Shown here: piece after piece, positions 1-64,000 of the stretch
Layout of the letters: every line of letters starts with the position of its first letter
Numbering within the stretch: the stretch's first letter is position 1
Source: Deltaproteobacteria bacterium HGW-Deltaproteobacteria-2
GTDB lineage: Bacteria > Desulfobacterota > Syntrophia > Syntrophales > Smithellaceae
Assembly (NCBI GenBank): GCA_002840505.1
Contig: PHBC01000002.1
Span: 517,544-581,543 of the forward strand
Length of the DNA stretch: 64,000 bases
Reading direction: 5' to 3'
The notes under the pieces: generated by a model
The model's input: only the letters and a program-made list of their open reading frames with translations
Told to the model about the DNA's origin: nothing
Database searches by the model: none
Translations under genes and position numbers: made by a program

Positions 1-1244
1 TTGGCGCCGCTCCCGCTTAACGTGAGATTGTAGTAATTGTTGTTATGCACAGTTTGCGCCGCGCCGTTATAATTTACAGTGTTACCGTTTGCGGTTGCGG
101 TCAGCGTGGTGATGCCCGAAGTGCCACCGATATTGAGAATACCAGAGGTACCTTGAGTTACTCCGCCAGTTCCCGATAGGGCAGTACTTGCATTAATAGT
201 TCCGTTGTTAGTGAGTGTTGTACCGGTAACAGTAAGCAATGTTGCAGATGTCAATGTTCCGCTATTTGCATATGCCCCTGTGAATGTTGCTGTTGGAATT
301 ACAATAGCCGTTGTTCCACTTAAGGTTTTGTTTGTCCCACTAAAAGTATGTGTTCCGGTATTTGCCGTAAAAGTGGTTGCGTTGTTGGTCAGGCTCCCGG
401 CAAAGTTAATCGCCGCAGCGCCGGTTTCATTCCAGACACCACCGGAATTAATTGTTACATCTCCGGTAAAGGTCTTGGTGGCAGTATTGGCAAGGGTTAA
501 CGTGCCGGTAACTGAAGTTGCACCGGCAACAGAAAGCGTCCAGGTATTTGTAGAGCCGGTGGAAAAAGTTGCTCCGGAGTTCACAGTCAGATTGTTGTTG
601 ATAGTTAAAGCTCTGCTCATCGTCGTGGTATTACTGGCGATGATCAGGTTGTAAAATGAAGTGAATATCGTACTGGGGAGAGTATTGGTTCCGGTGAGTT
701 GAACCGTTCCGGTTCCGGGTGTCCAATTTAATGTCGCTCCTGATGTGTTAAGCGCAAGACCACTGGTGATAAGTGTTCCACCGTTACTCATGTTGAGGGT
801 GGCACTTGATATGATGCAACCCCGTCCAAGTGTTGTTGTACCAGTCACCGTAACTTGAGAACCGCTATTGAAACTCAGTGTTGTGGCGAAACACCACGCT
901 GCGTTTGGACCAACTGAAAGGGTGGAAGCATTATAAGTTCCATCTACGGTTATTGAATACGAGCCCACGATTTCAACAGTGTCAGCGGATGTTGGCACGT
1001 GTCCGCATGACCAGTTTCCAGCTGTACTCCAATTGCCGGTCGTATCCGATTGGCACGTCGCCGCGTAAACATTTTCACTCAACGTAAACAGCCAGATAAG
1101 CGACACGAAAAGCACGAATATGGAGAATCGTCTACTTATAACATTTCTGCTCTTTTCATGACTTAAGATTCCGCTCTCGACAGGGGATTGAAACAGTTGC
1201 CGTTCCTGTAAAGAACAATTTTCAGATTCGTGGTTTTTCGTCAT
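1..1244 (-). CDS. Secreted beta-helix / 'beta strand repeat' adhesin-like protein, N-terminal part (gene continues beyond the left edge)
   Basis: The minus-strand frame is open from ATG 1244-1242 (GGAG about 7 nt upstream) to the window edge. It is absent from the ORF track because it has no stop here. My translation gives a hydrophobic anchor/signal (FSIFVLFVSLIWLFTLSENVYA). It is followed by Thr/Gly/Asn/Ser-rich degenerate repeats (…GTLTLANTATKTFTGDVTINSGG…, …NYYNLTLSGSGA), typical of parallel beta-helix surface proteins. The Val-rich + ORF 205-654 is its antisense shadow. Confidence 0.6.
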   Translation of the reverse strand, partial: MTKNHESENCSLQERQLFQSPVESGILSHEKSRNVISRRFSIFVLFVSLIWLFTLSENVYAATCQSDTTGNWSTAGNWSCGHVPTSADTVEIVGSYSITVDGTYNASTLSVGPNAAWCFATTLSFNSGSQVTVTGTTTLGRGCIISSATLNMSNGGTLITSGLALNTSGATLNWTPGTGTVQLTGTNTLPSTIFTSFYNLIIASNTTTMSRALTINNNLTVNSGATFSTGSTNTWTLSVAGATSVTGTLTLANTATKTFTGDVTINSGGVWNETGAAAINFAGSLTNNATTFTANTGTHTFSGTNKTLSGTTAIVIPTATFTGAYANSGTLTSATLLTVTGTTLTNNGTINASTALSGTGGVTQGTSGILNIGGTSGITTLTATANGNTVNYNGAAQTVHNNNYYNLTLSGSGA

Positions 1245-1705
1245 TGGATCACTCCGATTTTGCATTTATCTGTTCCAGCCTCTTAAACTTTTATAATCAT
1301 TAATTAAATTGATAGTTTAGTGCATTTTTTATACCAAGGCAACTACTATATTTCCCTATTTAAATCTAATTTAAATTAGCAAGTAATATCATAGATATAC
1401 GTTTGTTAAACGCCTGCGTATCAATACCTCTGGCAATCAATAAAATCGCCAAATGGTTTTTTTACATCATAATATGTAGATTCATCTACAAATACTGTTA
1501 GTTGCGGTAAATCATTGAATTTATCGTAAAAGATTTGTTCGGTGGAATATGGGATAAATTAAAAGAAGGATATGGAAATATCTCTTTATTCCGGCACAGT
1601 CTCATCCGCCTGTGTTCTCTACAAGATACAAAAAAATCTTAATCGAAATGTTCAATCCAATTGAACGAAAATATGAAGAAGATTCATCTTCCTTTTGCAC
1701 GGTGC

Positions 1706-4471
1706 TTAATCAGCGTCGGGAAAAGTAAAAAGAACTGTTCTCTCTGCCTGTTTCTGCGCGGGAGCGTTTTGATCGGCACTGTTTTCCTGATATAAATCCT
1801 TCGGTATTACGGTTTTTATTCGCTTATCACCGTCGGTTTCTTTTTGAACACCTTTTTGTGATAGTGGCGTCTGAACAGAAGGTATTGAAATAGAGGTTTT
1901 TGAAACAACGCATTGAATTTCTCCCAGATCGGTAATAGTTTCTCCTGCCTCGGTAAATGTAACGGTAAACCCGCATTTGCCGCCCTCATAATCCACAGTG
2001 GCGCTATAGGTGCCCGGCAAGATTGTATTTCCACCTGATTTTCTTAGTTTCGCGATAGCGCTGCAACTCTGGTTATTCTGGCTATCGGCAGCATCTGCGT
2101 TCGTTTCTGCGGATAGGCTGTTTTCAATATAAAATTCCCCTCCTTTTCCAGTGGGGTACGACAAATTCTTTTCACCTGTTTTCATGGATATTTCTACAAA
2201 TTCCAGCGGTTCTTTTTTCCCTTCTTTTTGCACAACCAGTGTTCCTGTGAGCGCCCGAACCTGCCGTGCGTCGAAGTAAACGCAGGAACCGCTCCATAAC
2301 GAAGGCGAGATCGACTTGTTCACGTCGGATATACTGTAATCGATCGGAATATTTTTTGTATCGAGCGTGATCTTGTTTTGGCCGTAGGAAGCAAGTGTCG
2401 GCACAACCATTGTACCGGAAGAACTTGCTTTTCCAATCTCCTGACCATTATTGAGCACCGCGGCCCCAGGCACTTCTTTATTAAGCACCACGATGCTGAA
2501 ACTATCGCTGACCGGCCGCGAGAAACCAAAAAATCCTCCGGTATACACAAGCGATCCGGCGGCTGAAAAATTATACGATTCGGTAGTTGTACCGGCGGTG
2601 TTCTGCATGGTGGCATCAACAGAATAGATGCCGTATTTGGCATTATACTGAACATAGGGATTGAACGCGGTTGTTGTATTTGTCGCAGTTTCGGAACGAT
2701 TGAGGGAAGCACGATAGCCGACACCTTCCCCGACGGGTACGTCTTTTTGTATTTGCAGAGTTTCCGAATTAACGTCGCCGCTGCCGGCGCTTGCTTGTGC
2801 GGAACCCCGAATACCCTTACCCAGATCAAAGTTGAGACCGACATAACAACTGTAAGTTGTATTCTTCGTTGTATCGGTGGTTGTATGGGTAACCGAACCG
2901 GTCGCAAAGAGGCTGATTGATTTGTAGAGCGTTCGGGAATAGTTTAGAGAAATGACGCGCGTATCAACACCCTTGAACGTTGCGGACTCCGCGTAATTGA
3001 CAGAAAAACTCCCCAGAGGATTCAGCAGTAAACCCGCTCCCACGTTCATTTCCAGTTGATTGCTGTCAGCCGTTTGCAGGGGATTGCCGACGGTCGCGTA
3101 GTCCCGGGAATATCCACGCAACAGAGCATTCGTGTTGAAACTGCCGAGCTGATAGGAATGCTGGAGTGATACTGCTCCTCCCAAATCGTTGCCGCTTGCG
3201 GAACTTCCGGCAAGAGACATAGTCAACTGGCCCAACTGGGGAATGGCAAATGCCGCGTATAGTCCGCCGTTATAGACACCATCAGAATCTTCTGTCCGCA
3301 CTCCGATATTAAAGTTATTAGTTACGCCGTAGCGATGGAACGCGGAAAAGGCGGCGTTGCCATAATCATCGCTTGCGATTCCATAATTGTTCCGCATTAA
3401 ACCAACATGATAACTGTACTCGTGCAGACCCTGCCGCAGCATTTGAGCACTAAAATACGCCAGATAGGAAATTTTCTGCACATTGCCAAAGGGATCTTTA
3501 AGCAAGACTTCAACATTATGGGAACCGGAGGATGAGTAAATATTTTTTAAATCGAACGACCCGGGCGTAATGGTCTGTTTCCCTATCAGTATGCCGTCCA
3601 GATAGATTTCTGCCTGAGTAGGAAAAATGACCGATCCCCTTAGGTCCATAACCGGCTGGGTTATGAAATAGGGGTCAAGCCTGTAAACCTTCGAAAAACC
3701 GATGCCTCCCATGTTGACGGTACTGCCCAGATCTCCGGAGTTGGCATACTGATCTCCCATTACTAACCACTGGAGATCACCCCGGCGCTCGTAGGTGGCG
3801 CTGCTCTGAAGCCGCGCGAAATTATCGCCGGTTGGTGTTTTCGTATAGACGGAATCGGAAGTAAGAAAAACGTCCCCGGTCCTGAAGCCCACTTTGTTTG
3901 TAACCGCAAAGGACTTAAACCCGTCGGTGTTCGTATAAATATAGTTCAGCCCGTAATTGACAAAGGCGCTCGTCTCCTGCGGATAATAGATATTCTTGGC
4001 CGCCGCCCGAAGTGAAAAAAGATCGGCGGCAGTTTTTCCGGATTCCGTGGTTTTGCCGATGATCGCAACGGTTAGTTTGTTCTCATCGAAAGTGTAAGTA
4101 ACGTCGAGCAGAGCGCTCAGAGGAACGTACTGCTCGTCCCCGCGTATGATGTTGATCCGATCTTCGGCGTATTGCAGTTTCAGGGTTTTTAAATCTTCCA
4201 CCCGGATGAACAACTTTTGCTCATTGTCGAGTTCGACAAAGAAATCTCCCTTTGATTCCGTGTTAACAATGACATTCACAACTATCTGAGTTGTGTCTTT
4301 CTGTGAGGCAGGAACAGCCGCGCCATTTTTGGGCTTCTCCTTATCGGATGTGGCTGTTGTTGAAACAGTAGTTTGATCAACATTTTTTTCATCCGCCGGA
4401 AATGCGGAATTAGTAAAAAAGGAAATAAATAAGATTATCGCAAGGATAAAAAAAAATAAACCTTCGTTCAA
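1706..4471 (-). CDS. Outer-membrane fimbrial usher (PapC/FimD/CsuD-like) of the SCPU chaperone-usher system
   Basis: A large beta-rich ORF (982 aa in the track). The N-terminal segment VIVNTESKGDFFVELDNEQKLFIRVEDLKTLKL and the plug-like AEIYLDGILIGKQTITPGSFDLKNIY resemble usher domains. It lies directly downstream of a PapD-like chaperone and SCPU subunits. The first ~60 codons of the track ORF (to 4654) read through two GC-rich palindromes. An in-frame TTG at 4471 precedes a signal-like NEGLFFFILAIILFISFFTNSAFPA, so the start is placed there; the start remains uncertain. Confidence 0.8.
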   Translation of the reverse strand: MNEGLFFFILAIILFISFFTNSAFPADEKNVDQTTVSTTATSDKEKPKNGAAVPASQKDTTQIVVNVIVNTESKGDFFVELDNEQKLFIRVEDLKTLKLQYAEDRINIIRGDEQYVPLSALLDVTYTFDENKLTVAIIGKTTESGKTAADLFSLRAAAKNIYYPQETSAFVNYGLNYIYTNTDGFKSFAVTNKVGFRTGDVFLTSDSVYTKTPTGDNFARLQSSATYERRGDLQWLVMGDQYANSGDLGSTVNMGGIGFSKVYRLDPYFITQPVMDLRGSVIFPTQAEIYLDGILIGKQTITPGSFDLKNIYSSSGSHNVEVLLKDPFGNVQKISYLAYFSAQMLRQGLHEYSYHVGLMRNNYGIASDDYGNAAFSAFHRYGVTNNFNIGVRTEDSDGVYNGGLYAAFAIPQLGQLTMSLAGSSASGNDLGGAVSLQHSYQLGSFNTNALLRGYSRDYATVGNPLQTADSNQLEMNVGAGLLLNPLGSFSVNYAESATFKGVDTRVISLNYSRTLYKSISLFATGSVTHTTTDTTKNTTYSCYVGLNFDLGKGIRGSAQASAGSGDVNSETLQIQKDVPVGEGVGYRASLNRSETATNTTTAFNPYVQYNAKYGIYSVDATMQNTAGTTTESYNFSAAGSLVYTGGFFGFSRPVSDSFSIVVLNKEVPGAAVLNNGQEIGKASSSGTMVVPTLASYGQNKITLDTKNIPIDYSISDVNKSISPSLWSGSCVYFDARQVRALTGTLVVQKEGKKEPLEFVEISMKTGEKNLSYPTGKGGEFYIENSLSAETNADAADSQNNQSCSAIAKLRKSGGNTILPGTYSATVDYEGGKCGFTVTFTEAGETITDLGEIQCVVSKTSISIPSVQTPLSQKGVQKETDGDKRIKTVIPKDLYQENSADQNAPAQKQAERTVLFTFPDAD

Positions 4472-4486
4472 CGCATTCGAAGGAAG

Positions 4487-4547
4487 TGTCCCCCGCCGGC
4501 GGGGGATCAAGGAGTATGCGCTTTGCGTGTCCCCCGCTGGCGGGGAT
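4487..4547. repeat. Two direct copies of a ~21-bp GC-rich palindromic hairpin element between the chaperone and usher genes
   Basis: GTGTCCCCCGCCGGCGGGGGAT (4487-4508) and GTGTCCCCCGCTGGCGGGGAT (4527-4547). Each contains a near-perfect palindrome (CCCCCGCC/GGCGGGGG). They stand out sharply in AT-rich surroundings. Confidence 0.7.
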
Positions 4548-4657
4548 AGGGGGTGGACGTTAATGTCGCCGTAATTCTCACCCAATTTATGAGTGCAAAG
4601 TCCTTTATCCACCTTCGTCACTGCGCGACACCTCCGCCAGCGGAGGATACGCAAAGA

Positions 4658-5458
4658 TTATTGTGCGCACATGTTTTTCTGAACATTCAGTGTCCCGTTG
4701 ATATTGCTGCTTTCTGTTTGAGCGCTCACCTCGATCGTCGCCAGTTGTCCACATATCTCTTTCGGGACGGCCGCTTCGTACGGAATTGACAGGCCGTTGA
4801 GGATATACCAGCCGGCAACTTCCTTGGTGTACATTTCCTTTCCGGCAGCGGTTTTTCCGCCGAACTTAACGGTGCGCAATTTAATATGAACATTTCCTGT
4901 GTTTTTAACAATCGCCTTCACCGCGCCGTTGGACATTTCGATCTTTTCTAAGACATAGCTCTCCTGTGGCTGTAGAGGCTTAACGAATATCGGCATCGCG
5001 AACCGAAACGCTATCGTGAGCCCTGCCTTTATGTTCTTATTAGCCTCCACGTCAGTTGTCTTTTTCGATGTGGGAATCTCTTCAACGAAAAGGCGATAAG
5101 TCTTTTCCTTGGCGGAGGGTGGGGTCTTGAGGCCTATTCTGACTGCCCGCTGCGAGTTCGCTTCCACGCTCATGATCTTTGGGTGAAAAACTATTTCCTT
5201 CGTGTCCCCATACACATCCTTGCCTTTTTCGTCCTGATTCCACTCTTTAACCGATACTTGAAAATCAACTTTGTCGCCGCCGTTATTGATTACGGAGAAA
5301 ACGCCGCTCTTTACATTGCGGCCCAAGTCCATAGTCGTCGGCTGTACCTGAAAATTAGCGAAGGCAGGAGAAATGAATATGGCCACAAACAACAAACTGG
5401 CAACCAATCCTACGCATTTATTTATTGATGCCTTAAACCCGCGAAAAATGTTCTTCAT
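4658..5458 (-). CDS. Periplasmic fimbrial chaperone (PapD/CsuC-like)
   Basis: 266 aa with a signal peptide (…LLFVAIFISPAFA). It shows the PapD-like pattern FQVQPTTMDLGRNVKSGVFSVINNGGDKVDFQVSV and two beta-sandwich-sized halves. It sits between the pilin genes and the usher. Confidence 0.8.
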   Translation of the reverse strand: MKNIFRGFKASINKCVGLVASLLFVAIFISPAFANFQVQPTTMDLGRNVKSGVFSVINNGGDKVDFQVSVKEWNQDEKGKDVYGDTKEIVFHPKIMSVEANSQRAVRIGLKTPPSAKEKTYRLFVEEIPTSKKTTDVEANKNIKAGLTIAFRFAMPIFVKPLQPQESYVLEKIEMSNGAVKAIVKNTGNVHIKLRTVKFGGKTAAGKEMYTKEVAGWYILNGLSIPYEAAVPKEICGQLATIEVSAQTESSNINGTLNVQKNMCAQ

Positions 5459-5526
5459 GCCTTATCTCCATTTCTTAATTGAAATTTTTTATTCTTCACT
5501 ATTAAAGTTGTATACCAAAAAACCGC

Positions 5527-6552
5527 TTAATAGCTAATCGTTAATGTTATCGTGTCACTATACGTGCCCGCCGGCGCGTCGTTAAGGGCTCCGGCAGGAA
5601 TAGAAGGTGTCAGCGCTAAATTACCAGTTCCACTACCACCTATGCTAATCGTATCGCCCTTACCGGTAATGGGGGTCGTATAGATAATATTATAAGCGAT
5701 ATAATCGCTTGTGCCATGTAAAAGCCTGTACCCCGTACCCATATTTGTTCCGCCATTAGCACCGGCAGCTGTAACAGCATACGTGTTCCCGGCAGCAGTA
5801 CAATAAATGACCGGTTTGGTTGTTACAAGTGCTTCCGAGGCTGCAACTCCTCCGGCATTTGCAACTGCGTTAAGAGTGCCGAAATCTATCACTCCGTTAC
5901 CACCCGTATGGCATCCCCTTGCGGAATTGACCGTGAGACTGTAAGTGGCGGAGGCTTGCGATCCGTTGACATCCGTCACTGTAACCGTAAAACTAAAAGG
6001 TCCTGAAACCTGCGGTATTCCTGTAATCGTAATTGAGGTGCCCGAAGTGCTGCTCAGGTTAAGCCCGGGGGGAAGATTCGTGGCTGTCCAAGAGTACGGG
6101 GTCGTCCCTCTGTCCGCTGTCAAAACAGCAGATGTTGTATATGATTGATACTGAGTCGCATTAGTAGAGAATGTGCCGCTCGTGAGCGTAAGGCGAATGG
6201 CACGATTGATCACAAGGGTGTACGCGCAGGTCGGATCGATGCCGGCCTCGTAATGTCTTATCGAAAGGTTGTAAGTACCCTGTGAGTTTCCAGCCAGCGA
6301 ACCCGACAGATCAACTGAATTAATATAGTTATTATGTAAACTCAGGCCGTTCGGATACCAGCAAAACAAACAGTACCAACCTGGGGTTTGATTCCCGTTG
6401 GTACCAGTAAAGGTGTACAAATAGGGTCTCCCCACTGTACCTTGCGGGAGCGTTCCCGGGCACGTAATTGCAGCATAAGCAGTGCTGATCAGCCCTGTCA
6501 GCAATAATGAAATAATAATATATCCTGCTTTCAGATTCTTACGCTTCATCAA
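5527..6552 (-). CDS. SCPU-domain pilus subunit with two N-terminal Ig-like (He_PIG-type) domains; candidate adhesin
   Basis: 341 aa with a signal peptide. It contains two segments with the 'putative Ig' pattern: LPQGTVGRPYLYTFTGTNG… and TTPYSWTATNLPPGLNLSSTSGTSITITGIPQVSGPFSFTVTVTDVNGSQASATYSLTV. A pilin domain follows, ending GTYSDTITLTISY like the two SCPU subunits upstream. Confidence 0.75.
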   Translation of the reverse strand: MMKRKNLKAGYIIISLLLTGLISTAYAAITCPGTLPQGTVGRPYLYTFTGTNGNQTPGWYCLFCWYPNGLSLHNNYINSVDLSGSLAGNSQGTYNLSIRHYEAGIDPTCAYTLVINRAIRLTLTSGTFSTNATQYQSYTTSAVLTADRGTTPYSWTATNLPPGLNLSSTSGTSITITGIPQVSGPFSFTVTVTDVNGSQASATYSLTVNSARGCHTGGNGVIDFGTLNAVANAGGVAASEALVTTKPVIYCTAAGNTYAVTAAGANGGTNMGTGYRLLHGTSDYIAYNIIYTTPITGKGDTISIGGSGTGNLALTPSIPAGALNDAPAGTYSDTITLTISY

Positions 6553-6566
6553 ATGAATGCCTTAAT

Positions 6567-6616
6567 AAAAAACGCAGCCTTCTGCAATCATCCTTTTTCA
6601 GGCAAACAGGCTGCGT
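6567..6616 (-). terminator. Putative intra-operon attenuator/terminator hairpin after the second SCPU gene
   Basis: An 8-bp GC-rich stem ACGCAGCC (6572-6579) / GGCTGCGT (6609-6616). An A-run at 6567-6571 gives a U-run after the hairpin on the minus-strand transcript. The loop is large (29 nt). Confidence 0.4.
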
Positions 6617-6646
6617 CAACAAATTAAAGAGTTGCCGTTTTTCAAA

Positions 6647-7177
6647 CTAATACGAAAGAGTCAATGTAACCATGTCCGAATAGTCGGTATGGGCAATAGC
6701 GGCCTGTGCGTCTGCCGCCGGAACCTTTATGCTGATACCCATAGCCCGCGCGGTAGTGTATCCCGCACCCGTAAAATGGCCCGTGCCTCCGGTGTCGCCG
6801 GCGCACATAAAGGTGTACGCGATTGCGTCTGCCGGCCAACTTATGGATCTGAGCGCCATTCCGCTGACACCACCGGATGTGCAGGTCTGATTAACGGCGG
6901 TTCCGTTGGCGCTGGACACATTAACCGTAAAGACTACGCCGTTGGTGCACTTCACCAATTCATCGGCAGTCGGTGAAAAGTTCTGATCCGCCGCCGACTG
7001 TGAATCAATAGTTAGCGGATTCGGGAACGAGCCATGCTGGGCCTCCATGCACGATGCTCCTATCTGCGCACTCACCGTCACGGTCGTACTTGCAAATCCC
7101 GAAGGAGTTGCCGCAAACGCACCTGTTGTTATGCTAATGGCAGCAAATGCTGCCACTAGCCATAATATCTTCTTCAA
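6647..7177 (-). CDS. SCPU (spore coat protein U / Csu-type) pilus subunit
   Basis: 176 aa with a signal peptide (…ISITTGAFA). The N-terminal strand is TTVTVSAQIGASCME and the C-terminal strand DYSDMVTLTLSY. This is the same architecture as the neighbouring subunits. Confidence 0.8.
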   Translation of the reverse strand: MKKILWLVAAFAAISITTGAFAATPSGFASTTVTVSAQIGASCMEAQHGSFPNPLTIDSQSAADQNFSPTADELVKCTNGVVFTVNVSSANGTAVNQTCTSGGVSGMALRSISWPADAIAYTFMCAGDTGGTGHFTGAGYTTARAMGISIKVPAADAQAAIAHTDYSDMVTLTLSY

Positions 7178-7227
7178 GGACGATCACCACTCGTTTGATT
7201 AAATTCCCGTTAACAATTGGCCATAAA

Positions 7228-7710
7228 TTAATAGGAAAGCGTTAACACTAAAGTGTCTGAATAGTTTCCTGCTATAACGCCTTCAGCAGCTGAATGAGTA
7301 ACGGTGCCTGTAAGACTTAATAATCCGGTACCCTTGGCACCTATATTAGTACCAGCCGCTCCATCGCCTGTCAGCGGTGTATTATAGTCGATAGAGTACG
7401 GTAGTTTTGTTGTCGTGCCACCATCCATAAATAGATTTTTTCCTGACCCACCATTCAGCCCTCCATCGTTGGTAATCGCAACGCTGGTACCTTTAGTACA
7501 TTGAATCGAGATTCCTCCGGCAGCATCAACAGTTACGTCCACCCCGTCTGCATTGACCGTTCCGAACGGTAATGTCCCGCCATGAACATTACAAATCGAT
7601 GTAACAGTAGCTGTTGCGTTCACGCTAACAGTTGCTTGCGCCGCAAACGCTCCACTTACCATGGCAATAACCATCATCATCGCCGCCAATAGTACTAAAT
7701 ACTTTTTCAT
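7228..7710 (-). CDS. SCPU (spore coat protein U / CsuA/B-type) pilus subunit, probable major subunit
   Basis: 160 aa with an RBS AAGGAGA before the ATG and a signal peptide (…AMVSGAFA). It has ATVSVNATATVTSICNV … GNYSDTLVLTLSY. It is the first gene of the operon. Confidence 0.8.
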   Translation of the reverse strand: MKKYLVLLAAMMMVIAMVSGAFAAQATVSVNATATVTSICNVHGGTLPFGTVNADGVDVTVDAAGGISIQCTKGTSVAITNDGGLNGGSGKNLFMDGGTTTKLPYSIDYNTPLTGDGAAGTNIGAKGTGLLSLTGTVTHSAAEGVIAGNYSDTLVLTLSY

Positions 7711-7879
7711 AATTTTCTCCTTTTGTTTGAGTAAATATTATTTTTAATAAATCAAAGTTTTTACAATAATTTAGTCCTGCAGGGTAAACCAAGCACAGGG
7801 ATTTCCCGACAGGGTGGATGCTTTGAGCTTCATTCATCCTAAAACTTCATACTTTTTTGTTACAAATTTTGGCGTTCTG

Positions 7880-7913
7880 AGAACGTACCGGACTGCACAG
7901 AAAACGTACTGGA
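7880..7913. promoter_or_regulatory. Two 13-bp direct repeats upstream of the chaperone-usher operon (candidate regulator binding sites)
   Basis: AGAACGTACCGGA (7880-7892) and AAAACGTACTGGA (7901-7913) share 11/13 identity and their starts are 21 bp apart. The first overlaps the palindrome GTTCT-G-AGAAC (7875-7885). The sites lie ~170-200 bp upstream of the first SCPU gene. Confidence 0.3.
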
Positions 7914-8104
7914 TTAGACAATTGGCACTCGTGTAGTAAAAAAGATCAACTTTGTCAAGCAAAAAGAAGAAGTGTTCATGATGGTTTTTATCAATATTTT
8001 TAATTATTTATGTGAAATTAATTTCACTTTTATTATAGATACAATCAAAGGCTAAAAAATGGCATCAATTAAAGATGAAAATGTTCTCTTATTTAAAGCT
8101 GATA

Positions 8105-8593
8105 TTATGTCAGGTAGGTTTGAAGTGTTTTATAACTCTTAAAATCAGCATCAACGAAGGCGGCTCCGACATGAATGCCGTCTTCTTCATCAAACACTCT
8201 ATTGGACTCACAGGTCAACTTTATGGGCTTGTTCTCAACAGGCAAATTGAAAACAACCTCAAATCTTGAGTTTTGCTCATCAATACGGATATGTTGCTTG
8301 AAATCCTTGGGAATTAAAATTCTTACACCGCCAAGAGAAATATTTGTGATGGTTACTATTCCCATTTTTTCAAGCTCCGGTTGATTAATCACGGCTGAAA
8401 CAAAAAGATCCTTTCTCGGATAATGACGTTTTTCTTTTTCAACACTTGGAAATGCTTTCCTCTCTTTCAGGTAACTGTTCAGGACATTTTCAATCGTTGA
8501 AGATAATGACCGCCTGTCTTCTTTTGCAACTCGAGCCAGGGCTTTATGCAAAGCCTTGCTGGCACGAAAACATATGAGGCTTTCTTTTTTCAT
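8105..8593 (-). CDS. Ribbon-helix-helix (CopG/Arc-like) :: PilZ domain fusion protein; predicted c-di-GMP-responsive DNA-binding protein
   Basis: 162 aa. The N-terminus, SLICFRASKALHKALARVAKEDRRSLSSTIENVLNSYL, fits a beta-strand plus two helices of the RHH fold. The C-terminal half carries both PilZ c-di-GMP motifs: RxxxR (RHYPR) and D/NxSxxG (NISLGG). Confidence 0.8.
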   Translation of the reverse strand: MKKESLICFRASKALHKALARVAKEDRRSLSSTIENVLNSYLKERKAFPSVEKEKRHYPRKDLFVSAVINQPELEKMGIVTITNISLGGVRILIPKDFKQHIRIDEQNSRFEVVFNLPVENKPIKLTCESNRVFDEEDGIHVGAAFVDADFKSYKTLQTYLT

Positions 8594-8706
8594 GATTTAT
8601 TGCTTTCCTTATATAGCGCGTGCACGTTTATACCATACAAAATTACTATATTTAACACGAAGTCGAATTTGATTTGGGGCGGTTGTTGCCTTTTTGTATG
8701 TCACTA

Positions 8707-9831
8707 CTACTCCACAGGGTTTACGGAAATGGAAAGAGGCCACGCATAAGTTCCCGCCTGCGAAGACTCGTCAAAAACAAAACGATAGTTTAACGCTACT
8801 ACGGACGTGCCAACGATTTGACGAGTGATAATCCCGCCGTTGGGCCCGAGCGCAACTTCCCTGCCAAAACCATTCACTAGCGCTTCTTTAAAAGGCAATC
8901 CGTGAGTTTCGAAGGTCATATTAACTCCCGCCCTGCTGTTATTTTTGATTTCCAGAAGAGAACCAACATTTACATCGAGATATCCTCTTTTTATATCGGC
9001 ATCGGTTACAACGATTTCCGCCTGTTGTCTTAGCACATGCACGCTGGCCCGCGCCAGAACTCTCGCGGTCACCGATATCTGCGTACTCATCACCTGCTTA
9101 GATGACTGCGCGGCAATCGCTGCACTAATAGGCGCAAGAGACAGGGCCGCGATCAACGCCGCCGCAACAAGCTTTTCCTGTATCCTGAGGCCATGATCGA
9201 TATGGCGCTGTTTGGCATAGCCGGCTTCAACCAGCACTTCGCCGATTTTCTTTCCGCTTTCGCTTTCGTGCTGACGTTTCAGTCCGTCTTCAAGCTGTTC
9301 ATGTGTGATGTATCCGGCGGAAATAAGCAGTTCTCCCAGCATCAGACAGGAAGGAATCTTTCTTTCGCCCAGCCGGGATTGAAAGGACAAAGTGACATCT
9401 AGTTGACGCTTATCGAGGAAACCAAGGCGCACTAAAATCTCGCCCAGTTTTTCGCCTGATTTTTTCTGTTCATCAAGCGCAGTATCGAGCTGATTCTGCG
9501 TGATGCAGAAAGCCTTCAACAGCAGTTCACCCAACAAGTGACGAATGCCGGCGGCCGCCATAATCGCTTCTTTGACCGTCGAAAAATCACGCTGAATCCA
9601 CAGTACAGCATAAAGCTCAGCTTTATCCAACGCGCCAAGATCAACCAGGATATCACCCAAGAGCTTATTTGTGCGCATTTGCTCCGCAAGAGCGGCATCA
9701 AGAGCTTCAGGCTCTATAAACGCGCCATCCAGCAGAATACGTCCCAGCGGACGCTTGACAGGCAGAGAATAACGGATATTTTCCTGCAATTTCTGCTTTT
9801 CTACACCTTTGTACTTTTTTGTAACCACCAC
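8707..9831 (-). CDS. Membrane protein with three tandem MshEN-like (T2SSE_N) c-di-GMP-binding motif pairs, one TM helix and a periplasmic beta-rich domain
   Basis: 374 aa with a GTG start preceded by AAGGGGG. It has six ~24-aa LGxxLVxxGxxxxxxLxxxLxxQ motifs in three pairs. A TM helix (LVAAALIAALSLAPISAAIAA) and a ~135-aa beta-rich C-terminal domain follow. There is no ATPase domain. Confidence 0.65.
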   Translation of the reverse strand: MVVTKKYKGVEKQKLQENIRYSLPVKRPLGRILLDGAFIEPEALDAALAEQMRTNKLLGDILVDLGALDKAELYAVLWIQRDFSTVKEAIMAAAGIRHLLGELLLKAFCITQNQLDTALDEQKKSGEKLGEILVRLGFLDKRQLDVTLSFQSRLGERKIPSCLMLGELLISAGYITHEQLEDGLKRQHESESGKKIGEVLVEAGYAKQRHIDHGLRIQEKLVAAALIAALSLAPISAAIAAQSSKQVMSTQISVTARVLARASVHVLRQQAEIVVTDADIKRGYLDVNVGSLLEIKNNSRAGVNMTFETHGLPFKEALVNGFGREVALGPNGGIITRQIVGTSVVALNYRFVFDESSQAGTYAWPLSISVNPVE

Positions 9832-10407
9832 ATCGCCCCCTTTGGCTGCGATTAGTTCTGTATATCTTTACTTCTTTTTTCGATGCCATGATAAAACTAC
9901 ACTTTCAGTTTGTCAAGCATATTTTTTATAGTGTATCAATTTGTATAACAATTATCGTTTAATATCATGAATTACATAACATGTTGATTTACATTATGAA
10001 TACATTAAATTTCTAGAACTTAACATTAAGAGTAAAAAAGATATTTTTTTATAAATGAAGTAAACTGTATTACATTTCGATACAATATCGATAAAGAAAT
10101 CAATTACCATTAATCCATTTTGCTGCATCTTGAACCGAGTTTTGGTCAAACTTTACGCGGAAACGGACAAACGATCTTCAGACTGTAAAGTCCGCTTGGA
10201 AAAAGTCCTTATCATTACAACCAGTAAAATTGTAGCCAAGGATAATTTCTTAAAAGACGTGCAAATTAGACTTCCTTTTTTCATCCAAGAAGTGTATAAG
10301 TCTGAACGTTTGCACTATTTTTAGGGTACAGGACACTGTAATAAGAAGCCTGTAGCGCACAAATCAGAAGATTTAAATTACTTTCTTTGGGAAGAATAAA
10401 AGATTAC

Positions 10408-12201
10408 ATGTCGATTAACTATTTTATTGTATACAACCCCCTTACCTATAACTTGATGGATCTTTTGTCTGCCGATTCTATTACTCCCATTGATGTCATA
10501 TCCTATCTCACGGGTAAAAACGCGCATGAAATGACGTCTGAAAATTTTCTCGACTTTGTTGATTTTCAGCCGGAAAAACAGCGTGCGACCATGGTTGACG
10601 CTCTGGCTATTGAAATGTATGCCGGTGTATATATTCATAATCAATTGGCAAGGCTGGCTAAAGACCATCTAATTGTAATGGTGGATGACAAAAGGAGATA
10701 TTTTGCTCAGGTAATAAAAGAAAAAAATTGTTTACCGCGAGCCGTCTTTATTTCCGCCATGAGCTCCAGCTTTCCTGCCGCCGCCTCCATTGCTATCGCA
10801 CTGAATCACGCTAAAATACCGGTTGTTATAGGTGGAATACATGTGTCCACAATGCCAGAAGATGCGGATACATTTATTAGAAAATACTCGCCCCACCCGG
10901 AATTGATTTCAATTGTGAAAGGGGCCGGAGACTCAACCGTTATCACATCTATTCTAGATGATCTGAAAAATAATTCTCTAAAAAGCGAATACTCCGGATA
11001 CAATCTGATTGAAAACGGTGTCTGGGGAAATTTTCAGAATCTTGAGCCTTTAGAACCTCTAAAAATAAATCTCTTAAACAGGCTGCCGTTTATAAAACAC
11101 TCGCCATTGAAGGATTTTAGGATTAATCCTGTAGCTCCATCCACGGGATGTTTGTTTTCCTGTAAGTTTTGCTCAATTTCAACCCTGCCGGAAAAACAAA
11201 AAGCAGTTCAATTTCGTGATCCGGATGATTTCGTGGCAGAATTGCGTTACTATCAAAAAGAAACCGTTAATTTTAAAAACCGATATTATTTTTTTACACC
11301 GGACAATTTGTTTCCCAGCAGAAACAGTCTTATTCCTTTTTTAGAAAAAATCATAGAAAGTGATCTGCGCATCAATTATGCAGTCCAGATATCCATTGAA
11401 GTTGCGGATGATGAAGAGCTGCTTGATTTGATTCGGGCTTCCGGAGGTACTCATTTCTTTGTAGGGTTTGAATCTCTTGATATGCGCAACTTGAAGCATA
11501 TCAATAAGCACATCGTCGGAAATATAGAAAAAAGTGGAATGACAGTTTCAGAATACTATGAATCCAAAATAAAGAAGATTCATGCGCATGGCATCTCCAT
11601 ACACGCTTCTTTTATAGTGGGACTGCCCTATGACTATTATAAATCCAAAACCGATAATACCGCTGTAGATATAACAAAATTCTGTATAAAGAACAGGATT
11701 GGCGCTCAGCCAAGTACAATAGTAGATCTTCCTGGTTCTGTGTTTTTTAATGAAAGTCAGGAAAATAACCAGTTCATCTATGGAAAGAAAGGCACGATGG
11801 ATTATTTCCTGTCTTTATCCATTGCCGACCTTGCCGAAACGAACAAGATACCGCCCGACTCCCTCTACAACAGCCCCCTGGTCATCGCGTCAATGGTTTT
11901 TTATATATCAAGTAAAGTGGGCTCACCTCTAAGAGCAGTAATAAATTCTACAATAATTTTTATCAGGTCTTTTGTTCATCCTACGAAAAACGGAAAAGGA
12001 TTCCATATCTGGCAGCGTTTTATTGATTCCCTGTGCTCCGCAGTTTCCCAGACCGCTGTTGCCCTTTACAAAGAACAGGGTGATTCTTTAGTGCAATCAA
12101 AACATGGTGTCAGGGGAATCATGGAGAGGCTTTATGACGCGGAAAAAAATCCTGAAGTAAGAAAATTGTTTAAAGACTACATACACCAATTTACTGAATA
12201 A
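10408..12201 (+). CDS. B12-binding-domain radical SAM protein
   Basis: The CxxxCxxC cluster motif is CLFSCKFC. It is preceded by a Rossmann-like B12-binding-domain pattern (VFISAMSSSFPAAASIAIALNHAKIPVVIGGIHVS). The long C-terminal extension has hydrophobic helices. The track ORF starts at TTG 10387; the first ATG is at 10408. Confidence 0.8.
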   Translation: MSINYFIVYNPLTYNLMDLLSADSITPIDVISYLTGKNAHEMTSENFLDFVDFQPEKQRATMVDALAIEMYAGVYIHNQLARLAKDHLIVMVDDKRRYFAQVIKEKNCLPRAVFISAMSSSFPAAASIAIALNHAKIPVVIGGIHVSTMPEDADTFIRKYSPHPELISIVKGAGDSTVITSILDDLKNNSLKSEYSGYNLIENGVWGNFQNLEPLEPLKINLLNRLPFIKHSPLKDFRINPVAPSTGCLFSCKFCSISTLPEKQKAVQFRDPDDFVAELRYYQKETVNFKNRYYFFTPDNLFPSRNSLIPFLEKIIESDLRINYAVQISIEVADDEELLDLIRASGGTHFFVGFESLDMRNLKHINKHIVGNIEKSGMTVSEYYESKIKKIHAHGISIHASFIVGLPYDYYKSKTDNTAVDITKFCIKNRIGAQPSTIVDLPGSVFFNESQENNQFIYGKKGTMDYFLSLSIADLAETNKIPPDSLYNSPLVIASMVFYISSKVGSPLRAVINSTIIFIRSFVHPTKNGKGFHIWQRFIDSLCSAVSQTAVALYKEQGDSLVQSKHGVRGIMERLYDAEKNPEVRKLFKDYIHQFTE

Positions 12202-12414
12202 GAAAAAGACAAGATACACCGCATAGTCTCATCAAGAGAAATGTTCCCAGGCATTTTAAAAATGTATTAATTTCAACAACTTTATTAACTGAATGTTAAC
12301 CGTAATCTCTAAAAACCTGATAATTTCAATTTTCACTCTAAAAACAATCAATTCTCACTAATCAAAAAGCTATCGCAGTTGATCAATCATTGTTGATTTT
12401 TTTCATAATATCTC

Positions 12415-12443
12415 TTGACTTTAGTAGTTGTTTTACTTAAAAT
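12415..12443 (+). promoter_or_regulatory. Sigma70-type promoter for the riboswitch/minor-pilin transcript
   Basis: TTGACT (12415-12420), a 17-bp spacer, then TAAAAT (12438-12443). This places the transcription start just before the riboswitch aptamer. Confidence 0.55.
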
Positions 12444-12449
12444 ATAAGT

Positions 12450-12555
12450 GAAAGCTTGATAAAGGCAAACCGTTCTGAAAAGACGGGACGCAAAGTTACT
12501 GACCTAAGTCTTAATTGTAAGATAGGGTGGCAGAACAGCCGGGCGACTCTAATAA
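12450..12555 (+). promoter_or_regulatory. c-di-GMP-I (GEMM-I) riboswitch
   Basis: …AAAGGCAAACCGUUCUGAAAAGACGGGACGCAAAGUUACUGACCUAAGUC…GAUAGGGUGGCAGAACAGCCGGGCGACU. It matches the GEMM-I core seen in V. cholerae Vc2 (GGCAAACC-hairpin with GAAA tetraloop-GGGACGCAAAG). The second hairpin carries a tetraloop-receptor-like CCUAAG…AUAGG. The element lies ~135 nt upstream of the first minor pilin gene. Confidence 0.85.
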
Positions 12556-12688
12556 GTAGTCCTGCATATCTGCGGAATAAATCCCTAAACAATTAAAGAC
12601 AAAACGAAAAGTATTGAATGTAAACGTTTTGATATGTGTTGAAGGGAAACAGATATTTCCTTTACGCGCCTGCAAATGAGGGGACAGT

Positions 12689-13159
12689 ATGATAAGGACA
12701 AACATTCCAAAAGGTTATACGCTAGTTGAAGTCTGCATCGTAATCGCCTTGCTGGCCATCATATCGACTTTGGCTATTCCTGCCTGGCAGAACTATTCGT
12801 CCAACATCAATTTAAAAACAGCCGCAAGAGAAGTAATGTCTGATCTTCTCAACGCAAGGCAGCGGGCAATTGAAGAGAATCTCAGTACTTACCGTATCAC
12901 TTTTAATGTGGGTGAAAACAATTATACCCTTTCACGTACCGACACCGGAATTACATACTGGACAAAACCATTAACATCTTACGGAAGTGGCATTTCCATA
13001 CAGAGCGTCAACTTTAATAACGGTTCCGTAGTTAGTTTTCAAAGACGTGGAACAGTAACAATGGGAAACTTGGTCCTGACAAACCTAATAGGATCAAAGG
13101 CTACCATTACTGTCCAAATAACAGCGAGAACGTATGTACAGTATAATATGCAAAAATAA
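12689..13159 (+). CDS. Type IV minor pilin, GspH/FimT-like (prepilin N-terminal methylation domain)
   Basis: MIRTNIPKG/YTLVEVCIVIALLAIISTLAIPAW shows a class III signal peptide with Glu at +5 and a hydrophobic alpha1-N helix. An RBS GAGGGGA lies upstream. Confidence 0.75.
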   Translation: MIRTNIPKGYTLVEVCIVIALLAIISTLAIPAWQNYSSNINLKTAAREVMSDLLNARQRAIEENLSTYRITFNVGENNYTLSRTDTGITYWTKPLTSYGSGISIQSVNFNNGSVVSFQRRGTVTMGNLVLTNLIGSKATITVQITARTYVQYNMQK

Positions 13160-13574
13160 TAAGGGAATATCACTGGTTGAATCAATCATTTCCGTCCTGC
13201 TCGTTTCCATAGGACTGATTGCTTTCATGTCTCTGCAACCAACTTCTTGGAAAACCAGCGCTCGTACCGATTATCTCGGACGAGCAATTATGGTACTCAA
13301 TAATGAGATTATGACCCAGGAACTTTGGATCATGAACCCCTGCAATACCGTAACGACGGGAACGGTCGATAAAGTTTTATATTCCAGCGACCAGCAAACG
13401 GCTCAGTCGGGCGATGTAAGTTTTAATGTTCAAACGGTTACAAGTGCCGTTTCCGGCAGTGCAAATACATGGAAAGTTACAGTAACGGTAACTTGGCCGC
13501 CTTTGAGTACACGGGGCATTACAGATAATATGATAGTCACCAGACAGGAATCTTTTCGTTTTGGATGTATATGA
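13134..13574 (+). CDS. pilV: Type IV minor pilin, PilV-like
   Basis: …NNKG/ISLVESIISVLLVSIGLIAFMSLQ is a prepilin motif. Size and position after the FimT-like gene fit PilV. Confidence 0.65.
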   Translation: MYSIICKNNKGISLVESIISVLLVSIGLIAFMSLQPTSWKTSARTDYLGRAIMVLNNEIMTQELWIMNPCNTVTTGTVDKVLYSSDQQTAQSGDVSFNVQTVTSAVSGSANTWKVTVTVTWPPLSTRGITDNMIVTRQESFRFGCI

Positions 13575-14263
13575 AAAATCATAAAGGCTATACATTAGTG
13601 GAAGTTTTAATTGCGCTTGCTTTGGGTGTTATAATCCTCTCCGCCATTTATTCATTGGTAAACATGGGGCAGAAGTCTACCTACAATATTGAGAGAAGAG
13701 TGGCGGCTCATCAGGATGTCCGTACCGCTCTGGAAATGATGTCCATGGAAATTCAGATGGCCTCTTACAATCCAAGACCCGACTATGAAGGCAGTAACTT
13801 CTGGGTATCTTCCGGGAGCTGCACTGCTTCCACTAATCAGATATATAAAGGTATTCAGACAGCGACAGATTCTTCCATCACCATCGAGATGAATCTCGAC
13901 GGAAGCGCCAGTATAGGCGATTCTATCAATGAGGTAATCAACTATACTTACGATTCTAACAACCAATACATCAGCCGTTCGACGAATTGTACAGGAGGTA
14001 ATCAGCCTTTTTTAGGAGATGTACCGGGCAATCTCCGGGCGGTTCGCGTAATTAATACCAGTGCAGTCCCGGTTTTCCGTTACTTTAATGCACTGGGAGC
14101 CGAAATAGCAGCCTCGTCATTACCGGCAGGAATTCCGAACGTTGCCAGAATAGACATTACTCTATGGGTAGAGACGGAAAATGCCGATTTGAATACAGGA
14201 CAAAGAAAAAAGTCATTTTATTCTACAAGTATAATTCCGAGGAACCATGTTATCATTAAATAA
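13565..14263 (+). CDS. pilW: Type IV minor pilin, PilW-like
   Basis: MKNHKG/YTLVEVLIALALGVIILSAIYSLV is a prepilin motif. The ~230-aa size and gene order fit PilW. Confidence 0.65.
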   Translation: MYMKNHKGYTLVEVLIALALGVIILSAIYSLVNMGQKSTYNIERRVAAHQDVRTALEMMSMEIQMASYNPRPDYEGSNFWVSSGSCTASTNQIYKGIQTATDSSITIEMNLDGSASIGDSINEVINYTYDSNNQYISRSTNCTGGNQPFLGDVPGNLRAVRVINTSAVPVFRYFNALGAEIAASSLPAGIPNVARIDITLWVETENADLNTGQRKKSFYSTSIIPRNHVIIK

Positions 14264-14732
14264 AATAAAAGACGTTTTAAATACGAAACATCAAGGTGGT
14301 TTTTCTCTAGTTGTAGCACTTCTTGCTATCTTGATCCTTATGGGATTAGGTTTTCTGGCCATTTCCGTCACGACAAATGATCTTCAGATTACCACCAGAA
14401 TCGTCGGAGAAAAGAAGGCATTGATTGCGGCTGAAGCAGGCATTAACATGCTTTCACATAGTTTCGCACCGGATACTTCATCTAGTGTAAGCGGACATGT
14501 GGTTGATTCCTCCGACCCGGCGTCAATTTATTCGATCAGTAATGCGACTCGTCCGACTTCTGGCGCTGATACACTGCCATTAAAAGGCTACGCAATTGGA
14601 GGAGGCCAGCAATGGGGACAGATGCTTTTTAATGTCCGGGTAACTGGTGAAAACACCTATTATGGAAGCCAGGTACAAATAGATGTGGGAATGGGCTACG
14701 GCCCTGTTGAGATAACCACCATGTTTAGATAA
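14247..14732 (+). CDS. pilX: PilX-like minor pilin / pilus assembly protein
   Basis: …HQGG/FSLVVALLAILILMGLGFLAISVTTNDLQITTR resembles the PilX N-terminal domain pattern. The gene precedes pilY1. Confidence 0.6.
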   Translation: MLSLNKIKDVLNTKHQGGFSLVVALLAILILMGLGFLAISVTTNDLQITTRIVGEKKALIAAEAGINMLSHSFAPDTSSSVSGHVVDSSDPASIYSISNATRPTSGADTLPLKGYAIGGGQQWGQMLFNVRVTGENTYYGSQVQIDVGMGYGPVEITTMFR

Positions 14733-14743
14733 GGGGGGCTTTT

Positions 14744-17700
14744 ATGTTAATAAAGAAAATAATAACAATCTTATTTATTATTGTCCTTTGTCTTTATGTC
14801 AATATATCCCACGCAGATGACACAGATGAAATGGCTCTATTTACCAGTTCGCTGTCTCCGGACACTCTTTTAATTCTGGATTTGAGCGGAAGTATGGAAT
14901 GGAACCCTGAAGGAGGCACCAATATATGGGGGAATTCCTCCTGTAGCGGAACATTTTACTCTTCACCAACCACCGGATATACAACCAATTGCAGCCGTCT
15001 GGCCATAGCCAAGCGGGCTATCTTCGGCATTTTGGACGACAATGGCGACAACAGCCTCACCGCCGCTGATGAAACCAGCCTGGGCGTAAGAATAGGATAT
15101 ATGAGATTTTATAACGGCAATGACACTGCCGGAGATTATCTAACCGGATACAATAGGCTTTCCAAGGCAATAGGAGTCACCTACAGACGTATTTATTGCA
15201 ATAGTTCATCCAGTTGTTCTATCAACAGCGTATGCAGAACATGTTCCTGCGGATCAACCTGCGCAGAGTATTCTCCCTGCGTCAACAGCGAATGTGCCTA
15301 CGGCGGCACTCCTCTTGCCGCATCCCTCAACGAAGCAAAACTTTATCTCGACGTTCATAAAACCGCGGACGGCGCTTCCGGGGCCTGCCGTCAGAAGTTT
15401 GCCATTGTAATCACAGACGGGGCAGACACTTATGCCTGTAGCGGTAACGGTACAGAAACACAAGCCGACATGTATAAAAGACGTCGAGAATCCGTTGCCA
15501 AAGCCAAGGCGCTGGCCGATGCCGGGTACCGACTTTTTGTCATCGGGTTCGGCAAGTCTATGCCTGATTATCTGGAAAATACTTTACACTGGATGGCCTA
15601 TTTTGGCGGAACGGATAACCCCCTGATCGCAAACACGGGTAGCACATCAGCCTACGTTCCTTCCGCAGTCACCTCCTGCGGGGCTTCGGAAACAACCGGC
15701 ACCTGTGACGGCAGCAGTACAAACTGCTTTGCCAATTCCAATGATCCTGGAAATACTGCTCTTTCCGGATACGCCTTTATTGCCACCGACGGCGATCAGA
15801 TTGCCACCCAGCTTAAATTGGCTTTCAGTATTATTCGTGAAGCCAATTACTCTTTTTCGCAAGCCTCCGTACAGTTAAACAGAACCGTTGATGAAAATTA
15901 CATTTATGAGGGCACCATCCAACCCATTTCCAACGATCCCTTCTGGTATGGTCATTTGAGAAAATACACTATCAATACAGACGGCAGCAGGGGAAGCGAA
16001 TTATGGGACGCGGGAACGGTTTTAATGAACACAAGTGACTCCGTCCGTAATATGAAAACGTACAAAACGGTTTCCGGAGCCGGTACAATAATCGATTTTA
16101 CAACATCAAACCTGACCAACGCTGATCTTGCCGTTACAACGGACGATCTTCGCAGTAAGGTGGTCGGCTTCTTCCGTGGTGAAAGCGCCTATAATCTGGA
16201 AAGCTGGAAGCTGGGTGACATTTTCCGCTCCAAACCGATTACAGTGGGCACACCTTCTTCTTTCTTTGAAGACGTCAGGGACACAAATCACGCTTTTGCC
16301 ACGCACAGGACAAATCATAAACGTGCCACCAATGATCCTGTTCTGGGTTATACGGGAAGAGTAGTTCTCGTCGGAGCCAATGACGGACAATTACATTCCT
16401 TCAAAACCAGCGATGGAACCGAGGCCTGGAGTTTCATTCCTCCCAATCTTTTATCACGTTTGAAGATGATCGCGCACAACACTCACCCGACAACCTTGAC
16501 ACATCAAAGCTACGTTGACGGGCCGGTAAGTGTCGCTGACGCGTGGGTTCCTGAAACAGCGAACAGTGGAACAGCAAAAAGCGCTTCCGACTGGCAAACA
16601 ATCCTGTTATTCGGAGAAGGACAAGGAGCCGGAACAAACCTCTGGAGTACCTCCACGAATTGCGATGCGGGATTCAATCAGACATATTCGACTACTTATC
16701 CATACTATTGCGGTTATCATTGTCTCAATGTAACAAATCCATTGGTCCCTACCTACTGCGGACCAACAGGCTCAACCACCACCAAGTGGTTACGTTTAGG
16801 ATTATCATCTTCCCAGACATATATAGGAGCTCCTTGGAGTTCGCCGATGATCGGCCGGGTTATGGTTAACGGCAATGAAAAATGGGTAGCCTTTATCGGC
16901 GGAGGATTTTCCTCACCCGGCGCGGCAAACAGCGGCAAAGGAATTTTTGTTTTTGATCTCGTCAATGGAAATCTACTGTGGAGTTATACCAAAGCAGACA
17001 ATTCTGATCTGGATAATCCCATGCCGGCAACCCCCTCTATTGTTGACATAGATAACGACGGATTTATTGATACGGCCTATTTAGGCGATACCGGCGGCAA
17101 TATGTGGCGTTTCAAATTTTGCAGGGCAACGAGCGGCACTTCCTGCGGTACTTCCAACTGGACAGGTGGACGTTTTTTCCAGGCGAACAGTTCTTCGGGG
17201 ATTCGTCCGATTTTCACCACCGCTTCGGTGGCCAAGGACGGCGTGGGTAATATTTGGGTCTATTGGGGAACGGGGGACAAACTTGATCCCACCAGCCCAA
17301 ACGCCCAGGAAAAATTTTACGCTTTAAAGGATACGGACTTTACCAGCACCCGCACCATCAGCGATATGCAGAATATTACCGATGAGGGAGGAACATATTC
17401 AGGTAGCGCTTATGGTTATTACATTAATCTTACCGGACAGGGAGAGAAGATACTTGCCGAACCGACGGTATTTGGTGGCGTTGTCTACTTTACCTCCTAC
17501 GTGCCGGCTTCGAGTAATGATCCCTGCGCTCAGGGTGGAACAGCAAAATTGTGGGGAATCAATTACACGACCGGCGCGGGAGCGCTTAATATTATAGGAT
17601 CTACGCCTTCAACTACGTTGCCCCGTTCAATGACCATAGGAACAGGTATCGCTTCCGCTCCTGTTGTTTCGATGAGACCTGGAACTGACGCTACACCTGA

Positions 17701-17824
17701 TCTCTATGTAACTACCAGCGGCGGTGGCGGCATAGACGGTCAGACTCAACGTGCCAATATAACTCCCCAAAGCCTGGTGAATAGGACAAACGTTCTTTTC
17801 TGGAGAGACACACGTATAGAATAG
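14744..17824 (+). CDS. pilY1: PilY1-like type IV pilus tip adhesin with N-terminal von Willebrand A domain
   Basis: 1026 aa with a signal peptide. It has a vWA MIDAS motif LLILDLSGSM (DxSxS). The C-terminal beta-propeller-like region carries the PilY1-type Ca-binding loop DIDNDGFIDTAYLGDTGGNMWRF. It is the last gene of the minor-pilin operon. Confidence 0.85.
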   Translation: MLIKKIITILFIIVLCLYVNISHADDTDEMALFTSSLSPDTLLILDLSGSMEWNPEGGTNIWGNSSCSGTFYSSPTTGYTTNCSRLAIAKRAIFGILDDNGDNSLTAADETSLGVRIGYMRFYNGNDTAGDYLTGYNRLSKAIGVTYRRIYCNSSSSCSINSVCRTCSCGSTCAEYSPCVNSECAYGGTPLAASLNEAKLYLDVHKTADGASGACRQKFAIVITDGADTYACSGNGTETQADMYKRRRESVAKAKALADAGYRLFVIGFGKSMPDYLENTLHWMAYFGGTDNPLIANTGSTSAYVPSAVTSCGASETTGTCDGSSTNCFANSNDPGNTALSGYAFIATDGDQIATQLKLAFSIIREANYSFSQASVQLNRTVDENYIYEGTIQPISNDPFWYGHLRKYTINTDGSRGSELWDAGTVLMNTSDSVRNMKTYKTVSGAGTIIDFTTSNLTNADLAVTTDDLRSKVVGFFRGESAYNLESWKLGDIFRSKPITVGTPSSFFEDVRDTNHAFATHRTNHKRATNDPVLGYTGRVVLVGANDGQLHSFKTSDGTEAWSFIPPNLLSRLKMIAHNTHPTTLTHQSYVDGPVSVADAWVPETANSGTAKSASDWQTILLFGEGQGAGTNLWSTSTNCDAGFNQTYSTTYPYYCGYHCLNVTNPLVPTYCGPTGSTTTKWLRLGLSSSQTYIGAPWSSPMIGRVMVNGNEKWVAFIGGGFSSPGAANSGKGIFVFDLVNGNLLWSYTKADNSDLDNPMPATPSIVDIDNDGFIDTAYLGDTGGNMWRFKFCRATSGTSCGTSNWTGGRFFQANSSSGIRPIFTTASVAKDGVGNIWVYWGTGDKLDPTSPNAQEKFYALKDTDFTSTRTISDMQNITDEGGTYSGSAYGYYINLTGQGEKILAEPTVFGGVVYFTSYVPASSNDPCAQGGTAKLWGINYTTGAGALNIIGSTPSTTLPRSMTIGTGIASAPVVSMRPGTDATPDLYVTTSGGGGIDGQTQRANITPQSLVNRTNVLFWRDTRIE

Positions 17825-17835
17825 CTGGTAGATCT

Positions 17836-17874
17836 TGGCGTGATGGGTGGCAAATGTCCCCATCACGCCAAGCG
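17836..17874 (+). terminator. Long perfect hairpin downstream of pilY1 (terminator-like or REP-like)
   Basis: CTTGGCGTGATGGG - 11-nt loop - CCCATCACGCCAAG forms a 14-bp perfect stem 12 nt after the stop. No clear U-tract follows. Confidence 0.45.
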
Positions 17875-18197
17875 ACTACTATCGATGGATTAAATCATCT
17901 GTCAGATAAAAAATCACTGAAACATTTTTAGTTGTTACAATATAGTCTCTTGGATTTTCCTTGTCGGATAATACAAGAGGCCTTTTTGTCTTTAACATCG
18001 CCTGCTAAATTTCCATGTCTAAATTACTACCATAATAACTGGTGTAGGCAAGCATATCAAGAAACTTTGCCCCGAGTATTCGGATAATTAAATTTTGACA
18101 TATTATTCAATATAATTTATGGAACTAGCAGCTAATTTTTCATAATTTAGATTTTGTAAGATTAAAAAATACTCTCTAAAATAAAGGAGCGATTTTT

Positions 18198-19337
18198 ATG
18201 AAAACAAAAATTACTGATTTATTCGGAATTGAATATCCTATCATTCTGCCCGGTATGAGTTGGATCAGTGTACCGGAATTAGTCGCCGCGGTTTGCAACG
18301 CCGGAGGCATAGGTTATCTCGCCACCGGCCCTTTAAGTCCGGCCAAAACCAGAGAATCCATCAAACGAATTAAAAAGCTTACGAACAAACCTTTCGGAGT
18401 GGGTATCACCCTTTTGATGCCGGGAGCTCATGAAAACGCCATGGTCGCGATCGAAGAAAAAGTTCCCGTTCTCAACATATCCCTCGGCAAGGGTGAAGAT
18501 TTGATAAAAAAAATTCACGCTTACAACGGCAAAGTAATAGCCACGGTGACAACCGTTCAACACGCGCTTGCCGCTCAAAAATCAGGAGCGGATGCTTTGC
18601 AGGTAACCGGCTATGAAGCTGCGGCTCACGGCAGTCAGATTCCGACAATGGTTCTAGTCCCTGCTGTAGTAGATGCGGTTAAAATACCTGTGGTCGCGAT
18701 AGGCGGAATCGCTGACGGCCGGGGAATGGCTGCGGCTTTTGCCTTGGGTGCTGAAGGTGTTGGAATGGGCACGAGACTTTCCATCACGAAGGAAAGTCCT
18801 GTTCATGATTTCTGTAAGAAAAAGCAATTGGAAAGCACAATAGAAGACACAATATATTCCAATAGATTCGATGCTCTATTTTGCAGAGTTTTAAAAACCC
18901 CTTCCGCTGAAAAAGCGTTCAAACAAGGCCGCAATCTTCGCAAAGGTCTTAAGGCATCGTTCGCAATTGCTAAGGCAGTGGACATTCCATGGATGAAACT
19001 GGCAACGGCAGCTTCATCCGGCCCTAAAGGTGAAAAATCAGAGAGGCCTAAAGAATCCGGCGCAAATTCCGGTTCCGCATCAAAGCCAAAAGAAAAGAAA
19101 TCTTTAATGGACAAAATGCTTAAAGTCCCCAGAACGGGAATGAATCTCATGCATATGGCTCAAGCTTACGTCGATATCCAGCATGCGACGGAGACTGGCG
19201 ATCTGGATAAAGGATTTTATCTTTCAGGACAGGTCCAGGGCATAATCCATGATATACCGACAGTAGCAGAGGTGATTAATAGAACCGTGAAAGAATTTCT
19301 CAAAATTCAAGAAGAAGTTGCGGCAAAAACAAAATAG
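18198..19337 (+). CDS. NMO/FabK-family FMN oxidoreductase (nitronate monooxygenase / enoyl-ACP reductase II-like)
   Basis: LFGIEYPIILPGMSWISVPELVAAVCNAGGIGYLA and VVAIGGIADGRGMAAAFALGAEGVGMGTR match the 2-nitropropane-dioxygenase-like TIM-barrel family. An RBS AAAGGAG lies upstream. Confidence 0.8.
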   Translation: MKTKITDLFGIEYPIILPGMSWISVPELVAAVCNAGGIGYLATGPLSPAKTRESIKRIKKLTNKPFGVGITLLMPGAHENAMVAIEEKVPVLNISLGKGEDLIKKIHAYNGKVIATVTTVQHALAAQKSGADALQVTGYEAAAHGSQIPTMVLVPAVVDAVKIPVVAIGGIADGRGMAAAFALGAEGVGMGTRLSITKESPVHDFCKKKQLESTIEDTIYSNRFDALFCRVLKTPSAEKAFKQGRNLRKGLKASFAIAKAVDIPWMKLATAASSGPKGEKSERPKESGANSGSASKPKEKKSLMDKMLKVPRTGMNLMHMAQAYVDIQHATETGDLDKGFYLSGQVQGIIHDIPTVAEVINRTVKEFLKIQEEVAAKTK

Positions 19338-19340
19338 CAA

Positions 19341-20165
19341 TTATTTGACTGATTTTCTGCGCAACGCCCATTTGATGATTATATCAGATGAAAGTCGAAA
19401 CAGCGAAGGAGTCAGACGTTGGGTGAGCCAGAGCCATTTTGCCATGAAGCCGGGCACCATTATAAACTTCTTACGCGCAACGGCCAGCAGCATATGCGCG
19501 ACTACAGATTCTAGTTTTACCTGACCGGCCATATTTTTAAGTATGCGGCTTTCATAGGGCATGGTTTTCATTTCATCAAGCAGCATCGGCGTATCTATCT
19601 CAGGAGGACATACCAATGTTAGATAAATCCCCTTCTGCTTCAATTCTCCTCTCAAACACTCTGCTAAACCAACCAGCGCAAATTTTGAAGTGCCGTAAGC
19701 GGTATATCCACACATACCAACTAATCCGGCCATTGAGGAAATGATGACAATATGCGCTCCCTTTTTCATTGCGGGAAGAACTTCAGCAATCATATTACGA
19801 GTACCGTACAGGTTTATTTTCATGACAGCATCAAATGTGTCGTAAGAAATATTCCCCAAATAATCACAGCTGATAATTCCAGCACTATTAATTAGAATAT
19901 CAGGCGTTCCGAATTCTTTCACCGCCTGTGGGATTACATGGGACAGCTCGTCACTATTGGAAACGTCCACACTCAGACATCGGATAAACTGTGCGGAGGA
20001 TACTCTGAATTGCTCTATATTTCGGCGTGCATCTTCGAGCTTCGCGCTATTGCGTGCAATAATTGTAAGATTGGCATCATAGCTGAAAATTTTTCGCGCG
20101 AGTTCCAGGCCGATCCCGCTTGATCCTCCTGTAATGTAAACATGCTTGTTTTTATAATAGTTCAT
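19341..20165 (-). CDS. Short-chain dehydrogenase/reductase (3-ketodihydrosphingosine-reductase-like SDR)
   Basis: It has the TGxxxGxG motif (ITGGSSGIGLELA) and the catalytic YxxxK (YGTSK). The C-terminal segment is hydrophobic. Confidence 0.8.
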   Translation of the reverse strand: MNYYKNKHVYITGGSSGIGLELARKIFSYDANLTIIARNSAKLEDARRNIEQFRVSSAQFIRCLSVDVSNSDELSHVIPQAVKEFGTPDILINSAGIISCDYLGNISYDTFDAVMKINLYGTRNMIAEVLPAMKKGAHIVIISSMAGLVGMCGYTAYGTSKFALVGLAECLRGELKQKGIYLTLVCPPEIDTPMLLDEMKTMPYESRILKNMAGQVKLESVVAHMLLAVARKKFIMVPGFMAKWLWLTQRLTPSLFRLSSDIIIKWALRRKSVK

Positions 20166-20269
20166 GTTTATTCTCCTTTGGAATTATCATTTTCAGCGTA
20201 GCATTAAATGGAAATAATATGCGACGATATATCAATAAGAGTCTCTTTTAAATCAAGATAAGAAAAGTT

Positions 20270-23263
20270 TCATATTCCGTATTCCGCACGTTCGATAAGT
20301 TCAAGCTGCATATCACGATTTAGTGTTACAAAATAGGCGTTGTAACCCGATATCCGTACAAGAAGATTACGATAATTTTCCGGGTGCGCCATCGCATCTT
20401 TGAGCATATCTGATGTAACCACGTTTAGTTGTATCTGCATGCCGCCCAGTTCGAAATAAGTCTTAACGTAAGAGAACATATCATCCACTGTCTTTTCGCG
20501 TGAGTCGCCCGCTGAGGGTACCACCTTGACATTGAAGGCAATATTATTGTTCAGGTTTAGAGGATCAAGTTTAGCCACATCACGTATATTGTCGAGCAGG
20601 CTCTTTGATGCAAACGGCTGCGGTGTAAGGCCAGGTGTAAAGGGCTTGCCGGCAAGCCTTCCAGAAGGTAGAGCGCCCGTGAGCGTTCCAAAAGCCACGT
20701 GGGTGGACATTGACCAGAATCCGGTGGTGTATCTTCCGCCGCGGTAGTGCGGCAAACCACCATAATAATCATGCGCCCATTTTGCGATGCGATTGGCCAT
20801 AGCTACGGCTTCTTCACTTCCGGAACCAAACAGGGGTACTTTTTTTTGCACCAGCGCCAGCAGAGCCGGGTCGTTTTCAAAGTTGGTGTCTACGGCTCTT
20901 TTCAAGTCCATAAAAGGAATTTTCTCATCATCATAGACGAGTTTTTTGATTACCATAAGCGAGTCAGTAACATCCGCAAGACCGATTATAGCAGTGCCGG
21001 AACTGTTGTATTTCGCGCCGCCTTTGGTGACATCTAATCCTTTTCGAATAGAATCATCAATAAGTGACGAAAGAAGCGGTGTTGGTCGCAGATACTGGTG
21101 AGCCTCAGCCAGCATGTGGTTATATTCAATGGATTGGTCGATAATGAATTTGAATTGCTCCGTGAACGCGTCGAAAAAATCATCGAATGTTTTAAAATCA
21201 CCGCGTGCTACAACGCCGGTATCGGGACCCAATTTCCAGTCGGTAAGCGGGTGCCTGCCGTTATTCATGGCCATTTCCAGAGCGGCAACCATATTCATCA
21301 TCTGCATGTTGGTGTGGCCAATGTGTTTGCCGGATAAAGTAGGTTCAACACATCCCGTGGCCGACCAGTTACGGATATCCTGAATATCGTAGTTCATATT
21401 AGAAAGAGAAGAAATAATTGCGGCGTCGTTGTGCATGGAAGGCGTGGCCGCGGTAATAAGGTTAACCTCGCAAAGCCGTTTCAGGTAAGTATCACTATTT
21501 ACACCAGGCATAAAACGTGCGTTTACATTGGGGTCACGGATGGAGAGTATTTCGGTAACCTTAAGAAAAATATACGTCATATCATTTACGGCATCTTTGC
21601 CCTCGGGAGTGATACCACCTAAAGTTATGGCCTGATCTGAAGAACTGCCGCCGAAATAGAAATTGGCCAGGTCTGGTGTAAGCGGGAAATGGTCGGTACA
21701 ACGCATATAGAAGTGGCCAATAAGTTCCAACGCGTGATGTATATACGCTTCACGCGCGCTTTTCGATTTTATTTTTTCCATGTCCGCAACAAAATATGGT
21801 TGAAGCCACTGATCTAGTCTTCCCAGCGAAAGCCCCGCGTTCATGCTTTCCATATGGAGCCCCACCCATGTAATCCACATAGAATTAACTGCCTCTTCAA
21901 GAGTGCGGGCTGGGTTTTCCACTACGTGCTCGCATATTGATGCAAGGGTTTCGAGTTCTGCCCTGCGTCCCGGATCCTTTTCCGCCGCGGCATCTTTTAG
22001 AGCCTGACGCGAAAGGTTTTTGGAATAGGCCGTAAGTCCTTCCAGGCAAAGTACCATTGATTCAAGTGTCGCCTTTCTCTCCGGGTTTGTCTCTCTTTCT
22101 AATTCTGTTTTAATTTCCGCAATTATTCCCGAAGTGCCCAGGCGTAATATCTTGGGGAAATCAGGAATAGTGTGGGATATCGTTGCTACCTTCCAATTAA
22201 AATAAAGCGCAAATCGTTCATCAATTTGCTGGCACAAAGGGTTGTTATATTTTCCCCGCACCCACTCGCGAAAATTTCGTTTTATCCAGTAGGGGAATAT
22301 ATCATTATGAAGGAGCTCGCGAGTCTCTTCGGAAATGTCGAAGGGATTGTACGTACGGTACGGCATGGTGATGAGCTCATTCCATATGATAACTGCGCTC
22401 CCCTCAGGGTATAAGGGACATCCTATCTTTTTACTCGTGGTGGTCCCGGCAATAAGTGAATCATCGCCAATTATTGGCTTACGGTTTTCCATTAGATATT
22501 TGTATGCCAAAGCTTTGCGCATGACCGGAATATAAGGATGACCGTTATTGTCAATTTCAAAACCGTTTTTTCTGTGCCACTCTGTTACAAGTCGGGGAAT
22601 TTCCGGACACACCTCCGGTTTTACGGTGAGGTGAATGTCGAGAATTTTTTTGAGACGCGGAAAACTATCGAGGCTGTAGTCCGGAAGATAGGGATCCTCG
22701 AGATATTGTACGCCCGCATCTATTTTCACACATTTGAGTCGTAACTTTCTTCGCGAGGAAAGTTCATCGCTCAAATCTTTGCGGGCATCAGGAGCCTTTT
22801 TCAGCAAGCTTTTTTGGGCATTATTCCTCTCTTTTTCCATGAGCTTTATTTGTTTTTTGTTGATCAACAGGGAAAGAAGAAAAGCGAAGAGGTTAAGATA
22901 GGTAATGCTTCCATCAACCCGTGCCTCATTCTTGAGGATCATGTAAATCTGATCAGTGGATGTACCACCAAGTAGTTTCCTCACTGCGGTGTCGGTGCGA
23001 AATCTTATCACTGCATCGGCTCTGTTGGGCATGCCGCGTACAATGGACACTGCGCCTTCCCGAAAAACGATACCCGAGAATACCGAACCGCTTTCGGTAC
23101 GGATACCGATAGCGAAATTCAGCGGACCATCCGATGTTATAAGATATCTTTTCAGTGCGGACCGATAATTGAAGTTCGCGGCCATTACCTTCAGAAGCCC
23201 ATGCAGTATCAATCCTGTAGGAGACATTTTTGCTTTATCAGCAATTTCAGTATGAATTAGCAT
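20270..23263 (-). CDS. Glycyl radical enzyme (PFL2/glycerol-dehydratase-like class) with N-terminal SCP2-like extension
   Basis: 997 aa. The C-terminal glycyl radical motif is LVRISGYNAYF (RVxG[FWY]-type). The thiyl loop WSATGCVEPTLSG has Cys-x-Glu as in the dehydratase/lyase class. The first ~135 aa (…AVIRFRTDTAVRKLLGGTSTDQIYMILKNEARVDGSITYLNLFAFLL) resemble an SCP2 sterol-carrier fold. Confidence 0.85.
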   Translation of the reverse strand: MLIHTEIADKAKMSPTGLILHGLLKVMAANFNYRSALKRYLITSDGPLNFAIGIRTESGSVFSGIVFREGAVSIVRGMPNRADAVIRFRTDTAVRKLLGGTSTDQIYMILKNEARVDGSITYLNLFAFLLSLLINKKQIKLMEKERNNAQKSLLKKAPDARKDLSDELSSRRKLRLKCVKIDAGVQYLEDPYLPDYSLDSFPRLKKILDIHLTVKPEVCPEIPRLVTEWHRKNGFEIDNNGHPYIPVMRKALAYKYLMENRKPIIGDDSLIAGTTTSKKIGCPLYPEGSAVIIWNELITMPYRTYNPFDISEETRELLHNDIFPYWIKRNFREWVRGKYNNPLCQQIDERFALYFNWKVATISHTIPDFPKILRLGTSGIIAEIKTELERETNPERKATLESMVLCLEGLTAYSKNLSRQALKDAAAEKDPGRRAELETLASICEHVVENPARTLEEAVNSMWITWVGLHMESMNAGLSLGRLDQWLQPYFVADMEKIKSKSAREAYIHHALELIGHFYMRCTDHFPLTPDLANFYFGGSSSDQAITLGGITPEGKDAVNDMTYIFLKVTEILSIRDPNVNARFMPGVNSDTYLKRLCEVNLITAATPSMHNDAAIISSLSNMNYDIQDIRNWSATGCVEPTLSGKHIGHTNMQMMNMVAALEMAMNNGRHPLTDWKLGPDTGVVARGDFKTFDDFFDAFTEQFKFIIDQSIEYNHMLAEAHQYLRPTPLLSSLIDDSIRKGLDVTKGGAKYNSSGTAIIGLADVTDSLMVIKKLVYDDEKIPFMDLKRAVDTNFENDPALLALVQKKVPLFGSGSEEAVAMANRIAKWAHDYYGGLPHYRGGRYTTGFWSMSTHVAFGTLTGALPSGRLAGKPFTPGLTPQPFASKSLLDNIRDVAKLDPLNLNNNIAFNVKVVPSAGDSREKTVDDMFSYVKTYFELGGMQIQLNVVTSDMLKDAMAHPENYRNLLVRISGYNAYFVTLNRDMQLELIERAEYGI

Positions 23264-23392
23264 GACAGGACATCCCTTTACTGCAATATTTCTAAGAAAA
23301 CGACACCTTTGTGTTAATCCAAAGTTAGTAGTGAGGGTTTCCGTTCGAACTAGCCAAAGAATATATACTAATCGGTGTTAACGGAGATACGA

Positions 23393-23830
23393 CTATTTCA
23401 ATTGGACAGTCACTACCTTGTTCAGAACAGCCTGAGCCTTGATAAGCTTTCTATACTTTGTATCGATCTTATTGAGATTCTTGGACAGAAGAGCCTTGAG
23501 CAAGTCCCCCTCTACCTCGGCAACACCCAGCCGTTCGTAATAATCAAGCATTTCCTTCATATGCGCCAGAACAATCATACCTGTAAGGATGGGATGATTG
23601 TTCGTCACGTTCGCGTCATCGAACATTGTACCGTGCTCAAGTTCCACTTCCAATCCCATACGAAATTCTTCGAGAGGAATGGGCATCTTTTTAACATTGA
23701 CAATTTTGAGGATGACACCGGCTTCTTTTGCTGTTACTTTCGGCTCTTTAATTTTAGTCCAATCCCTCAAACCCAATTCTTTACAAACCCTTTTCACCTC
23801 GCTGACGGTTACATACTGCGGAATCTTCAT
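23393..23830 (-). CDS. Hypothetical protein (conserved-looking ELEHG … HMKEMLDYYERL motifs)
   Basis: A 145-aa ORF with plausible coding character, co-directional between an SDR and the glycyl radical enzyme. I cannot assign a family with confidence. Confidence 0.5.
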   Translation of the reverse strand: MKIPQYVTVSEVKRVCKELGLRDWTKIKEPKVTAKEAGVILKIVNVKKMPIPLEEFRMGLEVELEHGTMFDDANVTNNHPILTGMIVLAHMKEMLDYYERLGVAEVEGDLLKALLSKNLNKIDTKYRKLIKAQAVLNKVVTVQLK

Positions 23831-23870
23831 AACTATAGCTCCTATAATTCATTTACAATTAATTTAGATT

Positions 23871-24656
23871 TTACTGAGCCGACAATCCGCCATCCACGTG
23901 GAAAATACTACCAGTGATGTAGTCCGAGGCTTTGGATGCCAAAAAGACGGTCAGGCCTTTGATCTCGTCCTCATCGCCGTACATTTTGAGTGGAATAGCA
24001 GCCACGGTAAGGTCAAGAATCTGTTTATTCTCCGGCTTGAAGATATAGGACATCATATCGGTCTTAAAAAATCCCGGAGCAACGCAATTAACATAAATTT
24101 TGTAACGGGCTAATTTTATAGCCAGCGTCTTAGTTAAACCCTCTACTGCAAACTTGGAAGGATTATAGGCTATAGCCGGATGTTCTTCTTCATTAGAACC
24201 TCGTGAGCCATAGATTGATGAAATATTAATCATCTTGCCTCCACCCTTTTCTTTCATGATTCGAGCCACCTGCTGGGACAGGATCCACACGCCCTTGACA
24301 TTCACGTCGAATATTTTTTCCCATTTATCCAATGGGAAATCCAGAGTTGGTGCTCCCCAGGTGAGTCCGGCGTTATTGACCAATATATCAATGGTACCGA
24401 ATTTATCCATTGTGGTTTTGACCAGGTTGTCAATATCTTCCTTTTGGGCCATATCACATTTAACAGCAAGAGACTTAACTCCCAGTTTTTCCAATTCCTT
24501 TGTTTCTTTTTCGCAGTTTTCCAGCTTGCGCGAGGCAATCACCACATTCGATCCCGCCTCAGCCAACCCCGTAGCCATGAATTTGCCAATACCTCTACCA
24601 CCACCGGTAACTAAGGAAACCTTACCTTTTAAATCAAACAAATCTTTTACATTCAT
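23871..24656 (-). CDS. Short-chain dehydrogenase/reductase (FabG / gluconate-5-dehydrogenase-like)
   Basis: VSLVTGGGRGIGKFMA (TGxxxGxG), NNAG, and the catalytic YNPSK. Confidence 0.85.
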   Translation of the reverse strand: MNVKDLFDLKGKVSLVTGGGRGIGKFMATGLAEAGSNVVIASRKLENCEKETKELEKLGVKSLAVKCDMAQKEDIDNLVKTTMDKFGTIDILVNNAGLTWGAPTLDFPLDKWEKIFDVNVKGVWILSQQVARIMKEKGGGKMINISSIYGSRGSNEEEHPAIAYNPSKFAVEGLTKTLAIKLARYKIYVNCVAPGFFKTDMMSYIFKPENKQILDLTVAAIPLKMYGDEDEIKGLTVFLASKASDYITGSIFHVDGGLSAQ

Positions 24657-24797
24657 TACAAGCTCCTTAAGTAATGTAGTTATTTACGTTGAAAGTATAT
24701 GAAGAATGATCTTTTGTGTCAATAAAATATAGATGATTAAAAATCTCAAAAATAAAGAAAATGGATTACAGCATGCACCATAACCCCTTGAAATAAA

Positions 24798-24872
24798 TGG
24801 TAGGCGGTACTGGATTTGAACCAGTGACTTCTACCGTGTGAAGGTAGCACTCTCCCGCTGAGTTAACCGCCC
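24798..24872 (-). tRNA. tRNA-Val (anticodon CAC)
   Basis: The reverse complement reads GGGCGGTTAACTCAGCGGGAGAGTGCTACCTTCACACGGTAGAAGTCACTGGTTCAAATCCAGTACCGCCTACCA. It has a 7-bp acceptor stem, a D-arm, an anticodon stem CTACC/GGTAG with loop TTCACAC, a T-arm GGTTCAAATCC and an encoded CCA. Confidence 0.9.
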
Positions 24873-25042
24873 AAGTGAAGTTTGCTATAACTTAAAGCAT
24901 CCCTTATTTCAAGAAAAAAAGTTTTTTTACATCAAGCACAAAATACCTAAGAATCAGTCTTAAGCAAATCCGGATAATGCTCAGGTGTGCGATCGTTAAA
25001 GATTTTGATTTTATTTTTTATTAAAAACTTTTAAGGCCAACC

Positions 25043-25076
25043 CCTCCGCTATCCTCTATGATGAGGATAGCGGAGG
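25043..25076 (-). terminator. Hairpin downstream of the thiolase gene
   Basis: A 14-bp perfect stem CCTCCGCTATCCTC / GAGGATAGCGGAGG with a 6-nt loop, 47 nt after the stop. The U-tract is not immediately adjacent. Confidence 0.45.
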
Positions 25077-25122
25077 AATTGTATAGAGTTACAGCTTGAA
25101 GCTAGAAGGGACAATTTGTTTG

Positions 25123-26316
25123 TTAAAGCATTTCAAATATAGCGGCAGCTCCCATTCCACCACCGATACACATGGAGACAATGCCGCGTTTTGCTTTTCG
25201 GCGTTGTAGTTCATGGAGCAACTGAGCAGTCAGTTTGGCACCCGTGCAGCCCAGTGGATGACCCAGGGCAATAGCGCCACCGTTAGGGTTAATGTCACCT
25301 GCATTCAGACGGTCTTCAATTCCGATCTTGCGGATACAGTAAAGCGCCTGTGATGCAAAGGCCTCGTTGATTTCAAACACATCAATATCCTTCGTTGTCA
25401 AACCAGCCATTTTTAGAACCTTCGGAATAGCATATGCCGGACCGACACCCATTTCTTCAGGTTTGCAACCGGCTACAGCGTAATACGCCAACTTGGCAAT
25501 CGGCTTCACACCTATAGCCTTGGCCTTTTCTGCCGTCATGACTAGAGTAAATGCGGCACCATCAGTCATCTGAGAAGAATTGGCCGCAGTGCAGTTTCCG
25601 CCCTGTTTGAATGGTGATTTCAATTTAGCCATATCCGCGATGCTGACCGGCCATCTTACACCATCATCAGTATCAAATACGAATTCCGTACGGACGCGTT
25701 TTCCATCCTTATCTTTCTTATATTTGAAGGCTTTGATGGGAATAATCTCATCCTTAAATTTACCGGCCTGGATGGCTTCATAAGCTTTACGGTTACTTTC
25801 CACACCGAACTTATCCAGATCTTCGCGGGAAACATTGTAATTCATCGCAACATTTTCCGCGGTGTTTCCCATGTTCATGTATACATTGGGCATAGTGGCG
25901 TAATCCCAGTCAGGATTGGGGCGGAAGATACCGCCGCCCATAGGGATATGGGTCATGGACTCGCAACCACCGGCGATAATTACTTCTGACCAGCCGGCGC
26001 GAATCTTCGCCGTAGCGTCAGCAATTGACTGAACACCTGATGAGCAGAAACGGTTAAGGGTCATACCGGATACCGGCTCGGGCAAACCGGCGCCGACAGC
26101 CAATACTTTACCGAAATTCATTCCTGCTTCCGCTTCAGGAAACGCACAACCGACAATTAGATCATCAATATCATTGGGATCAAGCTGGGGAACTTTCGCC
26201 AGCAAACCTTTAATAACCTGAACACCATAGACGTCGGCACGGGTATCGGCCAAACCGCCTCTTTTATATCTTCCACCGGCACTCCTTACGGATGCGACAA
26301 TGACAGCTTCACTCAT
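25123..26316 (-). CDS. Acetyl-CoA C-acyltransferase (3-ketoacyl-CoA thiolase)
   Basis: The active-site Cys context is NRFCSSGVQSI. The C-terminal motifs are GHPLGCTGAKL and CIGGGMGAAAIFE. Confidence 0.9.
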   Translation of the reverse strand: MSEAVIVASVRSAGGRYKRGGLADTRADVYGVQVIKGLLAKVPQLDPNDIDDLIVGCAFPEAEAGMNFGKVLAVGAGLPEPVSGMTLNRFCSSGVQSIADATAKIRAGWSEVIIAGGCESMTHIPMGGGIFRPNPDWDYATMPNVYMNMGNTAENVAMNYNVSREDLDKFGVESNRKAYEAIQAGKFKDEIIPIKAFKYKKDKDGKRVRTEFVFDTDDGVRWPVSIADMAKLKSPFKQGGNCTAANSSQMTDGAAFTLVMTAEKAKAIGVKPIAKLAYYAVAGCKPEEMGVGPAYAIPKVLKMAGLTTKDIDVFEINEAFASQALYCIRKIGIEDRLNAGDINPNGGAIALGHPLGCTGAKLTAQLLHELQRRKAKRGIVSMCIGGGMGAAAIFEML

Positions 26317-26403
26317 AATATATTTCCTCCTTACAGGCTTTTGTTATGTTAAATGCCGGAGGCCTGAGGCTTCAACCACAAGTCGGCCGGCATATCCTTT
26401 ATT

Positions 26404-28830
26404 TTAGTTGCGCAGGGGTTTGCCAGTTGATAAAATGGCACTTATTCTATCTTGCGTCTTCTGTTCACCGCAGAGGCTCATGAAAGCTTCTCTTTCCAGA
26501 TCCAGAATCTCCTGTTCCGTCACAAAAGTTCCTTCCGCGCAGGTTCCTCCACCTAGTACATGAGCAATCTTCATAGCAATGTGAGCATCATATTCAGAGG
26601 CGTATTTACCGGCCTTCATGTTACTGATGATAGCTCCAGCCACGCCCCGCAGATTTTCTCCCATGACGGGAATAAGAGCTGGTTTCGGCGGTTTATAGAA
26701 CTTGGACATACCCAGAACAATCTGTTTGGCTTCGAAAATCTGCATGTCTCGGCTCATGTTAATCATGCAGGTCTTACGGATAAAACCTAAATCCTGAGCT
26801 TCCTGAGCGCTTGTGGCAACCTTGGCAGTGGCGATATTTTCAAAAATCTTGCCAAAATGATACTGCATATTCAATCCGGACTCTACAACACCAGCCGGAA
26901 TTCCTTCCGTCATACGTAAGGCCATTTCCTTACAACCGCCGCCGGCTGGAATAACTCCAACACCGACTTCGACAAGACCCATGTATGTTTCACCGTTAGC
27001 TAGACAATAGTCGCCATGCATAGCGATTTCACAACCACCGCCTAGAGCCATGCCTGCTGGAGCCGTAACAACGGGCTTGGGCAGATATTTCATCTTCATA
27101 TTGGCATTCTGCAATCCTGCAACCATTTTCTCCAATTCAACCCATTGTTTTTCAGTAATGGCACACAATACAGCAAAGATGTCGGCACCGGCAGAGAACA
27201 TACGCTGATCATGGTTGGCAACGACCATACCAAGGAAATCTTTATTCACGATATCGCAACTCTCCGATATCATCTGAATCATATCGGCATTAACAGAATT
27301 CATCTTGGTATGGAATTCCAGACAGGCGACACCGTCACCAATGTCCACAAGTGTTGCAGCCGCATTTTCTTTAACGGTTTTCTTTCTTTCCTTGAGACCG
27401 GACAGTACGATGATTTTAGGATTCTCAGCCATCTTCACATAGCCCTTCTTCTTGAAATCATAGTAGGACTTGACGCCTTTACTATCGACCTTGTAGAAAG
27501 ATGTGCATTTCTTCTTCAGCATTTCTTCGATCTTGGCGGGAACTTTTTTGCCGAGTTTCTTCATTACTTCAACGGCTTCTTTAACGCCTACAGCATCCCA
27601 TGATTCAAAAGGACCAAGCTGTTGATTGTAGCCCCACTTCATAGCATTGTCTATCTCAACGATTGTATCGCATATTTCGGGAATGCGGTTGGTAGCGTAA
27701 ATGAAGTTGTTGCACATATATTCGCGCAGATAATCGCCGGCGGCATCCTGTCCGTTGAAAGCTACTTTCATACTAACTGCAACACCGGAATCGGCCCACT
27801 TCTTTGCTTCGGAAATAGACGCGAATTTTGGTTTCTGGGCTACGGCATATTCCATGGTCTTCCAGTTAATGGCGTATTTAACGTTCTTGCCGTTTTCGTC
27901 CTTTACTTTCTTGTAATAACCACCTTTGGTTTTGTTACCAAGCCACTTGTTGGCTATCATTTTTTTCGCAAATTCCGTGGGGGCAAAGGTATCACGGCAT
28001 TCATCGTCGGGAACAGCGTCATAGAGGTTCTGCGCAACATGAGTACCGATATCGAGACCGACCAGATCTATTGTTCCGAAGATTGCTGTGCCGGGACGGC
28101 CGACTGCCTTACCGACAATGGCGTCAACTTCTTCAATACTCATACCTTTTTCCATCATGACCTTACCGGCATTACACAGATCATAGACACCGACACGGTT
28201 GCCGACGAAATTGGGAACATCCTTGCATATAACAACGCCTTTACCGAGGACTTCCTCGCTGAATTTTACCATATAATCGACGACTGCCTTATCCGTATCC
28301 GCACCGGGAATGATCTCCATTAACTTCATGTACCGGGGCGGATTAAAGAAATGGGTTCCCAAAAAATGCTTCTTCAGGTTAGCGCTGAATTTAGCGGAAA
28401 TGTCTTTGATGGGAAGACCGGAGGTATTTGTGGAAACTATACATGTCGGTTTAACAACTTTTTCCACCTTGGCAAAAAGTTCCTGTTTGATTTTTAGGTT
28501 TTCGACAACAACTTCACAAACCCAGTCACAGTCGGCCAGCAATTTTAAATCGTCTTCAAAATTACCTATTGTAACCATTGAAGCATTGCTTTTCGCATAA
28601 AAACTAGCCGGTTTCGACTTGGTGACCCCAGCCAATCCGTTTGCAGCAAACCGGTTGCGCCACGCCGGGCTTTTCTCTGTTAATCCTTTCTTCTTATCGT
28701 CCTCGGTAAGTTCAAAAGGAATGATATCCAGCAAATAGCACTCAATGCCGGCATTCGTTAAATGGGCTGCGATACTCGCACCCATAACTCCCGCGCCTAA
28801 AACGGCAGCTTTCTTGATCTCCAATGACAT
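26404..28830 (-). CDS. Bifunctional 3-hydroxyacyl-CoA dehydrogenase / enoyl-CoA hydratase (FadN-type domain order)
   Basis: 808 aa. The N-terminal NAD-binding motif is AAVLGAGVMGASIAAH. The C-terminal crotonase fold shows FSAGADI and ALGGGCEIAMH. Confidence 0.9.
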   Translation of the reverse strand: MSLEIKKAAVLGAGVMGASIAAHLTNAGIECYLLDIIPFELTEDDKKKGLTEKSPAWRNRFAANGLAGVTKSKPASFYAKSNASMVTIGNFEDDLKLLADCDWVCEVVVENLKIKQELFAKVEKVVKPTCIVSTNTSGLPIKDISAKFSANLKKHFLGTHFFNPPRYMKLMEIIPGADTDKAVVDYMVKFSEEVLGKGVVICKDVPNFVGNRVGVYDLCNAGKVMMEKGMSIEEVDAIVGKAVGRPGTAIFGTIDLVGLDIGTHVAQNLYDAVPDDECRDTFAPTEFAKKMIANKWLGNKTKGGYYKKVKDENGKNVKYAINWKTMEYAVAQKPKFASISEAKKWADSGVAVSMKVAFNGQDAAGDYLREYMCNNFIYATNRIPEICDTIVEIDNAMKWGYNQQLGPFESWDAVGVKEAVEVMKKLGKKVPAKIEEMLKKKCTSFYKVDSKGVKSYYDFKKKGYVKMAENPKIIVLSGLKERKKTVKENAAATLVDIGDGVACLEFHTKMNSVNADMIQMISESCDIVNKDFLGMVVANHDQRMFSAGADIFAVLCAITEKQWVELEKMVAGLQNANMKMKYLPKPVVTAPAGMALGGGCEIAMHGDYCLANGETYMGLVEVGVGVIPAGGGCKEMALRMTEGIPAGVVESGLNMQYHFGKIFENIATAKVATSAQEAQDLGFIRKTCMINMSRDMQIFEAKQIVLGMSKFYKPPKPALIPVMGENLRGVAGAIISNMKAGKYASEYDAHIAMKIAHVLGGGTCAEGTFVTEQEILDLEREAFMSLCGEQKTQDRISAILSTGKPLRN

Positions 28831-28886
28831 GACTTTCCTCCTTTGCCTTTTCTTACTTCAATCTTTTGGATTATCTTAAATATTCA

Positions 28887-29516
28887 TCACGCTTTTTTTA
28901 AGCCCTTGATAAATATCTCCAATGCTAATTTAATTGTGGAATGAATTCTTTCTCTTCGTTTTTCCTGCGCCCCCGAAAAAATATACAGGGAGATAATTCC
29001 ATTAAGCAAACCCCAGATCGCATTTCGATTTTGCTTTAAATTAATATCTGCGGAAAATTCTTTTGACGCTGCTTCCTGAAATATTTTTCCAATAACATCT
29101 ATTGACCTGGCATTTGCGTTAATAATTTGAGAGTTAAGCTCCTCTGTTAAATTTATTTTAGCTGGTTGCAGCATGTAGGTCATAAGTATCCTGAATAATT
29201 CTGGCTCATTGAGGAAAAAATCAACATAGATACAGGAGAATTCAAACAGCAAGTCATCCACCGATTTTTTCTCATCAAATAAAACAGAAACATGCTGAGT
29301 AAAGTTATCAATATCATTCAGTAGAATTTGTGCGTAAATTTCTTCTTTACTATTAAAGTAAAGATAAATTGATCCTTTACCTAATTCGGAGGATTTGGCA
29401 ATTTCATCTACGGTAACATTATTAAAACCTTTTTTAAAGAACAGAGTTCGCGCTGATTTGAGAATTAGTTTCTTACGGTTATCTTTCTCTTTTCCTCTAC
29501 GTTCCTGAAGTCCCAA
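28887..29516 (-). CDS. TetR/AcrR-family transcriptional regulator
   Basis: The HTH region is ILKSARTLFFKKGFNNVTVDEIAKSSELGKGSIYLYFNSKEEIY. The track ORF extends to a GTG at 29588 through a palindromic operator-like site. An in-frame TTG at 29516 with the RBS-like AGGAAGAAGG upstream is preferred. Confidence 0.8.
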   Translation of the reverse strand: MGLQERRGKEKDNRKKLILKSARTLFFKKGFNNVTVDEIAKSSELGKGSIYLYFNSKEEIYAQILLNDIDNFTQHVSVLFDEKKSVDDLLFEFSCIYVDFFLNEPELFRILMTYMLQPAKINLTEELNSQIINANARSIDVIGKIFQEAASKEFSADINLKQNRNAIWGLLNGIISLYIFSGAQEKRRERIHSTIKLALEIFIKGLKKA

Positions 29517-29560
29517 AGCAACCTTCTTCCTGCCTGAAATACGCGCATATTTAAAACAAC

Positions 29561-29585
29561 GGTCAATATCTGACCAGCGGTCAGA
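29561..29585. promoter_or_regulatory. Candidate TetR operator (alternating GGTCA/TGACC half-sites)
   Basis: GGTCAatatcTGACCagcGGTCAGA includes the perfect inverted repeat TCTGACC-AGC-GGTCAGA (29569-29585). It lies immediately upstream of the preferred TetR start. Confidence 0.4.
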
Positions 29586-29993
29586 CACAAGTAAAACAAT
29601 AAACCCTAAAAGTCAAGAAAAATAAAATAATTTTTAAGATAAAAATAGTGAAATTTTTTTCTATAATTATAAGGTTAATTTTACAAGTATTTGTATTTAT
29701 GAAACAAAACATAATATTAACGGATAAACGATCGCGCCCAATGGCCGAATCAGATTTATCTTTATGCTAAAATAATTGGTGTTTATATTTCTCAACTATT
29801 ACGAACATCTTGGCATTATTATTCATTGCATATTCATAAATCCCCCCATGTTGTAATACCTATATTTCATTGACATACAAAACGCTTCTTTATATATTCC
29901 CTCTCTAAAAAGAAATTTATTATCAAATTCTTATGTCGGTTCAATAAATTTGCTTTTTCAAACTGCCTCATTCAGAAAGGTACGTGCCGAAAG

Positions 29994-31664
29994 ATGCCAA
30001 TTAATAAAGTCAGCAGATTAAACTTTCTTATCCAGATACTTCTGGGTATGACAATTTTATTCTTGTTAGTTACGTTAATTATACTAAGCATGCTGCCACC
30101 CATCGCTACCGACGCACTGATTCACCACTTAGCCATTCCCAAACTCTGGCTATTAAACGGCGGATTCTATGAAATCAAATGGTCAGTATTCTCTTATTAT
30201 CCCATGAATGTTGACCTGCTTTATCTCATACCACTTTATTTCCATAATGATATAGTTCCCAATTTTATTCATATGGGTTTTGGTATCGGAACGTCATGGC
30301 TGATTTTTCGTTATCTCAGCGATAAATTTAATCGCGTTACGGGATTATTGGGAATTCTTGTTTTTATCAGCACTCCTATAGTGATGCGGATGTCAACTGT
30401 TGCCTATGTTGATCTCGGTCTTACATTTTTTACGACAACCAGCATTCTCGCCTATCTTCATTGGCGCAATAACGGATACAATGAAAACAAATGGCTTTTT
30501 ATTTCATCTATCGCCATGGGTCTGGCCTTGGGAACAAAATATAACGCCCTGATTGCCTGGTTTGTACTATTAATGGCAATTATTTTTTTCTACTCCCGCG
30601 ATGAAAAAACACAGTGGCCGGCGGTAAAGTATGGTGCCATCTTCTTTATCATTTCTCTTCTTATATTTTCTCCCTGGCTTATAAAAAATCTGATCCTGAC
30701 AGGTAATCCTCTATTTCCTTTATTTACAGGATTTTTTAACACAAACGTTAACGGCATTGCCAATGACGGAAATACTTATAGCGTGGTTTCCGGTAACAGC
30801 TACATGGGCATGTTTAAATACCGGGCAATGCTCTATGGTGAAAGCTTCTGGGAGACATTGATGATCCCCCTGCGATTTTTTTTCCAGGGACAGGATTTTT
30901 CAGATCGTTATTTTGACGGCGTCTTAAATCCAATACTGATTATTATGATTCCTTTCGCCTTCATGAACAGATCCTTTCAAAAGGACAAATTCTTTTTTGT
31001 CCTTTTTGCCTTTTTTTTCATCCTTATGGCCTTTTTACTCGATCAACTGCGGATCCGCTATATACTTCCGGCCATACCCATCCTCGCCATTCTTACGGTA
31101 ATGGGTATAATGAATGTCTTAACCTGGTCTGCAGAAAAAGCTGCTCCAATAAAATACTTCTATACAGGAATCATTTTATTATTTCTGGTAATGTTCGGGG
31201 CTAAAAACATCATGTACTTAAGCAATTACTTTCAGAATCTTCAACCCCTCAAATATATTTGCAACATGGAAACGAGAGATGAGTACATTAACCGCCACAT
31301 GAAAAGCTATGCTGCCATGTCTTATATTAACAAACAAACACCCCCAAATTCCAGAATCAGGCTTATCTTTCTGGCTGGACGGGGATACTATCTGGATCGC
31401 CTGTACGATGACGATTCCTCTTTCGGAATGAATGTTATTCAAAATCTTGTCGCAAAATCCAACGACGATAAATTTTTTCAAAAGTATCTCCATTCGCTCG
31501 GATGCACGCATTTGCTTGTGCGAACTGATTTGTATTGGAAATATCTGCAAGATAATTATTCTCTGGAAAAAATAAACAGATTATCACGGCAAATGAAAAG
31601 GTCCACAGAAACGATTTATGAAGCCAATGGATACGTGGTATACAGGTTAATATCCCCGAACTAA
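29994..31664 (+). CDS. Polytopic membrane protein, GT-C-fold glycosyltransferase-like (ArnT/PMT_2 family-like)
   Basis: 556 aa with ~11-13 hydrophobic helices over the first ~400 aa and an acidic residue in the first loop (ATDALIHH). A soluble C-terminal domain follows. This architecture is typical of lipid-carrier-dependent glycosyltransferases. The family call is by architecture only. Confidence 0.5.
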   Translation: MPINKVSRLNFLIQILLGMTILFLLVTLIILSMLPPIATDALIHHLAIPKLWLLNGGFYEIKWSVFSYYPMNVDLLYLIPLYFHNDIVPNFIHMGFGIGTSWLIFRYLSDKFNRVTGLLGILVFISTPIVMRMSTVAYVDLGLTFFTTTSILAYLHWRNNGYNENKWLFISSIAMGLALGTKYNALIAWFVLLMAIIFFYSRDEKTQWPAVKYGAIFFIISLLIFSPWLIKNLILTGNPLFPLFTGFFNTNVNGIANDGNTYSVVSGNSYMGMFKYRAMLYGESFWETLMIPLRFFFQGQDFSDRYFDGVLNPILIIMIPFAFMNRSFQKDKFFFVLFAFFFILMAFLLDQLRIRYILPAIPILAILTVMGIMNVLTWSAEKAAPIKYFYTGIILLFLVMFGAKNIMYLSNYFQNLQPLKYICNMETRDEYINRHMKSYAAMSYINKQTPPNSRIRLIFLAGRGYYLDRLYDDDSSFGMNVIQNLVAKSNDDKFFQKYLHSLGCTHLLVRTDLYWKYLQDNYSLEKINRLSRQMKRSTETIYEANGYVVYRLISPN

Positions 31665-31878
31665 TCCGTTGGAAATAGAAAATTCAAAGAATGTTATTCG
31701 ATTAAAATAAGTTAAAAGGAATGTAATTATAGTATGCCCGTCCGGCTATTTTTCTTTGCGCATAATAATTGCATTTTACAAATTCTTCCGATTTTCCTTG
31801 TAGTACAGACTAAATATCTAAAGACTTCTCCAGACAAAAGCTTGTTTAACGATATAGCCCGTAATTGGATAAACTATA

Positions 31879-32322
31879 TTACATGTGTCTTTTTTTAAAA
31901 CTCGGAAGAAAACGAAAAACCCCAAAAATTGTAAATACAGAACCCAGAACAAGCATAAAAAAAGCCGAAACAAGCGAAGGACTACCTCCATACATGGGGA
32001 TATTACGATCGGGATTTGAGGGGTTGTATCTTATTTCCAAATTATCATTAACCTGCAGAGCATCCCACTGTTGCTTGGCGATAATACTGCTGGCGTTTAT
32101 TTTATTGCCGGTGGAAGACATAAACCAATAATCCATATAATAATTGCCGCTGCCGTCAGTAGCCGTCCGATAATGTTTTTTAGTTATATGGCCACCGGCC
32201 CGCCCGCTATACTCCTTTATACGGGTATGTTCTAAATAGATGCCCCAGCTGCCAGCCAGGAAAAAACATCCTATCCCTAGACAGATAAGTCCACCTAAAA
32301 TGCCGGAAAAAGAAACCTTCAA
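31879..32322 (-). CDS. DUF3592-like membrane protein (TM - beta domain - TM)
   Basis: 147 aa with a TTG start preceded by GGAGGT. It has an N-terminal TM, a central beta-rich region and a C-terminal TM (LVSAFFMLVLGSVFTIFGVF). Confidence 0.55.
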   Translation of the reverse strand: MKVSFSGILGGLICLGIGCFFLAGSWGIYLEHTRIKEYSGRAGGHITKKHYRTATDGSGNYYMDYWFMSSTGNKINASSIIAKQQWDALQVNDNLEIRYNPSNPDRNIPMYGGSPSLVSAFFMLVLGSVFTIFGVFRFLPSFKKRHM

Positions 32323-32429
32323 CCTTTACCTCCTGCACCAATTATGTTTTTTTATATGAGAATTGTTTGACTCATTTTAGTAGAAAACACAATAAATTAT
32401 TTTGCAAAAACAAAGTTAAGAATATTATT

Positions 32430-32472
32430 CAGACAAAAAAAGGAGCGTTATAAAACGCCCCTTTTTTGTCTG
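32430..32472 (-). terminator. Bidirectional intrinsic terminator after the major pilin gene
   Basis: CAGACAAAAAAAGGAGCGTT-ATAA-AACGCCCCTTTTTTGTCTG. A GC stem is flanked by A- and T-runs that extend the pairing. It begins 18 nt after the pilin stop. Confidence 0.65.
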
Positions 32473-32489
32473 TTATGAGTTGAATAATT

Positions 32490-32891
32490 CTATTTTGCTG
32501 CCGGGGTTACCACCAACGTACCATTGGTAACAGTATAGACTGCATTAGGTGTACCCAAACCCCAGTTTGCGGAACCGGCACATGTAATAACGAAATTACT
32601 CTCGTTAGTCCAACTACCAACTGTAGTTGATACATCGGAAGACTGAGAATATCCGCCAACTGTTAAATCTGTGGTTCCTACTGTTACACCGCTATGATCA
32701 GCACTATAGGCGATAGCGGCAGTGTAAGCATTTTTACAATCACTATTGATGGTGGCAACATAGCCTCTTTTTCTATACTGTATGAACTGCGGAATAGCGA
32801 TAGCCGCCAGAATACCGATAATCGCGATAACGATCATCAACTCAATCAACGTGAAACCTTTCTGTCCTTCTTTACGGAAAATTTTTAACAT
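32490..32891 (-). CDS. pilA: Type IV major pilin (PilA-like)
   Basis: MLKIFRKEGQKG/FTLIELMIVIAIIGILAAIAIPQFIQYRKRGY is a canonical prepilin leader and alpha1 helix. It is 133 aa with two Cys in the C-terminal half. A strong RBS AAAGGAGG lies upstream. Confidence 0.85.
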   Translation of the reverse strand: MLKIFRKEGQKGFTLIELMIVIAIIGILAAIAIPQFIQYRKRGYVATINSDCKNAYTAAIAYSADHSGVTVGTTDLTVGGYSQSSDVSTTVGSWTNESNFVITCAGSANWGLGTPNAVYTVTNGTLVVTPAAK

Positions 32892-33241
32892 AATAGACCT
32901 CCTTTTATAATAGTATTTTAATTTTTGTTGCTTGCCATGTTACTAATTAACTTTATTTTCCCTATCATACTTTATTTCTCCGACATCTTAAGTTACAGCA
33001 ACATATATGCCAAACACAGCAGACATATCGAATCCATCAATAAAAATATAATTTATTGTGTAAAATCAAAGACAAATATTTAATATGCATCTGGATGAAA
33101 GTAACTATAGATAAAGCCGCCTGCCAAAAAAGTGGTTATTTTCACCAAAACTACCGTGATTTCCACCTTCCACTAATTAATTATTCCCCCTCGTCATAAA
33201 ATATGATATTAATTACCAGTTTAAAATTAAAGAAGGTGGAA

Positions 33242-33613
33242 ATGTACGAAGTTACAATTATAAAATCGTTTTCTTCAGCACATCTTCTGTCCCAAATCGG
33301 CGGAAAATGCGAGGAACTGCATGGCCACAATTTCAAAGTGGAAGTGACTGTTTGGGCAATGGATTTAAAAGAATCGGGATTGCTGATCGACTTTCGGATA
33401 GTTAAAAAATGGCTGGATGAGATTCTGGATCAAATGGACCATAAACACTTAAATGAGCTTCCCTTTTTTTCCGGAATCAATCCATCAGCGGAAAATATAG
33501 CTAAATATATATGCGAAGAAATGGCACTAAAAGTTAAAATATCCGGGGTCAAAGTGGCGCGTATAAAAATCTGGGAATCGGAAAATGCAGCTGTTACTTA
33601 TATACCCCAATAA
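33242..33613 (+). CDS. queD: 6-carboxy-5,6,7,8-tetrahydropterin synthase
   Basis: The size (~123 aa from the ATG at 33242, RBS AAGGTGGA) and the motifs FSSAHLL … CEELHGHNFKVEV fit the PTPS/QueD family. Confidence 0.85.
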   Translation: MYEVTIIKSFSSAHLLSQIGGKCEELHGHNFKVEVTVWAMDLKESGLLIDFRIVKKWLDEILDQMDHKHLNELPFFSGINPSAENIAKYICEEMALKVKISGVKVARIKIWESENAAVTYIPQ

Positions 33614-33646
33614 CGTTAAAACATCTTTTTAAATAATTGCTTTATT

Positions 33647-34414
33647 ATGATTGACATTCAAAACCAGAAAGATTTTCGCAATATAGATATTAAAAAAGTC
33701 GGCGTGAAAAATATAAAATACCCGATTATCGTCCTTGACCGGGTTAAAGGAACACAGATTGTCAACGCAACGATAAATATGTACGTCAATTTGCCTCATC
33801 ATTTCAAAGGCACACACATGAGCCGTTTTATAGAGGCGCTCAATGAATTTAAAGGCCAAATCAGCATTAAAACTTTTCAGTCAATTTTGGAGAAGACAAG
33901 ACAAAAGCTGCATGCGCATTCCGCTCATATGGAAATTGAATTCGCTTATTTTCTGGAAAAAACGGCCCCCGTTTCCAAAGCGAAAAGTCTCATGGAGTAC
34001 CACTGTATATTTTGCGGAGAAAGTAACGCAGAAAAGTCCGATTTCCAGGTGGGAGTCATGGTTCCCGTTACAACCGTCTGCCCCTGCTCACGCGAAATAA
34101 GCCAGTTTGGAGCTCATAATCAGCGCAGCATCGTAACAACAAAGGTCCGTTTCAGAAAATTTTTCTGGATAGAAGATTTGATAAAAATTGTGGAAGATTC
34201 CGCCAGTGGTGAGGTATACTCCCTTTTAAAAAGAGTGGATGAAAAATACGTAACGGAAAAGGCCTATGAAAACCCCAAATTTGTTGAAGACGTCGTTCGC
34301 AGCGTTGCAGTGAAACTAAATAAAGACGATAATTTTACCTGGTATTGCATTGAAGCGGAAAATTTTGAAAGCATTCACAATCACAGCGCTTACGCTTATG
34401 TAGAGAAAGGATAA
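33647..34414 (+). CDS. folE2: GTP cyclohydrolase I type 2 (FolE2/MptA family)
   Basis: [15 protein letters not shown]…, [12 protein letters not shown] and [11 protein letters not shown] are characteristic of GTP cyclohydrolase IB. Confidence 0.85.
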
Positions 34415-34418
34415 ATTC

Positions 34419-36488
34419 ATGCCGGCAAGAAAAAAGAATGAGTTCTTTAATTTGTATAATCATGGTTTTATTCGCACCGCTGTTTGCATTCCGGAACTGA
34501 AGGTTGCCGATACCGTTTTCAACACGCAAAGAACTATTGAACTGGCTCGGGAAGCATCTTCTCATAAGGCAATTCTGACCATTTTTCCGGAGTTGGGATT
34601 ATCCGCTTATTCCAATGAAGATCTGTTTCATCAGGACGCTCTACTGCGGGGCGTTCGTGAAGCTATTACCGAAATTAAAAAAGCGTCTGAAAAGATCAAT
34701 ACCATTATCGTAACCGGCGCACCACTGCAAGTTGATTGCCGTCTTTTCAATTGCGCTGTTGTCTTTTACCACGGGCAAATACTAGGTGTGGCCGTAAAAT
34801 CATACCTGCCTAATTATCGTGAGTTTTATGAAGCCAGACAATTCACTCCCGCCGTCAATGCATTTTCTTACCAGATAGAATTAGCCGGGCAGAAAAATAT
34901 TCCTTTTGGTGCTGATATTATATTTAAAGCTGCCAATATTAATAATTTCATTTTTTTTCTCGAACTTTGCGAAGATTTATGGGTTCCTATCCCGCCATCA
35001 AGTTTTGCGGCAATGACCGGAGCTACCGTTATCGGCAATTTATCAGCGTCCAACATCACCATCGGCAAATCCGAATACCGCCATCAGCTTGCCTCTAATC
35101 AATCAGCTCGCTTAGTCGCCGCTTATCTTTACGCTGCCGCCGGCCCCGGCGAATCCACGACCGATCTGGCCTGGGACGGCCATGCCATGATTTACGAAAA
35201 CGGCAATATCCTTGCCGAATCCGCCCGCTTCGCGCAAAAGGCTCAAATAATTTACAGCGATCTGGATCTTGACCGTCTGGCGCAGGACAGGATGCGCTTA
35301 ACTTCCTTCAGTCAGAACGCCGCCGCTCATAAAGAAAAAGTTTTATCCTTCCGTAGAACGGAATTTAATGTAAGCGTTCCCAATGGAAAGATTCTGTTAA
35401 ATAGAGAATATCCCCGTTTTCCTTACATTCCGGCCGATCCTTCCAAACGCGACCAGCGCTGTTATGAAGCTTACAACATACAGGTTCAGGGCTTATCAAA
35501 ACGTTTGAAGTCGTCAGGCATATCTAGTATTGTTATTGGTGTTTCCGGAGGCCTTGATTCCACTCACGCTCTTATTGTAGCCGCAAAAACAATGGATTCT
35601 CTGAACTTACCCAGATCGAATGTTAAGGCCTACACCATGCCTGGCTTTGCAACGTCCGCGAAAACCTACAACAATGCTTTAAAACTGATGAAAGCACTTG
35701 GCGTGGAAACAAATGAAATCGACATCAAACCAGCCTGTCTGCAAATGTTAAAAGATATTAAACATCCATACGCTAAGGGTAAAAAAACCTTCGATATTAC
35801 TTTTGAAAACGTTCAGGCCGGACAACGTACGGCGCATCTTTTCCGCCTCGCCAACATGCGTAACGCTCTGGTAGTAGGCACGGGAGATTTAAGCGAACTG
35901 GCTTTAGGCTGGAGTACTTACGGAATTGGCGATCATATGTCGCATTATAACGTCAATGCCAGCGTTCCCAAAACTCTTATCCAACATTTAATTCGCTGGG
36001 TCGTAAATACCAATCAATTTTCACGGGAAGTTTCTAAAATTCTCATTGATGTTCTGGAAACGGAAATATCTCCTGAATTGATTCCCGGCAAAACGGGCAG
36101 CCAACCCAATCAAAAATCAGAAAACACTGTTGGCCCTTATGAGCTTCAGGATTTTAATAATTTTTATATAACCCGTTTCGGCTATCTGCCTTCAAAAGTA
36201 GCGTTCTTGGCTTATCATGCCTGGAGGGATAAAACAAAAGGTCTCTGGCCGGACATTGCCACAGATAAAAGAAACGCCTACAGTTTGAAAGAAATTAAAA
36301 AATGGCTTTATGTTTATTTGTACAGATTTTTTAAAACTTCTCAGTATAAACGCTCGTGCGTACCCAATGGACCTAAAGTAGGTTCCGGCGGATCGCTTTC
36401 ACCGCGCGGCGACTACCGCGCTCCCAGTGACAGCGAAGCCGAAATCTGGCTGAAAAATTGGGGAAATATTCCTGATTCCGGAGGGTGA
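34419..36488 (+). CDS. nadE: Glutamine-dependent NAD+ synthetase (long form, CN-hydrolase + synthetase domains)
   Basis: 689 aa with an N-terminal nitrilase-like domain, the PP-loop [12 protein letters not shown] and the C-terminal synthetase region. Confidence 0.9.
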
Positions 36489-36491
36489 CAA

Positions 36492-36695
36492 TTGAAAATG
36501 AGGGAAACCTACAAAGATTTTGATGCCACAGAATTGTTCTGTCCTCGATACAAAAGAGCTGTTGCCGTAAGAAAAAGATTGTTGCTGATTCTCCAGGAAG
36601 GAGAAAAGTATGATTATTGTTGCGTCTATTGCGGAACTTCCGTGGGTGATAAACTGGTCAAAGCAAATATGAATTCAAAACTTATACTTTGCTGA
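36492..36695 (+). CDS. Small Cys-rich (zinc-ribbon-like) hypothetical protein
   Basis: A 67-aa ORF starting 4 nt after the nadE stop. It has the Cys pairs FCPRY … CCVYCG. There is no family assignment, so coding status is uncertain. Confidence 0.35.
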   Translation: MKMRETYKDFDATELFCPRYKRAVAVRKRLLLILQEGEKYDYCCVYCGTSVGDKLVKANMNSKLILC

Positions 36696-36697
36696 TA

Positions 36698-37168
36698 TTA
36701 TTTCTCCGGTTTATTTTTTTGTAGAGCTTTTTTCAATTTTTCGGCAAGCATTCCTGAACCGACAGAAACTTGCGAATCATCATACACCAGACTTACCTCT
36801 TTACTATGCGCATCACCCCCGAGGTATTCCGCCAAGACTCCCCGGCTATGAACATCTTCATGGCAATAGGCGCAAAGATTTTCCCAGTTGCTTCCATCAG
36901 CAGGATTATTGCTGTGATTGCCGTCTTTATGATGAACGGTCAAAAGTTTCCTTTTCGATCCGGGAAACTCCCGGCCGCAACGGGCGCAAACAAGACCATT
37001 AATTGCCAATGATTTTTCCCGGTAATCCTCTCCTGCCGTAGTTTTTTGAGAATCTTTCATTTCCCGAACTAAGTCTTCCGCTGATTTTACCGTTTCCACA
37101 ACAGGCAAGACCGATTTTTTTTGAACTTTAACGCTGCCCCATTTACTGGAGAATGTTACTTTTGCCAT
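36698..37168 (-). CDS. yajD: HNH nuclease family protein (YajD-like)
   Basis: CARCGREF … HHKDGNHSNNPADGSNWENLCAYCHEDVH forms an HNH/zinc-finger core. Confidence 0.7.
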   Translation of the reverse strand: MAKVTFSSKWGSVKVQKKSVLPVVETVKSAEDLVREMKDSQKTTAGEDYREKSLAINGLVCARCGREFPGSKRKLLTVHHKDGNHSNNPADGSNWENLCAYCHEDVHSRGVLAEYLGGDAHSKEVSLVYDDSQVSVGSGMLAEKLKKALQKNKPEK

Positions 37169-37183
37169 TATAATTTCCCCGTA

Positions 37184-37579
37184 TTAAGCTTTTTGTTTTT
37201 TTACAAGAACATCTATAAAAACGCTTATTCCTTTTATAATTGCAATAATATTTTTAAAGGAACTAAAAACAGGCAATTTCATGGCCAGAGGTGCAAAGTA
37301 TTGTATATTGTCAATAACATCATTTATAACCGATCCGGAACGGTTTGTGGTATCAGAAAAATTCTGAATTTTTTTGTTAATCACCGATGTGGAGTTATTA
37401 ACATTTGCGGTAATCTCTTCCATGTTTTTCAATATGGTGGGCAAACTTTTATTCATAGTTTGCAACGTGATTGTCAAATCTTTCGATACACGCCATATCT
37501 GTAAAAGAACGGGAATACAAAATATTATCAGCAGAATAAGAATAACAACTAAAATTAATAAGCCTATTTCTAAATCCAT
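37184..37579 (-). CDS. DUF948-like membrane-anchored coiled-coil protein
   Basis: An N-terminal TM (LLILVVILILLIIFCIPVLL) is followed by a helical region. It is paired with a YtxH-like gene. Confidence 0.55.
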   Translation of the reverse strand: MDLEIGLLILVVILILLIIFCIPVLLQIWRVSKDLTITLQTMNKSLPTILKNMEEITANVNNSTSVINKKIQNFSDTTNRSGSVINDVIDNIQYFAPLAMKLPVFSSFKNIIAIIKGISVFIDVLVKKQKA

Positions 37580-37642
37580 TGATTTTCTCCTTAATTATTT
37601 ATTCTATTTTTATAATTTATTTTTAACTGCTGTAATTAATAA

Positions 37643-38026
37643 TCAATTTGTTTTTTTGATACTTTCTTCTTTGTAAGCTTCTAATCCCGCATCGACCGCT
37701 TTTCTCAACCTAATTTTATTATCCTCGATAACTTCGGAGCCTTGTTGAGCAAATTCATTTATCCGCCCTTCCACTTCCTCCATTTTTTCTTTTGCCGATA
37801 TTTCCAAATCCTTCAAATGCTTAACAGTTGTTTCACAAATCGCTTTACCTTTTTCTATGGCATTTTCATACCCTTCTTTGGCATGCTCTAAGAATTCATC
37901 TGTTTTGCGGATGATATCCTCTCGTGTCTCCTTGCCGCTTTTGGGCGCAAACAATATTCCCAGAGCAACTCCAATCAATCCGCCAATAAATAAACCTTTT
38001 AATAAATCACCGCTTTTTTCGGACAT
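37643..38026 (-). CDS. YtxH-domain protein
   Basis: GLFIGGLIGVALGILFAPKSGKETREDI is the typical YtxH N-terminus. The rest is a charged helical region. Confidence 0.7.
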   Translation of the reverse strand: MSEKSGDLLKGLFIGGLIGVALGILFAPKSGKETREDIIRKTDEFLEHAKEGYENAIEKGKAICETTVKHLKDLEISAKEKMEEVEGRINEFAQQGSEVIEDNKIRLRKAVDAGLEAYKEESIKKTN

Positions 38027-38194
38027 AAAACACCTCCAAAGTTATTCATATTCAATTTCTTTTGCATGTAACATTTTTTATAAGAAAGGAAAAAACTTCC
38101 AGCAAGATATTTCAATGCCATCTTACCCGGAATTACAAATAATTTAATTTTTTTGCATTATAACACAATAAAATAATTTAAGCCTTATATAGAA

Positions 38195-38232
38195 TAAAAA
38201 ATCGGACATTCACAAAAATGTAAATGTCCGAT
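38195..38232 (-). terminator. Intrinsic terminator after the small lipoprotein gene
   Basis: The stem ATCGGACATT / AATGTCCGAT has a 12-nt loop. An A-run at 38195-38200 gives a U-tract on the minus transcript. Confidence 0.6.
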
Positions 38233-38263
38233 TAATTTGTCCTGCGACTTTATTTTAAAGCAA

Positions 38264-38452
38264 TTATTTTGCAGGTGCCGGTGCGGCTTCAGGAGCAGGT
38301 ACTGCAGTAGCTGCAGGTGCAGGAGCAACAGGTACTTCGACTTTAGGAGCCTCTGCTGGTGCCGGCTCTTCAGCTTTTTTACAGCCTACGACTGCAAAAG
38401 ATAAAGAAGCAACAAAAAGCATAGCGACAAAAATAGCAAATATTTTTTTCAT
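38264..38452 (-). CDS. Small Ala/Pro-rich lipoprotein
   Basis: It has a signal peptide with a lipobox (SFAVVGC), followed by AEEPAPAEAPKVEVPVAPAPA… An RBS AAAGGAGG lies upstream. Confidence 0.55.
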   Translation of the reverse strand: MKKIFAIFVAMLFVASLSFAVVGCKKAEEPAPAEAPKVEVPVAPAPAATAVPAPEAAPAPAK

Positions 38453-38665
38453 TAACGCCTAACCTCCTTTCAAAGATTTCGTAATGCCCGGCTTAAACAA
38501 GCCAAGTCTTTGTATTGAAGGGGAAGAATACGCTTTTTTTTCACCTTGTCAAGAACAAATTTAACAATTCTTTAAGGTGTATGCATGTATTGTAAGTAAG
38601 TTTTATATATGCTATTTAACTCATAATTAAGAAACCTTTGCGAAAATTTTATAATTTAATTGTAT

Positions 38666-39466
38666 ATGAAAAAACATACTCATAAGTATTTAGAAAAAAT
38701 GGAAGAATTGAAGCAATTAATCAAAAAACTCCGTGCGCCAGACGGCTGTCCCTGGGATCAACAACAAAAGAAGGAGGATATAAGGAAATATATCTTGGAA
38801 GAGGCTTATGAAGTAGTTGATTCTATTGACAAGGGAAGTCCTCAAGCTATAAAAGAAGAATTGGGCGATTTACTCTTTCAAATATTATTTCTGACTGAAA
38901 TATGCTCCGAATCAAACCTTTTTTCTCTGAGTGATGTTCTGGACGGAATTATAACAAAAATGATCCGGCGGCACCCGCATGTTTTTGGCAGTAAAAAAGT
39001 AAACTCCGTGCAGGAAGTGAAGGAAAACTGGCAGCAAATAAAGAAATTAGAACGAAAAAATAAAAATGTTGAAGAAGATTTGTTTTCCGGCGTTCCTCTT
39101 TCATTTCCGGCTTTGAAAAGAGCTCAAAAAATAACAGCCATTGCTTCTGCTTACGGTTTCGATTGGTCCAAAACGCAGGATGTAATAAATAAATTGAAAG
39201 AAGAAATTAAAGAGCTAAGAACTGCCGTAAAAAACAGCAATGAAGATGAGATTGAAGAAGAATTAGGCGATATCTTATTTACCCTGGTCAATGTAAGCCG
39301 TTTCTTGTCTGTTGACGCGGAAAACGCCTTATCAAAAACAACAGAAAAGTTTTTACGCCGATTTTCTTATCTGACTGAACAATTATCCGCTAGAGGCATA
39401 CCCATTAAAGATGCAACTTTAGCCCAAATGGATGCGCTCTGGAATGAAGCAAAATCAAGGGTATGA
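38666..39466 (+). CDS. mazG: Nucleoside triphosphate pyrophosphohydrolase MazG
   Basis: It has two MazG repeats with EEAYEVVDSI…ELGDLLFQI and EELGDILFTLVNVSRF. The N-terminus reads LRAPDGCPWD. Confidence 0.85.
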   Translation: MKKHTHKYLEKMEELKQLIKKLRAPDGCPWDQQQKKEDIRKYILEEAYEVVDSIDKGSPQAIKEELGDLLFQILFLTEICSESNLFSLSDVLDGIITKMIRRHPHVFGSKKVNSVQEVKENWQQIKKLERKNKNVEEDLFSGVPLSFPALKRAQKITAIASAYGFDWSKTQDVINKLKEEIKELRTAVKNSNEDEIEEELGDILFTLVNVSRFLSVDAENALSKTTEKFLRRFSYLTEQLSARGIPIKDATLAQMDALWNEAKSRV

Positions 39467-39479
39467 ATCCCTCAGCTTT

Positions 39480-39496
39480 GTCCCGATTCATCGGGG
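39480..39496. repeat. Short dispersed hairpin GTCCCGATTCATCGGGG (copy 1)
   Basis: A 16-nt core, GTCCCGATTCATCGGG, is identical at 46390-46405. The stem is CCCGA/TCGGG and the location is intergenic. Confidence 0.6.
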
Positions 39497-39598
39497 TTCA
39501 ACTTACCGGCTCCGATACGCCCATAGCGACCCCGTGGTGCCCTTCAGTGTATTTAGGTTATTCGCTGAAACTGGAGTTTCACAAACAAAGGATTGAAT

Positions 39599-39790
39599 AT
39601 GAAATATTTTCTCTGCGTAGTGGGCATGGTTTTTATCATTGAAGGTTTGCCTTACTTTCTCTTCCCGGAAAAATTGAAAATCTATTTGCTTAAAATAACA
39701 ACTATCGATGACTCCGCTTTACGATTTTTAGGAATATCCGCAATGATTTTCGGGCTGATTCTGCTGTATTTCGGACGAAACCGAGAGTAA
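39599..39790 (+). CDS. DUF2065-like small membrane protein
   Basis: A two-TM small protein (MKYFLCVVGMVFIIEGLPYFLFPEKL…). The ATG at 39599 has AAGGA upstream. Confidence 0.55.
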   Translation: MKYFLCVVGMVFIIEGLPYFLFPEKLKIYLLKITTIDDSALRFLGISAMIFGLILLYFGRNRE

Positions 39791-39857
39791 TTATATTGAC
39801 ATCCACATCGTAATCTGATTATTTGCCAAAACTTTTTCATTTTGCACAAAGAGATAT

Positions 39858-40895
39858 ATGGAATTAAAAGATTTTTCATATTTTTTACCCGATGAACTCA
39901 TCGCTCAGCACCCCTGCCAAAAGCGGGACCAATCACACTTGCTTGTTCTGGACAAGAAGAAAGAAAAAATGGCGGATTTCTCTTTTTTTCAACTACCTGA
40001 TTTCTTACAAAGCGGTGATGTTCTCGTCATTAACGATTCTCGTGTTATTCCCGCAAGACTTTTTGGTAAAAAGCCGACCGGAGGCATTCTGGAAATATTG
40101 CTTTTAACCAGGAAAGCAAATGAAAAAGATTCTCAAACATGGGAAGTGCTGCTAAGATCTGCCAAGAAACTGCAGGAGAATGATGTTATAGACCTCGGCA
40201 ATAAATGCGAGGCAAAGGTTTTAGCCCGCATATCTGATAAAAAATGGTTGCTGGAATTTTTTTCACTATATGGTTTTGAAGCTTATTTGAATACTTACGG
40301 CCGCGTCCCCCTGCCCCCTTACATTAAGCGTAAAAAAAATGCTGAATCGAATATTACCGACCGCGAACGTTACCAGACTATTTACGCGAAAAATCCGGGC
40401 TCAGTTGCTGCCCCAACCGCAGGACTGCATTTTTCTGCTGATGTTTTGCAAACATTGCAAAAGAAAGGTATTCAAATAGCTCCGATAACTCTACACGTTG
40501 GATATGGAACTTTTATGCCTATCGAAGTAAATGAAGTGGAAAAACATGTTATGGAATCAGAGTATTATGAGATAAATGCGGAGTCCAGCCAAATAATTAA
40601 CAATTCAAAGCGGGTAATTGCGGTGGGAACGACCGCTACCCGCACATTAGAGAGTGTTGCCGATGATGATGGATATATCCCCGCAAAGTCCGGCACTACC
40701 AATTGTTTTATTTATCCCGGTTATAAATTTAAAAGAGTTAAGGGACTTTTAACCAATTTTCATTTGCCGCAATCATCATTATTTTTACTTGTCTGCGCTT
40801 TCGCCGGGACAGACTTAATTAAGAAAGCTTATCAACACGCCGTAGAAAGCCGTTATCTTTTTTATAGTTACGGCGACTGCATGCTTATTATTTAG
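39858..40895 (+). CDS. queA: S-adenosylmethionine:tRNA ribosyltransferase-isomerase
   Basis: F.Y.LP.ELIAQHP at the N-terminus, VPLPPYIKR, and TAGLHFS with VGTTATRTLES. Confidence 0.9.
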   Translation: MELKDFSYFLPDELIAQHPCQKRDQSHLLVLDKKKEKMADFSFFQLPDFLQSGDVLVINDSRVIPARLFGKKPTGGILEILLLTRKANEKDSQTWEVLLRSAKKLQENDVIDLGNKCEAKVLARISDKKWLLEFFSLYGFEAYLNTYGRVPLPPYIKRKKNAESNITDRERYQTIYAKNPGSVAAPTAGLHFSADVLQTLQKKGIQIAPITLHVGYGTFMPIEVNEVEKHVMESEYYEINAESSQIINNSKRVIAVGTTATRTLESVADDDGYIPAKSGTTNCFIYPGYKFKRVKGLLTNFHLPQSSLFLLVCAFAGTDLIKKAYQHAVESRYLFYSYGDCMLII

Positions 40896-40907
40896 GACAA
40901 ATGAAAG

Positions 40908-42020
40908 ATGCCTTTTCAATTTGATTTGATCAAACAAGATTCTGCCACTTCCGCCCGTTTAGGAAAGATGACCACCCCTCACGGTATAGTGAATACACCC
41001 ACGTTTATGCCAGTGGGCACTCAGGGAACAGTTAAATCAATGCTGCCCGAAGAAATCAAAAATTGCGGCGCTGAAATTATTTTAGGCAATACTTATCATT
41101 TATACTTGCGTCCAGGCCATGAAACTATCAAAAAACTGGGCGGTCTGCATCGGTTCATGAATTGGCCGGACCCGATTCTGACCGACAGCGGCGGTTTTCA
41201 GGTATATAGTTTAGGTGCTCTACGTAAAATTACGCCCGAAGGCGTCATATTTCGTTCTCATATTGACGGCTCCAAACATTTCTTAAGTCCTCAGAAAGCT
41301 ATTGAAATCCAGGAAGCGCTCGGTTCGGATATTATGATGTGCCTTGACGAGTGTACACCCTACCCTGCTACATTCTCTCAAACCGAAGAATCTCTGAAAC
41401 TGACTGTAAAATGGGCCGATTTGTGTAAAACGGCGCAAACAAACAATGAGCAGGCGCTTTTTGGCATTATTCAAGGGGGAACTTATCTGGATTTACGTAA
41501 ACAAGCAGTGGAACAATTGATACCTCTTGATTTTGATGGTTACGCTTTAGGCGGAGTCAGCGTAGGCGAACCTAAAGAAATAAAGTATAAAATCACTGAT
41601 TCAATCACTCCTTTATTGCCCGCTAATAAACCGCGTTACCTTATGGGTGTAGGAACTCCGGAAGATATAGTTTTTGCGGTATCATGCGGAATAGATATGT
41701 TTGACTGTGTTATTCCCACCAGATGTGCTCGTCATGGATTATTGTTTACAAATGAGAAAAATGTTGTTATAAAAAACGCCCGTTGGCGGGAAGATAATAA
41801 TCCTATTGAACAAACGTGCGATTGTTATACTTGCCGGAATTATTCCCGGGCATATTTACGTCATCTTTATGTCGCCGGTGAAATATTGGCGATGGTACTG
41901 AATACCATTCACAATGTCCGTTATTATATGCGATTAATGGAGCAAATCAGAACGGCATTAAAAGAAGGTCGTTTTTTAGAATTTAAGAATGATTTTTTAT
42001 TAAAGAAAACAAATTTATAA
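40908..42020 (+). CDS. tgt: tRNA-guanine transglycosylase
   Basis: TPTFMPVGTQGTVK, LTDSGGFQV, and the zinc site CDCYTC…. Confidence 0.9.
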   Translation: MPFQFDLIKQDSATSARLGKMTTPHGIVNTPTFMPVGTQGTVKSMLPEEIKNCGAEIILGNTYHLYLRPGHETIKKLGGLHRFMNWPDPILTDSGGFQVYSLGALRKITPEGVIFRSHIDGSKHFLSPQKAIEIQEALGSDIMMCLDECTPYPATFSQTEESLKLTVKWADLCKTAQTNNEQALFGIIQGGTYLDLRKQAVEQLIPLDFDGYALGGVSVGEPKEIKYKITDSITPLLPANKPRYLMGVGTPEDIVFAVSCGIDMFDCVIPTRCARHGLLFTNEKNVVIKNARWREDNNPIEQTCDCYTCRNYSRAYLRHLYVAGEILAMVLNTIHNVRYYMRLMEQIRTALKEGRFLEFKNDFLLKKTNL

Positions 42021-42201
42021 GAAATCCTGATAAAGATTAAATTTAATACCATTTCTAAATCAAAAATGATATTGAAGCGGCAAGAAAGAAGAGGCAAGAC
42101 AAATTATACAAATATTCCTGAAGTTAATATTCCCGCAAAGATGGGACAGGTCCTGCCAAAAATATTTTTTTTAGCATTACAATAAGGAGGAAGTTAAATT
42201 G

Positions 42202-42549
42202 ATGACTTTAGCATACGCAATGGGCGGTGCTCCGGGTGGAACGGCAACCGGTGGCGGCGATTGGGGTTTTCTCATAACCATGGCAGTAATTTTCGTGATT
42301 TTTTATTTTTTACTGATTCGCCCTCAACAAAAAAAACAAAAAGAACTCAAGGCCATGTTAGATAATCTTGCCTATGGTGACGCAGTAATGACAACCGGAG
42401 GTATTCACGGCAAAATAACAGGTTTAGCCGATTCAGTTATAACCTTAGAAATTGCCGACAAGGTTAGAATAAAAGTCGCACGAAGCGCTATTGGAGCTAT
42501 TATTCAGAAATCCGGTGCAGCGACTCCGACACCTCCAACAAAGTCATAA
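42202..42549 (+). CDS. yajC: Preprotein translocase subunit YajC
   Basis: A single TM followed by LLIRPQQKKQKE and the GGIHGKI motif. It lies upstream of secDF and has the RBS AAGGAGGA. Confidence 0.85.
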   Translation: MTLAYAMGGAPGGTATGGGDWGFLITMAVIFVIFYFLLIRPQQKKQKELKAMLDNLAYGDAVMTTGGIHGKITGLADSVITLEIADKVRIKVARSAIGAIIQKSGAATPTPPTKS

Positions 42550-42567
42550 TATAGAAAGGGGCATTGC

Positions 42568-44169
42568 ATGTTCAAATCTTTAAAGCTCAGAGTAGCGATA
42601 ACTTTAATTGTTTGTCTTGGCGCTTTATATTTCCTAATACCTACATTTTTCCCAAATATTCCATCGTCCTGGAATAAATATCTGGCCAAAGAAAAAATTC
42701 ATTTAGGTCTGGATTTACAGGGCGGTATGCACCTTGTTCTGGAAATTGACACGGATAAAGCTCTGGAGGCGATGATGGAGCGAACTTCCAATGAGTTAAA
42801 AGAATCATTGATGGACAGCAAGGTTCGTTTCCGCAATTTGGAAAAAGCCAAAGGCGCTACAATTTCCATGGAATTAACAGATTCTGATGGTAAAACCGTT
42901 TTGGAAAAAGTGTTACTCGACAAATATCCTGATCTGGAAATCGATACAACCAGTCATCACGATAAAGGACAACTTGTTACTTTAAAAATAAACGATAAAA
43001 GAGCCGCTGACCTGAAAAAGCTAACCGTTGAACACTCTTTGGAAACAATCAGAAACAGAGTCGATCAATTCGGAATAGCGGAGCCGGAGATTATACCGGA
43101 AGGCGATAATCGTATTCTTATTCAACTCCCTGGTATTAAAGACCCGGAGAGGGCCAAAAATCTCATCGGTAAAACAGCTCTTTTGGAATTTAAAATTGTT
43201 GACGACGAAAATTCACTGGAAGAAGCTCTCCGGGGCAATCTCCCGGAAGGAGATATTGTTGCTTACGGATTGCGTGCTGATAAATCAACAGGAGAGAGAG
43301 GCTCATCTCCGTATTTGCTAAAAGACAAATCATTGTTGACCGGTGCTTCACTGGAAACCGCCAAGGTTCAGATTGCTGACCGTTTCGGTGATGTTACTGT
43401 TAGTTTGACATTCAACTCTCAGGGATCGGTTGATTTTGAAAGAATAACGGGAGAAAATGTTCGCAAAAGATTGGCAATTGTTTTGGACGGCGTCGTTCAC
43501 TCCGCTCCCGTCATTCAGGAACGTATCTCGGGTGGTCAAGCTCAGATTACCGGCAACTTCACTATGGAGGAAGCACGCGACTTGGCTATTGTTTTACGCG
43601 CCGGAGCTCTGCCCGCACCTGTTAATATTCTGGAAGAAAGAACCGTCGGTCCATCACTGGGCAGTGACTCCATTAGGCAGGGCATTCTTGCAACCATTAT
43701 CGGTTCGCTTTTGGTTATTTTATTCATGATTGTTTATTACCGCCTTTCCGGCGCTGTTGCCGATATTGCGCTCATCGTTAATATATTGTTGATTATGGCG
43801 GTACTCGCAGCCTTCCGGGCAACCCTGACTCTGCCGGGGATTGCCGGTATGCTTCTCACGGTCGGCGTTGCCGTGGACGCGAATATTCTGATATTTGAAA
43901 GAATACGGGAGGAATTACGGACGGGGAAAACCGTTCGCCTGGCTCTTGATACAGGCTATGACAGGGCATTCATTACTATCATTGACACGCATATCACAGG
44001 TATTGTCGCTGCCGTTGTTCTGATCTTTTTCGGGACAGGCCCGATCAAAGGATTCGCGGTAACAACAATCATTGGCCTTCTGGCCAGTCTTTTTACCTCC
44101 ATTTTTATCACGCGGGTAATCTTCGATTATGTTATGGGGAACTACAATATTAAAAAATTGAGCATTTAA
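42568..44169 (+). CDS. secD: Protein translocase subunit SecD
   Basis: LGLDLQGGMHLVLE, a large periplasmic domain, and C-terminal TM bundle motifs (VDANILIFERIREE). Confidence 0.9.
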   Translation: MFKSLKLRVAITLIVCLGALYFLIPTFFPNIPSSWNKYLAKEKIHLGLDLQGGMHLVLEIDTDKALEAMMERTSNELKESLMDSKVRFRNLEKAKGATISMELTDSDGKTVLEKVLLDKYPDLEIDTTSHHDKGQLVTLKINDKRAADLKKLTVEHSLETIRNRVDQFGIAEPEIIPEGDNRILIQLPGIKDPERAKNLIGKTALLEFKIVDDENSLEEALRGNLPEGDIVAYGLRADKSTGERGSSPYLLKDKSLLTGASLETAKVQIADRFGDVTVSLTFNSQGSVDFERITGENVRKRLAIVLDGVVHSAPVIQERISGGQAQITGNFTMEEARDLAIVLRAGALPAPVNILEERTVGPSLGSDSIRQGILATIIGSLLVILFMIVYYRLSGAVADIALIVNILLIMAVLAAFRATLTLPGIAGMLLTVGVAVDANILIFERIREELRTGKTVRLALDTGYDRAFITIIDTHITGIVAAVVLIFFGTGPIKGFAVTTIIGLLASLFTSIFITRVIFDYVMGNYNIKKLSI

Positions 44170-44196
44170 AATTAAAGCGCAGGCAGGAGATATAAA

Positions 44197-45111
44197 ATGA
44201 GCATGGAGTTGATAAAACCAGGTGTTAACATAGATTTTGTCGGAAAAATGAATTACGCGATTGCTTTTTCAGCCATCCTGATTCTCATCGGCATCGGATC
44301 GATTATCTATCATGGAGGGTTTAATCTGGGTATTGATTTCGCCGGCGGATCAATCATTCAGGTAAAATTTTCAAAAAATATTTCCGCCGATCAAATTCGT
44401 ACTGCTTTAAAGTCAACAAAGCTGGAAAACAGCACTATTCAACAGTTCGGCGCCAATGAATTTTTGATCCGCACATCGGAATCTTTCTCAGATCAAAAGA
44501 TACTGGCCGCCAATGTGGAACAACCGCTCTCTGCGGCTTTCAACAAGGATTACGAAATCCGGCGCGTGGAAGTTGTCGGTTCTAAAGTCAGTGCTGATTT
44601 TACCAGAAAAGCTATTATTGCTGTTATTTTTTCCTGGCTGGCTATCTTGATTTATGTAACCTGGCGCTTCGAGTTCCGCTACGCCGCAGGAGGAATTCTT
44701 GCTCTGGTTCACGATACGTTGATTGTAACCGGAGCTGTCGCCGTTATGAACATGGAATTCACCATAAACATTCTCGCGGTACTCATATTTGTTATCGGTT
44801 TTTCTATTAATGACACCATTGTTACGTTGGATCGAATTCGGGAAATTGTAAAACGGAACCCCAAACAGAAGTTAGGCGATATCATCAATTTGGCAATTAA
44901 TGAAACCCTCAGCAGAACCATCTTGACGTCTCTGACTGTTTTCTTTACTGTTTTAGCCCTGTACATTTTTGGCGGAGCGGTTATCCGCGATTTTGCTTTT
45001 GCCATGCTGATCGGCACCGTTATTGGAACCTATTCCACTATTTATATTGCCTGCACCAGTGTGCTGCTTTTTGAAAATCTGCAGCTTTCAAAAATGAAGA
45101 GGAAAAATTAA
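44197..45111 (+). CDS. secF: Protein translocase subunit SecF
   Basis: GIDFAGGSIIQV, a C-terminal TM bundle, and INDTIVTLDRIRE. Confidence 0.9.
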   Translation: MSMELIKPGVNIDFVGKMNYAIAFSAILILIGIGSIIYHGGFNLGIDFAGGSIIQVKFSKNISADQIRTALKSTKLENSTIQQFGANEFLIRTSESFSDQKILAANVEQPLSAAFNKDYEIRRVEVVGSKVSADFTRKAIIAVIFSWLAILIYVTWRFEFRYAAGGILALVHDTLIVTGAVAVMNMEFTINILAVLIFVIGFSINDTIVTLDRIREIVKRNPKQKLGDIINLAINETLSRTILTSLTVFFTVLALYIFGGAVIRDFAFAMLIGTVIGTYSTIYIACTSVLLFENLQLSKMKRKN

Positions 45112-45112
45112 G

Positions 45113-45625
45113 TTGTCTTTTTTCGCAGCAGCAGGATTTACGGTTTTTATTTTAATATTATTCGCGGGTATTTTCCTGAATTTGTTTGGATTACCCGGAA
45201 CTGTAGTTGTTTTTTTTGATGTTTTGTTTTATGCAATTTTTACCGGCTTTGATCACATTGGGTTAAAAATTATCCTGTTTCTGCTCATTTTCACTATAAT
45301 TGCCGAAACAATCGACTTATTTTTTGTTATAGGCGGGGCATTTCAACCGGTTGCTTCAAAAAAATCTTTTGGAGCGGCGGCATTAGGAGCTTTGGGGGGA
45401 ATATTTTTGCTTACGCCATTTTGTGGAGGACCAGGAATATGGATAGGATTTTTTTTAGGAGGCCTTGCCGGAACATTGATAATAGAATTTATCCATCAAT
45501 CAAAATTAAAGGCTCCTTTCCGAATGCCTGGTCGCGTTATTTTTACTATGATAGGAGGAAAGATATTTAAAGGAATAATTGCCCTTTCTATGATCGCCTT
45601 TTCTCTATCCAATATTTACTCTTAG
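45113..45625 (+). CDS. DUF456-like integral membrane protein
   Basis: A 170-aa, Gly-rich, 4-TM protein translationally coupled to secF. The start is TTG. Confidence 0.5.
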   Translation: MSFFAAAGFTVFILILFAGIFLNLFGLPGTVVVFFDVLFYAIFTGFDHIGLKIILFLLIFTIIAETIDLFFVIGGAFQPVASKKSFGAAALGALGGIFLLTPFCGGPGIWIGFFLGGLAGTLIIEFIHQSKLKAPFRMPGRVIFTMIGGKIFKGIIALSMIAFSLSNIYS

Positions 45626-45640
45626 GGGTTTCTAGTTAAT

Positions 45641-46273
45641 ATGGCTGAAAATAATAAAACAAAAGAAAAAAGAAAATCGAAAGTTAAAGAATACGTTGAA
45701 TCAATCATCATAGCGATTTTGATCGCTCTTTTTATCCGCACATTTATAATCTGTGCATACAAGATACCTTCCCGCTCCATGGTACCGACTCTGTTGGTTG
45801 GAGATCATATTTTAGTCAGTAAATTTATTTATGGCATTAAAATTCCTCTTTTAAGAAAAACTATTGTCCCTATTAGCAACCCGCAAAGAGGTGATATTGT
45901 AGTTTTCATTTACCCCAACGACCGGTCGAAAGATTTCATCAAGAGGGTGATCGGCATGGCCGGTGACAAAATTGAAATAAAAAATAAAAAAATATTCATC
46001 AATGATAAAGAATATAAAGATTCTTATGGTATATACAGCGATAGCGTAATTTATCCGGCTTCTATCCAGAACCGCGATAATTTCGGACCGGTTACAGTTC
46101 CTGAAAAATCTATTTTTGTCATGGGTGATAACCGCGACGAAAGTCTGGACAGCCGTTTCTGGGGATTTGTCAATTTAAAAGATGTTGAAGGAAAAGCTTT
46201 TATAATATACTGGTCGTGGAACCGCGAAGATCATAATCTCCGTTGGCAAAGGCTGGGCAATTTGTTACATTAA
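45641..46273 (+). CDS. lepB: Signal peptidase I
   Basis: The Ser nucleophile box is PSRSMVPTL. Other motifs are KRVIGMAGD and GDNRDESLDSRFWG. Confidence 0.85.
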   Translation: MAENNKTKEKRKSKVKEYVESIIIAILIALFIRTFIICAYKIPSRSMVPTLLVGDHILVSKFIYGIKIPLLRKTIVPISNPQRGDIVVFIYPNDRSKDFIKRVIGMAGDKIEIKNKKIFINDKEYKDSYGIYSDSVIYPASIQNRDNFGPVTVPEKSIFVMGDNRDESLDSRFWGFVNLKDVEGKAFIIYWSWNREDHNLRWQRLGNLLH

Positions 46274-46389
46274 TACCAATTCTAAAGGAAATTTTCGCCC
46301 TGTTGGCGAAAATTCTCGGTAATGTAAGATTCTATTTATTACGCACGCCTTGCGGAAATGCGCTCCCGATCAAGGCGCTATTTTTGTTG

Positions 46390-46406
46390 GTCCCGATTCA
46401 TCGGGA
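46390..46406. repeat. Short dispersed hairpin GTCCCGATTCATCGGGA (copy 2)
   Basis: It has the same 16-nt core as 39480-39495. It is intergenic, between the convergent lepB and NRAMP genes. Confidence 0.6.
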
Positions 46407-46502
46407 TTGTCAGCTTCCTCAACGTATATAAAATACGCCTCGTCGTCTTTGCCCATCCGCCTTAATATCATCTCTGATTTAGAAATGGTAATCAGTAGAT
46501 AT

Positions 46503-47765
46503 TTAGTCAAAGAATGCCGATATTACCATAGCCACGGAAAGACAATTCAGAATAACAACTGTTGCCCAGGAAACAATATTCATCAACCGGCCATTTACAT
46601 AATTACCCATAATTCGTTTATCATTGATCAAAAGAAGCATAAAAATCAGAATAAAGGGAAGCAGCATTCCGTTAATAACCTGCGAATAATACATGATGCC
46701 GATCAAAGGCACATTGGGCAGAAGAATAAACCCTGCACCCAGAAAAATCATTAACGAATACATGCCGTAAAACTGCGGCGCTTCGGCGAATTTGCTGTTT
46801 AAGCTTGATTCCCATCCAAACGCCTCACAAATTGTATAAGCTGTGGAAAGCGGCAGAATGGAAGCGGCAAAAAGAGAGGCATTAAGCAAACCGAAGGCGA
46901 ATAAAGAAGCAGCGTATGACCCTGCCAGAGGAACCAGCGCCAAAGCCGCATCCTTGGCTGTTTCAATTTTAAACCCGTGTTGAAACAACGTAACAGCACA
47001 AAGCATTATAATAAAAAACGCCACCACATTAACGGTTATCGAACCGAAGATAACATCCATTCGCGAATATTTATAACTCTCTGCTTTTAAACCCTTGTCT
47101 ACGATGGATGATTGAAGGTAAAACTGCATCCATGGTGCGATCGTTGTTCCAACGATACCTATGGCCATAGTAAGCATTCCGGTATCGAAGTTCATGGTTG
47201 GTGTAAAGGCAGCTTTACTGATTGCCGACCAGTCGGGATGCACAATAAATCCGGAAATAATATAGGAAAGATAAAAAACACAGGCGATTAGAAAAACCTT
47301 TTCCACTGATTTATAATTTCCTTTTACCACCATCCACCACACAAGAATAGCGCCAACCGGAACCGAGATATGTTTACTAACACCGAATATTTCCATACTG
47401 GCGGCAATTCCGGCAAACTCGGATAATGTATTTCCTAAATTAGCCAGGAAAAGAACAATCATCAAATAGAAAGTGATTTTTGCCCCGAAACGTTCGCGAA
47501 TTAAATCCGAAAGACCCTTGCCGGAAACAACGCCCATGCGGGCGCACATTTCCTGAATAATTATTAAGGCAACGGTTACGGGGATAAGTATCCAAATTAA
47601 TTTCAAGCCATAATGAGCACCGGCCAAAGAATAAGTGGTAATACCGCCGGCATCGTTGTCCACATTGGACGTGATTATTCCCGGGCCAATCAATGCAAAA
47701 AAAAGACCGATTTTCCAGAAGCCTTTTTGTAATATTTTTTCCCAAAGCTGTTTTATTTTATTCAT
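46503..47765 (-). CDS. NRAMP-family transporter with non-canonical metal site (NRAMP-related Mg2+ transporter-like)
   Basis: 420 aa with ~11 TM helices. The TM1 motif GPGIITSNVDNDAGG replaces the canonical …DPGN. The TM6 motif VGTTIAPW replaces the canonical GA(T)xMPH. Confidence 0.8.
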   Translation of the reverse strand: MNKIKQLWEKILQKGFWKIGLFFALIGPGIITSNVDNDAGGITTYSLAGAHYGLKLIWILIPVTVALIIIQEMCARMGVVSGKGLSDLIRERFGAKITFYLMIVLFLANLGNTLSEFAGIAASMEIFGVSKHISVPVGAILVWWMVVKGNYKSVEKVFLIACVFYLSYIISGFIVHPDWSAISKAAFTPTMNFDTGMLTMAIGIVGTTIAPWMQFYLQSSIVDKGLKAESYKYSRMDVIFGSITVNVVAFFIIMLCAVTLFQHGFKIETAKDAALALVPLAGSYAASLFAFGLLNASLFAASILPLSTAYTICEAFGWESSLNSKFAEAPQFYGMYSLMIFLGAGFILLPNVPLIGIMYYSQVINGMLLPFILIFMLLLINDKRIMGNYVNGRLMNIVSWATVVILNCLSVAMVISAFFD

Positions 47766-47794
47766 AGTTCTTCTTGCAAATTCAGCTTAAGTTG

Positions 47795-49057
47795 TTATTT
47801 TTCCAACTGAGGAGCGACAACTTCCAAAAGATTCTTAAATATAATGGTCCCATGCATCCGGTCATTTTCATCAACAACAGGAATAGCTGTTACTCCGTAT
47901 TTAGCAAAATGTTCGGCAATCGTATCATCATTATCATCAAGTTTTACCGAAATGACACGCTCATCCATCAGCTCTTCGAGTTTTTTGTCCTGATCGGCCA
48001 GAATTAAATCACGTAAAGTTACTACCCCCAAAAGATGTTCTTCGTCGTCAGTAACGTACACATAATAAACCATTTCAATATCCGCCGCTTCCTGGCGAAA
48101 TCTTTCCAGTGTTTCTTGTACAGTCATTGATGGACGGAAACTTAAGTAAGACGTTGTCATCATACCACCGGCTTCTCTTTCCGGATGGGTTAAGAGCTCC
48201 TTGACATCATCGGCAATATCCTTTTCCATTTCGTTTAAAATTCCCTCGGCCTTGGCTTTGGGCAAATCAGCAATAAGGTCGGCGGCTTCAGATAAAGACA
48301 TTTCTTCGATAATATCTGAGGCTTTTTCCGAGTTAAGATCATTAATCAGACTGACCTGAACCTTGGGATCAGTTTCTTCAAGAGTTTCCGCCGCAGTCTC
48401 GACATCAAGAGCCTGAAATACAGCAGCACGCTGCTTAATGTCCATTTCTTCGAGAATATCCGCCAAGTCAGCCGGATGAATTTTACCGAGCCTGTTCTGA
48501 GTTATATTCAAGCGCAGCAAATCCGGCGAATGCACCGGCTGTACGAATTTCCACGAAATAAACTGATTGGGTAATTTGTAGTCGAATAGCCCCTGAAAAA
48601 TTATATCAAAAGGTTTTATCAAACCCATGCGGCGGATCACACCACGAAAACCTACATCAACGTGGACGAGATGCATCCCCTGGCTTGTTTTTAAAAACTG
48701 AAGATCATTAACCCTTCTGATCTTGGCTCCATCAGTATCCACAACCTGCTTATCCAATAAGGCGTCCTTGAGTAGCAGTTCCCCCTGCCGCAAATTAAGA
48801 GTAAGCAACTCACTTGTTGAATGTATGGAAACGGATACATCTCCATTAAAATCAACTACGTTTCCCCAAGGAAGAAAAACGGGATTTTCTTTTTGCGCGG
48901 AACTGAATATTATTCCGGTAACTATAGGAAAAGGATCAATAAACTCCGCGGCTAAATCATAAACTTTGCCCAGGGTTTCGCCTCCGGCTCCGATAATTTT
49001 TTTCCCCAGAATTCTGCTTAAAAATAAAAAAATTTCGGGATCCTGATTTATATCCAT
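47795..49057 (-). CDS. Soluble MgtE-like regulatory protein: PRC-barrel(s) + MgtE N-domain + CBS pair, no transmembrane domain
   Basis: 420 aa. PRC-barrel-like segments are LGKKIIGAGGETLGKVYDLAAEF… and LLDKQVVDTDGAKIRRVNDL. The acidic MgtE_N-type helices are HPADLADILEEMDIKQRAAVFQALDVETAAETLEE. A CBS pair follows (…VYVTDDEEHLLGVVTLRDL…, …IPVVDENDRMHGTIIFKNLL). No hydrophobic helices are present. The NRAMP gene starts 29 nt downstream of its stop. Confidence 0.75.
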   Translation of the reverse strand: MDINQDPEIFLFLSRILGKKIIGAGGETLGKVYDLAAEFIDPFPIVTGIIFSSAQKENPVFLPWGNVVDFNGDVSVSIHSTSELLTLNLRQGELLLKDALLDKQVVDTDGAKIRRVNDLQFLKTSQGMHLVHVDVGFRGVIRRMGLIKPFDIIFQGLFDYKLPNQFISWKFVQPVHSPDLLRLNITQNRLGKIHPADLADILEEMDIKQRAAVFQALDVETAAETLEETDPKVQVSLINDLNSEKASDIIEEMSLSEAADLIADLPKAKAEGILNEMEKDIADDVKELLTHPEREAGGMMTTSYLSFRPSMTVQETLERFRQEAADIEMVYYVYVTDDEEHLLGVVTLRDLILADQDKKLEELMDERVISVKLDDNDDTIAEHFAKYGVTAIPVVDENDRMHGTIIFKNLLEVVAPQLEK

Positions 49058-49129
49058 TTTCCCCTCCGAATTTTCATTTATATCAGTTATTCTTTTTTAA
49101 CAAAAGTTTTTTTGAATTATTTTTTCATC

Positions 49130-49158
49130 TTGACATTTTAACACCTTAGTTGTATTAA
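49130..49158 (+). promoter_or_regulatory. Sigma70-type promoter of the pyr operon
   Basis: TTGACA (49130-49135), a 17-bp spacer, then TATTAA (49153-49158). Confidence 0.6.
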
Positions 49159-49170
49159 AAATCAGATTTT

Positions 49171-49271
49171 ACCCTTTTAATTTAATCCGGTGAGATTGAA
49201 AAAGGAAAACATAATGAAATGTTTATCAAGATATTATCAAGCCTTTCTCCTTTCGGGGGAAGGCTTTTTTT
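49171..49271 (+). promoter_or_regulatory. PyrR-type transcription attenuator (PyrR binding loop + intrinsic terminator)
   Basis: CUUUUAAUUUAAUCCGGUGAGAUUGAAAAAGG resembles the PyrR binding-loop consensus (…UCCAGAGAGGCU…). The terminator AAGCCTTTCTCC-TTTCG-GGGGAAGGCTT plus TTTTTTT follows at 49239-49271, just upstream of pyrR. Confidence 0.55.
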
Positions 49272-49296
49272 ATAACATTACCCGAGGTTGACACGT

Positions 49297-49845
49297 ATGT
49301 CGAACAATAAAAACATCAAAACAGTAATGGATAAGGACGGGATTGAAAGATGCCTCACCCGAATCGCTTATGAAATTCTGGAAAAAAATAAAGGCATGGA
49401 AAACCTTGTACTCGTCGGCATAAGAACCGGTGGAGTTTATCTGGCCCAAAGACTACAGAAGAAAATGTCCGATATCGAACACGGAAAGATTCCTCTGGGA
49501 ATACTTGATATAACTCTCTATCGTGATGATATTTCCGCGTCCAACAAGAAACCTCGCCTCGGGGAAACAAAAATAAATTTCTCTCTTGATGATAAAATAG
49601 TCATACTCGTTGATGATGTCCTCTTTACCGGTCGAACCATCCGAGCGGCAATGGACGCACTGATTGATTTCGGACGCCCCAGGATGATTCAGCTTGCCGT
49701 TTTAATCGACCGCGGCCATCGCGAACTCCCGATAAGAGCCGATTTTGTCGGCAAAAATCTCCCCTCTTCTCTTTGGGAAGCCGTCCGTGTCGACCTGGTG
49801 GAAAAAAACGGTGTGGATGAGGTTGTCATAGAAGAAGGACCATAA
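49297..49845 (+). CDS. pyrR: Bifunctional pyrimidine operon regulator / uracil phosphoribosyltransferase PyrR
   Basis: The PRPP-binding motif is VILVDDVLFTGRTIRAAMDAL. The ~180-aa size fits. The ATG at 49297 lies inside the track ORF, which starts at TTG 49288. Confidence 0.9.
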   Translation: MSNNKNIKTVMDKDGIERCLTRIAYEILEKNKGMENLVLVGIRTGGVYLAQRLQKKMSDIEHGKIPLGILDITLYRDDISASNKKPRLGETKINFSLDDKIVILVDDVLFTGRTIRAAMDALIDFGRPRMIQLAVLIDRGHRELPIRADFVGKNLPSSLWEAVRVDLVEKNGVDEVVIEEGP

Positions 49846-49869
49846 ATTAAAAACTTTTTAAGGCTTGTT

Positions 49870-50796
49870 ATGAAATTTGAAAGAAAAGATATTCTGGGAA
49901 TAAAAGACTTATCCGTTGATGAGATAAATTTCATTCTGGAGACAGCGGAATCTTTTTTGGAAGTATCCACCCGTAAAATAAAGAAAGTGCCCACACTGCG
50001 CGGTAAAACAATCATCAATCTTTTTTATGAAGCAAGTACGCGCACCAGAACATCTTTCGAAATCGCCGGCAAACGATTAAGCGCCGACACTATCAACATT
50101 TCAGCTTCAACCAGTTCCGTGGTCAAGGGAGAAACTCTTATTGACACCGCCCGCAATCTGGAAGCCATGAATCCCGACGTCATTGTCATCCGCCACAGCG
50201 CTTCCGGAGCTCCGCAAATGCTGGCCTCACTGGTTAAACAATCTATCATCAATGCCGGCGATGGCGCGCATGAACACCCAACGCAGGCTCTGCTGGATAT
50301 GATGACTATTAAAGAACACAAAAGTAAAATCGCCGGATTGAAGGTGGCGATAATCGGCGATATCGAACACAGCCGTGTCGCCCGTTCCAATATTTACGGC
50401 CTGTCCAAAATGGGCGCTGATGTTGTCCTGGCCGGTCCGGCGACCATGCTGCCGCGCGATATCGAACAAATGGGTGTAAAAGTTTTTAACAAGATGGAAG
50501 AAGCTATTGAAGGCGCGGACGTAGTAATGATGCTGCGCATTCAGTTGGAAAGGCAAAAACAAAGCATCTTCCCGTCACTGCGCGAATATTCCCAGCATTA
50601 CTGCCTTAACCGCAACAACATTAAACTAGCCCAAAAAGATGTCATCGTTATGCATCCGGGACCGATTAACCGTGGCGTGGAAATATCGCCCGACATTGCC
50701 GACGATTCTTCTTATTCTGTAATTCTTGATCAGGTGAACAAAGGCGTGGCCGTAAGAATGGCACTGCTTTACCTGCTCACCGGAGGTAGTGAATGA
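49870..50796 (+). CDS. pyrB: Aspartate carbamoyltransferase catalytic subunit
   Basis: [23 protein letters not shown], and the HPGPINRG motif. Confidence 0.9.
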
Positions 50797-52091
50797 AACT
50801 ATTATTAACCGGCGCGAGAATAATAGATCCCGCGCAAAACATAGACTCCCGAATGGATATTTTTCTGGAAGACGGTAAAATTGCCAAGATTGGCGCAAAT
50901 CTTTCCAAGTCATTAAAATCAAAAGATTCAGAAAAAACATCGAAGATTATTGATTTGGCCGGAATGATTATCGTTCCCGGGCTGATTGATATGCACACAC
51001 ATCTGCGCGAACCTGGTTTTGAATACAAAGAAACAATAGCATCAGGAGCCGCTGCCGCAATTGCCGGTGGATTTACCTCTATTGCCTGCATGCCCAACAC
51101 CAATCCGATTAACGATAATCGTTCCATTACAGAATTTATCAAAAGAAAAGCAGCGGAGGCCGCGCTGGTTAATGTTTATCCGATTGGCGCCATCAGCATG
51201 GATTCAGCAGGTTCAAAGCTTACAGAATTCTGGGACCTCAAAGAAGCGGGCATTGTCGCGCTTTCCGACGACGGCAATCCGGTAATGAACGCCGCCCTGA
51301 TGCGCAGGGCTATGGAATATGCCTTCTCCCTGCAATTACCGGTTATTTCGCACTGCGAAGACACAAACCTCTCTGCGGATGGGTTGATGAACGAAGGTTA
51401 TTATTCAACCATCCTGGGACTGCGCGGTATCCCCGGCATCGCGGAAGAAGCAATGATTGCCCGTGATATTCTAATTGCCGAATTTACCAAGACTTGTGTT
51501 CACATAGCGCATGTCAGCACGGCCGGTTCCGTTCGCCTGATTCGCGATGCCAAAAAAAGAGGTCTGAAAGTAACGGCGGAGACCGCACCCCACTATTTCA
51601 CTCTGACCGAAGAATCACTTCAGGGCTATGATACCAACTTCAAAATCAATCCCCCGTTAAGAAGTGAAAAGGACATCGCGGCAATTAAAGAAGGTCTTGC
51701 CGACGGAACGATTGATGTCATTGCCTGCGACCATGCTCCCCACGGACGTACAGATAAAGAAGTGGAATTCGAATACGCTGCCAACGGAATCAGCGGTTTG
51801 GAAACATCGCTGGGATTAAGCTTAAATCTAATCAACAGCAAAATTCTTAATTGGCCGGAATTAATTGCCAAGATGAGCTTAAATCCGGCGCGCATCTTGA
51901 ATTTGCCGAAAGGAACGCTGGAGACAGGCGCGGATGCCGATATCACCGTAATCGATCCCCAACTCAAATGGACTGTTGATGTGCAGGCGTTTCGCTCGCG
52001 CGGGAAAAACTCTCCGTTTCATGGACGCCAGATGCAGGGCAAAGCTATCCTTACGATCGTAGGCGGTGAAATAAAATTTGATGGTCGCTAG
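50793..52091 (+). CDS. pyrC: Dihydroorotase
   Basis: [14 protein letters not shown], with the amidohydrolase metal ligands (HVS…, CDHAPH). It overlaps the pyrB stop by 4 nt. Confidence 0.9.
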
Positions 52092-52854
52092 AGAACAAAT
52101 AAAAACCACCGGATTCGTTCTGCGTACGTTAAACTACAGTGAATCGGATTTAATCGTAACATTCTACAGCTCTGATTTCGGCAAGCTCAAGGGAATTGCC
52201 AAAGGCGCCAAGAGAAGCAAGAAAAGATTTGCCAACGTTTTTGAACCTTTTTCTCTGACCAACATCATCTTTACCCGTAAAAGCCGTGACATGCTGGCTT
52301 TCATCGAATCCTGCGATATCATCGACCATCATCACGCCATTCGTCAGGATATGGAAAAAACATTGATGGCGTCTTATTTTATCGACCTCACAGATCACTT
52401 CAGCCCGGAAGGAAAAAAGAATGAGTGTGTATTTCAGCTATTGCATGATTTTCTACTGTTGCTGGGTAGAGAAAAAGCATCCGATGCGGTCGTGCGCTTT
52501 TTCGAAATGCGTTTGCTGAAATTAGCGGGATTCGAACCGACCATTGATCGTTGCATCGTCTGCAAAACACCGGTGACCAACGGCAACTCTTATTATTTTC
52601 ATGCTCATGAGGGTGGAATCAAATGCAGTGCCTGCGCCAAGCCTCAAAGATTTGAACAGCCGATTTCCGCCGGCACAGTGCGCACCCTGCTTCTGGGCAA
52701 AGATGTGGATATTGATAAAATTAAACTAATCTCGTTTACTAATTCTCTAGCCATGGAATCGCGCAGTCTTCTCATTGATTTTATTGCTCATGTGCTGGGA
52801 CGAGAAGTCAAATCGCTGAAGGTCATGGAACAGGTCAGGAAGCTCTGCACATAA
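52081..52854 (+). CDS. recO: DNA repair protein RecO
   Basis: An N-terminal OB-fold pattern (GFVLRTLNYSESDLIVTFYS.DFGKLKGIAKGAKRSKKRF) and the zinc motif CIVC…CSAC. Confidence 0.85.
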   Translation: MVAREQIKTTGFVLRTLNYSESDLIVTFYSSDFGKLKGIAKGAKRSKKRFANVFEPFSLTNIIFTRKSRDMLAFIESCDIIDHHHAIRQDMEKTLMASYFIDLTDHFSPEGKKNECVFQLLHDFLLLLGREKASDAVVRFFEMRLLKLAGFEPTIDRCIVCKTPVTNGNSYYFHAHEGGIKCSACAKPQRFEQPISAGTVRTLLLGKDVDIDKIKLISFTNSLAMESRSLLIDFIAHVLGREVKSLKVMEQVRKLCT

Positions 52855-53027
52855 TACTTTCACAAAGTCTCAGTAGTGGGCAGTTTTCAGAATTTAAGAT
52901 TACCGGTTGAATTTCGGTATTCGATTTTATATGTTTATTTCAATATATAAATATATATTTATGTAAAAAATGTTAACAATGTATTTGAATAAGTTATTCA
53001 TAACATATTATAAAATAACAGGATGCA

Positions 53028-53057
53028 GACCTTTATTTGTGTAAGGTCAATTTTTTT
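53028..53057 (+). terminator. Weak hairpin + T-run in the recO-U32 spacer
   Basis: GACCTT - 9-nt loop - AAGGTC, followed after 2 nt by TTTTTTT. The stem is only 6 bp. Confidence 0.3.
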
Positions 53058-53097
53058 GTTAATATATTTTAACGAAAATATTTTGATGAGGTTTTAA

Positions 53098-54321
53098 ATG
53101 CGCAAACCGGAGTTACTGATTCCCGCAGGTAATCTGGAAAAATTACGAACCGCCCTGCTCTATGGAGCTGACGCTGTATACGTTGGCGTGGAAGGTTTGA
53201 GCTTGAGGGCAAGTTCGTCTGAAATATCTATGGCCGATTTAGCCTCAGGCGTGAATGAAGCACACGCCAAAGGCGTAAAGGTTTACGCGGCAGCCAATAC
53301 GTTCGCCCGCAATACTGATTTGGAACAGGCAAAGAAAATTATTCCCGAACTTACGGCAATTGGAGTTGACGCTCTGATTATCAGCGAACCGGGAATGCTG
53401 AGGCTGATTAAAAGTTTAGCGCCGCAGTTGCCGATTCACTTGAGCACGCAGGCTAACACCACAAATATCGAAGCTGTCCGTTTCTGGCAAGACCAGGGAG
53501 TGCGGAGAATTATTCTGGCTCGGGAACTTAATTTAAATGAAGTCAGAGAAATTGCCGCGGCTGTTCCCGAAATGGAGTTGGAGATTTTTATCCACGGCGC
53601 GATGTGCATGGCCTATTCCGGACGATGTTATTTATCGGCATTCCGCAACCGCAGGAGCGCCAATGAAGGCGATTGCAGTCAACCATGCCGATGGGAATAT
53701 TTACTTTACGAATCAACAAGACCATCCGATCCGTTTATTATTGAAGAGGACGAACGCTACAGTTATCTTCTTAGTTCCAAAGATCTATGCCTCATCGAAT
53801 ATCTGTCCGAAGTACTGGCATCCGGCGTTACCAGTCTTAAAATCGAGGGCCGGATGAAATCGGCTTATTATGTGGCGGTAGTTACCCGGACATACCGGCA
53901 GGCACTTAACACGTTAATGCGCCAAACAAAAAAATACAAATGTCGACACGAATGGATTGACGAGCTTACAAAAATATCCAACCGCGGCTATACCACCGGC
54001 TTCGCGTTCACTGAAGAAAAAATAAACGAAACCAATCCGGAGATTAAATATATTCAAACTTATGAACCGGCGGGGAAAGTGCTAAATTATGACAGAGAGA
54101 ATAAAAGAATTTTGTTTAGCGTTAGAAATCGCATAAAAATAGGTGACTGTCTGGAAATTCTACTGCCCGCAGATATTGTTACCATAAAAATCATTTCCAT
54201 AACTGACAGGAACGGGAATAATTTTTCAGAGGCACACAGCGGTTCCGAAATATATGTTCCATTCGAACACGAAATACAGATGGGAGTTTTTGCCCGTCAG
54301 CAAATCACGAATCATTCATAA
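53098..54321 (+). CDS. Peptidase U32 family protein
   Basis: The U32 signature is EIFIHGAMCMAYSGRCYLS. The typical N-terminus PELLIPAGNLEKL is also present. Confidence 0.8.
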   Translation: MRKPELLIPAGNLEKLRTALLYGADAVYVGVEGLSLRASSSEISMADLASGVNEAHAKGVKVYAAANTFARNTDLEQAKKIIPELTAIGVDALIISEPGMLRLIKSLAPQLPIHLSTQANTTNIEAVRFWQDQGVRRIILARELNLNEVREIAAAVPEMELEIFIHGAMCMAYSGRCYLSAFRNRRSANEGDCSQPCRWEYLLYESTRPSDPFIIEEDERYSYLLSSKDLCLIEYLSEVLASGVTSLKIEGRMKSAYYVAVVTRTYRQALNTLMRQTKKYKCRHEWIDELTKISNRGYTTGFAFTEEKINETNPEIKYIQTYEPAGKVLNYDRENKRILFSVRNRIKIGDCLEILLPADIVTIKIISITDRNGNNFSEAHSGSEIYVPFEHEIQMGVFARQQITNHS

Positions 54322-54402
54322 CAATTTAAAATAATTGTCATATATACCAGATACGATTCTTTGAAGCTGCTTTAGCAATATGTTATTGCATTGTATTGAG
54401 AG

Positions 54403-54457
54403 CTTTGCATAACTCCATTTGCGTCATTCCAGTTAAAACCGGAATCCAGGAAATACT
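54403..54457. repeat. REP-like palindromic repeat unit (CTTTGCATAACT … GTCATTCC-hairpin-GGAATCCAGGAAATACTT)
   Basis: It shares the CTTTGCATAACT box and the GTCATYCC…GGAAT hairpin organisation with 58829-58887. It produces the spurious ORFs 54383-54565(-) and 54396-54677(+). Confidence 0.6.
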
Positions 54458-54673
54458 TGAAAATACTGGATATACCCTAAAGGGCAACATGGCCGACCTA
54501 CGCCGGGAAGACAAAAGTGATGGATTTCTCTGGCTCCGCAGCGTGCCTTTAAAATCTAACAACATAAATCAGGCACGAATAAAATCCCTTGACATTAGCT
54601 TGGAAATAGTTTATTGGTTGAACCACTGGACCAATCAATCACAAGAAAAGAATGGTTTAGAAGGAGATGTACC

Positions 54674-55390
54674 ATGACAGCCAAGAAAGTCTTTTCCCAG
54701 CCGCTTACACGTTCACGTCTTCATGAGGAGATTGTGACAATTATCCAGAAGCAGATTATGAATGGCACGATTACTCCGGGAAGCAAATTGCCTCCCGAGC
54801 GGGAAATGGCGGAAACGTTCAGTGTCAACCGTGCTACGGTGCGTGAGGCATTACGTAAACTGGAGAATCTCGACCTTGTTGAAATCAGACATGGTGACGG
54901 ATTATATGTCAAAAATTATCTGGAAAGCGGTAATTTTGATCTTATCAAAGCCGCTTTAAATTTGGATAAGGGAACGGAAATAATCTTAAATATACTGGAG
55001 GCTCGCAGCTATGTAGTGCCGCAGATGGCTTACATGGCGGCGCAAAGGCGCACTTCCACTGATCTTGAAGACCTTCAGCAGGTCATCTCTAACGAAGACT
55101 TGAGCATGCTGGAACGGGATATCAAGATACATCAGTTAATCGCTCGTTCCACCCATAACTTGCTCTACACTATTTTTCTCAACTTCTTCAATCAGATTTT
55201 CCGCGACTACGGTTATCTTTATTTTGACAACAAAAAAAACGTTGAACGTTCACGTAAGTTTCATCAGGAAATTTATGAAGCCATCAAAAAAAAACAGGCT
55301 GGAGCGGCCAGACGGATTATGCAGGAAGTACTTCTTTATGCAGAGGAGGCCGTTAAAAAATCACTGACCGGCAAACAGAGAAAGGAGTAA
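54674..55390 (+). CDS. GntR/FadR-family transcriptional regulator (wHTH + FCD domain)
   Basis: LPPEREMAETFSVNRATVREALRKLENLDLVEIRHGDGLYV, followed by a helical FCD-like C-terminal domain. The ATG at 54674 has AAGGAGA upstream. The track ORF start (54614) runs into the repeat region. Confidence 0.8.
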   Translation: MTAKKVFSQPLTRSRLHEEIVTIIQKQIMNGTITPGSKLPPEREMAETFSVNRATVREALRKLENLDLVEIRHGDGLYVKNYLESGNFDLIKAALNLDKGTEIILNILEARSYVVPQMAYMAAQRRTSTDLEDLQQVISNEDLSMLERDIKIHQLIARSTHNLLYTIFLNFFNQIFRDYGYLYFDNKKNVERSRKFHQEIYEAIKKKQAGAARRIMQEVLLYAEEAVKKSLTGKQRKE

Positions 55391-55395
55391 ATGCC

Positions 55396-57039
55396 ATGCA
55401 GCGGTTTATTGAAAACCATACAGATGAACATTTTGATGTCATTGTTATCGGCGGAGGCATCAGCGGGGCTTCGGTGGCTTATGAGGCAGCCACGCGGGGG
55501 TTGAAAGTGGCCCTTCTGGAAAAAAATGATTTTTCCTGGGCCACATCGGCGGCCACGTCCAAGATGATTCACGGAGGCTTGCGATATTTGGTCAACGGCG
55601 AGATTATGTTGGTACGTGAGTCGCTGCGCGAGCGCCGGGTGCTGGAAAATATAGCTCCTAACTTCGTTTATCCCTGGCCAATGATGATGACCCATTACAA
55701 AACACCGCTTAAAAATAATAAATGGATCGTCAAAATAGGCATGCTGGTATATGATGCACTTTCCTACGATAAGAATTTTACCTGGGATGCCTGCAAGAAG
55801 ATTCCTTCGCATAGAACCATTTCCAAAAAGGAAGTTATGCAAAACGAGCCGCATGTTCGTTCTGAAGGACTCACCGGAGCGTCAATTTTCTGCGACTGTG
55901 TCAGTATCTTTCCCGAAAGGTTAACGCTGGCTTTCATCAAATCCGCCGCAGCATATGGCGCTAAAGTATCCAACTATACCCGGGTTGAAGGATTCATGAT
56001 GGGTTCCGAAAATAATGTAACCGGAGTAAAAGTAAGGGACCTTTTAAATAACAAAACATATGAAGTATCCGGCACAATTACAATTAACTGCGGCGGACCG
56101 TGGGCGGACATTGTTTTGGGTCTGGCTAAATCGAAAGGCGACGGCAGTTCAACATTGCGCAGGTCTGAAGGTATTCACATTATCACTTCGAAGCATCTGC
56201 TTTCCGGTAATTACACTGTTGCATCCATGACTCCATCCGGCCGTCATTTCTTCCTTATACCCTGGCGCAATCACACTCTCATAGGTACCACAGACAAACC
56301 TTTTACCGGAAATCCTGATGATTATCATGTCACTAGGGAAAGCATTATGGAACTGATAGACGATATCAATTCCTCTTTTAGTGACGGCAAACTAAGCTAC
56401 GCAGATGTAAAGCACACCTACGGAGGCCTGCGTCCTTTGGTAGAAGAAGATACGTCGGAAACTTATTCATCTTCCCGTAAGTACGAAATATACGACAACA
56501 AAAAAGATGGATTAAACGGTCTGATCACCGTTGAAGGCGGCAAATATACGACGAGCCGGAAACTGGCGGAAAACTGCCTCAATATTGTAGCATCCAAGAT
56601 GGAACAATCTCTGGGTCAAAGCGTTACCGACAAACAGTTTCTGACCGGATGTGAAATAAAAAATCTAGATGCCTTCTTATCCGATATTCAAAAAGAAAAT
56701 AGCGATTTCGGCAAGCCTACCATGAATTATCTCGGGCGTAACTATGGTACCGAATACGCTGAAATCATCAAGTTGGCGCGAGCGGACAAGACTTTATCTG
56801 AGACATTAAACGAAGATGGCGAAATTCTGGCACAGGTAGTTTATGCCGTGCGTGCAGAAATGGCGCGCACTTTAACCGATATAGTAATGCGCCGGACCGG
56901 TATCGGCACTCTCGGTAATCCCGGTGAGAATATATTGCGCAAAGTTGCCAACGTTGCCGCTAAGGAATTAAATTGGGATGCGAATAAAGTTGAGCAGGAA
57001 ATCTCAAACACTGTTAAATTGCTTACGCTGCCCAAGTGA
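55396..57039 (+). CDS. FAD-dependent glycerol-3-phosphate dehydrogenase-like oxidoreductase (GlpD/GlpA family)
   Basis: FDVIVIGGGISGASVAYEAATRGLKVALLEKNDFSWATSAATSKMIHGGLRYL is the canonical GlpD N-terminus. The protein is 547 aa. Confidence 0.85.
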   Translation: MQRFIENHTDEHFDVIVIGGGISGASVAYEAATRGLKVALLEKNDFSWATSAATSKMIHGGLRYLVNGEIMLVRESLRERRVLENIAPNFVYPWPMMMTHYKTPLKNNKWIVKIGMLVYDALSYDKNFTWDACKKIPSHRTISKKEVMQNEPHVRSEGLTGASIFCDCVSIFPERLTLAFIKSAAAYGAKVSNYTRVEGFMMGSENNVTGVKVRDLLNNKTYEVSGTITINCGGPWADIVLGLAKSKGDGSSTLRRSEGIHIITSKHLLSGNYTVASMTPSGRHFFLIPWRNHTLIGTTDKPFTGNPDDYHVTRESIMELIDDINSSFSDGKLSYADVKHTYGGLRPLVEEDTSETYSSSRKYEIYDNKKDGLNGLITVEGGKYTTSRKLAENCLNIVASKMEQSLGQSVTDKQFLTGCEIKNLDAFLSDIQKENSDFGKPTMNYLGRNYGTEYAEIIKLARADKTLSETLNEDGEILAQVVYAVRAEMARTLTDIVMRRTGIGTLGNPGENILRKVANVAAKELNWDANKVEQEISNTVKLLTLPK

Positions 57040-57108
57040 TTACCAAAAATATAAACATAAAAGCACCAGCGACGTACTGACAAATCGTGAGCCAAGGTAT
57101 AGGAGGAC

Positions 57109-58800
57109 ATGCTGATGAAATCAAAAATATTCCGGCCGGATTGGACGGAAAAATCGCCTGCGCCCGGTACATACAGATCCATTTTTAAATATGGTGATCC
57201 TCAACATTTCAAACATCCCAGTGATGCCTGGTACAGGATGATCAAACAGGATTTTCACTTAAGTGACACCGATTTTACCAGTAAAGTTAAAGAAGGACTT
57301 GAACAAGTTACTCTAAACCGTCCTGTAGATCTGAAACAGCAGCAGATGGAGGCCATACAAGCCATCGTAGGAAAAGAAAATGTTTCTCTGGATGATTACA
57401 GCCGTGTCAAATACGCTTCGGGGAAAACAACGGAAGAAATGTTGGAGCTTCGTCAGGGAATTATTCATGAAGTAGCAGACGTCGTAGTGCACCCGCGAGA
57501 CAAGCATGATGTTCAAAAAATTGTCGCTTACTGTGATAAAGAGGGAATCCCCGTTACGGTATTCAGCGCCGGTTCTTCCGTGAATTTCGGTTGCCGTCCG
57601 GTCACAGGAGGTATTTCTCTGGTAGTCAGCACTCATATGAACAAGGTTCTGGAAGTCAACGAACTCAATCAGACCGCCCGGGTGCAGCCGGGTATTTTCG
57701 GACCGGCTTATGAGGATGCTTTAAACAAAGCACCCGAACTTTTTGGCTCTAAACTGCGTTATACCTGCGGCCATTTCCCGCAGTCTTTCGAATATTCAAC
57801 AGTGGGAGGCTGGATTGTTACATTAGGTTCCGGACAGGCATCGACTTATTACGGCGACGCTTACGACATTGTGTTCAGTCAGGAATACGTGACTCCGGCA
57901 GGAACCTTTAAAACTCTGGACTATCCGGCTACCGCCACCGGTCCCAAAATAAACGATATAATGAAGGGTTCAGAGGGTGCCTTCGGCATTCTGGTTGAGG
58001 TAACAATGAAAATATTTCGTTACATGCCCGAAAATCGCGCGCGTTTCAGCTTTATGTATCCTACCTGGGACGCCGCTGTAAACGCCAGCCGCGAAATTAT
58101 GCAGTCCGAATTCGGCAAGCCTGCCATTTATCGTATTTCCGATCCCGAAGAAACAGACAGGGGGTTAAAGCTCTATGGCATGCCGGGCATTGTTGATAAA
58201 TTTTTGGTGCTGCGAGGATTTAAACCGATGCAGCGTTGTTTGAGTCTGGGCAATGTGGAAGGCGACAGAGATTACACGCGATTGGTAGCGCGCAAAATAA
58301 AGGCTATTGCCCGCCGCCACGGGGCAATGTCCCTGGGCAGTTATGCCGCACGCAAATGGGAAAAGACCCGCTACACTGAACCATATATGCGCGAGGATTT
58401 AGGTGACTATGGAATTTTGATTGATACGCTGGAAGCCGCTGTAACCTGGGATAATCTTCACCATCTGCATGAAGGTGTTCGCGCTTATATGAAAAGCCGG
58501 CCGGACACGATGTGTATGACGCATGCCTCGCACTTCTATCCGCAGGGCACAAATCTTTATTTTATTTTCATTGCTCACATGAACGATCCTGAGGAATACC
58601 GGAGATTTCAGCACGGCATCATCGACAGCATTCAAAAACACGGCGGATCATTGAGTCACCATCATGGAGTGGGACGCATGATCGGCCCCTGGATGGAAAC
58701 CCATCTGGGGAAAGAACAAATGGATGTTTTGCGCGTGTTGAAACGGCATTTCGATCCGCACAATATAATGAACCCCGGAGGTCAGCTGGGATTGGATTAA
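57109..58800 (+). CDS. FAD-linked oxidase, alkyldihydroxyacetonephosphate synthase (AGPS)-like
   Basis: The FAD-binding PCMH-type region is ADVVVHPRDKHDVQKIVAYCDKEGIPVTVFSAGSSV. The C-terminal SLSHHHGVGR matches the HHHGVG motif I associate with AGPS, rather than the GEHGIG of GlcD/D-lactate dehydrogenases. Confidence 0.7.
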   Translation: MLMKSKIFRPDWTEKSPAPGTYRSIFKYGDPQHFKHPSDAWYRMIKQDFHLSDTDFTSKVKEGLEQVTLNRPVDLKQQQMEAIQAIVGKENVSLDDYSRVKYASGKTTEEMLELRQGIIHEVADVVVHPRDKHDVQKIVAYCDKEGIPVTVFSAGSSVNFGCRPVTGGISLVVSTHMNKVLEVNELNQTARVQPGIFGPAYEDALNKAPELFGSKLRYTCGHFPQSFEYSTVGGWIVTLGSGQASTYYGDAYDIVFSQEYVTPAGTFKTLDYPATATGPKINDIMKGSEGAFGILVEVTMKIFRYMPENRARFSFMYPTWDAAVNASREIMQSEFGKPAIYRISDPEETDRGLKLYGMPGIVDKFLVLRGFKPMQRCLSLGNVEGDRDYTRLVARKIKAIARRHGAMSLGSYAARKWEKTRYTEPYMREDLGDYGILIDTLEAAVTWDNLHHLHEGVRAYMKSRPDTMCMTHASHFYPQGTNLYFIFIAHMNDPEEYRRFQHGIIDSIQKHGGSLSHHHGVGRMIGPWMETHLGKEQMDVLRVLKRHFDPHNIMNPGGQLGLD

Positions 58801-58828
58801 TAACTGTTAATCGGAGATAAGGTGAGAA

Positions 58829-58939
58829 CTTTGCATAACTACTTGTTTTGTCATCCCGAATCCCGACGAGTCGGGATGAGGAATCTTAAAGTAAAAAATT
58901 AGTTCAAAAAAAAGATTTCTCGCTTCGCTTCGAAATGAC
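58829..58939. repeat. Composite REP/MITE-like palindromic element (two inverted units)
   Basis: CTTTGCATAACT box (58829-58840); unit GTCATCCCGAATCCCGACGAGTCGGGATGAGGAATCTT (58850-58887); inverted unit AAGATTTCTCGCTTCGCTTCGAAATGAC (58912-58939). The outer ends GTCATYYCGA / TCGAAATGAC are inverted repeats. Confidence 0.65.
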
Positions 58940-58998
58940 ATTATACAAAGATCTCAAGGTATAAAAAATATGTTCAAGAAAACAAGTGAGGTAAAAAT

Positions 58999-60570
58999 AT
59001 GCCACAAGAAAATATTAAATCAAAAGAAATAATCCTGTCGATAGACGCAGGCACTCAGTCTATAAGGGCCGCCCTTATAGATACGGACGGAAACATACTG
59101 CATATCGTTAAAACACCAATTCAGCCTTACTATTCGGAACATCCCGGCTGGGCGGAACAACAACCGGATTACTATTGGGAGATGCTCTGTAAAACAACTG
59201 GCCAGCTCTTGCAAAAGCAGGAACATCTCAAGGCAAATATAGCAGGCGTTACGCTTACCACACAACGTGCCACAATGATTAATGTGGACAAAGACGGAAA
59301 AGCTCTTCGCCCGGCAATTACCTGGCTTGACCAGAGGAAGGCTGATTCATGTAAGATACTGCCTGGTGCTCTTCGTCCCGTGCTTAAGACCGTAAAACTG
59401 CTGGATACTGTGGAAAGTGCAATACAGGATTGCGAGGCGAACTGGATATGTCAGCAACAACCCGATATTTGGGAAAAGACACACAAGTTTTTGCATCTGT
59501 CCGGATTCTTCACTCACCGACTCACCGGTGAGTTCATTGATTCCGTGGGCAACAACATCGGCTATCTGCCGTTTAACAACAAGACATATCAATGGGCCGG
59601 AAAATACGATTTCAAATGGTGGCTATTTAAAATTGAGCAGGAAAAACTTCCTGCAATGATTAAGCCCTCAGAAATTTTGGGACAGATCACAAAAAAGGCG
59701 TCTTTGGAAACCGGTATACCGGCAGGATTGCCTGTCTTCGCGGCGGGATCGGACAAGGGCTGCGAAATACTCGGTTCGGGATGTCTCACGCCCGAAACCG
59801 GATGTCTAAGCTTCGGAACAATAGCAACTTTTGATGTGGCTACTCCCAAGTATGTCGAACTGCGTCCTATGATACCGCCATATCCTGCTTCAGTGCCGGA
59901 CACATACTACACGGAAGTTTCGATATTCCGCGGTTTCTGGATGGTCAGCTGGTTCAAGGAGGAATTCGGGCTTCAGGAGTGTATACTCGCCGAAAAAAAT
60001 AATGACGTGCCGGAAAAACTTTTTGATTCGTTGATTCAAAATGTGCCGGCCGGGTCCATGGGATTAATGCTCCAGCCTTACTGGACTCCGGGAATAGGTG
60101 CCGACTCTTACGCGAAAGGATCCATAATCGGTTTCGGTGATGTGCACAATCGCGCGTATCTCTATCGCGCCTTACTTGAAGGATTGATCTATGGACTGAG
60201 AGAAGGCGGAGAATTGACACAACGCAAAACAAAAGTGCCGGTAACAAAACTTAAAGTCTCCGGAGGAGGATCGCAAAGTGAAGCCGCAATGCAAATCACA
60301 GCGGATATATTTGGTATGGCTGCGGAGCGGCCGCACACTTTTGAAACATCCGCGCTGGGCGCGGCAATTGATGCCGCTGTGGGACTCAAACTTTATTCCG
60401 ACTTTCCATCAGCGGTCAGAAGCATGACCAGAACAGGAAAAGTATTTGAGCCGTCATTGAAAAATCATCAACTCTACGATAACCTCTATAAAAGAGTTTA
60501 CCTTAAAATGTACGGACAACTAAAACCGCTGTTTAAGGAAATCAAAGACATTACCGGTTATCCGAAGTAA
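58999..60570 (+). CDS. FGGY-family carbohydrate/polyol kinase
   Basis: The N-terminal motif is ILSIDAGTQSIRAALID. The C-terminal motif is VSGGGSQSEAAMQITADIFG. The protein is 523 aa. Confidence 0.85.
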   Translation: MPQENIKSKEIILSIDAGTQSIRAALIDTDGNILHIVKTPIQPYYSEHPGWAEQQPDYYWEMLCKTTGQLLQKQEHLKANIAGVTLTTQRATMINVDKDGKALRPAITWLDQRKADSCKILPGALRPVLKTVKLLDTVESAIQDCEANWICQQQPDIWEKTHKFLHLSGFFTHRLTGEFIDSVGNNIGYLPFNNKTYQWAGKYDFKWWLFKIEQEKLPAMIKPSEILGQITKKASLETGIPAGLPVFAAGSDKGCEILGSGCLTPETGCLSFGTIATFDVATPKYVELRPMIPPYPASVPDTYYTEVSIFRGFWMVSWFKEEFGLQECILAEKNNDVPEKLFDSLIQNVPAGSMGLMLQPYWTPGIGADSYAKGSIIGFGDVHNRAYLYRALLEGLIYGLREGGELTQRKTKVPVTKLKVSGGGSQSEAAMQITADIFGMAAERPHTFETSALGAAIDAAVGLKLYSDFPSAVRSMTRTGKVFEPSLKNHQLYDNLYKRVYLKMYGQLKPLFKEIKDITGYPK

Positions 60571-60640
60571 CAGGAAACTTGTCTTTTGTATTCGGACATA
60601 TATTTTTCTGACAGTAAAAATTCAATGACTGCCGTATTGA

Positions 60641-61867
60641 TTAGTTGCCCGACGTAATCTCGTAGATTGACAGCTTGTTGTCGCAGGCCGCGGCCAGCCG
60701 CCTGCCGTCCGGACTGACGGCCAGGCTTATGGGACCGGGATTGTTCTTGATCTCCTGAACCATCATTCCCGCTTCTATATCCCACACCGCTAACGTTAAA
60801 TGGGTATGAATCTGGCTCTTGGCGCCGAATAGATATTTCCCATCCCGGCTGAAGGCCAATGACCACACACGGGATTGCACCGGCAGTTCCTTAACCAATT
60901 TTCCGGTATCCACATTCCAAATGCGCACAGGATCATTGTTCCCTTGTGGGTATAAAATTGTGTCAGTGCTGCCGGTTGTTGTGCCGGTAGCCACCCACTT
61001 GCCGTTGGGGCTGATGGCTAAGGCTGTCGGATTATCAGTATGGATGTTGTCGATGCTGCGCAGGTACTTGCCGGACTTTGCATCCAAGAATAGTATCTTG
61101 GGCCGAAATCTATAACCGGACCCCGAAGCGACCAATTCTCCTTCGCCCAGAATCACGAATTTGCCATCGGGTGTGAATACCAGCGGCGTTGTGAAACGTG
61201 TTATCTCTTTCGGTTCATAGGACCAGGCAATTTGCCAGTTTTCTGTGCGATAGGCAATCACGATTCTCTTCTTACCGCCATGAACAACGACCAGCATCTT
61301 GCCATCCGGGCTAAAGCGCAGGGAGACAATGTCTACTTCTTGAGGTATGCCGGGCGTTATATGCGGAGCAATTAAAGTCGCCTGCGTGGTTCCATCAGCG
61401 ATTTTCCAGACATTGATAATTTTGAGGCCTGAGACCAAATATTGACCATCCGAACTGAAGGTTATGTTATCTAAGCCAAGGCCTCTGGCGCCTTGATTCA
61501 ACTGCTTTCGGATAGAAAGAGATGCTGCATCCCATATAACCACATCCGTTGGTAGACCCCCGGCTGTGGCAATTGACTTGCCATCTGGGCTCCAGGCCAC
61601 TGCCGTAATGTTATCGTATGTGTTCTCAGAGATCAGCCGAAGAATGTGATTCTTGGTCATGGCATGCCATCCTTTCATAAAGATGTTTTCGTCATCCGCA
61701 ACGGCATTGGTTGTAATAATTACAATTATTGCAACCAATATTAAAGGCAGTGTTCTACTTTTTTTAATTATTTTAGTTAGGAAAAGTTTTTTGCCATTCA
61801 GGCTAGTTTGATTTATCAAGAATAATTCTTTGACAGATGTCTTCTTACGATCAAAAGGGAAATACAT
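60641..61867 (-). CDS. Exported WD40/beta-propeller repeat protein
   Basis: Repeated …SPDGK…A(T/S)G… blades (WSPDGKSIATAG, FSSDGQYLVSG, FSPDGKMLVVV, ISPNGKWVATG, FSRDGKYLFGA, VSPDGRRLAAA) follow a signal/anchor (LPLILVAIIVIITTNAVA). The ATG at 61867 is preferred over the longer track ORF (to 62002). Confidence 0.7.
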   Translation of the reverse strand: MYFPFDRKKTSVKELFLINQTSLNGKKLFLTKIIKKSRTLPLILVAIIVIITTNAVADDENIFMKGWHAMTKNHILRLISENTYDNITAVAWSPDGKSIATAGGLPTDVVIWDAASLSIRKQLNQGARGLGLDNITFSSDGQYLVSGLKIINVWKIADGTTQATLIAPHITPGIPQEVDIVSLRFSPDGKMLVVVHGGKKRIVIAYRTENWQIAWSYEPKEITRFTTPLVFTPDGKFVILGEGELVASGSGYRFRPKILFLDAKSGKYLRSIDNIHTDNPTALAISPNGKWVATGTTTGSTDTILYPQGNNDPVRIWNVDTGKLVKELPVQSRVWSLAFSRDGKYLFGAKSQIHTHLTLAVWDIEAGMMVQEIKNNPGPISLAVSPDGRRLAAACDNKLSIYEITSGN

Positions 61868-62149
61868 GTTTTTTCTCCACGTTGAATTGTTTTTTATAAA
61901 AGCATTGATATTTTTTAATCTAAAAAACCCGTGAAACTTGTTCTGTGAAAACTTTTTGAAACAATTTTTTGAATTTATAATAGTATTCAATAAACAAATC
62001 AATATTTCATGTCAACTTAAATTCATTGAATATCGTTGTGCAAAATCACTTCTTTTTAACATTGACTTCGGATGTCCATTGCGCTAATAGAATCCACTCT
62101 TTTGCTTTTATAATCTCGTTGGGAATTTACCAGCGATACAGGAGGTCAT

Positions 62150-63217
62150 ATGGGTTCAAAAAAATCTTATAAAATCGCCGTAGTCCCGGGTGACGGAACA
62201 GGGCCGGAAGTTATTGCGGAAGGTCTCAAAGTGCTCAAAGCCGTAGCCGCTTCTCAATCAATCAAGTATGAGCTTGTCCATTATGATCTGGGAGGAGAGC
62301 GCTATAAAAAAACCGGGGAAATCCTTCCTGATTCCGTTTTGGAAGAATTTAAAAAATTCGATGCCATTTATCTGGGAGCTATCGGCCATCCGGATGTAAA
62401 ACCGGGAATTCTGGAAAAAGGAATCCTCCTGCGAATGCGTTTTGAACTTGACCAATACATTAATCTGCGGCCGGTAAAACTCTATCCTAATGTTCCCTGC
62501 CCTCTCAAAGACAAAGGGCCAAAGGAAATTGATTTTGTCGTCGTCAGGGAAAACACGGAAGGGCTGTACACGGGAGGTGGAGGATTTTTAAAAAAAGGCA
62601 CTCCTGATGAAGTGGCTATTCAGGAATCCATTAATACCAGAAAAGGTGTCGAACGCTGCCTGCGTTACGCTTACGAGTACACCGCCAAAAGAAAAAAGGA
62701 CAACAAGCTTACTCTCTGCGGCAAGACGAATGTTCTAACTTACGCTTTCGATCTATGGGAAAGAACATTTAAGGAACTGGCCAAAGAATATCCGAAAATA
62801 AAAACCGATTATGTCAATGTGGATGCAACCTGTATGTGGATGGTGAAAAATCCCGAATGGTTCGATGTTATCGTAACAGACAATATGTTCGGCGACATTA
62901 TAACGGATCTGGGCGCCATGATTCAGGGCGGAATGGGCATAGCGGCAGGAGGAAATATCAACCCCAAGGGAGTTTCTATGTTTGAACCCATTGGCGGTTC
63001 CGCCCCGAAATACACAGGGAAGAATGTTATTAATCCGCTCGCAGCTATCTGTGCCGGAGGCATGATGCTGGAAACTCTGGGAGAAGACAAAGCCGGCAAG
63101 CGTATTGAGGCCGCTGTTATTAAACTCCTGGAAAGCGGAAAACTAAAAAGCCTTGATGCCGGCAGAATGGGAATGTCTACCAGTGAAATAGGAGACTGGC
63201 TGGCAAAGAATATTTAA
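62150..63217 (+). CDS. Isopropylmalate/isocitrate/tartrate dehydrogenase-family enzyme (LeuB-like)
   Basis: [24 protein letters not shown] and [12 protein letters not shown] are present. An RBS AGGAGG lies upstream. No other leu genes are nearby, so substrate specificity is open. Confidence 0.8.
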
Positions 63218-63255
63218 TTCAAATTACGCAATAGACGTTTAAGAAAATCAAAGCT

Positions 63256-63444
63256 GTCATTTCGAGAAGTCCCGACTATAGGGACGACGAGAAATCTTTA
63301 TCGTTTTTGTTTAAAGATTTCTCCCTTCGGTCGAAATGACATTTTTCAATAAATGTATTCTGTAAATTAATTGTCATATCGACAATCAATTTATCAAGAT
63401 TTCTCGCGGAGTATAATCCCGCGTATGCGGGACTCGAAATAACA
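63256..63444. repeat. Cluster of three REP/MITE-like palindromic units
   Basis: Unit A: GTCATTTCGAGAAGTCCCGACTATAGGGACGACGAGAAATCTT (63256-63298). Unit B, inverted: AAGATTTCTCCCTTCGGTCGAAATGAC (63314-63340). Unit C, inverted: AAGATTTCTCGCGGAGTATAATCCCGCGTATGCGGGACTCGAAATAAC (63397-63444). They belong to the same family as 58850-58939. Confidence 0.65.
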
Positions 63445-63471
63445 ATCCTTTAATGAATTTAGATGTAGGAT

Positions 63472-63503
63472 AAAAAAAGCCCCTTCAAAATAATGAAGGG
63501 GCT
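63472..63503 (-). terminator. Intrinsic terminator of the rRNA operon
   Basis: The stem AGCCCCTTCA / TGAAGGGGCT has a 6-nt loop. The A-run at 63472-63478 gives a U-tract on the minus transcript. It lies 13 nt downstream of the 5S rRNA. Confidence 0.7.
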
Positions 63504-63515
63504 TCATGTTTTAAA

Positions 63516-63630
<115 letters not shown>

Positions 63631-63729
63631 AATTCCTTATATAATTGCGTGACAATGCATATCGCACCTACTGCTTAGTTGAAAGCAAAGCGCTATAGTA
63701 AATATGAGACCATATATATAAATAATTAT

Positions 63730-64000
<271 letters not shown>

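Follow-up and report, generated by a model that had tools for sequence, protein, structure and literature searches.

A class I c-di-GMP riboswitch with a predicted alternative hairpin in the leader of a Smithella minor-pilin and PilY1 operon

A minor-pilin and PilY1 operon with a long leader

The window analyzed here is a 64-kb stretch of a 3.28-Mb Smithella genome, and all coordinates refer to positions within it. It contains an operon of five genes that either overlap or are separated by 11 nt (Table 1). Consecutive class III prepilin signals (KG/YTLVE, KG/ISLVE, and KG/YTLVE in genes 1 to 3, with Pfam N_methyl found in all three, and GG/FSLVV, without Glu5, in gene 4) are followed by a pilY1 gene with a C-terminal beta-propeller, the arrangement of fimU-pilVWXY1-type operons of type IVa pili. 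The first minor pilin also matches prepilin-peptidase-dependent protein families, and the individual names PilV, PilW, and PilX are assigned from weak hits and gene order. The last product had been described in an earlier note on this DNA as a vWA-PilY1. Its identity as PilY1 holds (PF05567, PDB 3hx6), whereas the vWA label comes down to a visible DxSxS...T...D MIDAS-like motif in the N-terminal part and a subthreshold match to the vWA end of Mg-chelatase D (E = 0.014), with no match of Pfam VWA to the N terminus even at E <= 1. The hairpin just past the pilY1 stop, which was not flagged in the terminator scan, is probably the 3' end structure of the operon. A pilin-like open reading frame (32490-32939, - strand) lies 14.7 kb from the end of pilY1, in line with the earlier statement that the major pilin sits 15 kb away.

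Table 1. Features of the minor-pilin and PilY1 operon and its leader (window positions)
Feature	Position	Strand	Basis or remark
Sigma-70-type promoter	12415-12443	+	TTGACT 12415-12420, 17-nt spacer, TAAAAT 12438-12443
P1 5' strand GCTTG	12454-12458	+	Pairs with CGGGC 12540-12544; read from sequence
Aptamer string GGCAAACC	12464-12471	+	Read in sequence
Ligand-contact equivalents of G20, A47, C92	12464, 12492, 12539	+	Rfam alignment columns
GAAA tetraloop	12477-12480	+	Sequence and Rfam alignment
Aptamer string GGGACGCAAAG	12485-12495	+	Read in sequence
Tetraloop-receptor-like CCTAAG	12503-12508	+	Sequence and Rfam alignment
Tetraloop-receptor-like partner ATAGG / TAGGG	12522-12526 / 12523-12527	+	Sequence and Rfam alignment
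P1 3' strand CGGGC	12540-12544	+	Overlaps GGGC rung of alternative hairpin
Alternative (ligand-free) hairpin, 3' arm	12546-12600	+	Predicted; partner is aptamer 3' half and adjoining leader
Rung AGT with ACT	12555-12557 with 12546-12548	+	
Rung GTCC with GGGC	12559-12562 with 12541-12544	+	
Rung TCTGC with GCAGA	12569-12573 with 12530-12534	+	
Rung CCCTA with TAGGG	12583-12587 with 12523-12527	+	
Rung ACAATT with AATTGT	12589-12594 with 12513-12518	+	
Rung AAGAC with GTCTT	12596-12600 with 12508-12512	+	
GAATG, degenerate B element TGTAAACG, and T-run (12627-12630)	12616-12630	+	
Purine-rich decoy / pyrimidine-rich anti-SD hairpin, GTGT-TGAAGGGAA ... TTTCCTTT-ACGC	12636-12667	+	
SD GAGGGGA and start codon ATG	12678-12684 and 12689-12691	+	First minor pilin
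FimT/FimU/GspH-like minor pilin, 156 aa	12689-13159	+	PF12019 GspH and N_methyl; motif KG/YTLVE
PilV-like minor pilin, 146 aa	13134-13574	+	TIGR02523 5.2e-6 (sub-cut-off); N_methyl 1.1e-3
PilW-like minor pilin, 232 aa	13565-14263	+	N_methyl 2.5e-8; PilW name from gene order
PilX-like protein, 161 aa	14247-14732	+	PilX_N E = 0.016 (sub-cut-off); gene order
PilY1 tip protein, 1026 aa	14744-17824	+	PF05567 3.5e-16; PDB 3hx6 (PilY1) 3.3e-18
14-bp GC-rich hairpin, no T-run	17833-17871	+	9 nt past pilY1 stop; read from sequence

The promoter proposed in the earlier note is present upstream of the RNA. With a score of 10/12 it is the top promoter-like site between positions 11.5 and 21 kb of the window, and both hexamers are invariant in six orthologs and in the metagenome copies. 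Transcription is predicted from this promoter to start at about 12448-12451, and the aptamer lies downstream on the same strand as the ATG of the first gene. Between the aptamer end (12543) and the Shine-Dalgarno sequence (SD) GAGGGGA we measured 134 nt, as against the roughly 135 nt given previously. A terminator scan of the + strand from 12544 to 12688 returned no canonical intrinsic terminator, in agreement with the earlier reading of this leader, and a compact GC-rich hairpin with a U-tract is thus absent as an expression platform. TTGATA-17-GATATT at 12629-12657 resembles an internal promoter but probably arose by chance, since orthologs do not conserve the region.

Two further elements mark the distal leader. 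The degenerate B element corresponds to TGYRGGC in other clades, where it is complementary to both CCYGCA copies and always followed by the U-tract, and the GAATG before it is able to pair with CATTC at 12703-12707 inside the coding region. The decoy/anti-SD hairpin is conserved in the clade of this leader, and all orthologs have a hairpin at that place.

A class I aptamer with the bases expected for c-di-GMP

Searching the window against 4227 families of Rfam covariance models, we obtained a match to RF01051 (c-di-GMP-I) at 12454-12543 (+), covering model positions 1 to 87 of 87 at 64.5 bits (gathering score, 35; E = 2.4e-10), which is far above chance expectation. A genome-wide search reproduces this result and yields it as the single GEMM-I match in the 3.28-Mb genome; no class II c-di-GMP riboswitch (RF01786) was found elsewhere in the genome. 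The proposal that a GEMM-I c-di-GMP riboswitch heads the FimT/PilV/PilW/PilX/PilY1 operon, for which a covariance-model scan had been suggested, therefore passes the family threshold by 30 bits, and the GEMM-I hallmarks listed at the time were all located where they had been placed. Two junction-joined hairpins are seen: the first is capped by a GNRA tetraloop, and the second contains a tetraloop receptor whose third base is G instead of U (U, A, or G among paralogs of the genus). At the level of sequence, these results confirm that the pilus-operon leader carries a genuine class I c-di-GMP riboswitch, a typical representative of a familiar RNA family. P1 would form outside the Rfam model by pairing of 12454-12458 with 12540-12544, and a distant relative (L003) has GUCC/GGAC in place of GCUU/GGGC at this pair.

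For the ligand, we mapped the numbering of Vc2 onto the Rfam columns ourselves; the equivalents of G20, A47, and C92 are invariant across 11 orthologs. Under the contact and specificity rule for GEMM-I, in which these three positions are read and G20 discriminates against cGAMP (PMC6140456), these bases indicate c-di-GMP as the ligand and not cGAMP. The genome encodes 15 GGDEF domains, and c-di-GMP can therefore be made. Binding of 3',3'-cGAMP or another dinucleotide, as in Geobacter GEMM-Ib riboswitches, would fit a deltaproteobacterial-type lineage (Desulfobacterota) such as Smithella, GEMM-Ib being known in the related Geobacter with one copy before pilM (PMC9262584). It is nevertheless exceedingly improbable here: the specificity position 12464 is G, not A, in this leader and in all 11 orthologs, which rules out GEMM-Ib membership as defined by A at the G20 equivalent, and the A47 and C92 equivalents are canonical.

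Conservation of the leader and a second operon without an aptamer

The orthologous unit of promoter, aptamer, leader, and fimT was recovered from five other Smithella genomes and six metagenome contigs. The set used for folding comprises 11 leaders, namely, this one (G000) and G005, G007, G008, G018, G021, L065, L067, L069, L070, and L071. Across species the aptamer and 55 nt of leader are nearly invariant, while the coding regions are only 53 to 78% identical, a contrast that points to purifying selection acting on the RNA. Most Smithella carry this promoter-aptamer cassette ahead of pilD, with minor pilins next. These pilD-type leaders resemble the one described here in the cassette (80 to 89% identity), in a post-aptamer hairpin GGGCNAC/GTNGTCC with a CCWGCA element, and in similar downstream genes. 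They differ in that pilD, often together with dsbC, lies between riboswitch and minor pilins and that the leader is only about 75 nt long, whereas the leader in the window is joined directly to fimT, measures 145 nt, and has a strong loop-specific anti-P2b segment that is absent from most pilD-type copies.

The genome also encodes a second operon, pilD-dsbC-fimT-pilVWX-pilY1, from which the aptamer is missing. The earlier note had specified the regulated unit as the priming complex and tip adhesin; this is correct in the lineage of the window alone, as pilD follows the cassette in most Smithella. Because a second pilD/minor-pilin/pilY1 operon exists without the aptamer, c-di-GMP more probably controls one of two alternative tip sets than pilus priming in general. 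Loss of the aptamer from the sister operon in the same genome also implies that loss of such control is tolerated, as would be expected if the aptamer were a conserved relic without regulation and the operon simply driven by its promoter. Given the near invariance of the RNA beside coding regions of 53 to 78% identity, we consider this very unlikely.

A predicted, conserved alternative hairpin that would compete with the aptamer

An alternative hairpin, in which leader segment 12546-12600 pairs with the 3' half of the aptamer, is the minimum free energy (MFE) fold of all 11 orthologous leaders (RNAfold) and the RNAalifold consensus of the 11 sequences. In the orthologs it lies 8 to 20 kcal/mol below the aptamer-enforced fold; by our own estimate from the picomolar Kd reported for c-di-GMP binding (PMC6140456), this gap is comparable with the binding free energy. 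Pairing is retained in 93.8% of cells versus 37 to 51% in slid controls, and every pair of the 11-bp outer helix is intact (100%), its five one-sided changes all giving wobbles. The aptamer side is almost invariant, and no double compensatory change was seen at any pair in the 11 orthologs. The hairpin is thus best described as predicted and conserved, its support being conservation and wobble-tolerant changes, not true covariation.

The predicted pairing is also much stronger within a leader than across paralogs. P2b segments score -14.6 to -19.6 kcal/mol against their own leaders and about -11 against paralog leaders, and two pilD-type paralogs (L040 and L045) have different loops with matching complements in their leaders. 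The specific anti-P2b complement is otherwise a trait of the minor-pilin type, present in only 2 of about 23 pilD-type copies. A protein site shared with pilD-type leaders was rejected as an explanation for CAAACAATTWAAGACAAAA, a conserved stretch of 19 nt: the shared AAGUCUU of the aptamer accounts for the shared part, as does early-coding-region pairing in those leaders.

Models for the switching logic

The reading that we prefer, at about even confidence, is that the five-gene operon mRNA opens with a functional class I c-di-GMP riboswitch that acts by translational shutoff. Transcription would begin about 4 to 6 nt ahead of the aptamer. While the next ~55 nt are synthesized, the aptamer would either bind c-di-GMP and lock, through P1 and the docked tetraloop-receptor, or be unzipped by segment 12546-12600, which would pair rung by rung with its whole 3' half (P2b stem-loop, receptor, P2a 3' strand, and P1 3' strand) into the long alternative hairpin. 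A ligand-closed aptamer would leave the pyrimidine-rich arm (GUCCU..., UCUGC, UCCCU) free to pair with the purine-rich ribosome-binding region GCAAAUGAGGGGAC, and high c-di-GMP would then mean less translation initiation of the operon. An OFF switch is our best guess because the ligand-freed arm can pair with the ribosome-binding region; for this direction and the SD-capture step themselves, our confidence is even or slightly below.

In folding models, enforcing the aptamer raises pairing between the SD and the released arm in 7 of 11 orthologs and lowers it in none. The rise is from 0 to 0.13 in this leader (G000), 0.04 to 0.37 in L065, 0 to 0.59 in L067, 0 to 0.73 in L069, 0.41 to 0.70 in G021, and 0 to 0.22 in G007, with a marginal change from 0.24 to 0.27 in G018; values are unchanged in G008, G005, L070, and L071. 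Over the 11 orthologs the mean paired fraction of the SD increases from 0.40 to 0.52, and in G000 the unpaired fraction goes from 0.42 to 0.39, a small thermodynamic change. The duplex of arm and translation initiation region in G000 has -15.5 kcal/mol (z = -1.8 versus shuffles), so that the arm matches the SD region barely better than shuffled arms do. Among 23 pilD-type leaders, the enforced aptamer increases SD pairing in 8, decreases it in 1, and leaves the rest unchanged. Folding with and without an aptamer constraint, which the earlier note had recommended, thus brought out a predicted, conserved competing hairpin, whose influence on the SD is slight and differs among orthologs. Equilibrium SD accessibility was discarded as a decisive readout, its differences being too small or absent in 4 to 5 of the 11 orthologs. 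A decoy-hairpin relay, in which UCCCU captures AGGGA and frees UUUCCUUU for the SD, appears in the MFE fold of G000 and is not general because L067 and L069 keep the hairpin closed in either state.

Against the OFF direction, folding of G018 and G008 predicts that U-tract:AUGAAAAG and GAAUG:CAUUC helices bury the start codon in either state, and a bound-state A:B helix would break the GAAUG:CAUUC helix, which suggests the opposite logic. In such an ON switch, the alternative hairpin would form without ligand and a downstream closed domain (the B:C helix and the GAAUG:CAUUC helix, plus U-tract:AUGAAAAG in some species) would hide the start region; upon ligand binding, the freed CCYGCA element (A) would pair with B, block the closing helices, and open the start site. 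Nascent transcripts ending at B form A:B only with the aptamer enforced (p = 0.86 to 1.0 in G018, G021, G007, G005, and L071), A:B and the closing helix overlap at GAAUG, the AUG is predicted paired at 0.97 to 1.0 in G018 and G008, and 10 of 11 orthologs retain GAAUG/CAUUC complementarity, wobble changes included. There is also an analogy with Clostridioides difficile, where a class II riboswitch ahead of pilA1 activates pilus genes at high c-di-GMP. However, B is degenerate (TGTAAACG) in the clade of the window and A:B does not form there, bound-state SD accessibility rises in 0 of 11 orthologs in equilibrium models, the AUG is less paired when bound in L069 only, and the conservation of CATTC, as part of the coding sequence, may be protein driven. 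We therefore regard an ON switch as unlikely.

More unlikely still is transcriptional shutoff, in which the ligand-freed A would pair with B and, with the conserved U-tract, make an unusual long-loop intrinsic terminator or pause, or in which the A-rich, G-poor leader would recruit Rho or RNase E. A U-rich tract follows B in 11 of 11 orthologs despite divergent flanks (tails UUUUUAUGC, UUUUCGCAU, UUGUUUAGC, and others), A and B covary (CCUGCA/UGUAGG versus CCCGCA/UGCGGG, with a U-G intermediate in L071), A:B is predicted in the bound state only, and the layout parallels the P-A-T-H of the Cd1 OFF switch (PMC9262584). Yet the A:B loop would span 45 to 50 unstructured nt, poor for termination; the terminator scan of 12544-12688 was empty; B here is without its two G's, which would leave a stem of just five weak pairs; the U-tract is also explicable by pairing with AUGAAAAG in several species; and no result speaks in favor of Rho.

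Comparison with known riboswitches

Vc2 of Vibrio cholerae is the type example of RF01051 (structures 3IRW and 3MXH). The aptamer described here is like it in the GNRA tetraloop docked in its receptor, in the G20/A47/C92 contacts, and in a short P1 that shares its 3' strand with the expression platform; control is likewise thought to be translational, no terminator being present. It differs in gene context, in the 134 nt from aptamer to SD, in a receptor that reads UAGGG rather than UAUGG, and in a predicted competing structure that also takes the P2b stem-loop and receptor, with about 28 pairs. Cdi2_4 of Clostridioides difficile, the riboswitch before pilA1, shares direct control of type IV pilus genes by c-di-GMP but belongs to another aptamer class (c-di-GMP-II, RF01786) and acts as an ON switch on the major pilin cluster.

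Cd1, upstream of the flagellar operon of Clostridioides difficile, is a c-di-GMP-I transcriptional OFF switch with a P-A-T-H layout (PMC9262584). Both RNAs stand ahead of a surface-appendage operon and involve a chain of mutually exclusive helices (in Cd1, aptamer strand, switching strand, and downstream strand), and ligand lowers expression of Cd1, as in the OFF reading that we prefer. Cd1, however, has a compact intrinsic terminator, whereas the only terminator-like element in the window, A:B with the U-tract, is degenerate and has a 45- to 50-nt loop. The pilM GEMM-Ib riboswitch of Geobacter metallireducens, a transcriptional ON switch for cGAMP (PMC9262584), likewise places a GEMM-I-type aptamer before type IV pilus genes in a related lineage but has A at the G20 position, precedes the pilMNOPQ assembly genes instead of minor pilins, and acts by antitermination.

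Implications for pilus control in Smithella

Since the RNA class and its link to pili and motility are already well established, the gain is incremental. What is new is the predicted conserved alternative hairpin, the modeled arm-SD pairing, and the second pilD/minor-pilin/pilY1 operon without an aptamer; a literature search found no paper on a c-di-GMP riboswitch before a minor-pilin/PilY1 operon. The predicted anti-aptamer hairpin, by engaging the tetraloop receptor, offers a testable design variant of GEMM-I expression platforms.

Across the genus, prepilin peptidase, minor-pilin, and PilY1 genes come with a c-di-GMP riboswitch, and in this genome only one of two such sets does. The placement of the riboswitch would tie c-di-GMP directly to pilus priming and tip choice, not to major-pilin supply. 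Smithella are uncultured or poorly cultured syntrophs whose contact with partners may depend on pili. In the most far-reaching reading, which we offer tentatively as possible though rather doubtful, the anti-aptamer is unusually extensive: one 55-nt arm would unzip the P2b loop, tetraloop receptor, P2a, and P1 and be redeployed as an anti-SD when c-di-GMP locks the aptamer, so that c-di-GMP would shut one of two tip sets, the other having no aptamer, while neighboring c-di-GMP sensors would govern a chaperone-usher pilus. If true, this would amount to a second-messenger choice of the adhesive tip or appendage that the syntroph displays.

A conserved c-di-GMP-I aptamer precedes the minor-pilin operon

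The leader described in the earlier note as a GEMM-I riboswitch gives the sole riboswitch match in an Rfam scan of the whole window, to c-di-GMP-I (RF01051), scoring 64.5 bits where the family's gathering score is 35 (E = 2.4e-10; 87 of 87 model positions). The GEMM-I observation is confirmed, far beyond chance, and on all features testable from sequence the RNA is a member of RF01051; the sequence strings quoted for it were all found at their given positions. In the Rfam alignment, G12464 is the unpaired G preceding the GC of GGCAAAC, A12492 the first A of GCAAAG, and C12539 the C following the last P2 pair, which by our own mapping of the numbering would correspond to G20, A47, and C92 of Vc2. 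G20 is the mark of c-di-GMP binders, cGAMP riboswitches having A at that position (PMC6140456), and the equivalent G is kept in 11/11 orthologous leaders. The genome encodes 15 GGDEF domains and contains no class II c-di-GMP riboswitch.

The near-consensus promoter reported upstream of the aptamer is present and is the top promoter-like site within 11.5-21 kb; a transcript from it would begin 4-6 nt 5' of the aptamer. Directly 5' of the -35 box lies a palindrome, TTGATCAA, with a repeated (T)TGAT motif (GTTGATCAATCATTGTTGAT); its ATTGTTGAT part is partly kept in orthologs, and the element could be an operator or UP element. A plus-strand terminator scan from the aptamer to the ribosome-binding site (SD) of the first gene was empty, in agreement with the earlier note, and Vc2 likewise has no terminator.

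The five genes 3' of the leader, joined by overlaps of 10-26 nt or an 11-nt gap, match the proposed FimT/PilV/PilW/PilX/PilY1 order, with weak PilV and PilX matches. As to the vWA label on PilY1, a DxSxS...T...D motif is visible in the N-terminus and a vWA-type match falls below threshold, but Pfam VWA does not match the protein. A major-pilin-like gene is indeed encoded apart from the operon. Just after the pilY1 stop codon, a perfect 14-bp GC-rich hairpin (CTTGGCGTGATGGG...CCCATCACGCCAAG) without a T-run may act as a Rho-independent-like 3' end or mRNA stabiliser. A gene 2.6 kb upstream of the riboswitch encodes a protein bearing three c-di-GMP-binding motifs of the MshEN type, and gene and riboswitch cluster between a chaperone-usher pilus operon and the type IV operon. 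The window also holds a PyrR attenuator match that takes in a terminator hairpin and U-tract.

Features of the riboswitch locus, its surroundings, and related loci
Feature	Location	Strand	Details
Palindrome/(T)TGAT element	12379-12398		
Promoter	12415-12443		TTGACT-17-TAAAAT
c-di-GMP-I aptamer	12454-12543	+	RF01051
Alternative-hairpin rungs			GTCTT:AAGAC, AATTGT:ACAATT, TAGGG:CCCTA, GCAGA:TCTGC, GGGC:GTCC, plus small apical stem
SD	12678-12684	+	GAGGGGA
Start codon of first minor pilin	12689	+	ATG
Gene 1			GspH/FimT-like pilin
Gene 2			PilV-like pilin; weak match, TIGR02523
Gene 3			N_methyl pilin, PilW size
Gene 4			PilX_N-like, E = 0.016
Gene 5			PilY1, 1026 aa; PF05567 at 3.5e-16, PDB 3hx6 at 3.3e-18
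Hairpin after pilY1	17833-17871		
MshEN-type protein	8707-9831	-	NF053729 at 7e-45
Major-pilin-like gene	32490-32939	-	
PyrR binding-site attenuator	49169-49273	+	RF00515, 58.2 bits vs gathering score 54
Second minor-pilin cluster	L102 (G000:C10:188000-199500), 1018-8885	-	leader 8886-8993
Tandem GEMM-I arrays, other genomes	L008 (G016:C162); G005:C44:26031-26447; G049:C1:1357452-1357875; G046:C19:4211-4632; G019:C84:10217-10531		

A predicted alternative hairpin would compete with the aptamer

Unconstrained folding of every orthologous leader yields, instead of the aptamer, the same long hairpin, in which the aptamer 3' half pairs with leader positions 12546-12600, and the RNAalifold consensus of the 11 sequences is this hairpin as well. 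It pairs 93.8% of alignment cells, against 37-51% in slid-partner controls. Every sequence keeps the full pairing of the 11-bp outer helix, its five substitutions all being wobble-preserving; no two-sided changes were seen in the hairpin's pairs in the alignment. Predicted binding of the P2b segment is -14.6 to -19.6 kcal/mol to the leader it belongs to and about -11 kcal/mol to leaders of paralogs; among the pilD-type copies, which stand before the prepilin peptidase gene pilD, two with differing P2b loops (L040 and L045) contain matching complements. Since P1 (GCTTG:CGGGC) and the innermost rung both use GGGC, the two folds would be mutually exclusive, and Cd1 is likewise a chain of mutually exclusive helices. 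The alternative fold lies 8-20 kcal/mol below the aptamer-enforced fold in free energy, by our estimate about as much as ligand binding would contribute at the picomolar Kd of c-di-GMP (PMC6140456). Conservation and structure prediction, rather than covariation, suggest that this hairpin is probably the core of the expression platform.

Direction of the switch

Ligand binding would free a pyrimidine-rich arm to pair with the SD region, and we give such an OFF switch at translation close to an even chance. In folding models, enforcing the aptamer produces this pairing in 7 of 11 orthologs, with a decrease in none, and raises the mean paired SD fraction from 0.40 to 0.52. The effect is strongest in the window's clade (leaders L065, L067, and L069) and weak in the window's own genome, and complementarity between arm and SD region is marginally above that of shuffled arms.

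The leaders of the other clades contain a GC-rich element, B (TGYRGGC), with complementarity to CCYGCA at two places, A within the arm and C just 5' of the SD. A:B is predicted solely in the bound state, in transcripts ending at B (p = 0.86-1.0, five species), and is followed by a U-tract in 11/11 leaders; this terminator-like arrangement again points in the OFF direction. However, the A:B loop spans 45-50 nt and B is degenerate in the window's genome, and we consider transcriptional, Rho, or RNase routes, termination at A:B included, rather improbable. The same pairing would disrupt a GAAUG:CAUUC helix that, together with B:C, encloses the start region, and in two of the genomes (G018 and G008) the predicted folds bury the AUG with ligand and without it alike; an ON switch in which A:B opens the start region is thus conceivable, if unlikely. 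Equilibrium modelling of 23 pilD-type leaders singled out neither direction, and the remaining probability falls to other outcomes.

Distribution across Smithella and a sister operon lacking the aptamer

Exact-pattern scans located the element to Smithella, with matches in the MAGs Smithella sp. SDB and Smithella sp. M82. Among 41 genomes drawn from the genus and its order, GEMM-I occurs in 29, at 1-6 copies each, and once in the window's genome. It stands immediately before a fimT-like gene in six other genomes of the genus, five of which (G018, G008, G021, G007, and G005) have leaders alignable with that of the window, the sixth (G022) being divergent; metagenomes add six variants, so that the set comprises 11 distinct leaders of full length and a partial one. 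Most other copies in the genus precede pilD, with promoter and aptamer 80-89% identical and the fimT-like gene ~1.1 kb further downstream. Tandem arrays of three or four aptamers are also seen in other Smithella genomes, spaced by ~165 nt (~80 nt in G019); one array (L008) precedes a secreted-protein gene whose SD lies within a CCUCCUUUUU/AAAAAAGGAGG hairpin. In another family of the order, a pilin-like gene (...RGFSMVEILIV...) lies downstream of a GEMM-I copy (L006, G036:C264; 78.4 bits), extending the riboswitch-pilin link past the genus.

A second operon lies elsewhere on the contig (pilD-dsbC-fimT-pilV-pilW-pilX-pilY1, its PilY1 of 1387 aa), and a search there gave no GEMM-I match even with the threshold relaxed to E <= 1. 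In the 108-nt pilD leader of this operon the pilD-type platform tail (CAGCAAATCTGC ... TAACAAATTTAAC) persists but the aptamer is missing and appears to have been deleted, which would leave a single one of the two minor-pilin/PilY1 sets here under riboswitch control.

The class II pilA1 riboswitch of C. difficile likewise controls pilus genes. So does the Geobacter pilM (cGAMP) riboswitch (PMC9262584). Full-text literature searches returned no paper in which a minor-pilin/PilY1 operon is preceded by a c-di-GMP riboswitch, nor one on Smithella riboswitches. The riboswitch is genuine and conserved, yet ordinary, in a gene context recurrent across Smithella; what is new is the predicted anti-aptamer hairpin engaging the receptor, the direct fusion of the riboswitch to fimT with no pilD between, and the apparent aptamer loss in the sister operon.

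Follow-up and report, generated by a model that had tools for sequence, protein, structure and literature searches.

What does a glycyl radical enzyme (GRE) do with a domain resembling a sterol carrier protein (SCP2) at its N-terminus, and how does it work where no activating enzyme is encoded beside it? The question is raised by a gene in the 64-kb stretch of Smithellaceae DNA analysed here (the window). An earlier note, made from the DNA letters, had read its 997-aa product as a GRE with the motifs VRISGYNAYF and GCVEP; locating these by coordinate placed the glycine at residue 973 and the Cys-x-Glu pair at Cys638 and Glu640, and the suggested HMM searches for PFL-like and Gly_radical domains both returned matches. 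The gene and its parts are listed below, with homologous residues of glycerol dehydratase (GD), propanediol dehydratase (PD), hydroxyproline dehydratase (HypD), choline TMA-lyase (CutC) and the isomerase YbiW.

20270..23263, minus strand: SCP2-GRE gene, a single ATG-initiated 997-aa open reading frame encoding an N-terminal SCP2-fold domain and a glycyl radical enzyme
22859..23224, minus strand: SCP2-fold domain, residues ~14-135, predicted with AF2 and Foldseek
22664..22858, minus strand: linker, residues 136-200, a charged helical stretch and a conserved DPGVxYLxDPYL segment that connects the SCP2 domain to the barrel
20687..22654, minus strand: PFL-like ten-stranded barrel, residues 204-859 (Pfam PF02901, E=9e-163)
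22172..22174, minus strand: His364, aligned with GD His164 and the His of PD, HypD and YbiW; proposed acid for the C-O leaving group
21632..21652, minus strand: GGSSSDQ loop, residues 538-544, with Asp543 at the position of GD Tyr339, where PD, CutC and HypD have Phe
21341..21355, minus strand: Cys loop GCVEP, residues 637-641, with Cys638, the thiyl-radical site, and Glu640, the general base (CxE motif)
20327..20638, minus strand: glycyl radical domain, residues 876-979 (Pfam PF01228, Gly_radical, E=2e-23)
20330-20359, minus strand: Gly loop VRISGYNAYF, residues 969-978, with Gly973

The reading frame is intact, and its full-length AF2 model reached a pTM of 0.90. A barrel with a central catalytic Cys loop (PF02901, AF2, TM 0.92 to GD) assigns the protein to the PFL-like branch of the GRE superfamily, whose RVxG[FWY]-type Gly loop appears here as RISGY, with Gly973 in 121/121 family sequences. 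The Cys-x-Glu motif that defines GRE 1,2-eliminases and isomerases (PMC13450708) is present as GCVEP, and Foldseek comparison of the catalytic domain gave TM scores of 0.89-0.93 to GD, PD, HypD and CutC versus 0.79-0.83 to fumarate-adding enzymes. Judged by its motifs, the gene product, an oxygen-sensitive radical enzyme, is a CxE-type (eliminase-class) GRE, not a pyruvate formate-lyase (PFL), as the earlier note had held in placing it with the dehydratases and lyases.

Within that class, alignment with characterised GREs showed the catalytic domain to be equidistant from GD/PD, HypD and CutC, retaining the Cys, Glu and His but not their substrate-binding residues. The best structural matches were GD (C. 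butyricum, PDB 1r8w) and PD (R. inulinivorans 5i2a/5i2g; 9rco), at TM 0.89-0.92, ~30% identity and 367-369 bits; a Gly loop, a Cys-x-Glu pair and a His at the GD His164 position are common to these enzymes and the window protein, and in the SCP2-GRE family, too, a neighbouring gene encodes an activase of ~300 aa with ferredoxin-like clusters. The differences are a 200-residue SCP2-plus-linker extension, a Gly loop reading RISGYNA rather than RVAGYSA, the absence of a microcompartment context, and changes among the substrate-binding residues, where, relative to GD, Asp447 is replaced by Asn652, His281/Ser282 by Ala476/Gly477, Tyr339 by Asp543 and Tyr640 by Trp850. The GD/PD model TIGR01774 (PFL2-3) scored 504 bits, below its cutoff of 678; His164 is kept, as His364, while the other diol-binding residues are replaced. 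Because Asp447 and His281/Ser282 are among the residues lost, the resemblance to GD does not imply a simple 1,2-diol dehydratase.

Other assignments fared similarly. CutC comes close in overall fold (352 bits, TM 0.92), in Thr651, which aligns with CutC Thr502, and in a family loop, ES-x-N-A-GLSLGRLDQ, near to CutC ...TGLSLGRVDQ; however, of the CutC features, which include Asp216 and an aromatic cage for trimethylammonium, Asp216 corresponds to His364 and the CutC Phe to Asp543, and TIGR04394 scored 379 bits against a cutoff of 1050. A long N-terminal extension is present in certain CutC proteins as well (9f3w, 1150 aa), but it does not have the SCP2 fold. HypD (NF043068) was rejected at 415 bits against 1100, with HypD Asp278 aligned to Ala476, and the C-S lyases and sulfopropanediol dehydratases (IslA, HpsG, HpfG), which anchor the sulfonate with two Arg and a Gln, were rejected by score (NF048009 371 and NF048011 361, cutoffs 1000; IslA 243 bits). 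The YbiW/PflD isomerases share the CxE motif and conserved His and cleave the ether C-O bond of 1,5-anhydro-hexitol-6-phosphates, a GRE precedent for ether cleavage beside a hydroxylated carbon (PMC13450708). YbiW itself differs in its GD-like ESNGHS loop, pocket Tyr, sugar-phosphate substrates and lack of an SCP2 domain (27% identity; PRK09983, 369 bits versus a cutoff of 1109). The top PDB sequence match was A. fulgidus PFL2 (2f3o; 373 bits, TM 0.92), likewise uncharacterised, with Asn at the Asp543 position; it is a 776-aa protein of a hyperthermophilic archaeon, without an SCP2 domain and with the pocket loop ENYEQAISMGR rather than ESMNAGLSLGR, and its function is debated between GD and MASS (PMC13450708).

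Across 121 sequences the active site hardly varies: His364, Cys638, Glu640 and the RISGYNA loop are invariant, S540-S542 are present in 120-121, and position 543 is Asp in 110 and Asn in 10, which, judged from the alignment, makes it a family-specific pocket feature. Polar residues in the pocket include Ser540-542, Asp543 and Asn652. Invariance of the active site over several phyla implies one conserved substrate. In alignments, the combination of CxE with the His at GD position 164 is common to the C-O-cleaving GD, PD, HypD and YbiW, CutC having Asp there; GD His164 has been proposed to act as the acid that protonates the leaving group in C-O cleavage, and the Glu has a role described in the same review (PMC13450708; His164 in section 5.6.1).

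Whether the first ~135 residues form an SCP2-like domain, as the earlier note had claimed, received two answers. By sequence the resemblance is undetectable: the N-terminus had no match to PF02036, its relatives or any other Pfam model even at E<=10, and a family profile returned zero matches among PDB sequences. By structure it is clear. AF2 modelling of residues 1-200 gave a core with pLDDT ~91 and the topology aa-bbbb-aa-b-a, a five-stranded sheet with N-terminal helices packed on it and a C-terminal helix closing it, and all 46 top Foldseek matches in the PDB were SCP2-fold proteins, led by UbiJ-SCP2 (6h6p; E=7e-7, TM 0.70) and including AF1534, yeast, insect and human SCP2 and alkylsulfatase SCP2 domains (E from 7e-7 to 5e-3). 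The assignment rests on predicted structure because no SCP2 sequence signature exists; at that level, the model confirms the SCP2 fold.

The domain is kept without gaps across 120 homologues, is under purifying selection (dN/dS ~0.09) and, by sequence, is essentially confined to the N-terminal end of proteins of this family. The charged linker quoted in the earlier note (KERNNAQKSLLKKAPDARKDLSDELSSRRKLRLK) is present in the translation and predicted to be helical, with helices at residues 120-156 and 162-173. Residues 170-200 reached a pLDDT of only ~50 when modelled alone versus 80-93 in the full-length model, in which domain and linker are both confidently placed; D182, V185, P191, Y192 and L193 of the linker segment are nearly invariant. 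The fold is shared with UbiJ-SCP2, SdsA1/Pisa1, the SCP2-like domain of MFE-2 and AF1534 (TM up to 0.70), but identity to these modules is only 9-20%, no HMM-detectable relationship exists, and the domain here is N-terminal, with a helical linker of ~65 residues tying it to a radical enzyme. SCP2 domains of the alkylsulfatase SdsA1, UbiJ and MFE-2, the same proteins found among the Foldseek matches, recruit hydrophobic substrates: the ligands of the domain in such systems are polyprenyl, alkyl or acyl chains, which it passes to a catalytic partner. By analogy with these proteins, the SCP2-fold domain of the GRE may bind a hydrophobic ligand in its internal tunnel.

Far from being unique, the window protein belongs to a very large family that spans several phyla. 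Orthologues of ~1000 aa with 58-90% identity, the same N-terminal domain and the invariant active site occur in at least 593 species genomes of anaerobes, including the alkane and alkene degraders Desulfatibacillum alkenivorans, Desulfosudis oleivorans and Smithella, and are also abundant in Spirochaetota and Actinomycetota. In line with the earlier note, which knew of no characterised GRE with this fusion, the literature searched, including the June 2026 GRE review (PMC13450708), neither describes the family nor reports an SCP2-GRE fusion, and lists only small polar substrates for the CxE GREs characterised so far. The SCP2-GRE family is large, strongly conserved and uncharacterised. Catalytically dead paralogues lacking the Cys, Glu and Gly also exist elsewhere (P0178, P0221).

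A survey of 82 loci showed the usual cassette to be TetR-activase-GRE, often with an adjacent short-chain dehydrogenase/reductase or alcohol dehydrogenase (SDR/ADH); an activase lies within ~3 kb of the GRE in 64/82 loci and a TetR gene upstream in 35. The earlier observation that no activase is encoded in the window proved correct. The only CxxxCxxC in any frame belongs to a 604-aa B12-binding radical SAM protein that is not activase-like (10387-12201), tblastn of the window with three cognate activases gave a best E of only 0.06, and an indirect search located none on the 708-kb parent contig. The companion expectation, that activases are usually adjacent, holds for the family, and its failure here is a peculiarity of the window's clade, which has lost the linked activase (L003 and L005, relatives with shared synteny, have none beside the gene either); the window has lost the cassette TetR as well. 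In this activase-less clade, dN/dS is 0.04-0.06 at dS ~1 over three species-level genomes. The GRE is under strong purifying selection, and an activase would therefore have to act in trans.

The genes around the GRE, by domain annotation and consensus matching, are:

18198-19337, plus strand: NMO/FabK-like FMN enzyme
19341..20165, minus strand: classical SDR, 274 aa (Pfam adh_short), downstream of the GRE; recurrent partner
23393..23830, minus strand: DUF5661 small protein (Pfam PF18905), between the upstream SDR and the GRE
23871..24656, minus strand: classical SDR, 261 aa, FabG/gluconate-5-DH-like, upstream; first gene of a probable operon
24694..24722, minus strand: promoter-like TTGACA-17-TATACT (11/12) preceding the SDR-DUF5661-GRE-SDR unit; a consensus match only
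24763-24786: terminator-like hairpin after fadA, a consensus match only
25123-26316, minus strand: thiolase
26404-28830, minus strand: FadB-like protein
28887-29588, minus strand: TetR/FadR-like regulator

Intergenic gaps in the region are 466, 40, 129 and 104 bp, and promoter- and terminator-like matches are no more numerous there than expected by chance. The neighbours named in the earlier note (two SDRs, a small conserved protein, here DUF5661, an FMN oxidoreductase and beta-oxidation genes) were all recovered, but their value as context divides. Beyond TetR and activase, only an SDR/ADH-type partner recurs, in an otherwise heterogeneous context: in L044, L079, L038, L020 and L073 an orthologue of the downstream SDR (41-49% identity) directly follows the GRE in the same orientation, the partner being fused or in tandem in L038 and L073. 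Genes for ADH/SDR are enriched close to the GRE: one lies within 5 kb in 16/40 well-flanked loci, and at fully flanked loci 11 lie that near versus 2 at 5-10 kb. The upstream SDR is conserved (93%) only in the window's clade. DUF5661, found among the 82 loci only in the window and L003, is specific to this lineage and probably does not belong to the GRE system, and outside the window, L003 and L005 the beta-oxidation block (25123..29588, minus strand) does not adjoin the GRE. As neighbours confined to this clade, the beta-oxidation genes, the FMN oxidoreductase and DUF5661 cannot serve as family-level evidence. Elsewhere in the family, lipid- or aldehyde-handling neighbours appear sporadically (aldehyde:ferredoxin oxidoreductase, acyl-CoA synthetase, and a phospholipase A1 gene near the GRE in both Desulfatibacillum loci).

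We put at roughly 0.5 the probability that the window gene is a functional member of a large glycyl radical 1,2-eliminase family that cleaves C-O bonds and whose SCP2 domain holds an amphipathic hydroxylated substrate. A dedicated radical-SAM activase, adjacent in most genomes and presumably encoded elsewhere in this one, would place the radical on Gly973, from which it would move to Cys638; the thiyl radical would take a hydrogen from the hydroxyl-bearing carbon, Glu640 would deprotonate the substrate hydroxyl and His364 would protonate the leaving group on the adjacent carbon. That group would most likely be oxygen-linked (hydroxyl or alkoxide), and C-O cleavage would yield an aldehyde or ketone that the neighbouring NAD(P)-dependent SDR/ADH could reduce or oxidise, unless that enzyme instead makes the alcohol substrate. 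We infer that the rigidly attached SCP2-fold domain would bind the hydrophobic tail and hold out the polar head towards the barrel. Such a substrate could be a vicinal diol or polyol with a long chain, an alkyl-glycerol ether or some similar lipid. That it may be a lipid is suggested by analogy with other SCP2-fused enzymes and by the sporadic lipid- and aldehyde-handling neighbours. The analysis shows the architecture and fold, the catalytic residues, the size of the family, the cassette and the purifying selection; the C-O chemistry, the lipid-like substrate and the part played by SCP2 are proposals. Against the reading stand the lack of an SCP2 sequence signature, the polar pocket residues, the replaced diol-dehydratase residues, the heterogeneous gene context, the amine-type gene sets of several loci and the failure to find an activase for the window's enzyme.

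Several other explanations compete with this eliminase reading. That of the databases, which name the protein 'formate acetyltransferase' or 'pyruvate formate lyase family protein', is almost certainly wrong: GCVEP has a single Cys followed by x-Glu rather than the Cys-Cys pair of PFL (formate C-acetyltransferase), TIGR01255 scored 119 bits against a cutoff of 994, and PFL was the weakest PDB match (93 bits). Fumarate-adding hydrocarbon activation resembling alkylsuccinate synthase, as proposed for A. fulgidus PFL2, with SCP2 delivering alkanes or alkenes, would suit both that protein's rank as top PDB match and the family's presence in alkane and alkene degraders. We consider it quite improbable, given that MasD (209 bits) and BSS (156 bits) scored far below the eliminases (about 350-370), TM scores were likewise lower, the eliminase/isomerase CxE and His signature is invariant, and the family is also plentiful in Spirochaetota and Actinomycetota. 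Assignment as an X-succinate synthase (BSS/MASS) was rejected on low similarity to the alpha subunits, and the neighbourhood census contained no recurrent cluster of small beta/gamma(/delta) subunit genes.

Loss of the activase and TetR might instead have left a non-functional relic, or a protein re-purposed for non-radical work, in the window's lineage, as absence of an activase from 64 kb and from the gene's flank in L003 and L005, together with the dead paralogues, could suggest. This is highly improbable: all catalytic residues are intact, selection is strongly purifying, an identical protein is seen on 14 contigs, and a linked activase is missing at other well-flanked loci too. A possible but doubtful alternative is a small polar alcohol substrate derived from an imported amine, through permease, class-III aminotransferase, ADH/SDR and GRE, on the model of taurine, sulfoacetaldehyde, isethionate and IslA, with the SCP2-fold domain serving oligomerisation, membrane tethering, regulation or activase docking. 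Gene sets of this kind, resembling small-polar-amine pathways, occur in L001, L088 and Actinomycetota loci: in L001, genes for AA_permease, Aminotran_3, Zn-ADH and a TPP enzyme run in the same direction immediately 5′ of the GRE and activase, L088 has GRE-activase followed by Zn-ADH, AsnC and Aminotran_3, and Aminotran_3 is found in about 5 loci. Several polar pocket residues are invariant, and every characterised CxE GRE acts on small polar molecules (PMC13450708). However, the aminotransferase/permease context is confined to a minority of loci and absent from the window, other loci carry lipid- or aldehyde-handling genes, and every family member has the SCP2 fold, under purifying selection, for which a ligand-binding module is the simplest explanation.

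The family may be the first in its enzyme class whose substrate is fatty and lipid-like. In this bolder form, which we advance only tentatively, the eliminase reading describes an O2-independent C-O lyase or dehydratase whose SCP2 domain would extract an amphipathic lipid, the barrel cleaving beside the hydroxylated head-group carbon; 1-O-alkylglycerol ether lipids, long-chain vicinal diols and sphingoid-base-derived polyols are candidates. If so, these anaerobes would possess a route for lipid degradation or remodelling that includes non-hydrolysable ether lipids, whose aerobic cleavage needs O2, and the resulting fatty alcohols and aldehydes would be consumed by SDR/ADH, aldehyde oxidoreductase, acyl-CoA synthetase and beta-oxidation.

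The enzyme considered here (SCP2-GRE) is a 997-aa glycyl radical enzyme (GRE) that joins an N-terminal domain of predicted SCP2 fold to a radical barrel, and its gene lies in the window among the following features.

Features of and around the SCP2-GRE gene in the window
18198-19337, divergent: NMO/FabK-like FMN enzyme
19341-20165, minus strand: classical SDR, downstream of the GRE
20270-23263, minus strand: SCP2-GRE, single ORF, ATG start, 997 codons
SCP2-GRE residues 204-859: PFL-like barrel (Pfam, E=9e-163)
SCP2-GRE residues 876-979: glycine-radical domain (Pfam, E=2e-23)
23393-23830: DUF5661 protein, upstream of the GRE
23871-24656: second SDR, upstream of the GRE
Farther upstream of the GRE: thiolase, FadB-like bifunctional enzyme, TetR/FadR-like regulator

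Catalytic motifs recognised by eye in the earlier note mapped to definite coordinates: the radical motif VRISGYNAYF occupies residues 969-978, with Gly973 as the radical glycine, and the GCVEP loop, which contains Cys638 and Glu640, occupies residues 637-641. The charged linker described after the N-terminal region is likewise present (KERNNAQ...RKLRLK), and domain and family annotation bore out every neighbouring gene that had been named. A promoter-like site (11/12) and a terminator-like hairpin, both consensus matches only, fall in the 466-bp gap past fadA, and the gaps within the SDR–DUF5661–GRE–SDR unit are short (40, 129 and 104 bp), which together suggests that this unit forms a separate operon.

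Sequence comparison with PDB enzymes placed SCP2-GRE about equally far from several solved enzymes: A. fulgidus PFL2 (AfPFL2; 373 bits), 1,2-propanediol dehydratase (PD; 369 bits), glycerol dehydratase (GD; 367 bits), hydroxyproline dehydratase (HypD; 354 bits) and choline TMA-lyase (CutC; 352 bits), followed by the fumarate-adding enzymes MasD (209 bits) and BSS (156 bits) and by PFL (93 bits). All NCBIfam models stayed far under cutoff, among them the PFL2-3 subfamily TIGR01774 (504 bits; cutoff 678), HypD (415 bits; cutoff 1100) and CutC (379 bits; cutoff 1050). In predicted structure, the full-length model superposed on GD, PD, HypD, CutC and AfPFL2 at TM 0.89-0.93 over ~815 columns, and on fumarate-adding enzymes at TM 0.79-0.83 only.

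Within the active site, His364 aligns with GD His164, proposed to act as the acid that protonates the departing hydroxyl (PMC13450708); PD, HypD and YbiW, an isomerase that cleaves ethers, also have His here, whereas CutC carries Asp at this position. Other pocket residues differ: Ala476/Gly477 take the place of GD His281/Ser282, with HypD Asp278 aligning with Ala476; Asp543, in an invariant GGSSSDQ loop, stands where GD has Tyr339 and PD, CutC and HypD have Phe; and Asn652 and Trp850 correspond to GD Asp447 and Tyr640. The 121 sequences compared, drawn from different phyla, keep the mapped positions unchanged or almost so, which implies a single conserved substrate, unlike those of all characterised GREs. 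Divergent branches of the family show altered pockets (P0146 and P0174), and in two full-length paralogues of 984-1007 aa, P0178 and P0221, the catalytic Cys and Glu are replaced, as is the radical Gly in P0178; by these residues both are likely to be pseudo-enzymes that have lost catalytic activity and retained the SCP2 domain.

An SCP2-like N-terminus, which the earlier note had proposed together with an HMM check, emerged from structure prediction and escaped every sequence model. Pfam gave no SCP2 signal in residues 1-200 even at E<=10, the N-terminus run alone against NCBIfam was equally silent, and a 35-sequence family profile matched no SCP2 protein among PDB sequences, so the assignment rests on AlphaFold2 and Foldseek. 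The region aligns without gaps across 120 homologues (40-55 % identity) and is, on sequence grounds, a real domain. AlphaFold2 on this alignment returned a confident core (pLDDT ~91 at residues 20-90) with a predicted helix-helix-four strands-two helices-strand-long helix topology, and 46 of the 46 top Foldseek matches in the PDB were SCP2-fold proteins, led by UbiJ-SCP2 (6h6p; E=7e-7, TM 0.70) and including A. fulgidus AF1534, yeast, insect and human SCP2, and the SCP2 domains of the alkylsulfatases SdsA1 and Pisa1. As modelled, the domain very probably has the SCP2 fold. Here a domain invisible to Pfam was recognisable by eye and then confirmable by structure prediction.

The full-length AlphaFold2 model (pTM 0.90, mean pLDDT 86.8) kept the N-terminal domain at pLDDT 89-94, and residues 170-200 rose from pLDDT ~50 when modelled alone to 80-93 in the full-length context, suggesting rigid packing of domain and linker on the barrel. 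In the structural search with this full-length model, no PDB match extended over the first 200 residues. Exhaustive phmmer with residues 1-185 against 1.84 billion representatives gave 112 matches, essentially all N-termini or fragments of GREs of the same family, which makes the domain a sequence signature of that family; in place of stand-alone or otherwise fused copies, the search gave just a possible chimera (P0130) and a eukaryotic repeat protein whose match is spurious. P0130 (371 aa) joins the family's SCP2-like domain to an apparent polyprenyl-phosphate sugar transferase N-terminus, and is either an assembly chimera or genuine domain re-use with another lipid-dependent enzyme. The window also encodes a Peptidase_U32 protein (53098-54321, plus strand) of the same family as the O2-independent hydroxylases UbiU/UbiV, partners of the SCP2 protein UbiT; its co-occurrence with UbiJ-SCP2 as best fold match of the GRE N-terminus is probably coincidence.

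A protein search with SCP2-GRE returned 986 matches, the best 120 of which are ~1000 aa long and 65-99 % identical over full-length coverage, and a scan in which each species was represented by one genome located relatives in at least 593 genomes of sediment, subsurface and digester anaerobes, with 58-90 % identity across phyla. Taking MAG labels as deposited, Syntrophales carriers include Smithella, and Desulfobacterales carriers include the cultured Desulfatibacillum alkenivorans DSM 16219 and a MAG of Desulfosudis oleivorans. Spirochaetota MAGs, Leptospirales among them, also carry the family, as do Actinomycetota (Anoxymicrobiaceae, Geothermincolia) and MAGs of Acidobacteriota, Chloroflexota, SAR324 and Myxococcota. 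D. alkenivorans DSM 16219 holds the whole TetR-activase-GRE-SDR cassette, and this cultured strain opens the family to experiment. The exact window protein occurs on 14 contigs, one of 708 kb, and the window is fully syntenic with two further loci, L003 (a JGI contig) and L005 (SCVW01000025.1, its label likewise as deposited, Smithella sp. SDB_sulfate1), at 82-87 % DNA identity. This identity and synteny favoured a Smithella-like Syntrophales origin, and the Leptospira origin hinted at by weak LIC_/LA_ family matches was rejected. L003 and L005 also share a gene cluster (window 12689-17824, plus strand) in which type IV pilin-like proteins bearing N-terminal methylation motifs, one of them with a GspH domain, precede a 1026-aa protein with a PilY1 domain. 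Elsewhere in the window lie a PilZ protein (8105-8593) and, at 1706-7710 on the minus strand, a pair of SCPU (spore coat protein U) proteins, of which one has He_PIG/PKD Ig domains, adjoining a 982-aa ORF without an NCBIfam match, a region that may be a chaperone-usher-like fibre locus.

Across 82 distinct loci, compared through crude gene calls, clustering and Pfam censuses, the only functional class that recurs beside the GRE beyond activase and TetR is that of NAD(P)-dependent alcohol/carbonyl oxidoreductases. Classical SDR orthologues, 41-49 % identical to the window's downstream SDR, sit directly downstream on the same strand at various loci, among them both Desulfatibacillum loci and those of Desulfosudis and a Leptospira-like MAG; near the GRE there are also extended SDRs of the Epimerase/3beta-HSD/NAD_binding_4 type, and in other lineages a Zn-ADH or Fe-ADH takes the partner place. 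Of 40 well-flanked, non-redundant loci, 16 have an SDR/ADH no farther than 5 kb away, and among 32 fully flanked loci 11 have one near the GRE versus 2 in the 5-10 kb zone of equal length. An apparent fusion of extended and classical SDR past the GRE of the Desulfosudis oleivorans MAG (L038, 12906-14747; a 614-aa ORF by crude call) and the same two types in tandem at another locus (L073, 12950-15165) suggest two coupled redox steps.

Of the neighbours in the earlier note, the SDR type recurred as an SDR/ADH partner, and the FMN oxidoreductase, the beta-oxidation genes and the small protein (DUF5661) proved confined, as neighbours of the GRE, to the window's clade (window, L003 and L005). Since FadA/FadB, NMO and DUF5661 are adjacent to the GRE only there, they were rejected as family-level evidence, as was AGPS. 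The AGPS (alkyl-DHAP synthase) homologue (57109-58800; 240 bits to Dictyostelium AGPS 2uuu versus 83 bits to glycolate oxidase) belongs to a putative bacterial ether-lipid block at 54614-60570 on the plus strand, with a GntR/FadR_C regulator, a GlpD-like glycerol-3-phosphate dehydrogenase and an FGGY kinase, 34 kb from the GRE and near it at no other locus compared. Lipid- or aldehyde-handling neighbours are sporadic: aldehyde:ferredoxin oxidoreductase (6 loci), acyl-CoA synthetase (5), GMC oxidoreductase (5), phospholipase A1 in both Desulfatibacillum loci, EEP phosphoesterase in 2 loci and, in the window's clade, the beta-oxidation genes. 'Small amine' neighbours (permease, class-III aminotransferase, Zn-ADH and TPP enzyme) accompany the GRE in L001, L088 and Actinomycetota loci. 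With only TetR, activase and SDR/ADH recurring and the remainder heterogeneous, the census assigns no substrate.

The earlier note's observation that the window lacks an activase held: its sole CxxxCxxC motif sits in a radical SAM protein of 604 aa that binds B12 (class B-like; 10387-12201, plus strand) and is not an activase, tblastn with three cognate activases reached a best E=0.06, and no activase remnants turned up in the window or L003. As a general trait the unlinked activase did not stand, for 64 of the 82 distinct loci encode a classical activase of ~305 aa, with radical SAM and ferredoxin clusters, on the strand of the GRE and no more than ~3 kb up- or downstream of it, a count that includes activases masked by antisense shadow ORFs in the crude gene calls and recovered by tblastn. 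A TetR regulator is upstream in 35 loci. The window, L003 and L005 are one clade that lost the linked activase, and a few further well-flanked loci outside it also have none nearby; the absence is true but ordinary, reflecting an unlinked gene in one clade. The cassette TetR, gone from the window, is kept in the 92 %-identical syntenic relative L003 as a 235-aa protein (9244-9951) between DUF5661 and the GRE, and L003 has a gap of 620 bp after the GRE; the window has only 129 bp (23264-23392) between DUF5661 and the GRE and 104 bp after the GRE, differences that point to recent indels around the window gene. A few other loci have weakly related B12-radical SAM genes no more than ~10 genes from the GRE, probably by chance or synteny. 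Three loci (L048, L051 and L062) carry two tandem GRE genes, in L048 in the order SCP2-GRE, activase, 839-aa GRE, second activase.

Within the activase-less clade, dN/dS came to 0.044 and 0.063 for the whole gene; the barrel gave 0.03-0.04 and the SCP2 domain ~0.09. All these values are approximate because dS (~1) is near saturation. This strong purifying selection, together with catalytic residues that are all intact, argues that the window GRE is in use. GREs need activation by another protein, and activase specificity follows the Gly-loop sequence (PMC13450708 section 2.5); the loop is an invariant RISGYNA in this family and RVAGYSA in known eliminases, so a cognate activase is expected elsewhere in the genome of the window organism. 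The 708,403-bp contig bearing the exact protein contributed none of the best 120 activase homologues, and P0270, considered as a trans activase, was rejected as the activase of a different canonical cassette.

Intact, under selection and equipped with Cys-x-Glu (the mark of GRE eliminases and isomerases) and a C-O-type His, SCP2-GRE belongs to the eliminase structural class; most genomes of the family carry a dedicated activase, an alcohol/carbonyl oxidoreductase appears coupled to the enzyme, and the models suggest that the SCP2 fold is rigidly joined to the barrel. It is very likely an active eliminase-type GRE. Hydrogen would be taken from a hydroxyl-bearing carbon, Glu640 would remove the hydroxyl proton and, with help from His364, the adjacent carbon would lose a leaving group linked through oxygen, giving an aldehyde or ketone that the SDR/ADH could interconvert; alternatively, the SDR/ADH may make the alcohol substrate, by analogy with SarD for IslA. 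The SCP2 domain would most simply hold the hydrophobic part of an amphipathic substrate, by analogy with SdsA1, UbiJ and MFE-2, in which SCP2 domains bind hydrophobic substrates and which are among the Foldseek matches.

We put the whole picture, an active GRE eliminase with a lipid-like substrate and this role for the SCP2 domain, at a probability of about 0.5, the lipid-like nature of the substrate being itself an even call. The main rival, in which the substrate is small and polar and the SCP2 fold has some other task, is possible if rather doubtful: it would match the GRE eliminases and isomerases characterised to mid-2026, whose substrates are all small and water-soluble (glycerol, propanediol, choline, hydroxyprolines, sulfonates and anhydro-sugar phosphates; PMC13450708).

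The characterised Cys-x-Glu GREs in a comprehensive June 2026 review (PMC13450708) are GD, PD, HpfG, HypD, HpyG, HpzG, CutC, IslA/IseG, HpsG, HplG, YbiW and PflD; the review adds that whole GRE clades are still unannotated, and neither lipid substrates nor fusions to SCP2 come up in it. The earlier note knew of no characterised GRE with such a fusion, and full-text literature on glycyl radical with SCP2 or sterol carrier gave only one fungal genomics paper, which is unrelated. Three leads were set aside: a limonene GRE (PMC12583861) is a Bss-type enzyme, a benzene cluster paper (PMC13101534) touches on GREs only in passing, and a D. alkenivorans lipidome paper is without expression data. What is new in SCP2-GRE is the domain architecture and the pocket; the radical scaffold is known and the chemistry probably so.

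The family is set apart by its breadth (at least 593 species genomes), its 58-90 % cross-phylum identity, its invariant pocket and its fused lipid-carrier fold, which together point to a radical reaction that is widespread in the carbon cycling of anoxic settings. Were the substrate a lipid, it would be a new substrate class for GRE chemistry and could explain the oxygen-free turnover of recalcitrant lipids such as the ether lipids and long-chain diols that serve as sedimentary biomarkers.

Follow-up and report, generated by a model that had tools for sequence, protein, structure and literature searches.

A Smithella nrmT operon pairing an NRMT with an MgtE cytosolic-domain homologue that lacks a pore

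We analysed a 64,000-nucleotide stretch of a Smithella (Syntrophales) genome, hereafter the window, to which all coordinates refer. Its minus strand carries two open reading frames of 420 aa each, nrmT (46503..47765) and a soluble partner gene (47795..49057), and they are best explained as an operon of two genes belonging to the known nrmT type. In our reading, which we hold at a probability of roughly 55%, the operon encodes an NRMT together with a detachable MgtE-type regulatory subunit that brakes the transporter. Neither the gene pair nor this interpretation is new. The pairing of nrmT with an MgtE fragment was described in 2014, when feedback regulation was proposed (Shin et al., PMC4072509), and the original prediction of a hybrid of two Mg2+ transport families had already been published there as speculation. 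That pairing is clearly exemplified by the Smithella locus, which alone adds no new principle; what is added here are counts of synteny, a membrane-fused form of the regulatory module, a survey of its Mg2+ sites, the loss of the Mg4 site in Smithella, and the absence of an M-box.

A two-gene operon encoding an NRMT

The features of the locus are as follows.

46503..47765, minus strand: nrmT, SLC11 NRMT subclade, 420 aa (ORF; Pfam Nramp; best structure match 7qia; about ten hydrophobic segments)
47130..47150, minus strand: helix-6 site motif G-T207-T-I-A210-P-W212 (ungapped alignment to EleNRMT T224 and A227; Trp at the NRAMP His position)
47643..47660, minus strand: helix-1 site motif D36-N-D38-A-G-G41 (ungapped alignment to EleNRMT D55 and G58)
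47766..47794, minus strand: intergenic spacer of 29 nt, between the partner stop codon and the nrmT ATG
47795..49057, minus strand: soluble partner gene, PRC-PRC-MgtE_N-CBS-CBS, 420 aa (ORF; Pfam; AF2 model)
47816..48172, minus strand: CBS pair, residues 296-414 (Pfam CBS, two stretches; superposition on 2yvy)
48179..48499, minus strand: MgtE N-domain, residues ~187-293, strongly acidic (Pfam MgtE_N; aligned to TtMgtE residues 24-130)
48536..48781, minus strand: PRC barrel 2, residues 93-174 (hhalign; weak Pfam PRC match; AF2; Foldseek; conservation)
48830..49030, minus strand: PRC barrel 1, residues 10-76 (Pfam PRC; AF2 beta-rich domain; Foldseek matches to PRC-barrel proteins)

Both reading frames matched their description in the original prediction, and nrmT starts 29 nt downstream of the partner stop codon (gap 47766-47794), as claimed. 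The spacer contains a purine-rich stretch ahead of the nrmT ATG, and a GGAGG Shine-Dalgarno sequence precedes the partner gene at 49063-49067. A terminator scan detected no terminator-like site between the two genes; a hairpin beyond nrmT (~46291-46314) did not qualify as a terminator. Promoter-like sites were no more frequent at the locus than in shuffled sequence.

The nrmT product matched Pfam Nramp (PF01566) with E=4.8e-104 over profile positions 1-356 of 357. Its best solved relative was EleNRMT (7qia; E=3.9e-115, 388 bits); no MntH structure exceeded 106 bits, canonical MntH matched with E=1e-29, and NCBIfam MntH models scored far under their cut-off (142 versus 430). The transporter is thus an NRMT rather than a canonical MntH, in agreement with the original prediction. 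The residues that set NRMTs apart are D55 and G58 together with T224, A227 and W229 of EleNRMT (Ramanadane et al. 2022, PMC8806188). In a gap-free alignment of 401 residues (45% identity), Smithella D38, G41, T207 and A210 fall on D55, G58, T224 and A227, W212 matches the EleNRMT Trp found at the NRAMP His position, and E116 and Q362 match E133 and Q379. The predicted exchanges in helix 1 (Asn to Gly, with the Asp kept) and helix 6 (Ala to Thr, Met to Ala, His to Trp at W229) stay in place in this alignment to EleNRMT. A comparison of the proton pathway, covering the helix-6b His positions and E116, showed that both His are replaced, the first by W212 as in EleNRMT and the second by Leu (Asn in EleNRMT), while E116 is retained. 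Among 80 related loci, the helix-1 motif DNDAGG (residues 36-41) recurs in 78 and the helix-6 motif GTTIAPW (residues 206-212) in 74. The identity and site residues of the nrmT product are established as those of an NRMT, reflecting strong homology rather than chance resemblance.

EleNRMT carries Mg2+ and Mn2+ without proton coupling, and its measured Mg2+ transport depends on T224 (PMC8806188). The Smithella protein is a LeuT-fold SLC11 carrier with an enlarged hard-ligand site, Asp-Gly-Thr-Ala in place of Asp-Asn-Ala-Met, that would likewise admit largely hydrated Mg2+, as well as Mn2+, without proton coupling.

Domains and ligand sites of the soluble partner

The partner matched Pfam MgtE_N (6.4e-27), CBS (4.5e-17, over two stretches) and PRC (2.1e-07), which bears out the predicted composition of PRC segments, an acidic MgtE N-domain and a CBS pair. 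The PRC match belongs to barrel 1 (31.3 bits against a cut-off of 21.2). Barrel 2 matched the Pfam model weakly (E=0.05) and was related to barrel 1 by hhalign (91% probability, E=9e-7); it contains a helical insert at residues 137-158. In Shin et al. (PMC4072509), the partner appears as a small N-terminal fragment of MgtE, and these tandem barrels, which make up the first 180 residues, were not described. In the AF2 model (pLDDT 92), the N-domain and CBS pair superpose on the cytosolic domain of T. thermophilus MgtE (2yvy; see also 2yvx) with a TM score of 0.89 and an rmsd of 2.1 A, preserving both the folds and their relative arrangement. The whole protein is acidic (75 D+E versus 42 K+R), as is its MgtE N-domain (28 versus 11). 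It contains no hydrophobic segment (maximum 19-residue Kyte-Doolittle mean 1.32), as expected from the claim that it lacks transmembrane helices. Its C-terminus falls at TtMgtE residue ~253-258, ahead of the plug helix and membrane domain and about 5 residues past CBS2, and the PF01769 five-helix membrane domain and pore Asp432 of MgtE are absent. Because it ends so soon after CBS2 and has no hydrophobic segment, the partner is a homologue of the MgtE cytosolic domains and not an MgtE channel, a conclusion in line with the Pfam matches, the alignment and the superposition. Unlike MgtE, it has two PRC barrels added at its N-terminus.

The cytosolic Mg2+ sites that gate MgtE were defined as Mg4 (D91/D247), Mg5 (D226/D250), Mg6 (D95) and Mg7 (E59) (PMC5882242). 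Like MgtE, the Smithella partner has acidic residues at Mg7 (E224), Mg6 (D260) and the D250 position of Mg5 (E412). Unlike MgtE, it has replaced both Mg4 ligands (D91 by S256, D247 by N409), and the equivalent of D226 is G388; the Mg4 ligands and the D226 equivalent are absent across its whole clade. In the partner family, acidic residues occupy the two Mg4 positions in 83% and 80% of sequences, Mg6 in 99%, Mg7 in 83% and the D250 position of Mg5 in 73%. The Mg4 ligands co-vary, with both present in 98 sequences, neither in 18 and a mixed state in 11. The partner also lacks the plug helix with its Mg2 and Mg3 sites, so any gating must differ from that of MgtE.

The loss of the Mg4 pair is one of several observations that would fit a pair serving mainly Mn2+ or general divalent-metal uptake, with a partner that responds to Mn2+ or another signal instead of Mg2+. 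A search with Rfam found no match to the M-box (RF00380) in 46200-49500 at the gathering score or at E<=10, and an iterated nhmmer profile found none in the window, although M-boxes were detected in 9/160 related loci (nhmmer), showing that some nrmT-type operons carry this Mg2+ riboswitch. The M-box lies upstream of only a subset of nrmT operons and has been proposed as a marker of Mg2+ specificity (PMC4072509); unlike the Smithella locus, C. acetobutylicum Ca_c0685 has one, and its partner is split over two genes. The A. capsulatum pair is without an M-box, like that of Smithella. It gave full rescue of a Mn2+-transport mutant and partial rescue of a Mg2+ mutant, its transporter acted mainly as a Mn2+ importer, and Shin et al. 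concluded that high-affinity Mg2+ transporters are only a subset of NrmT proteins (PMC4072509). EleNRMT itself also carries Mn2+. We nevertheless consider a mainly Mn2+-directed pair unlikely: the transporter has the same metal-site residues as EleNRMT, a measured, T224-dependent Mg2+ transporter, and the Mg6, Mg7 and D250-equivalent acidic residues of the partner are kept. Since the M-box is also absent at a close relative of EleNRMT, its absence is no argument against Mg2+.

A nucleotide signal can be weighed against the CBS pair. ATP binds the CBS pair of TtMgtE and tunes gating, and F227 is the stacking residue whose replacement by Ala abolishes binding (PMC5529423). The TtMgtE residues Y170, R187 and D188, which contact phosphate and ribose, correspond to Y332, R349 and D350 in the Smithella partner and are kept in 87%, 79% and 66% of the family, as would suit a CBS pair that senses adenine nucleotides and ties uptake to the energy state instead of free Mg2+. 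The F227 equivalent, however, is V389 here and mostly Leu across the family, N203 of TtMgtE is not conserved, and ATP in MgtE modulates Mg2+ sensing and does not replace it, all of which makes a purely energetic signal improbable.

Near-universal synteny and membrane-fused relatives

The partner gene lies directly upstream of the NRMT gene, on the same strand, in 76/76 NRMT loci that have upstream DNA. These span about ten bacterial phyla (Desulfobacterota, Zixibacteria, Omnitrophota, Nitrospirota, Planctomycetota, Spirochaetota, Chloroflexota, WOR-3, Myxococcota and Firmicutes) and methanogenic archaea, in which the pair occurs in three lineages. Conversely, an NRMT gene follows 53 of the 58 soluble partner genes that have downstream DNA, leaving five without an adjacent NRMT gene. 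The co-occurrence expected from the original prediction, of a soluble MgtE_N-CBS gene beside an NRAMP-like gene, thus holds from both sides. Relatives often have a spacer of 1-36 nt or overlapping stop and start codons, and pairwise identities of NRMT and partner track each other across loci (r=0.92). The two families comprise at least 576 NRMT loci and at least 794 partner clusters; the ~120 partner/NRMT sequence pairs do not suffice for predicting contacts from coevolution. These counts support tight co-conservation of the two genes, with order and strand preserved. The synteny extends to an Eggerthellaceae orthologue of the crystallised EleNRMT (7qia, 7qic), where a PRC-MgtE_N-CBS gene lies upstream with a 4-nt gap; EleNRMT was characterised alone, and the partner gene is unmentioned in PMC8806188. 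The operons of Shin et al. (C. acetobutylicum Ca_c0685 and Ca_c3329; A. capsulatum ACP2976/ACP2977) differ from the Smithella operon in host lineage and share its arrangement, with an NRAMP-related gene immediately downstream of a homologue of the MgtE cytoplasmic domain.

The same PRC-PRC-MgtE_N-CBS module was found fused to MgtE-type membrane domains in 18 of the 150 best cluster representatives and in 16 of 80 metagenome loci. Such full-length MgtE-like channels (e.g. P0178, P0184, P0222 and P0249) have 33-38% identity to the Smithella partner over this shared architecture, but differ in carrying a C-terminal five-helix MgtE-type membrane domain and in having no adjacent NRMT gene in the loci examined. 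For these proteins, the natural reading of the sequences is that the module would gate the pore in cis. A fusion of sensor and NRMT was sought and not found among the 150 best cluster representatives or 160 loci; the longest of these representatives (749 aa) has a membrane tail that is not Nramp. In a crude rooted NJ tree, 16/18 membrane-fused proteins were placed near the TtMgtE root, which suggests that loss of the pore may have given rise to the soluble form.

The most conserved patch of the partner family lies on PRC barrel 2 (D102, Q104, D107, R115, N117, D118, D134, R142, R143 and W169) and is shared, invariant, with the membrane-fused channels. We considered this patch as an NRMT-specific docking site and rejected the idea, because the membrane-fused relatives conserve it just as well.

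PRC barrels serve generally as adaptors between proteins, and the top Foldseek matches of those in the partner were CdpB1/B2, the reaction-centre H subunit and RimM. The partner might accordingly be something other than a gate: it could act as a cytosolic chaperone or buffer for metal, help to assemble or stabilise the transporter, or regulate another target. Chaperone activity was an alternative put forward by Shin et al. (PMC4072509), the protein is very acidic, and a few partner genes stand alone. Against this, the module is fused to MgtE-type pores, and its gating-site residues are preferentially conserved and co-varying, pointing to an allosteric role of the gating type; moreover, synteny above 90% in both directions and overlapping stop and start codons suggest a stoichiometric partner of the transporter. 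Weighing these points, we think a non-gating function quite unlikely. A literature search turned up no paper that connects PRC barrels to MgtE, or to magnesium together with CBS domains.

A candidate brake for an uncoupled transporter

The feedback hypothesis of Shin et al. applies equally to the Smithella pair, and we infer that the partner regulates the NRMT in trans; unlike in MgtE, regulation would then act on an unrelated fold. The proposed subunit is cytosolic and lacks a pore; it joins two PRC barrels to a full MgtE regulatory domain (N-domain and CBS pair). [quoted passage not shown] An uncoupled uniporter powered by an inside-negative membrane potential, with no intrinsic brake, would explain the near-constant presence of the partner gene.

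NRMTs transport without the partner in B. subtilis (PMC4072509) and in liposomes (PMC8806188). In the only published test of the partner, co-expression of the A. capsulatum pair left Mg2+ rescue unaffected (PMC4072509); an inhibitory subunit is not expected to improve rescue, making this weak evidence against gating.

More tentatively, and with less confidence than in the brake itself, PRC-PRC-MgtE_N-CBS could be a portable divalent-cation gating cassette that works in cis when fused to MgtE-type pores and in trans when paired with the LeuT-fold NRMT, with the charged patch of PRC barrel 2 (D102, D107, R115, N117, D118, D134, R142 and R143) as a coupling surface or an additional metal site. 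If so, in vitro work on the lone NRMT would have missed its physiological brake.

Looking forward, NRMTs are a fourth family of prokaryotic Mg2+ importers, and an uncoupled one; the partner bears on the question of how cells keep from taking up too much Mg2+ or Mn2+ by this route. It has been known since 2014, yet structural and biochemical studies did not include it. Its tandem PRC barrels and membrane-fused relatives, along with the near-universal synteny, sharpen the regulatory hypothesis and point to the constructs and residues with which it may be approached.

An NRMT-type carrier and its upstream partner

The two genes lie in the same orientation and are separated by 29 nt:

47795..49057, minus strand: partner gene, an ORF of 420 aa
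46503..47765, minus strand: nrmT, an ORF of 420 aa

A GGAGG Shine-Dalgarno sequence is found 5 nt ahead of the ATG of the partner gene, and no terminator-like site was detected in the gap between the two genes. The original prediction had described both ORFs, their spacing and their NRAMP-family and PRC/MgtE_N/CBS content, correctly in every detail (ORFs, Pfam). A 134-aa ORF of low-complexity composition (46350-46754, plus strand) overlaps the nrmT 3' end in antisense and is most likely spurious.

Pfam assigns the nrmT product to Nramp (4.8e-104). When all PDB sequences were searched, the best match was EleNRMT, the NRAMP-related Mg2+ transporter of Eggerthella lenta (7qia; E=3.9e-115, 388 bits, ungapped over 401 residues), whereas canonical MntH/NRAMP structures reached at most 106 bits; the protein also scores far under the cut-offs of the NCBIfam MntH models. 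In the alignment D38, G41, T207 and A210 correspond to the EleNRMT site residues D55, G58, T224 and A227, E116 and Q362 correspond to E133 and Q379, and W212 falls on the Trp standing in place of the first helix-6b histidine of NRAMPs. The predicted NRMT-type substitutions, distinct from canonical MntH, are therefore confirmed, and on every sequence criterion the nrmT product is a bona fide NRMT. EleNRMT carries both Mg2+ and Mn2+ (Ramanadane et al. 2022, PMC8806188), without proton coupling, and requires T224 for Mg2+ transport (PMC8806188).

Synteny in both directions

An NRMT alignment was scanned against one genome per GTDB species, giving at least 576 loci, and the best 80 (58-99% identity) were analysed. 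A PRC-PRC-MgtE_N-CBS gene lies directly upstream of nrmT on the same strand in 76/76 loci with upstream DNA, the remaining four beginning at a contig edge. Gaps are short in these 80 loci, with stop and start codons frequently overlapping by 1 or 4 nt, and the transporters retain DNDAGG (78/80) and GTTIAPW (74/80). About ten bacterial phyla are represented among the hosts, as are Methanothrix, Methanosarcinales and Methanocellaceae; the top match is from Smithella sp. SCADC (99% identity). Pairwise identities of partner and NRMT correlate across loci (r=0.92), with the partner evolving faster (median identity 37% vs 61%). The gene order also holds for an Eggerthellaceae orthologue that shares 91% identity with the crystallised EleNRMT: a PRC/MgtE_N/CBS gene encoding 450 aa ends 4 nt ahead of it.

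Three kinds of locus were observed in passing. In the methanogen loci L043, L053, L054 and L059 (Methanothrix, Methanosarcinales, Methanocellaceae) the pair is present, its NRMT sharing 60-62% identity with the Smithella protein; this suggests that the complete operon has passed between bacteria and methanogens living in the same anaerobic habitats. Locus L152 (4074-8028) has a single partner gene followed by two tandem NRMT paralogues (5427-6680 and 6748-8028). At L066 (4444-5998) the partner gene occupies two reading frames, a PRC-only ORF and an MgtE_N/CBS ORF; this could reflect a frameshift, a pseudogene or an assembly error, and resembles the two-gene partner split reported for C. acetobutylicum.

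From the other side, the partner was searched against 1.84 billion cluster representatives, yielding 794 clusters at E<1e-30, mostly of 410-450 aa and aligned over the query's full length. A metagenome scan that took distant partner sequences as seeds gave 80 loci.

Classes of metagenome locus
Soluble partner gene, then nrmT directly: 53/80
Partner module with a multi-helix membrane domain fused C-terminally: 16/80
Soluble partner gene, downstream DNA present, no nrmT: 5/80
Contig end too near for classification: 6/80

An NRMT gene thus accompanies 53/58 informative soluble partner genes (91%), and the proposed pairing of a sensor with an NRAMP-like gene is co-conserved whichever gene is taken as the query. 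The soluble partners lacking a downstream NRMT (L093, L094, L112, L126, L147) have unrelated neighbours, such as an enolase-like ORF (L126), and could act on a transporter encoded elsewhere.

Partner architecture, metal sites and regulation

Pfam finds MgtE_N (6.4e-27), two CBS stretches and one PRC barrel in the partner. As predicted, it has no transmembrane helices; the protein is strongly acidic and devoid of hydrophobic segments. Residues 189-415 align to residues 24-253 of TtMgtE, the Mg2+ channel of T. thermophilus (E about 1e-35). In an AlphaFold2 model built with 127 diverse homologues (mean pLDDT 92), the C-terminal half overlays the cytosolic domain of Mg2+-bound MgtE (2yvy; TM 0.89, rmsd 2.1 A). 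The partner ends about five residues past CBS2 and so has neither the plug helix nor the membrane domain of MgtE. It is unlikely to serve as a chaperone, a buffer or an assembly factor.

Two beta-barrel domains make up the first 180 residues. Barrel 1 exceeds the Pfam PRC threshold, and barrel 2 is homologous to it by profile-profile comparison (91% probability, E=9e-7). When residues 1-185 were modelled on their own (pLDDT 91), the result matched PRC-barrel proteins, among them archaeal CdpB1/B2, the reaction-centre H subunit, MTH1859 and RimM. Across the family, conservation is highest at positions in barrel 2 (D102, Q104, D107, R115, N117, D118, D134, R142, R143, W169):

48536-48781, minus strand: PRC barrel 2 (partner residues 93-174), where four Asp, one Asn, one Gln and three Arg form a near-invariant cluster

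This cluster, kept in soluble and membrane-fused forms alike, may bind a further metal or ligand or may serve as a contact between domains. The patch was also considered as an NRMT-specific surface; this was rejected because the fused proteins conserve it, as they do the Mg-site residues, at least as well as the soluble ones, so that it belongs to the module.

Among the best 150 partner representatives, 18 (593-749 aa) carry membrane helices after CBS2, and in several this region is recognised as the MgtE membrane domain PF01769. In a crude NJ tree rooted on TtMgtE, 16/18 fused proteins lie nearest the root, compatible with derivation of the soluble partner from a PRC-bearing MgtE channel by pore loss. 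Pfam did not recognise MgtE in the membrane tails of three PRC-PRC-MgtE_N-CBS fusions (P0194, P0245, P0269), and phmmer with the P0178/P0194 tails did not match those of fused loci L090, L097, L110, L114, L129, L132 and L159; these tails may be divergent or a different type of pore. P0269 also bears a long acidic C-terminal tail.

Cytosolic Mg2+ sites of MgtE (Maruyama et al. 2018, PMC5882242), percentage acidic among 127 soluble homologues, and residue in the window partner
Mg4 D91: 83%; S256
Mg4 D247: 80%; N409
Mg5 D226: 27%; G388
Mg5 D250: 73%; E412
Mg6 D95: 99%; D260
Mg7 E59: 83%; E224

The Mg4 ligands are kept or lost jointly (both acidic in 98 sequences, neither in 18, mixed in 11; Fisher p=5e-13, not corrected for phylogeny), and the double loss is common to nearly all 120 closest relatives of the window partner. 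The TtMgtE ATP ligands Y170, R187 and D188 (PMC5529423) are kept as Y332, R349 and D350; nucleotide binding is nevertheless uncertain from the sequence, since the stacking residue F227 is replaced by V389 (mostly Leu in the family), and a partner that senses nucleotides seems improbable.

Within the 230 nt that precede the operon lies an attenuator for divergent pyr genes; it takes up most of the intergenic stretch that it shares with the partner-gene promoter:

49169-49273, plus strand: PyrR-binding attenuator (RF00515, 58 bits in Rfam); its terminator-like hairpin is at 49239-49266
49288-52091: pyrR-pyrB-pyrC, divergent from the partner gene

Rfam detected no M-box (Mg2+ riboswitch) in this region. 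In Geomonas the partner gene follows one (143 bits with Rfam), an iterated nhmmer profile places one ahead of the partner gene in 9/160 loci, and none was found upstream of the Eggerthellaceae partner-nrmT locus. Any response to Mg2+ would thus need to act at the post-translational level in most lineages, including that of the window. Shin et al. considered the riboswitch-less A. capsulatum transporter probably a Mn2+ importer (PMC4072509); here, where T207 matches the Thr needed by EleNRMT for Mg2+, a system mainly for Mn2+ is unlikely.

Elsewhere in the window are a c-di-GMP-I riboswitch aptamer (12454-12543, plus strand; RF01051, 64.5 bits), a tRNA gene (24801-24872, minus strand) and, at the window edge, 5S rRNA with the 3' end of 23S rRNA (63515-64000, minus strand). 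The stretches 28000-34000 and 36000-40000 have 36-38% G+C, against about 43-48% in the rest, and may be acquired DNA.

A putative inhibitory subunit

Taken together, the data show that the locus encodes an NRMT-type carrier and, in obligate synteny with it, a soluble homologue of the MgtE regulatory domain. As an uncoupled, electrogenic carrier, NRMT would require a brake. Cytosolic Mg2+-binding domains serve as one in both CorA and MgtE. The most likely reading, at a probability of roughly 0.55, is that the partner would be a cation-dependent inhibitory subunit acting in trans. With the A. capsulatum pair, Mg2+ rescue was no better when the partner was co-expressed (PMC4072509); this result is uninformative here, because an inhibitor would not be expected to do so.

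The original interpretation, a transporter with a detached MgtE-type sensor, is partly supported, as regards the carrier and its syntenic homologue; it is a rediscovery of a hypothesis that Shin et al. 2014 (PLoS Genet, PMC4072509), who named the NrmT group, had already published. The 2022 EleNRMT structural paper (PMC8806188) nowhere mentions the partner gene, and our literature search found no paper linking PRC barrels to MgtE, or to magnesium and CBS. The window locus is a typical member of an already known type, to which the present analysis adds the PRC-barrel architecture of the partner, undescribed in the literature searched, together with quantitative synteny in two directions, membrane-fused relatives and a clade-specific loss of the Mg4 site.
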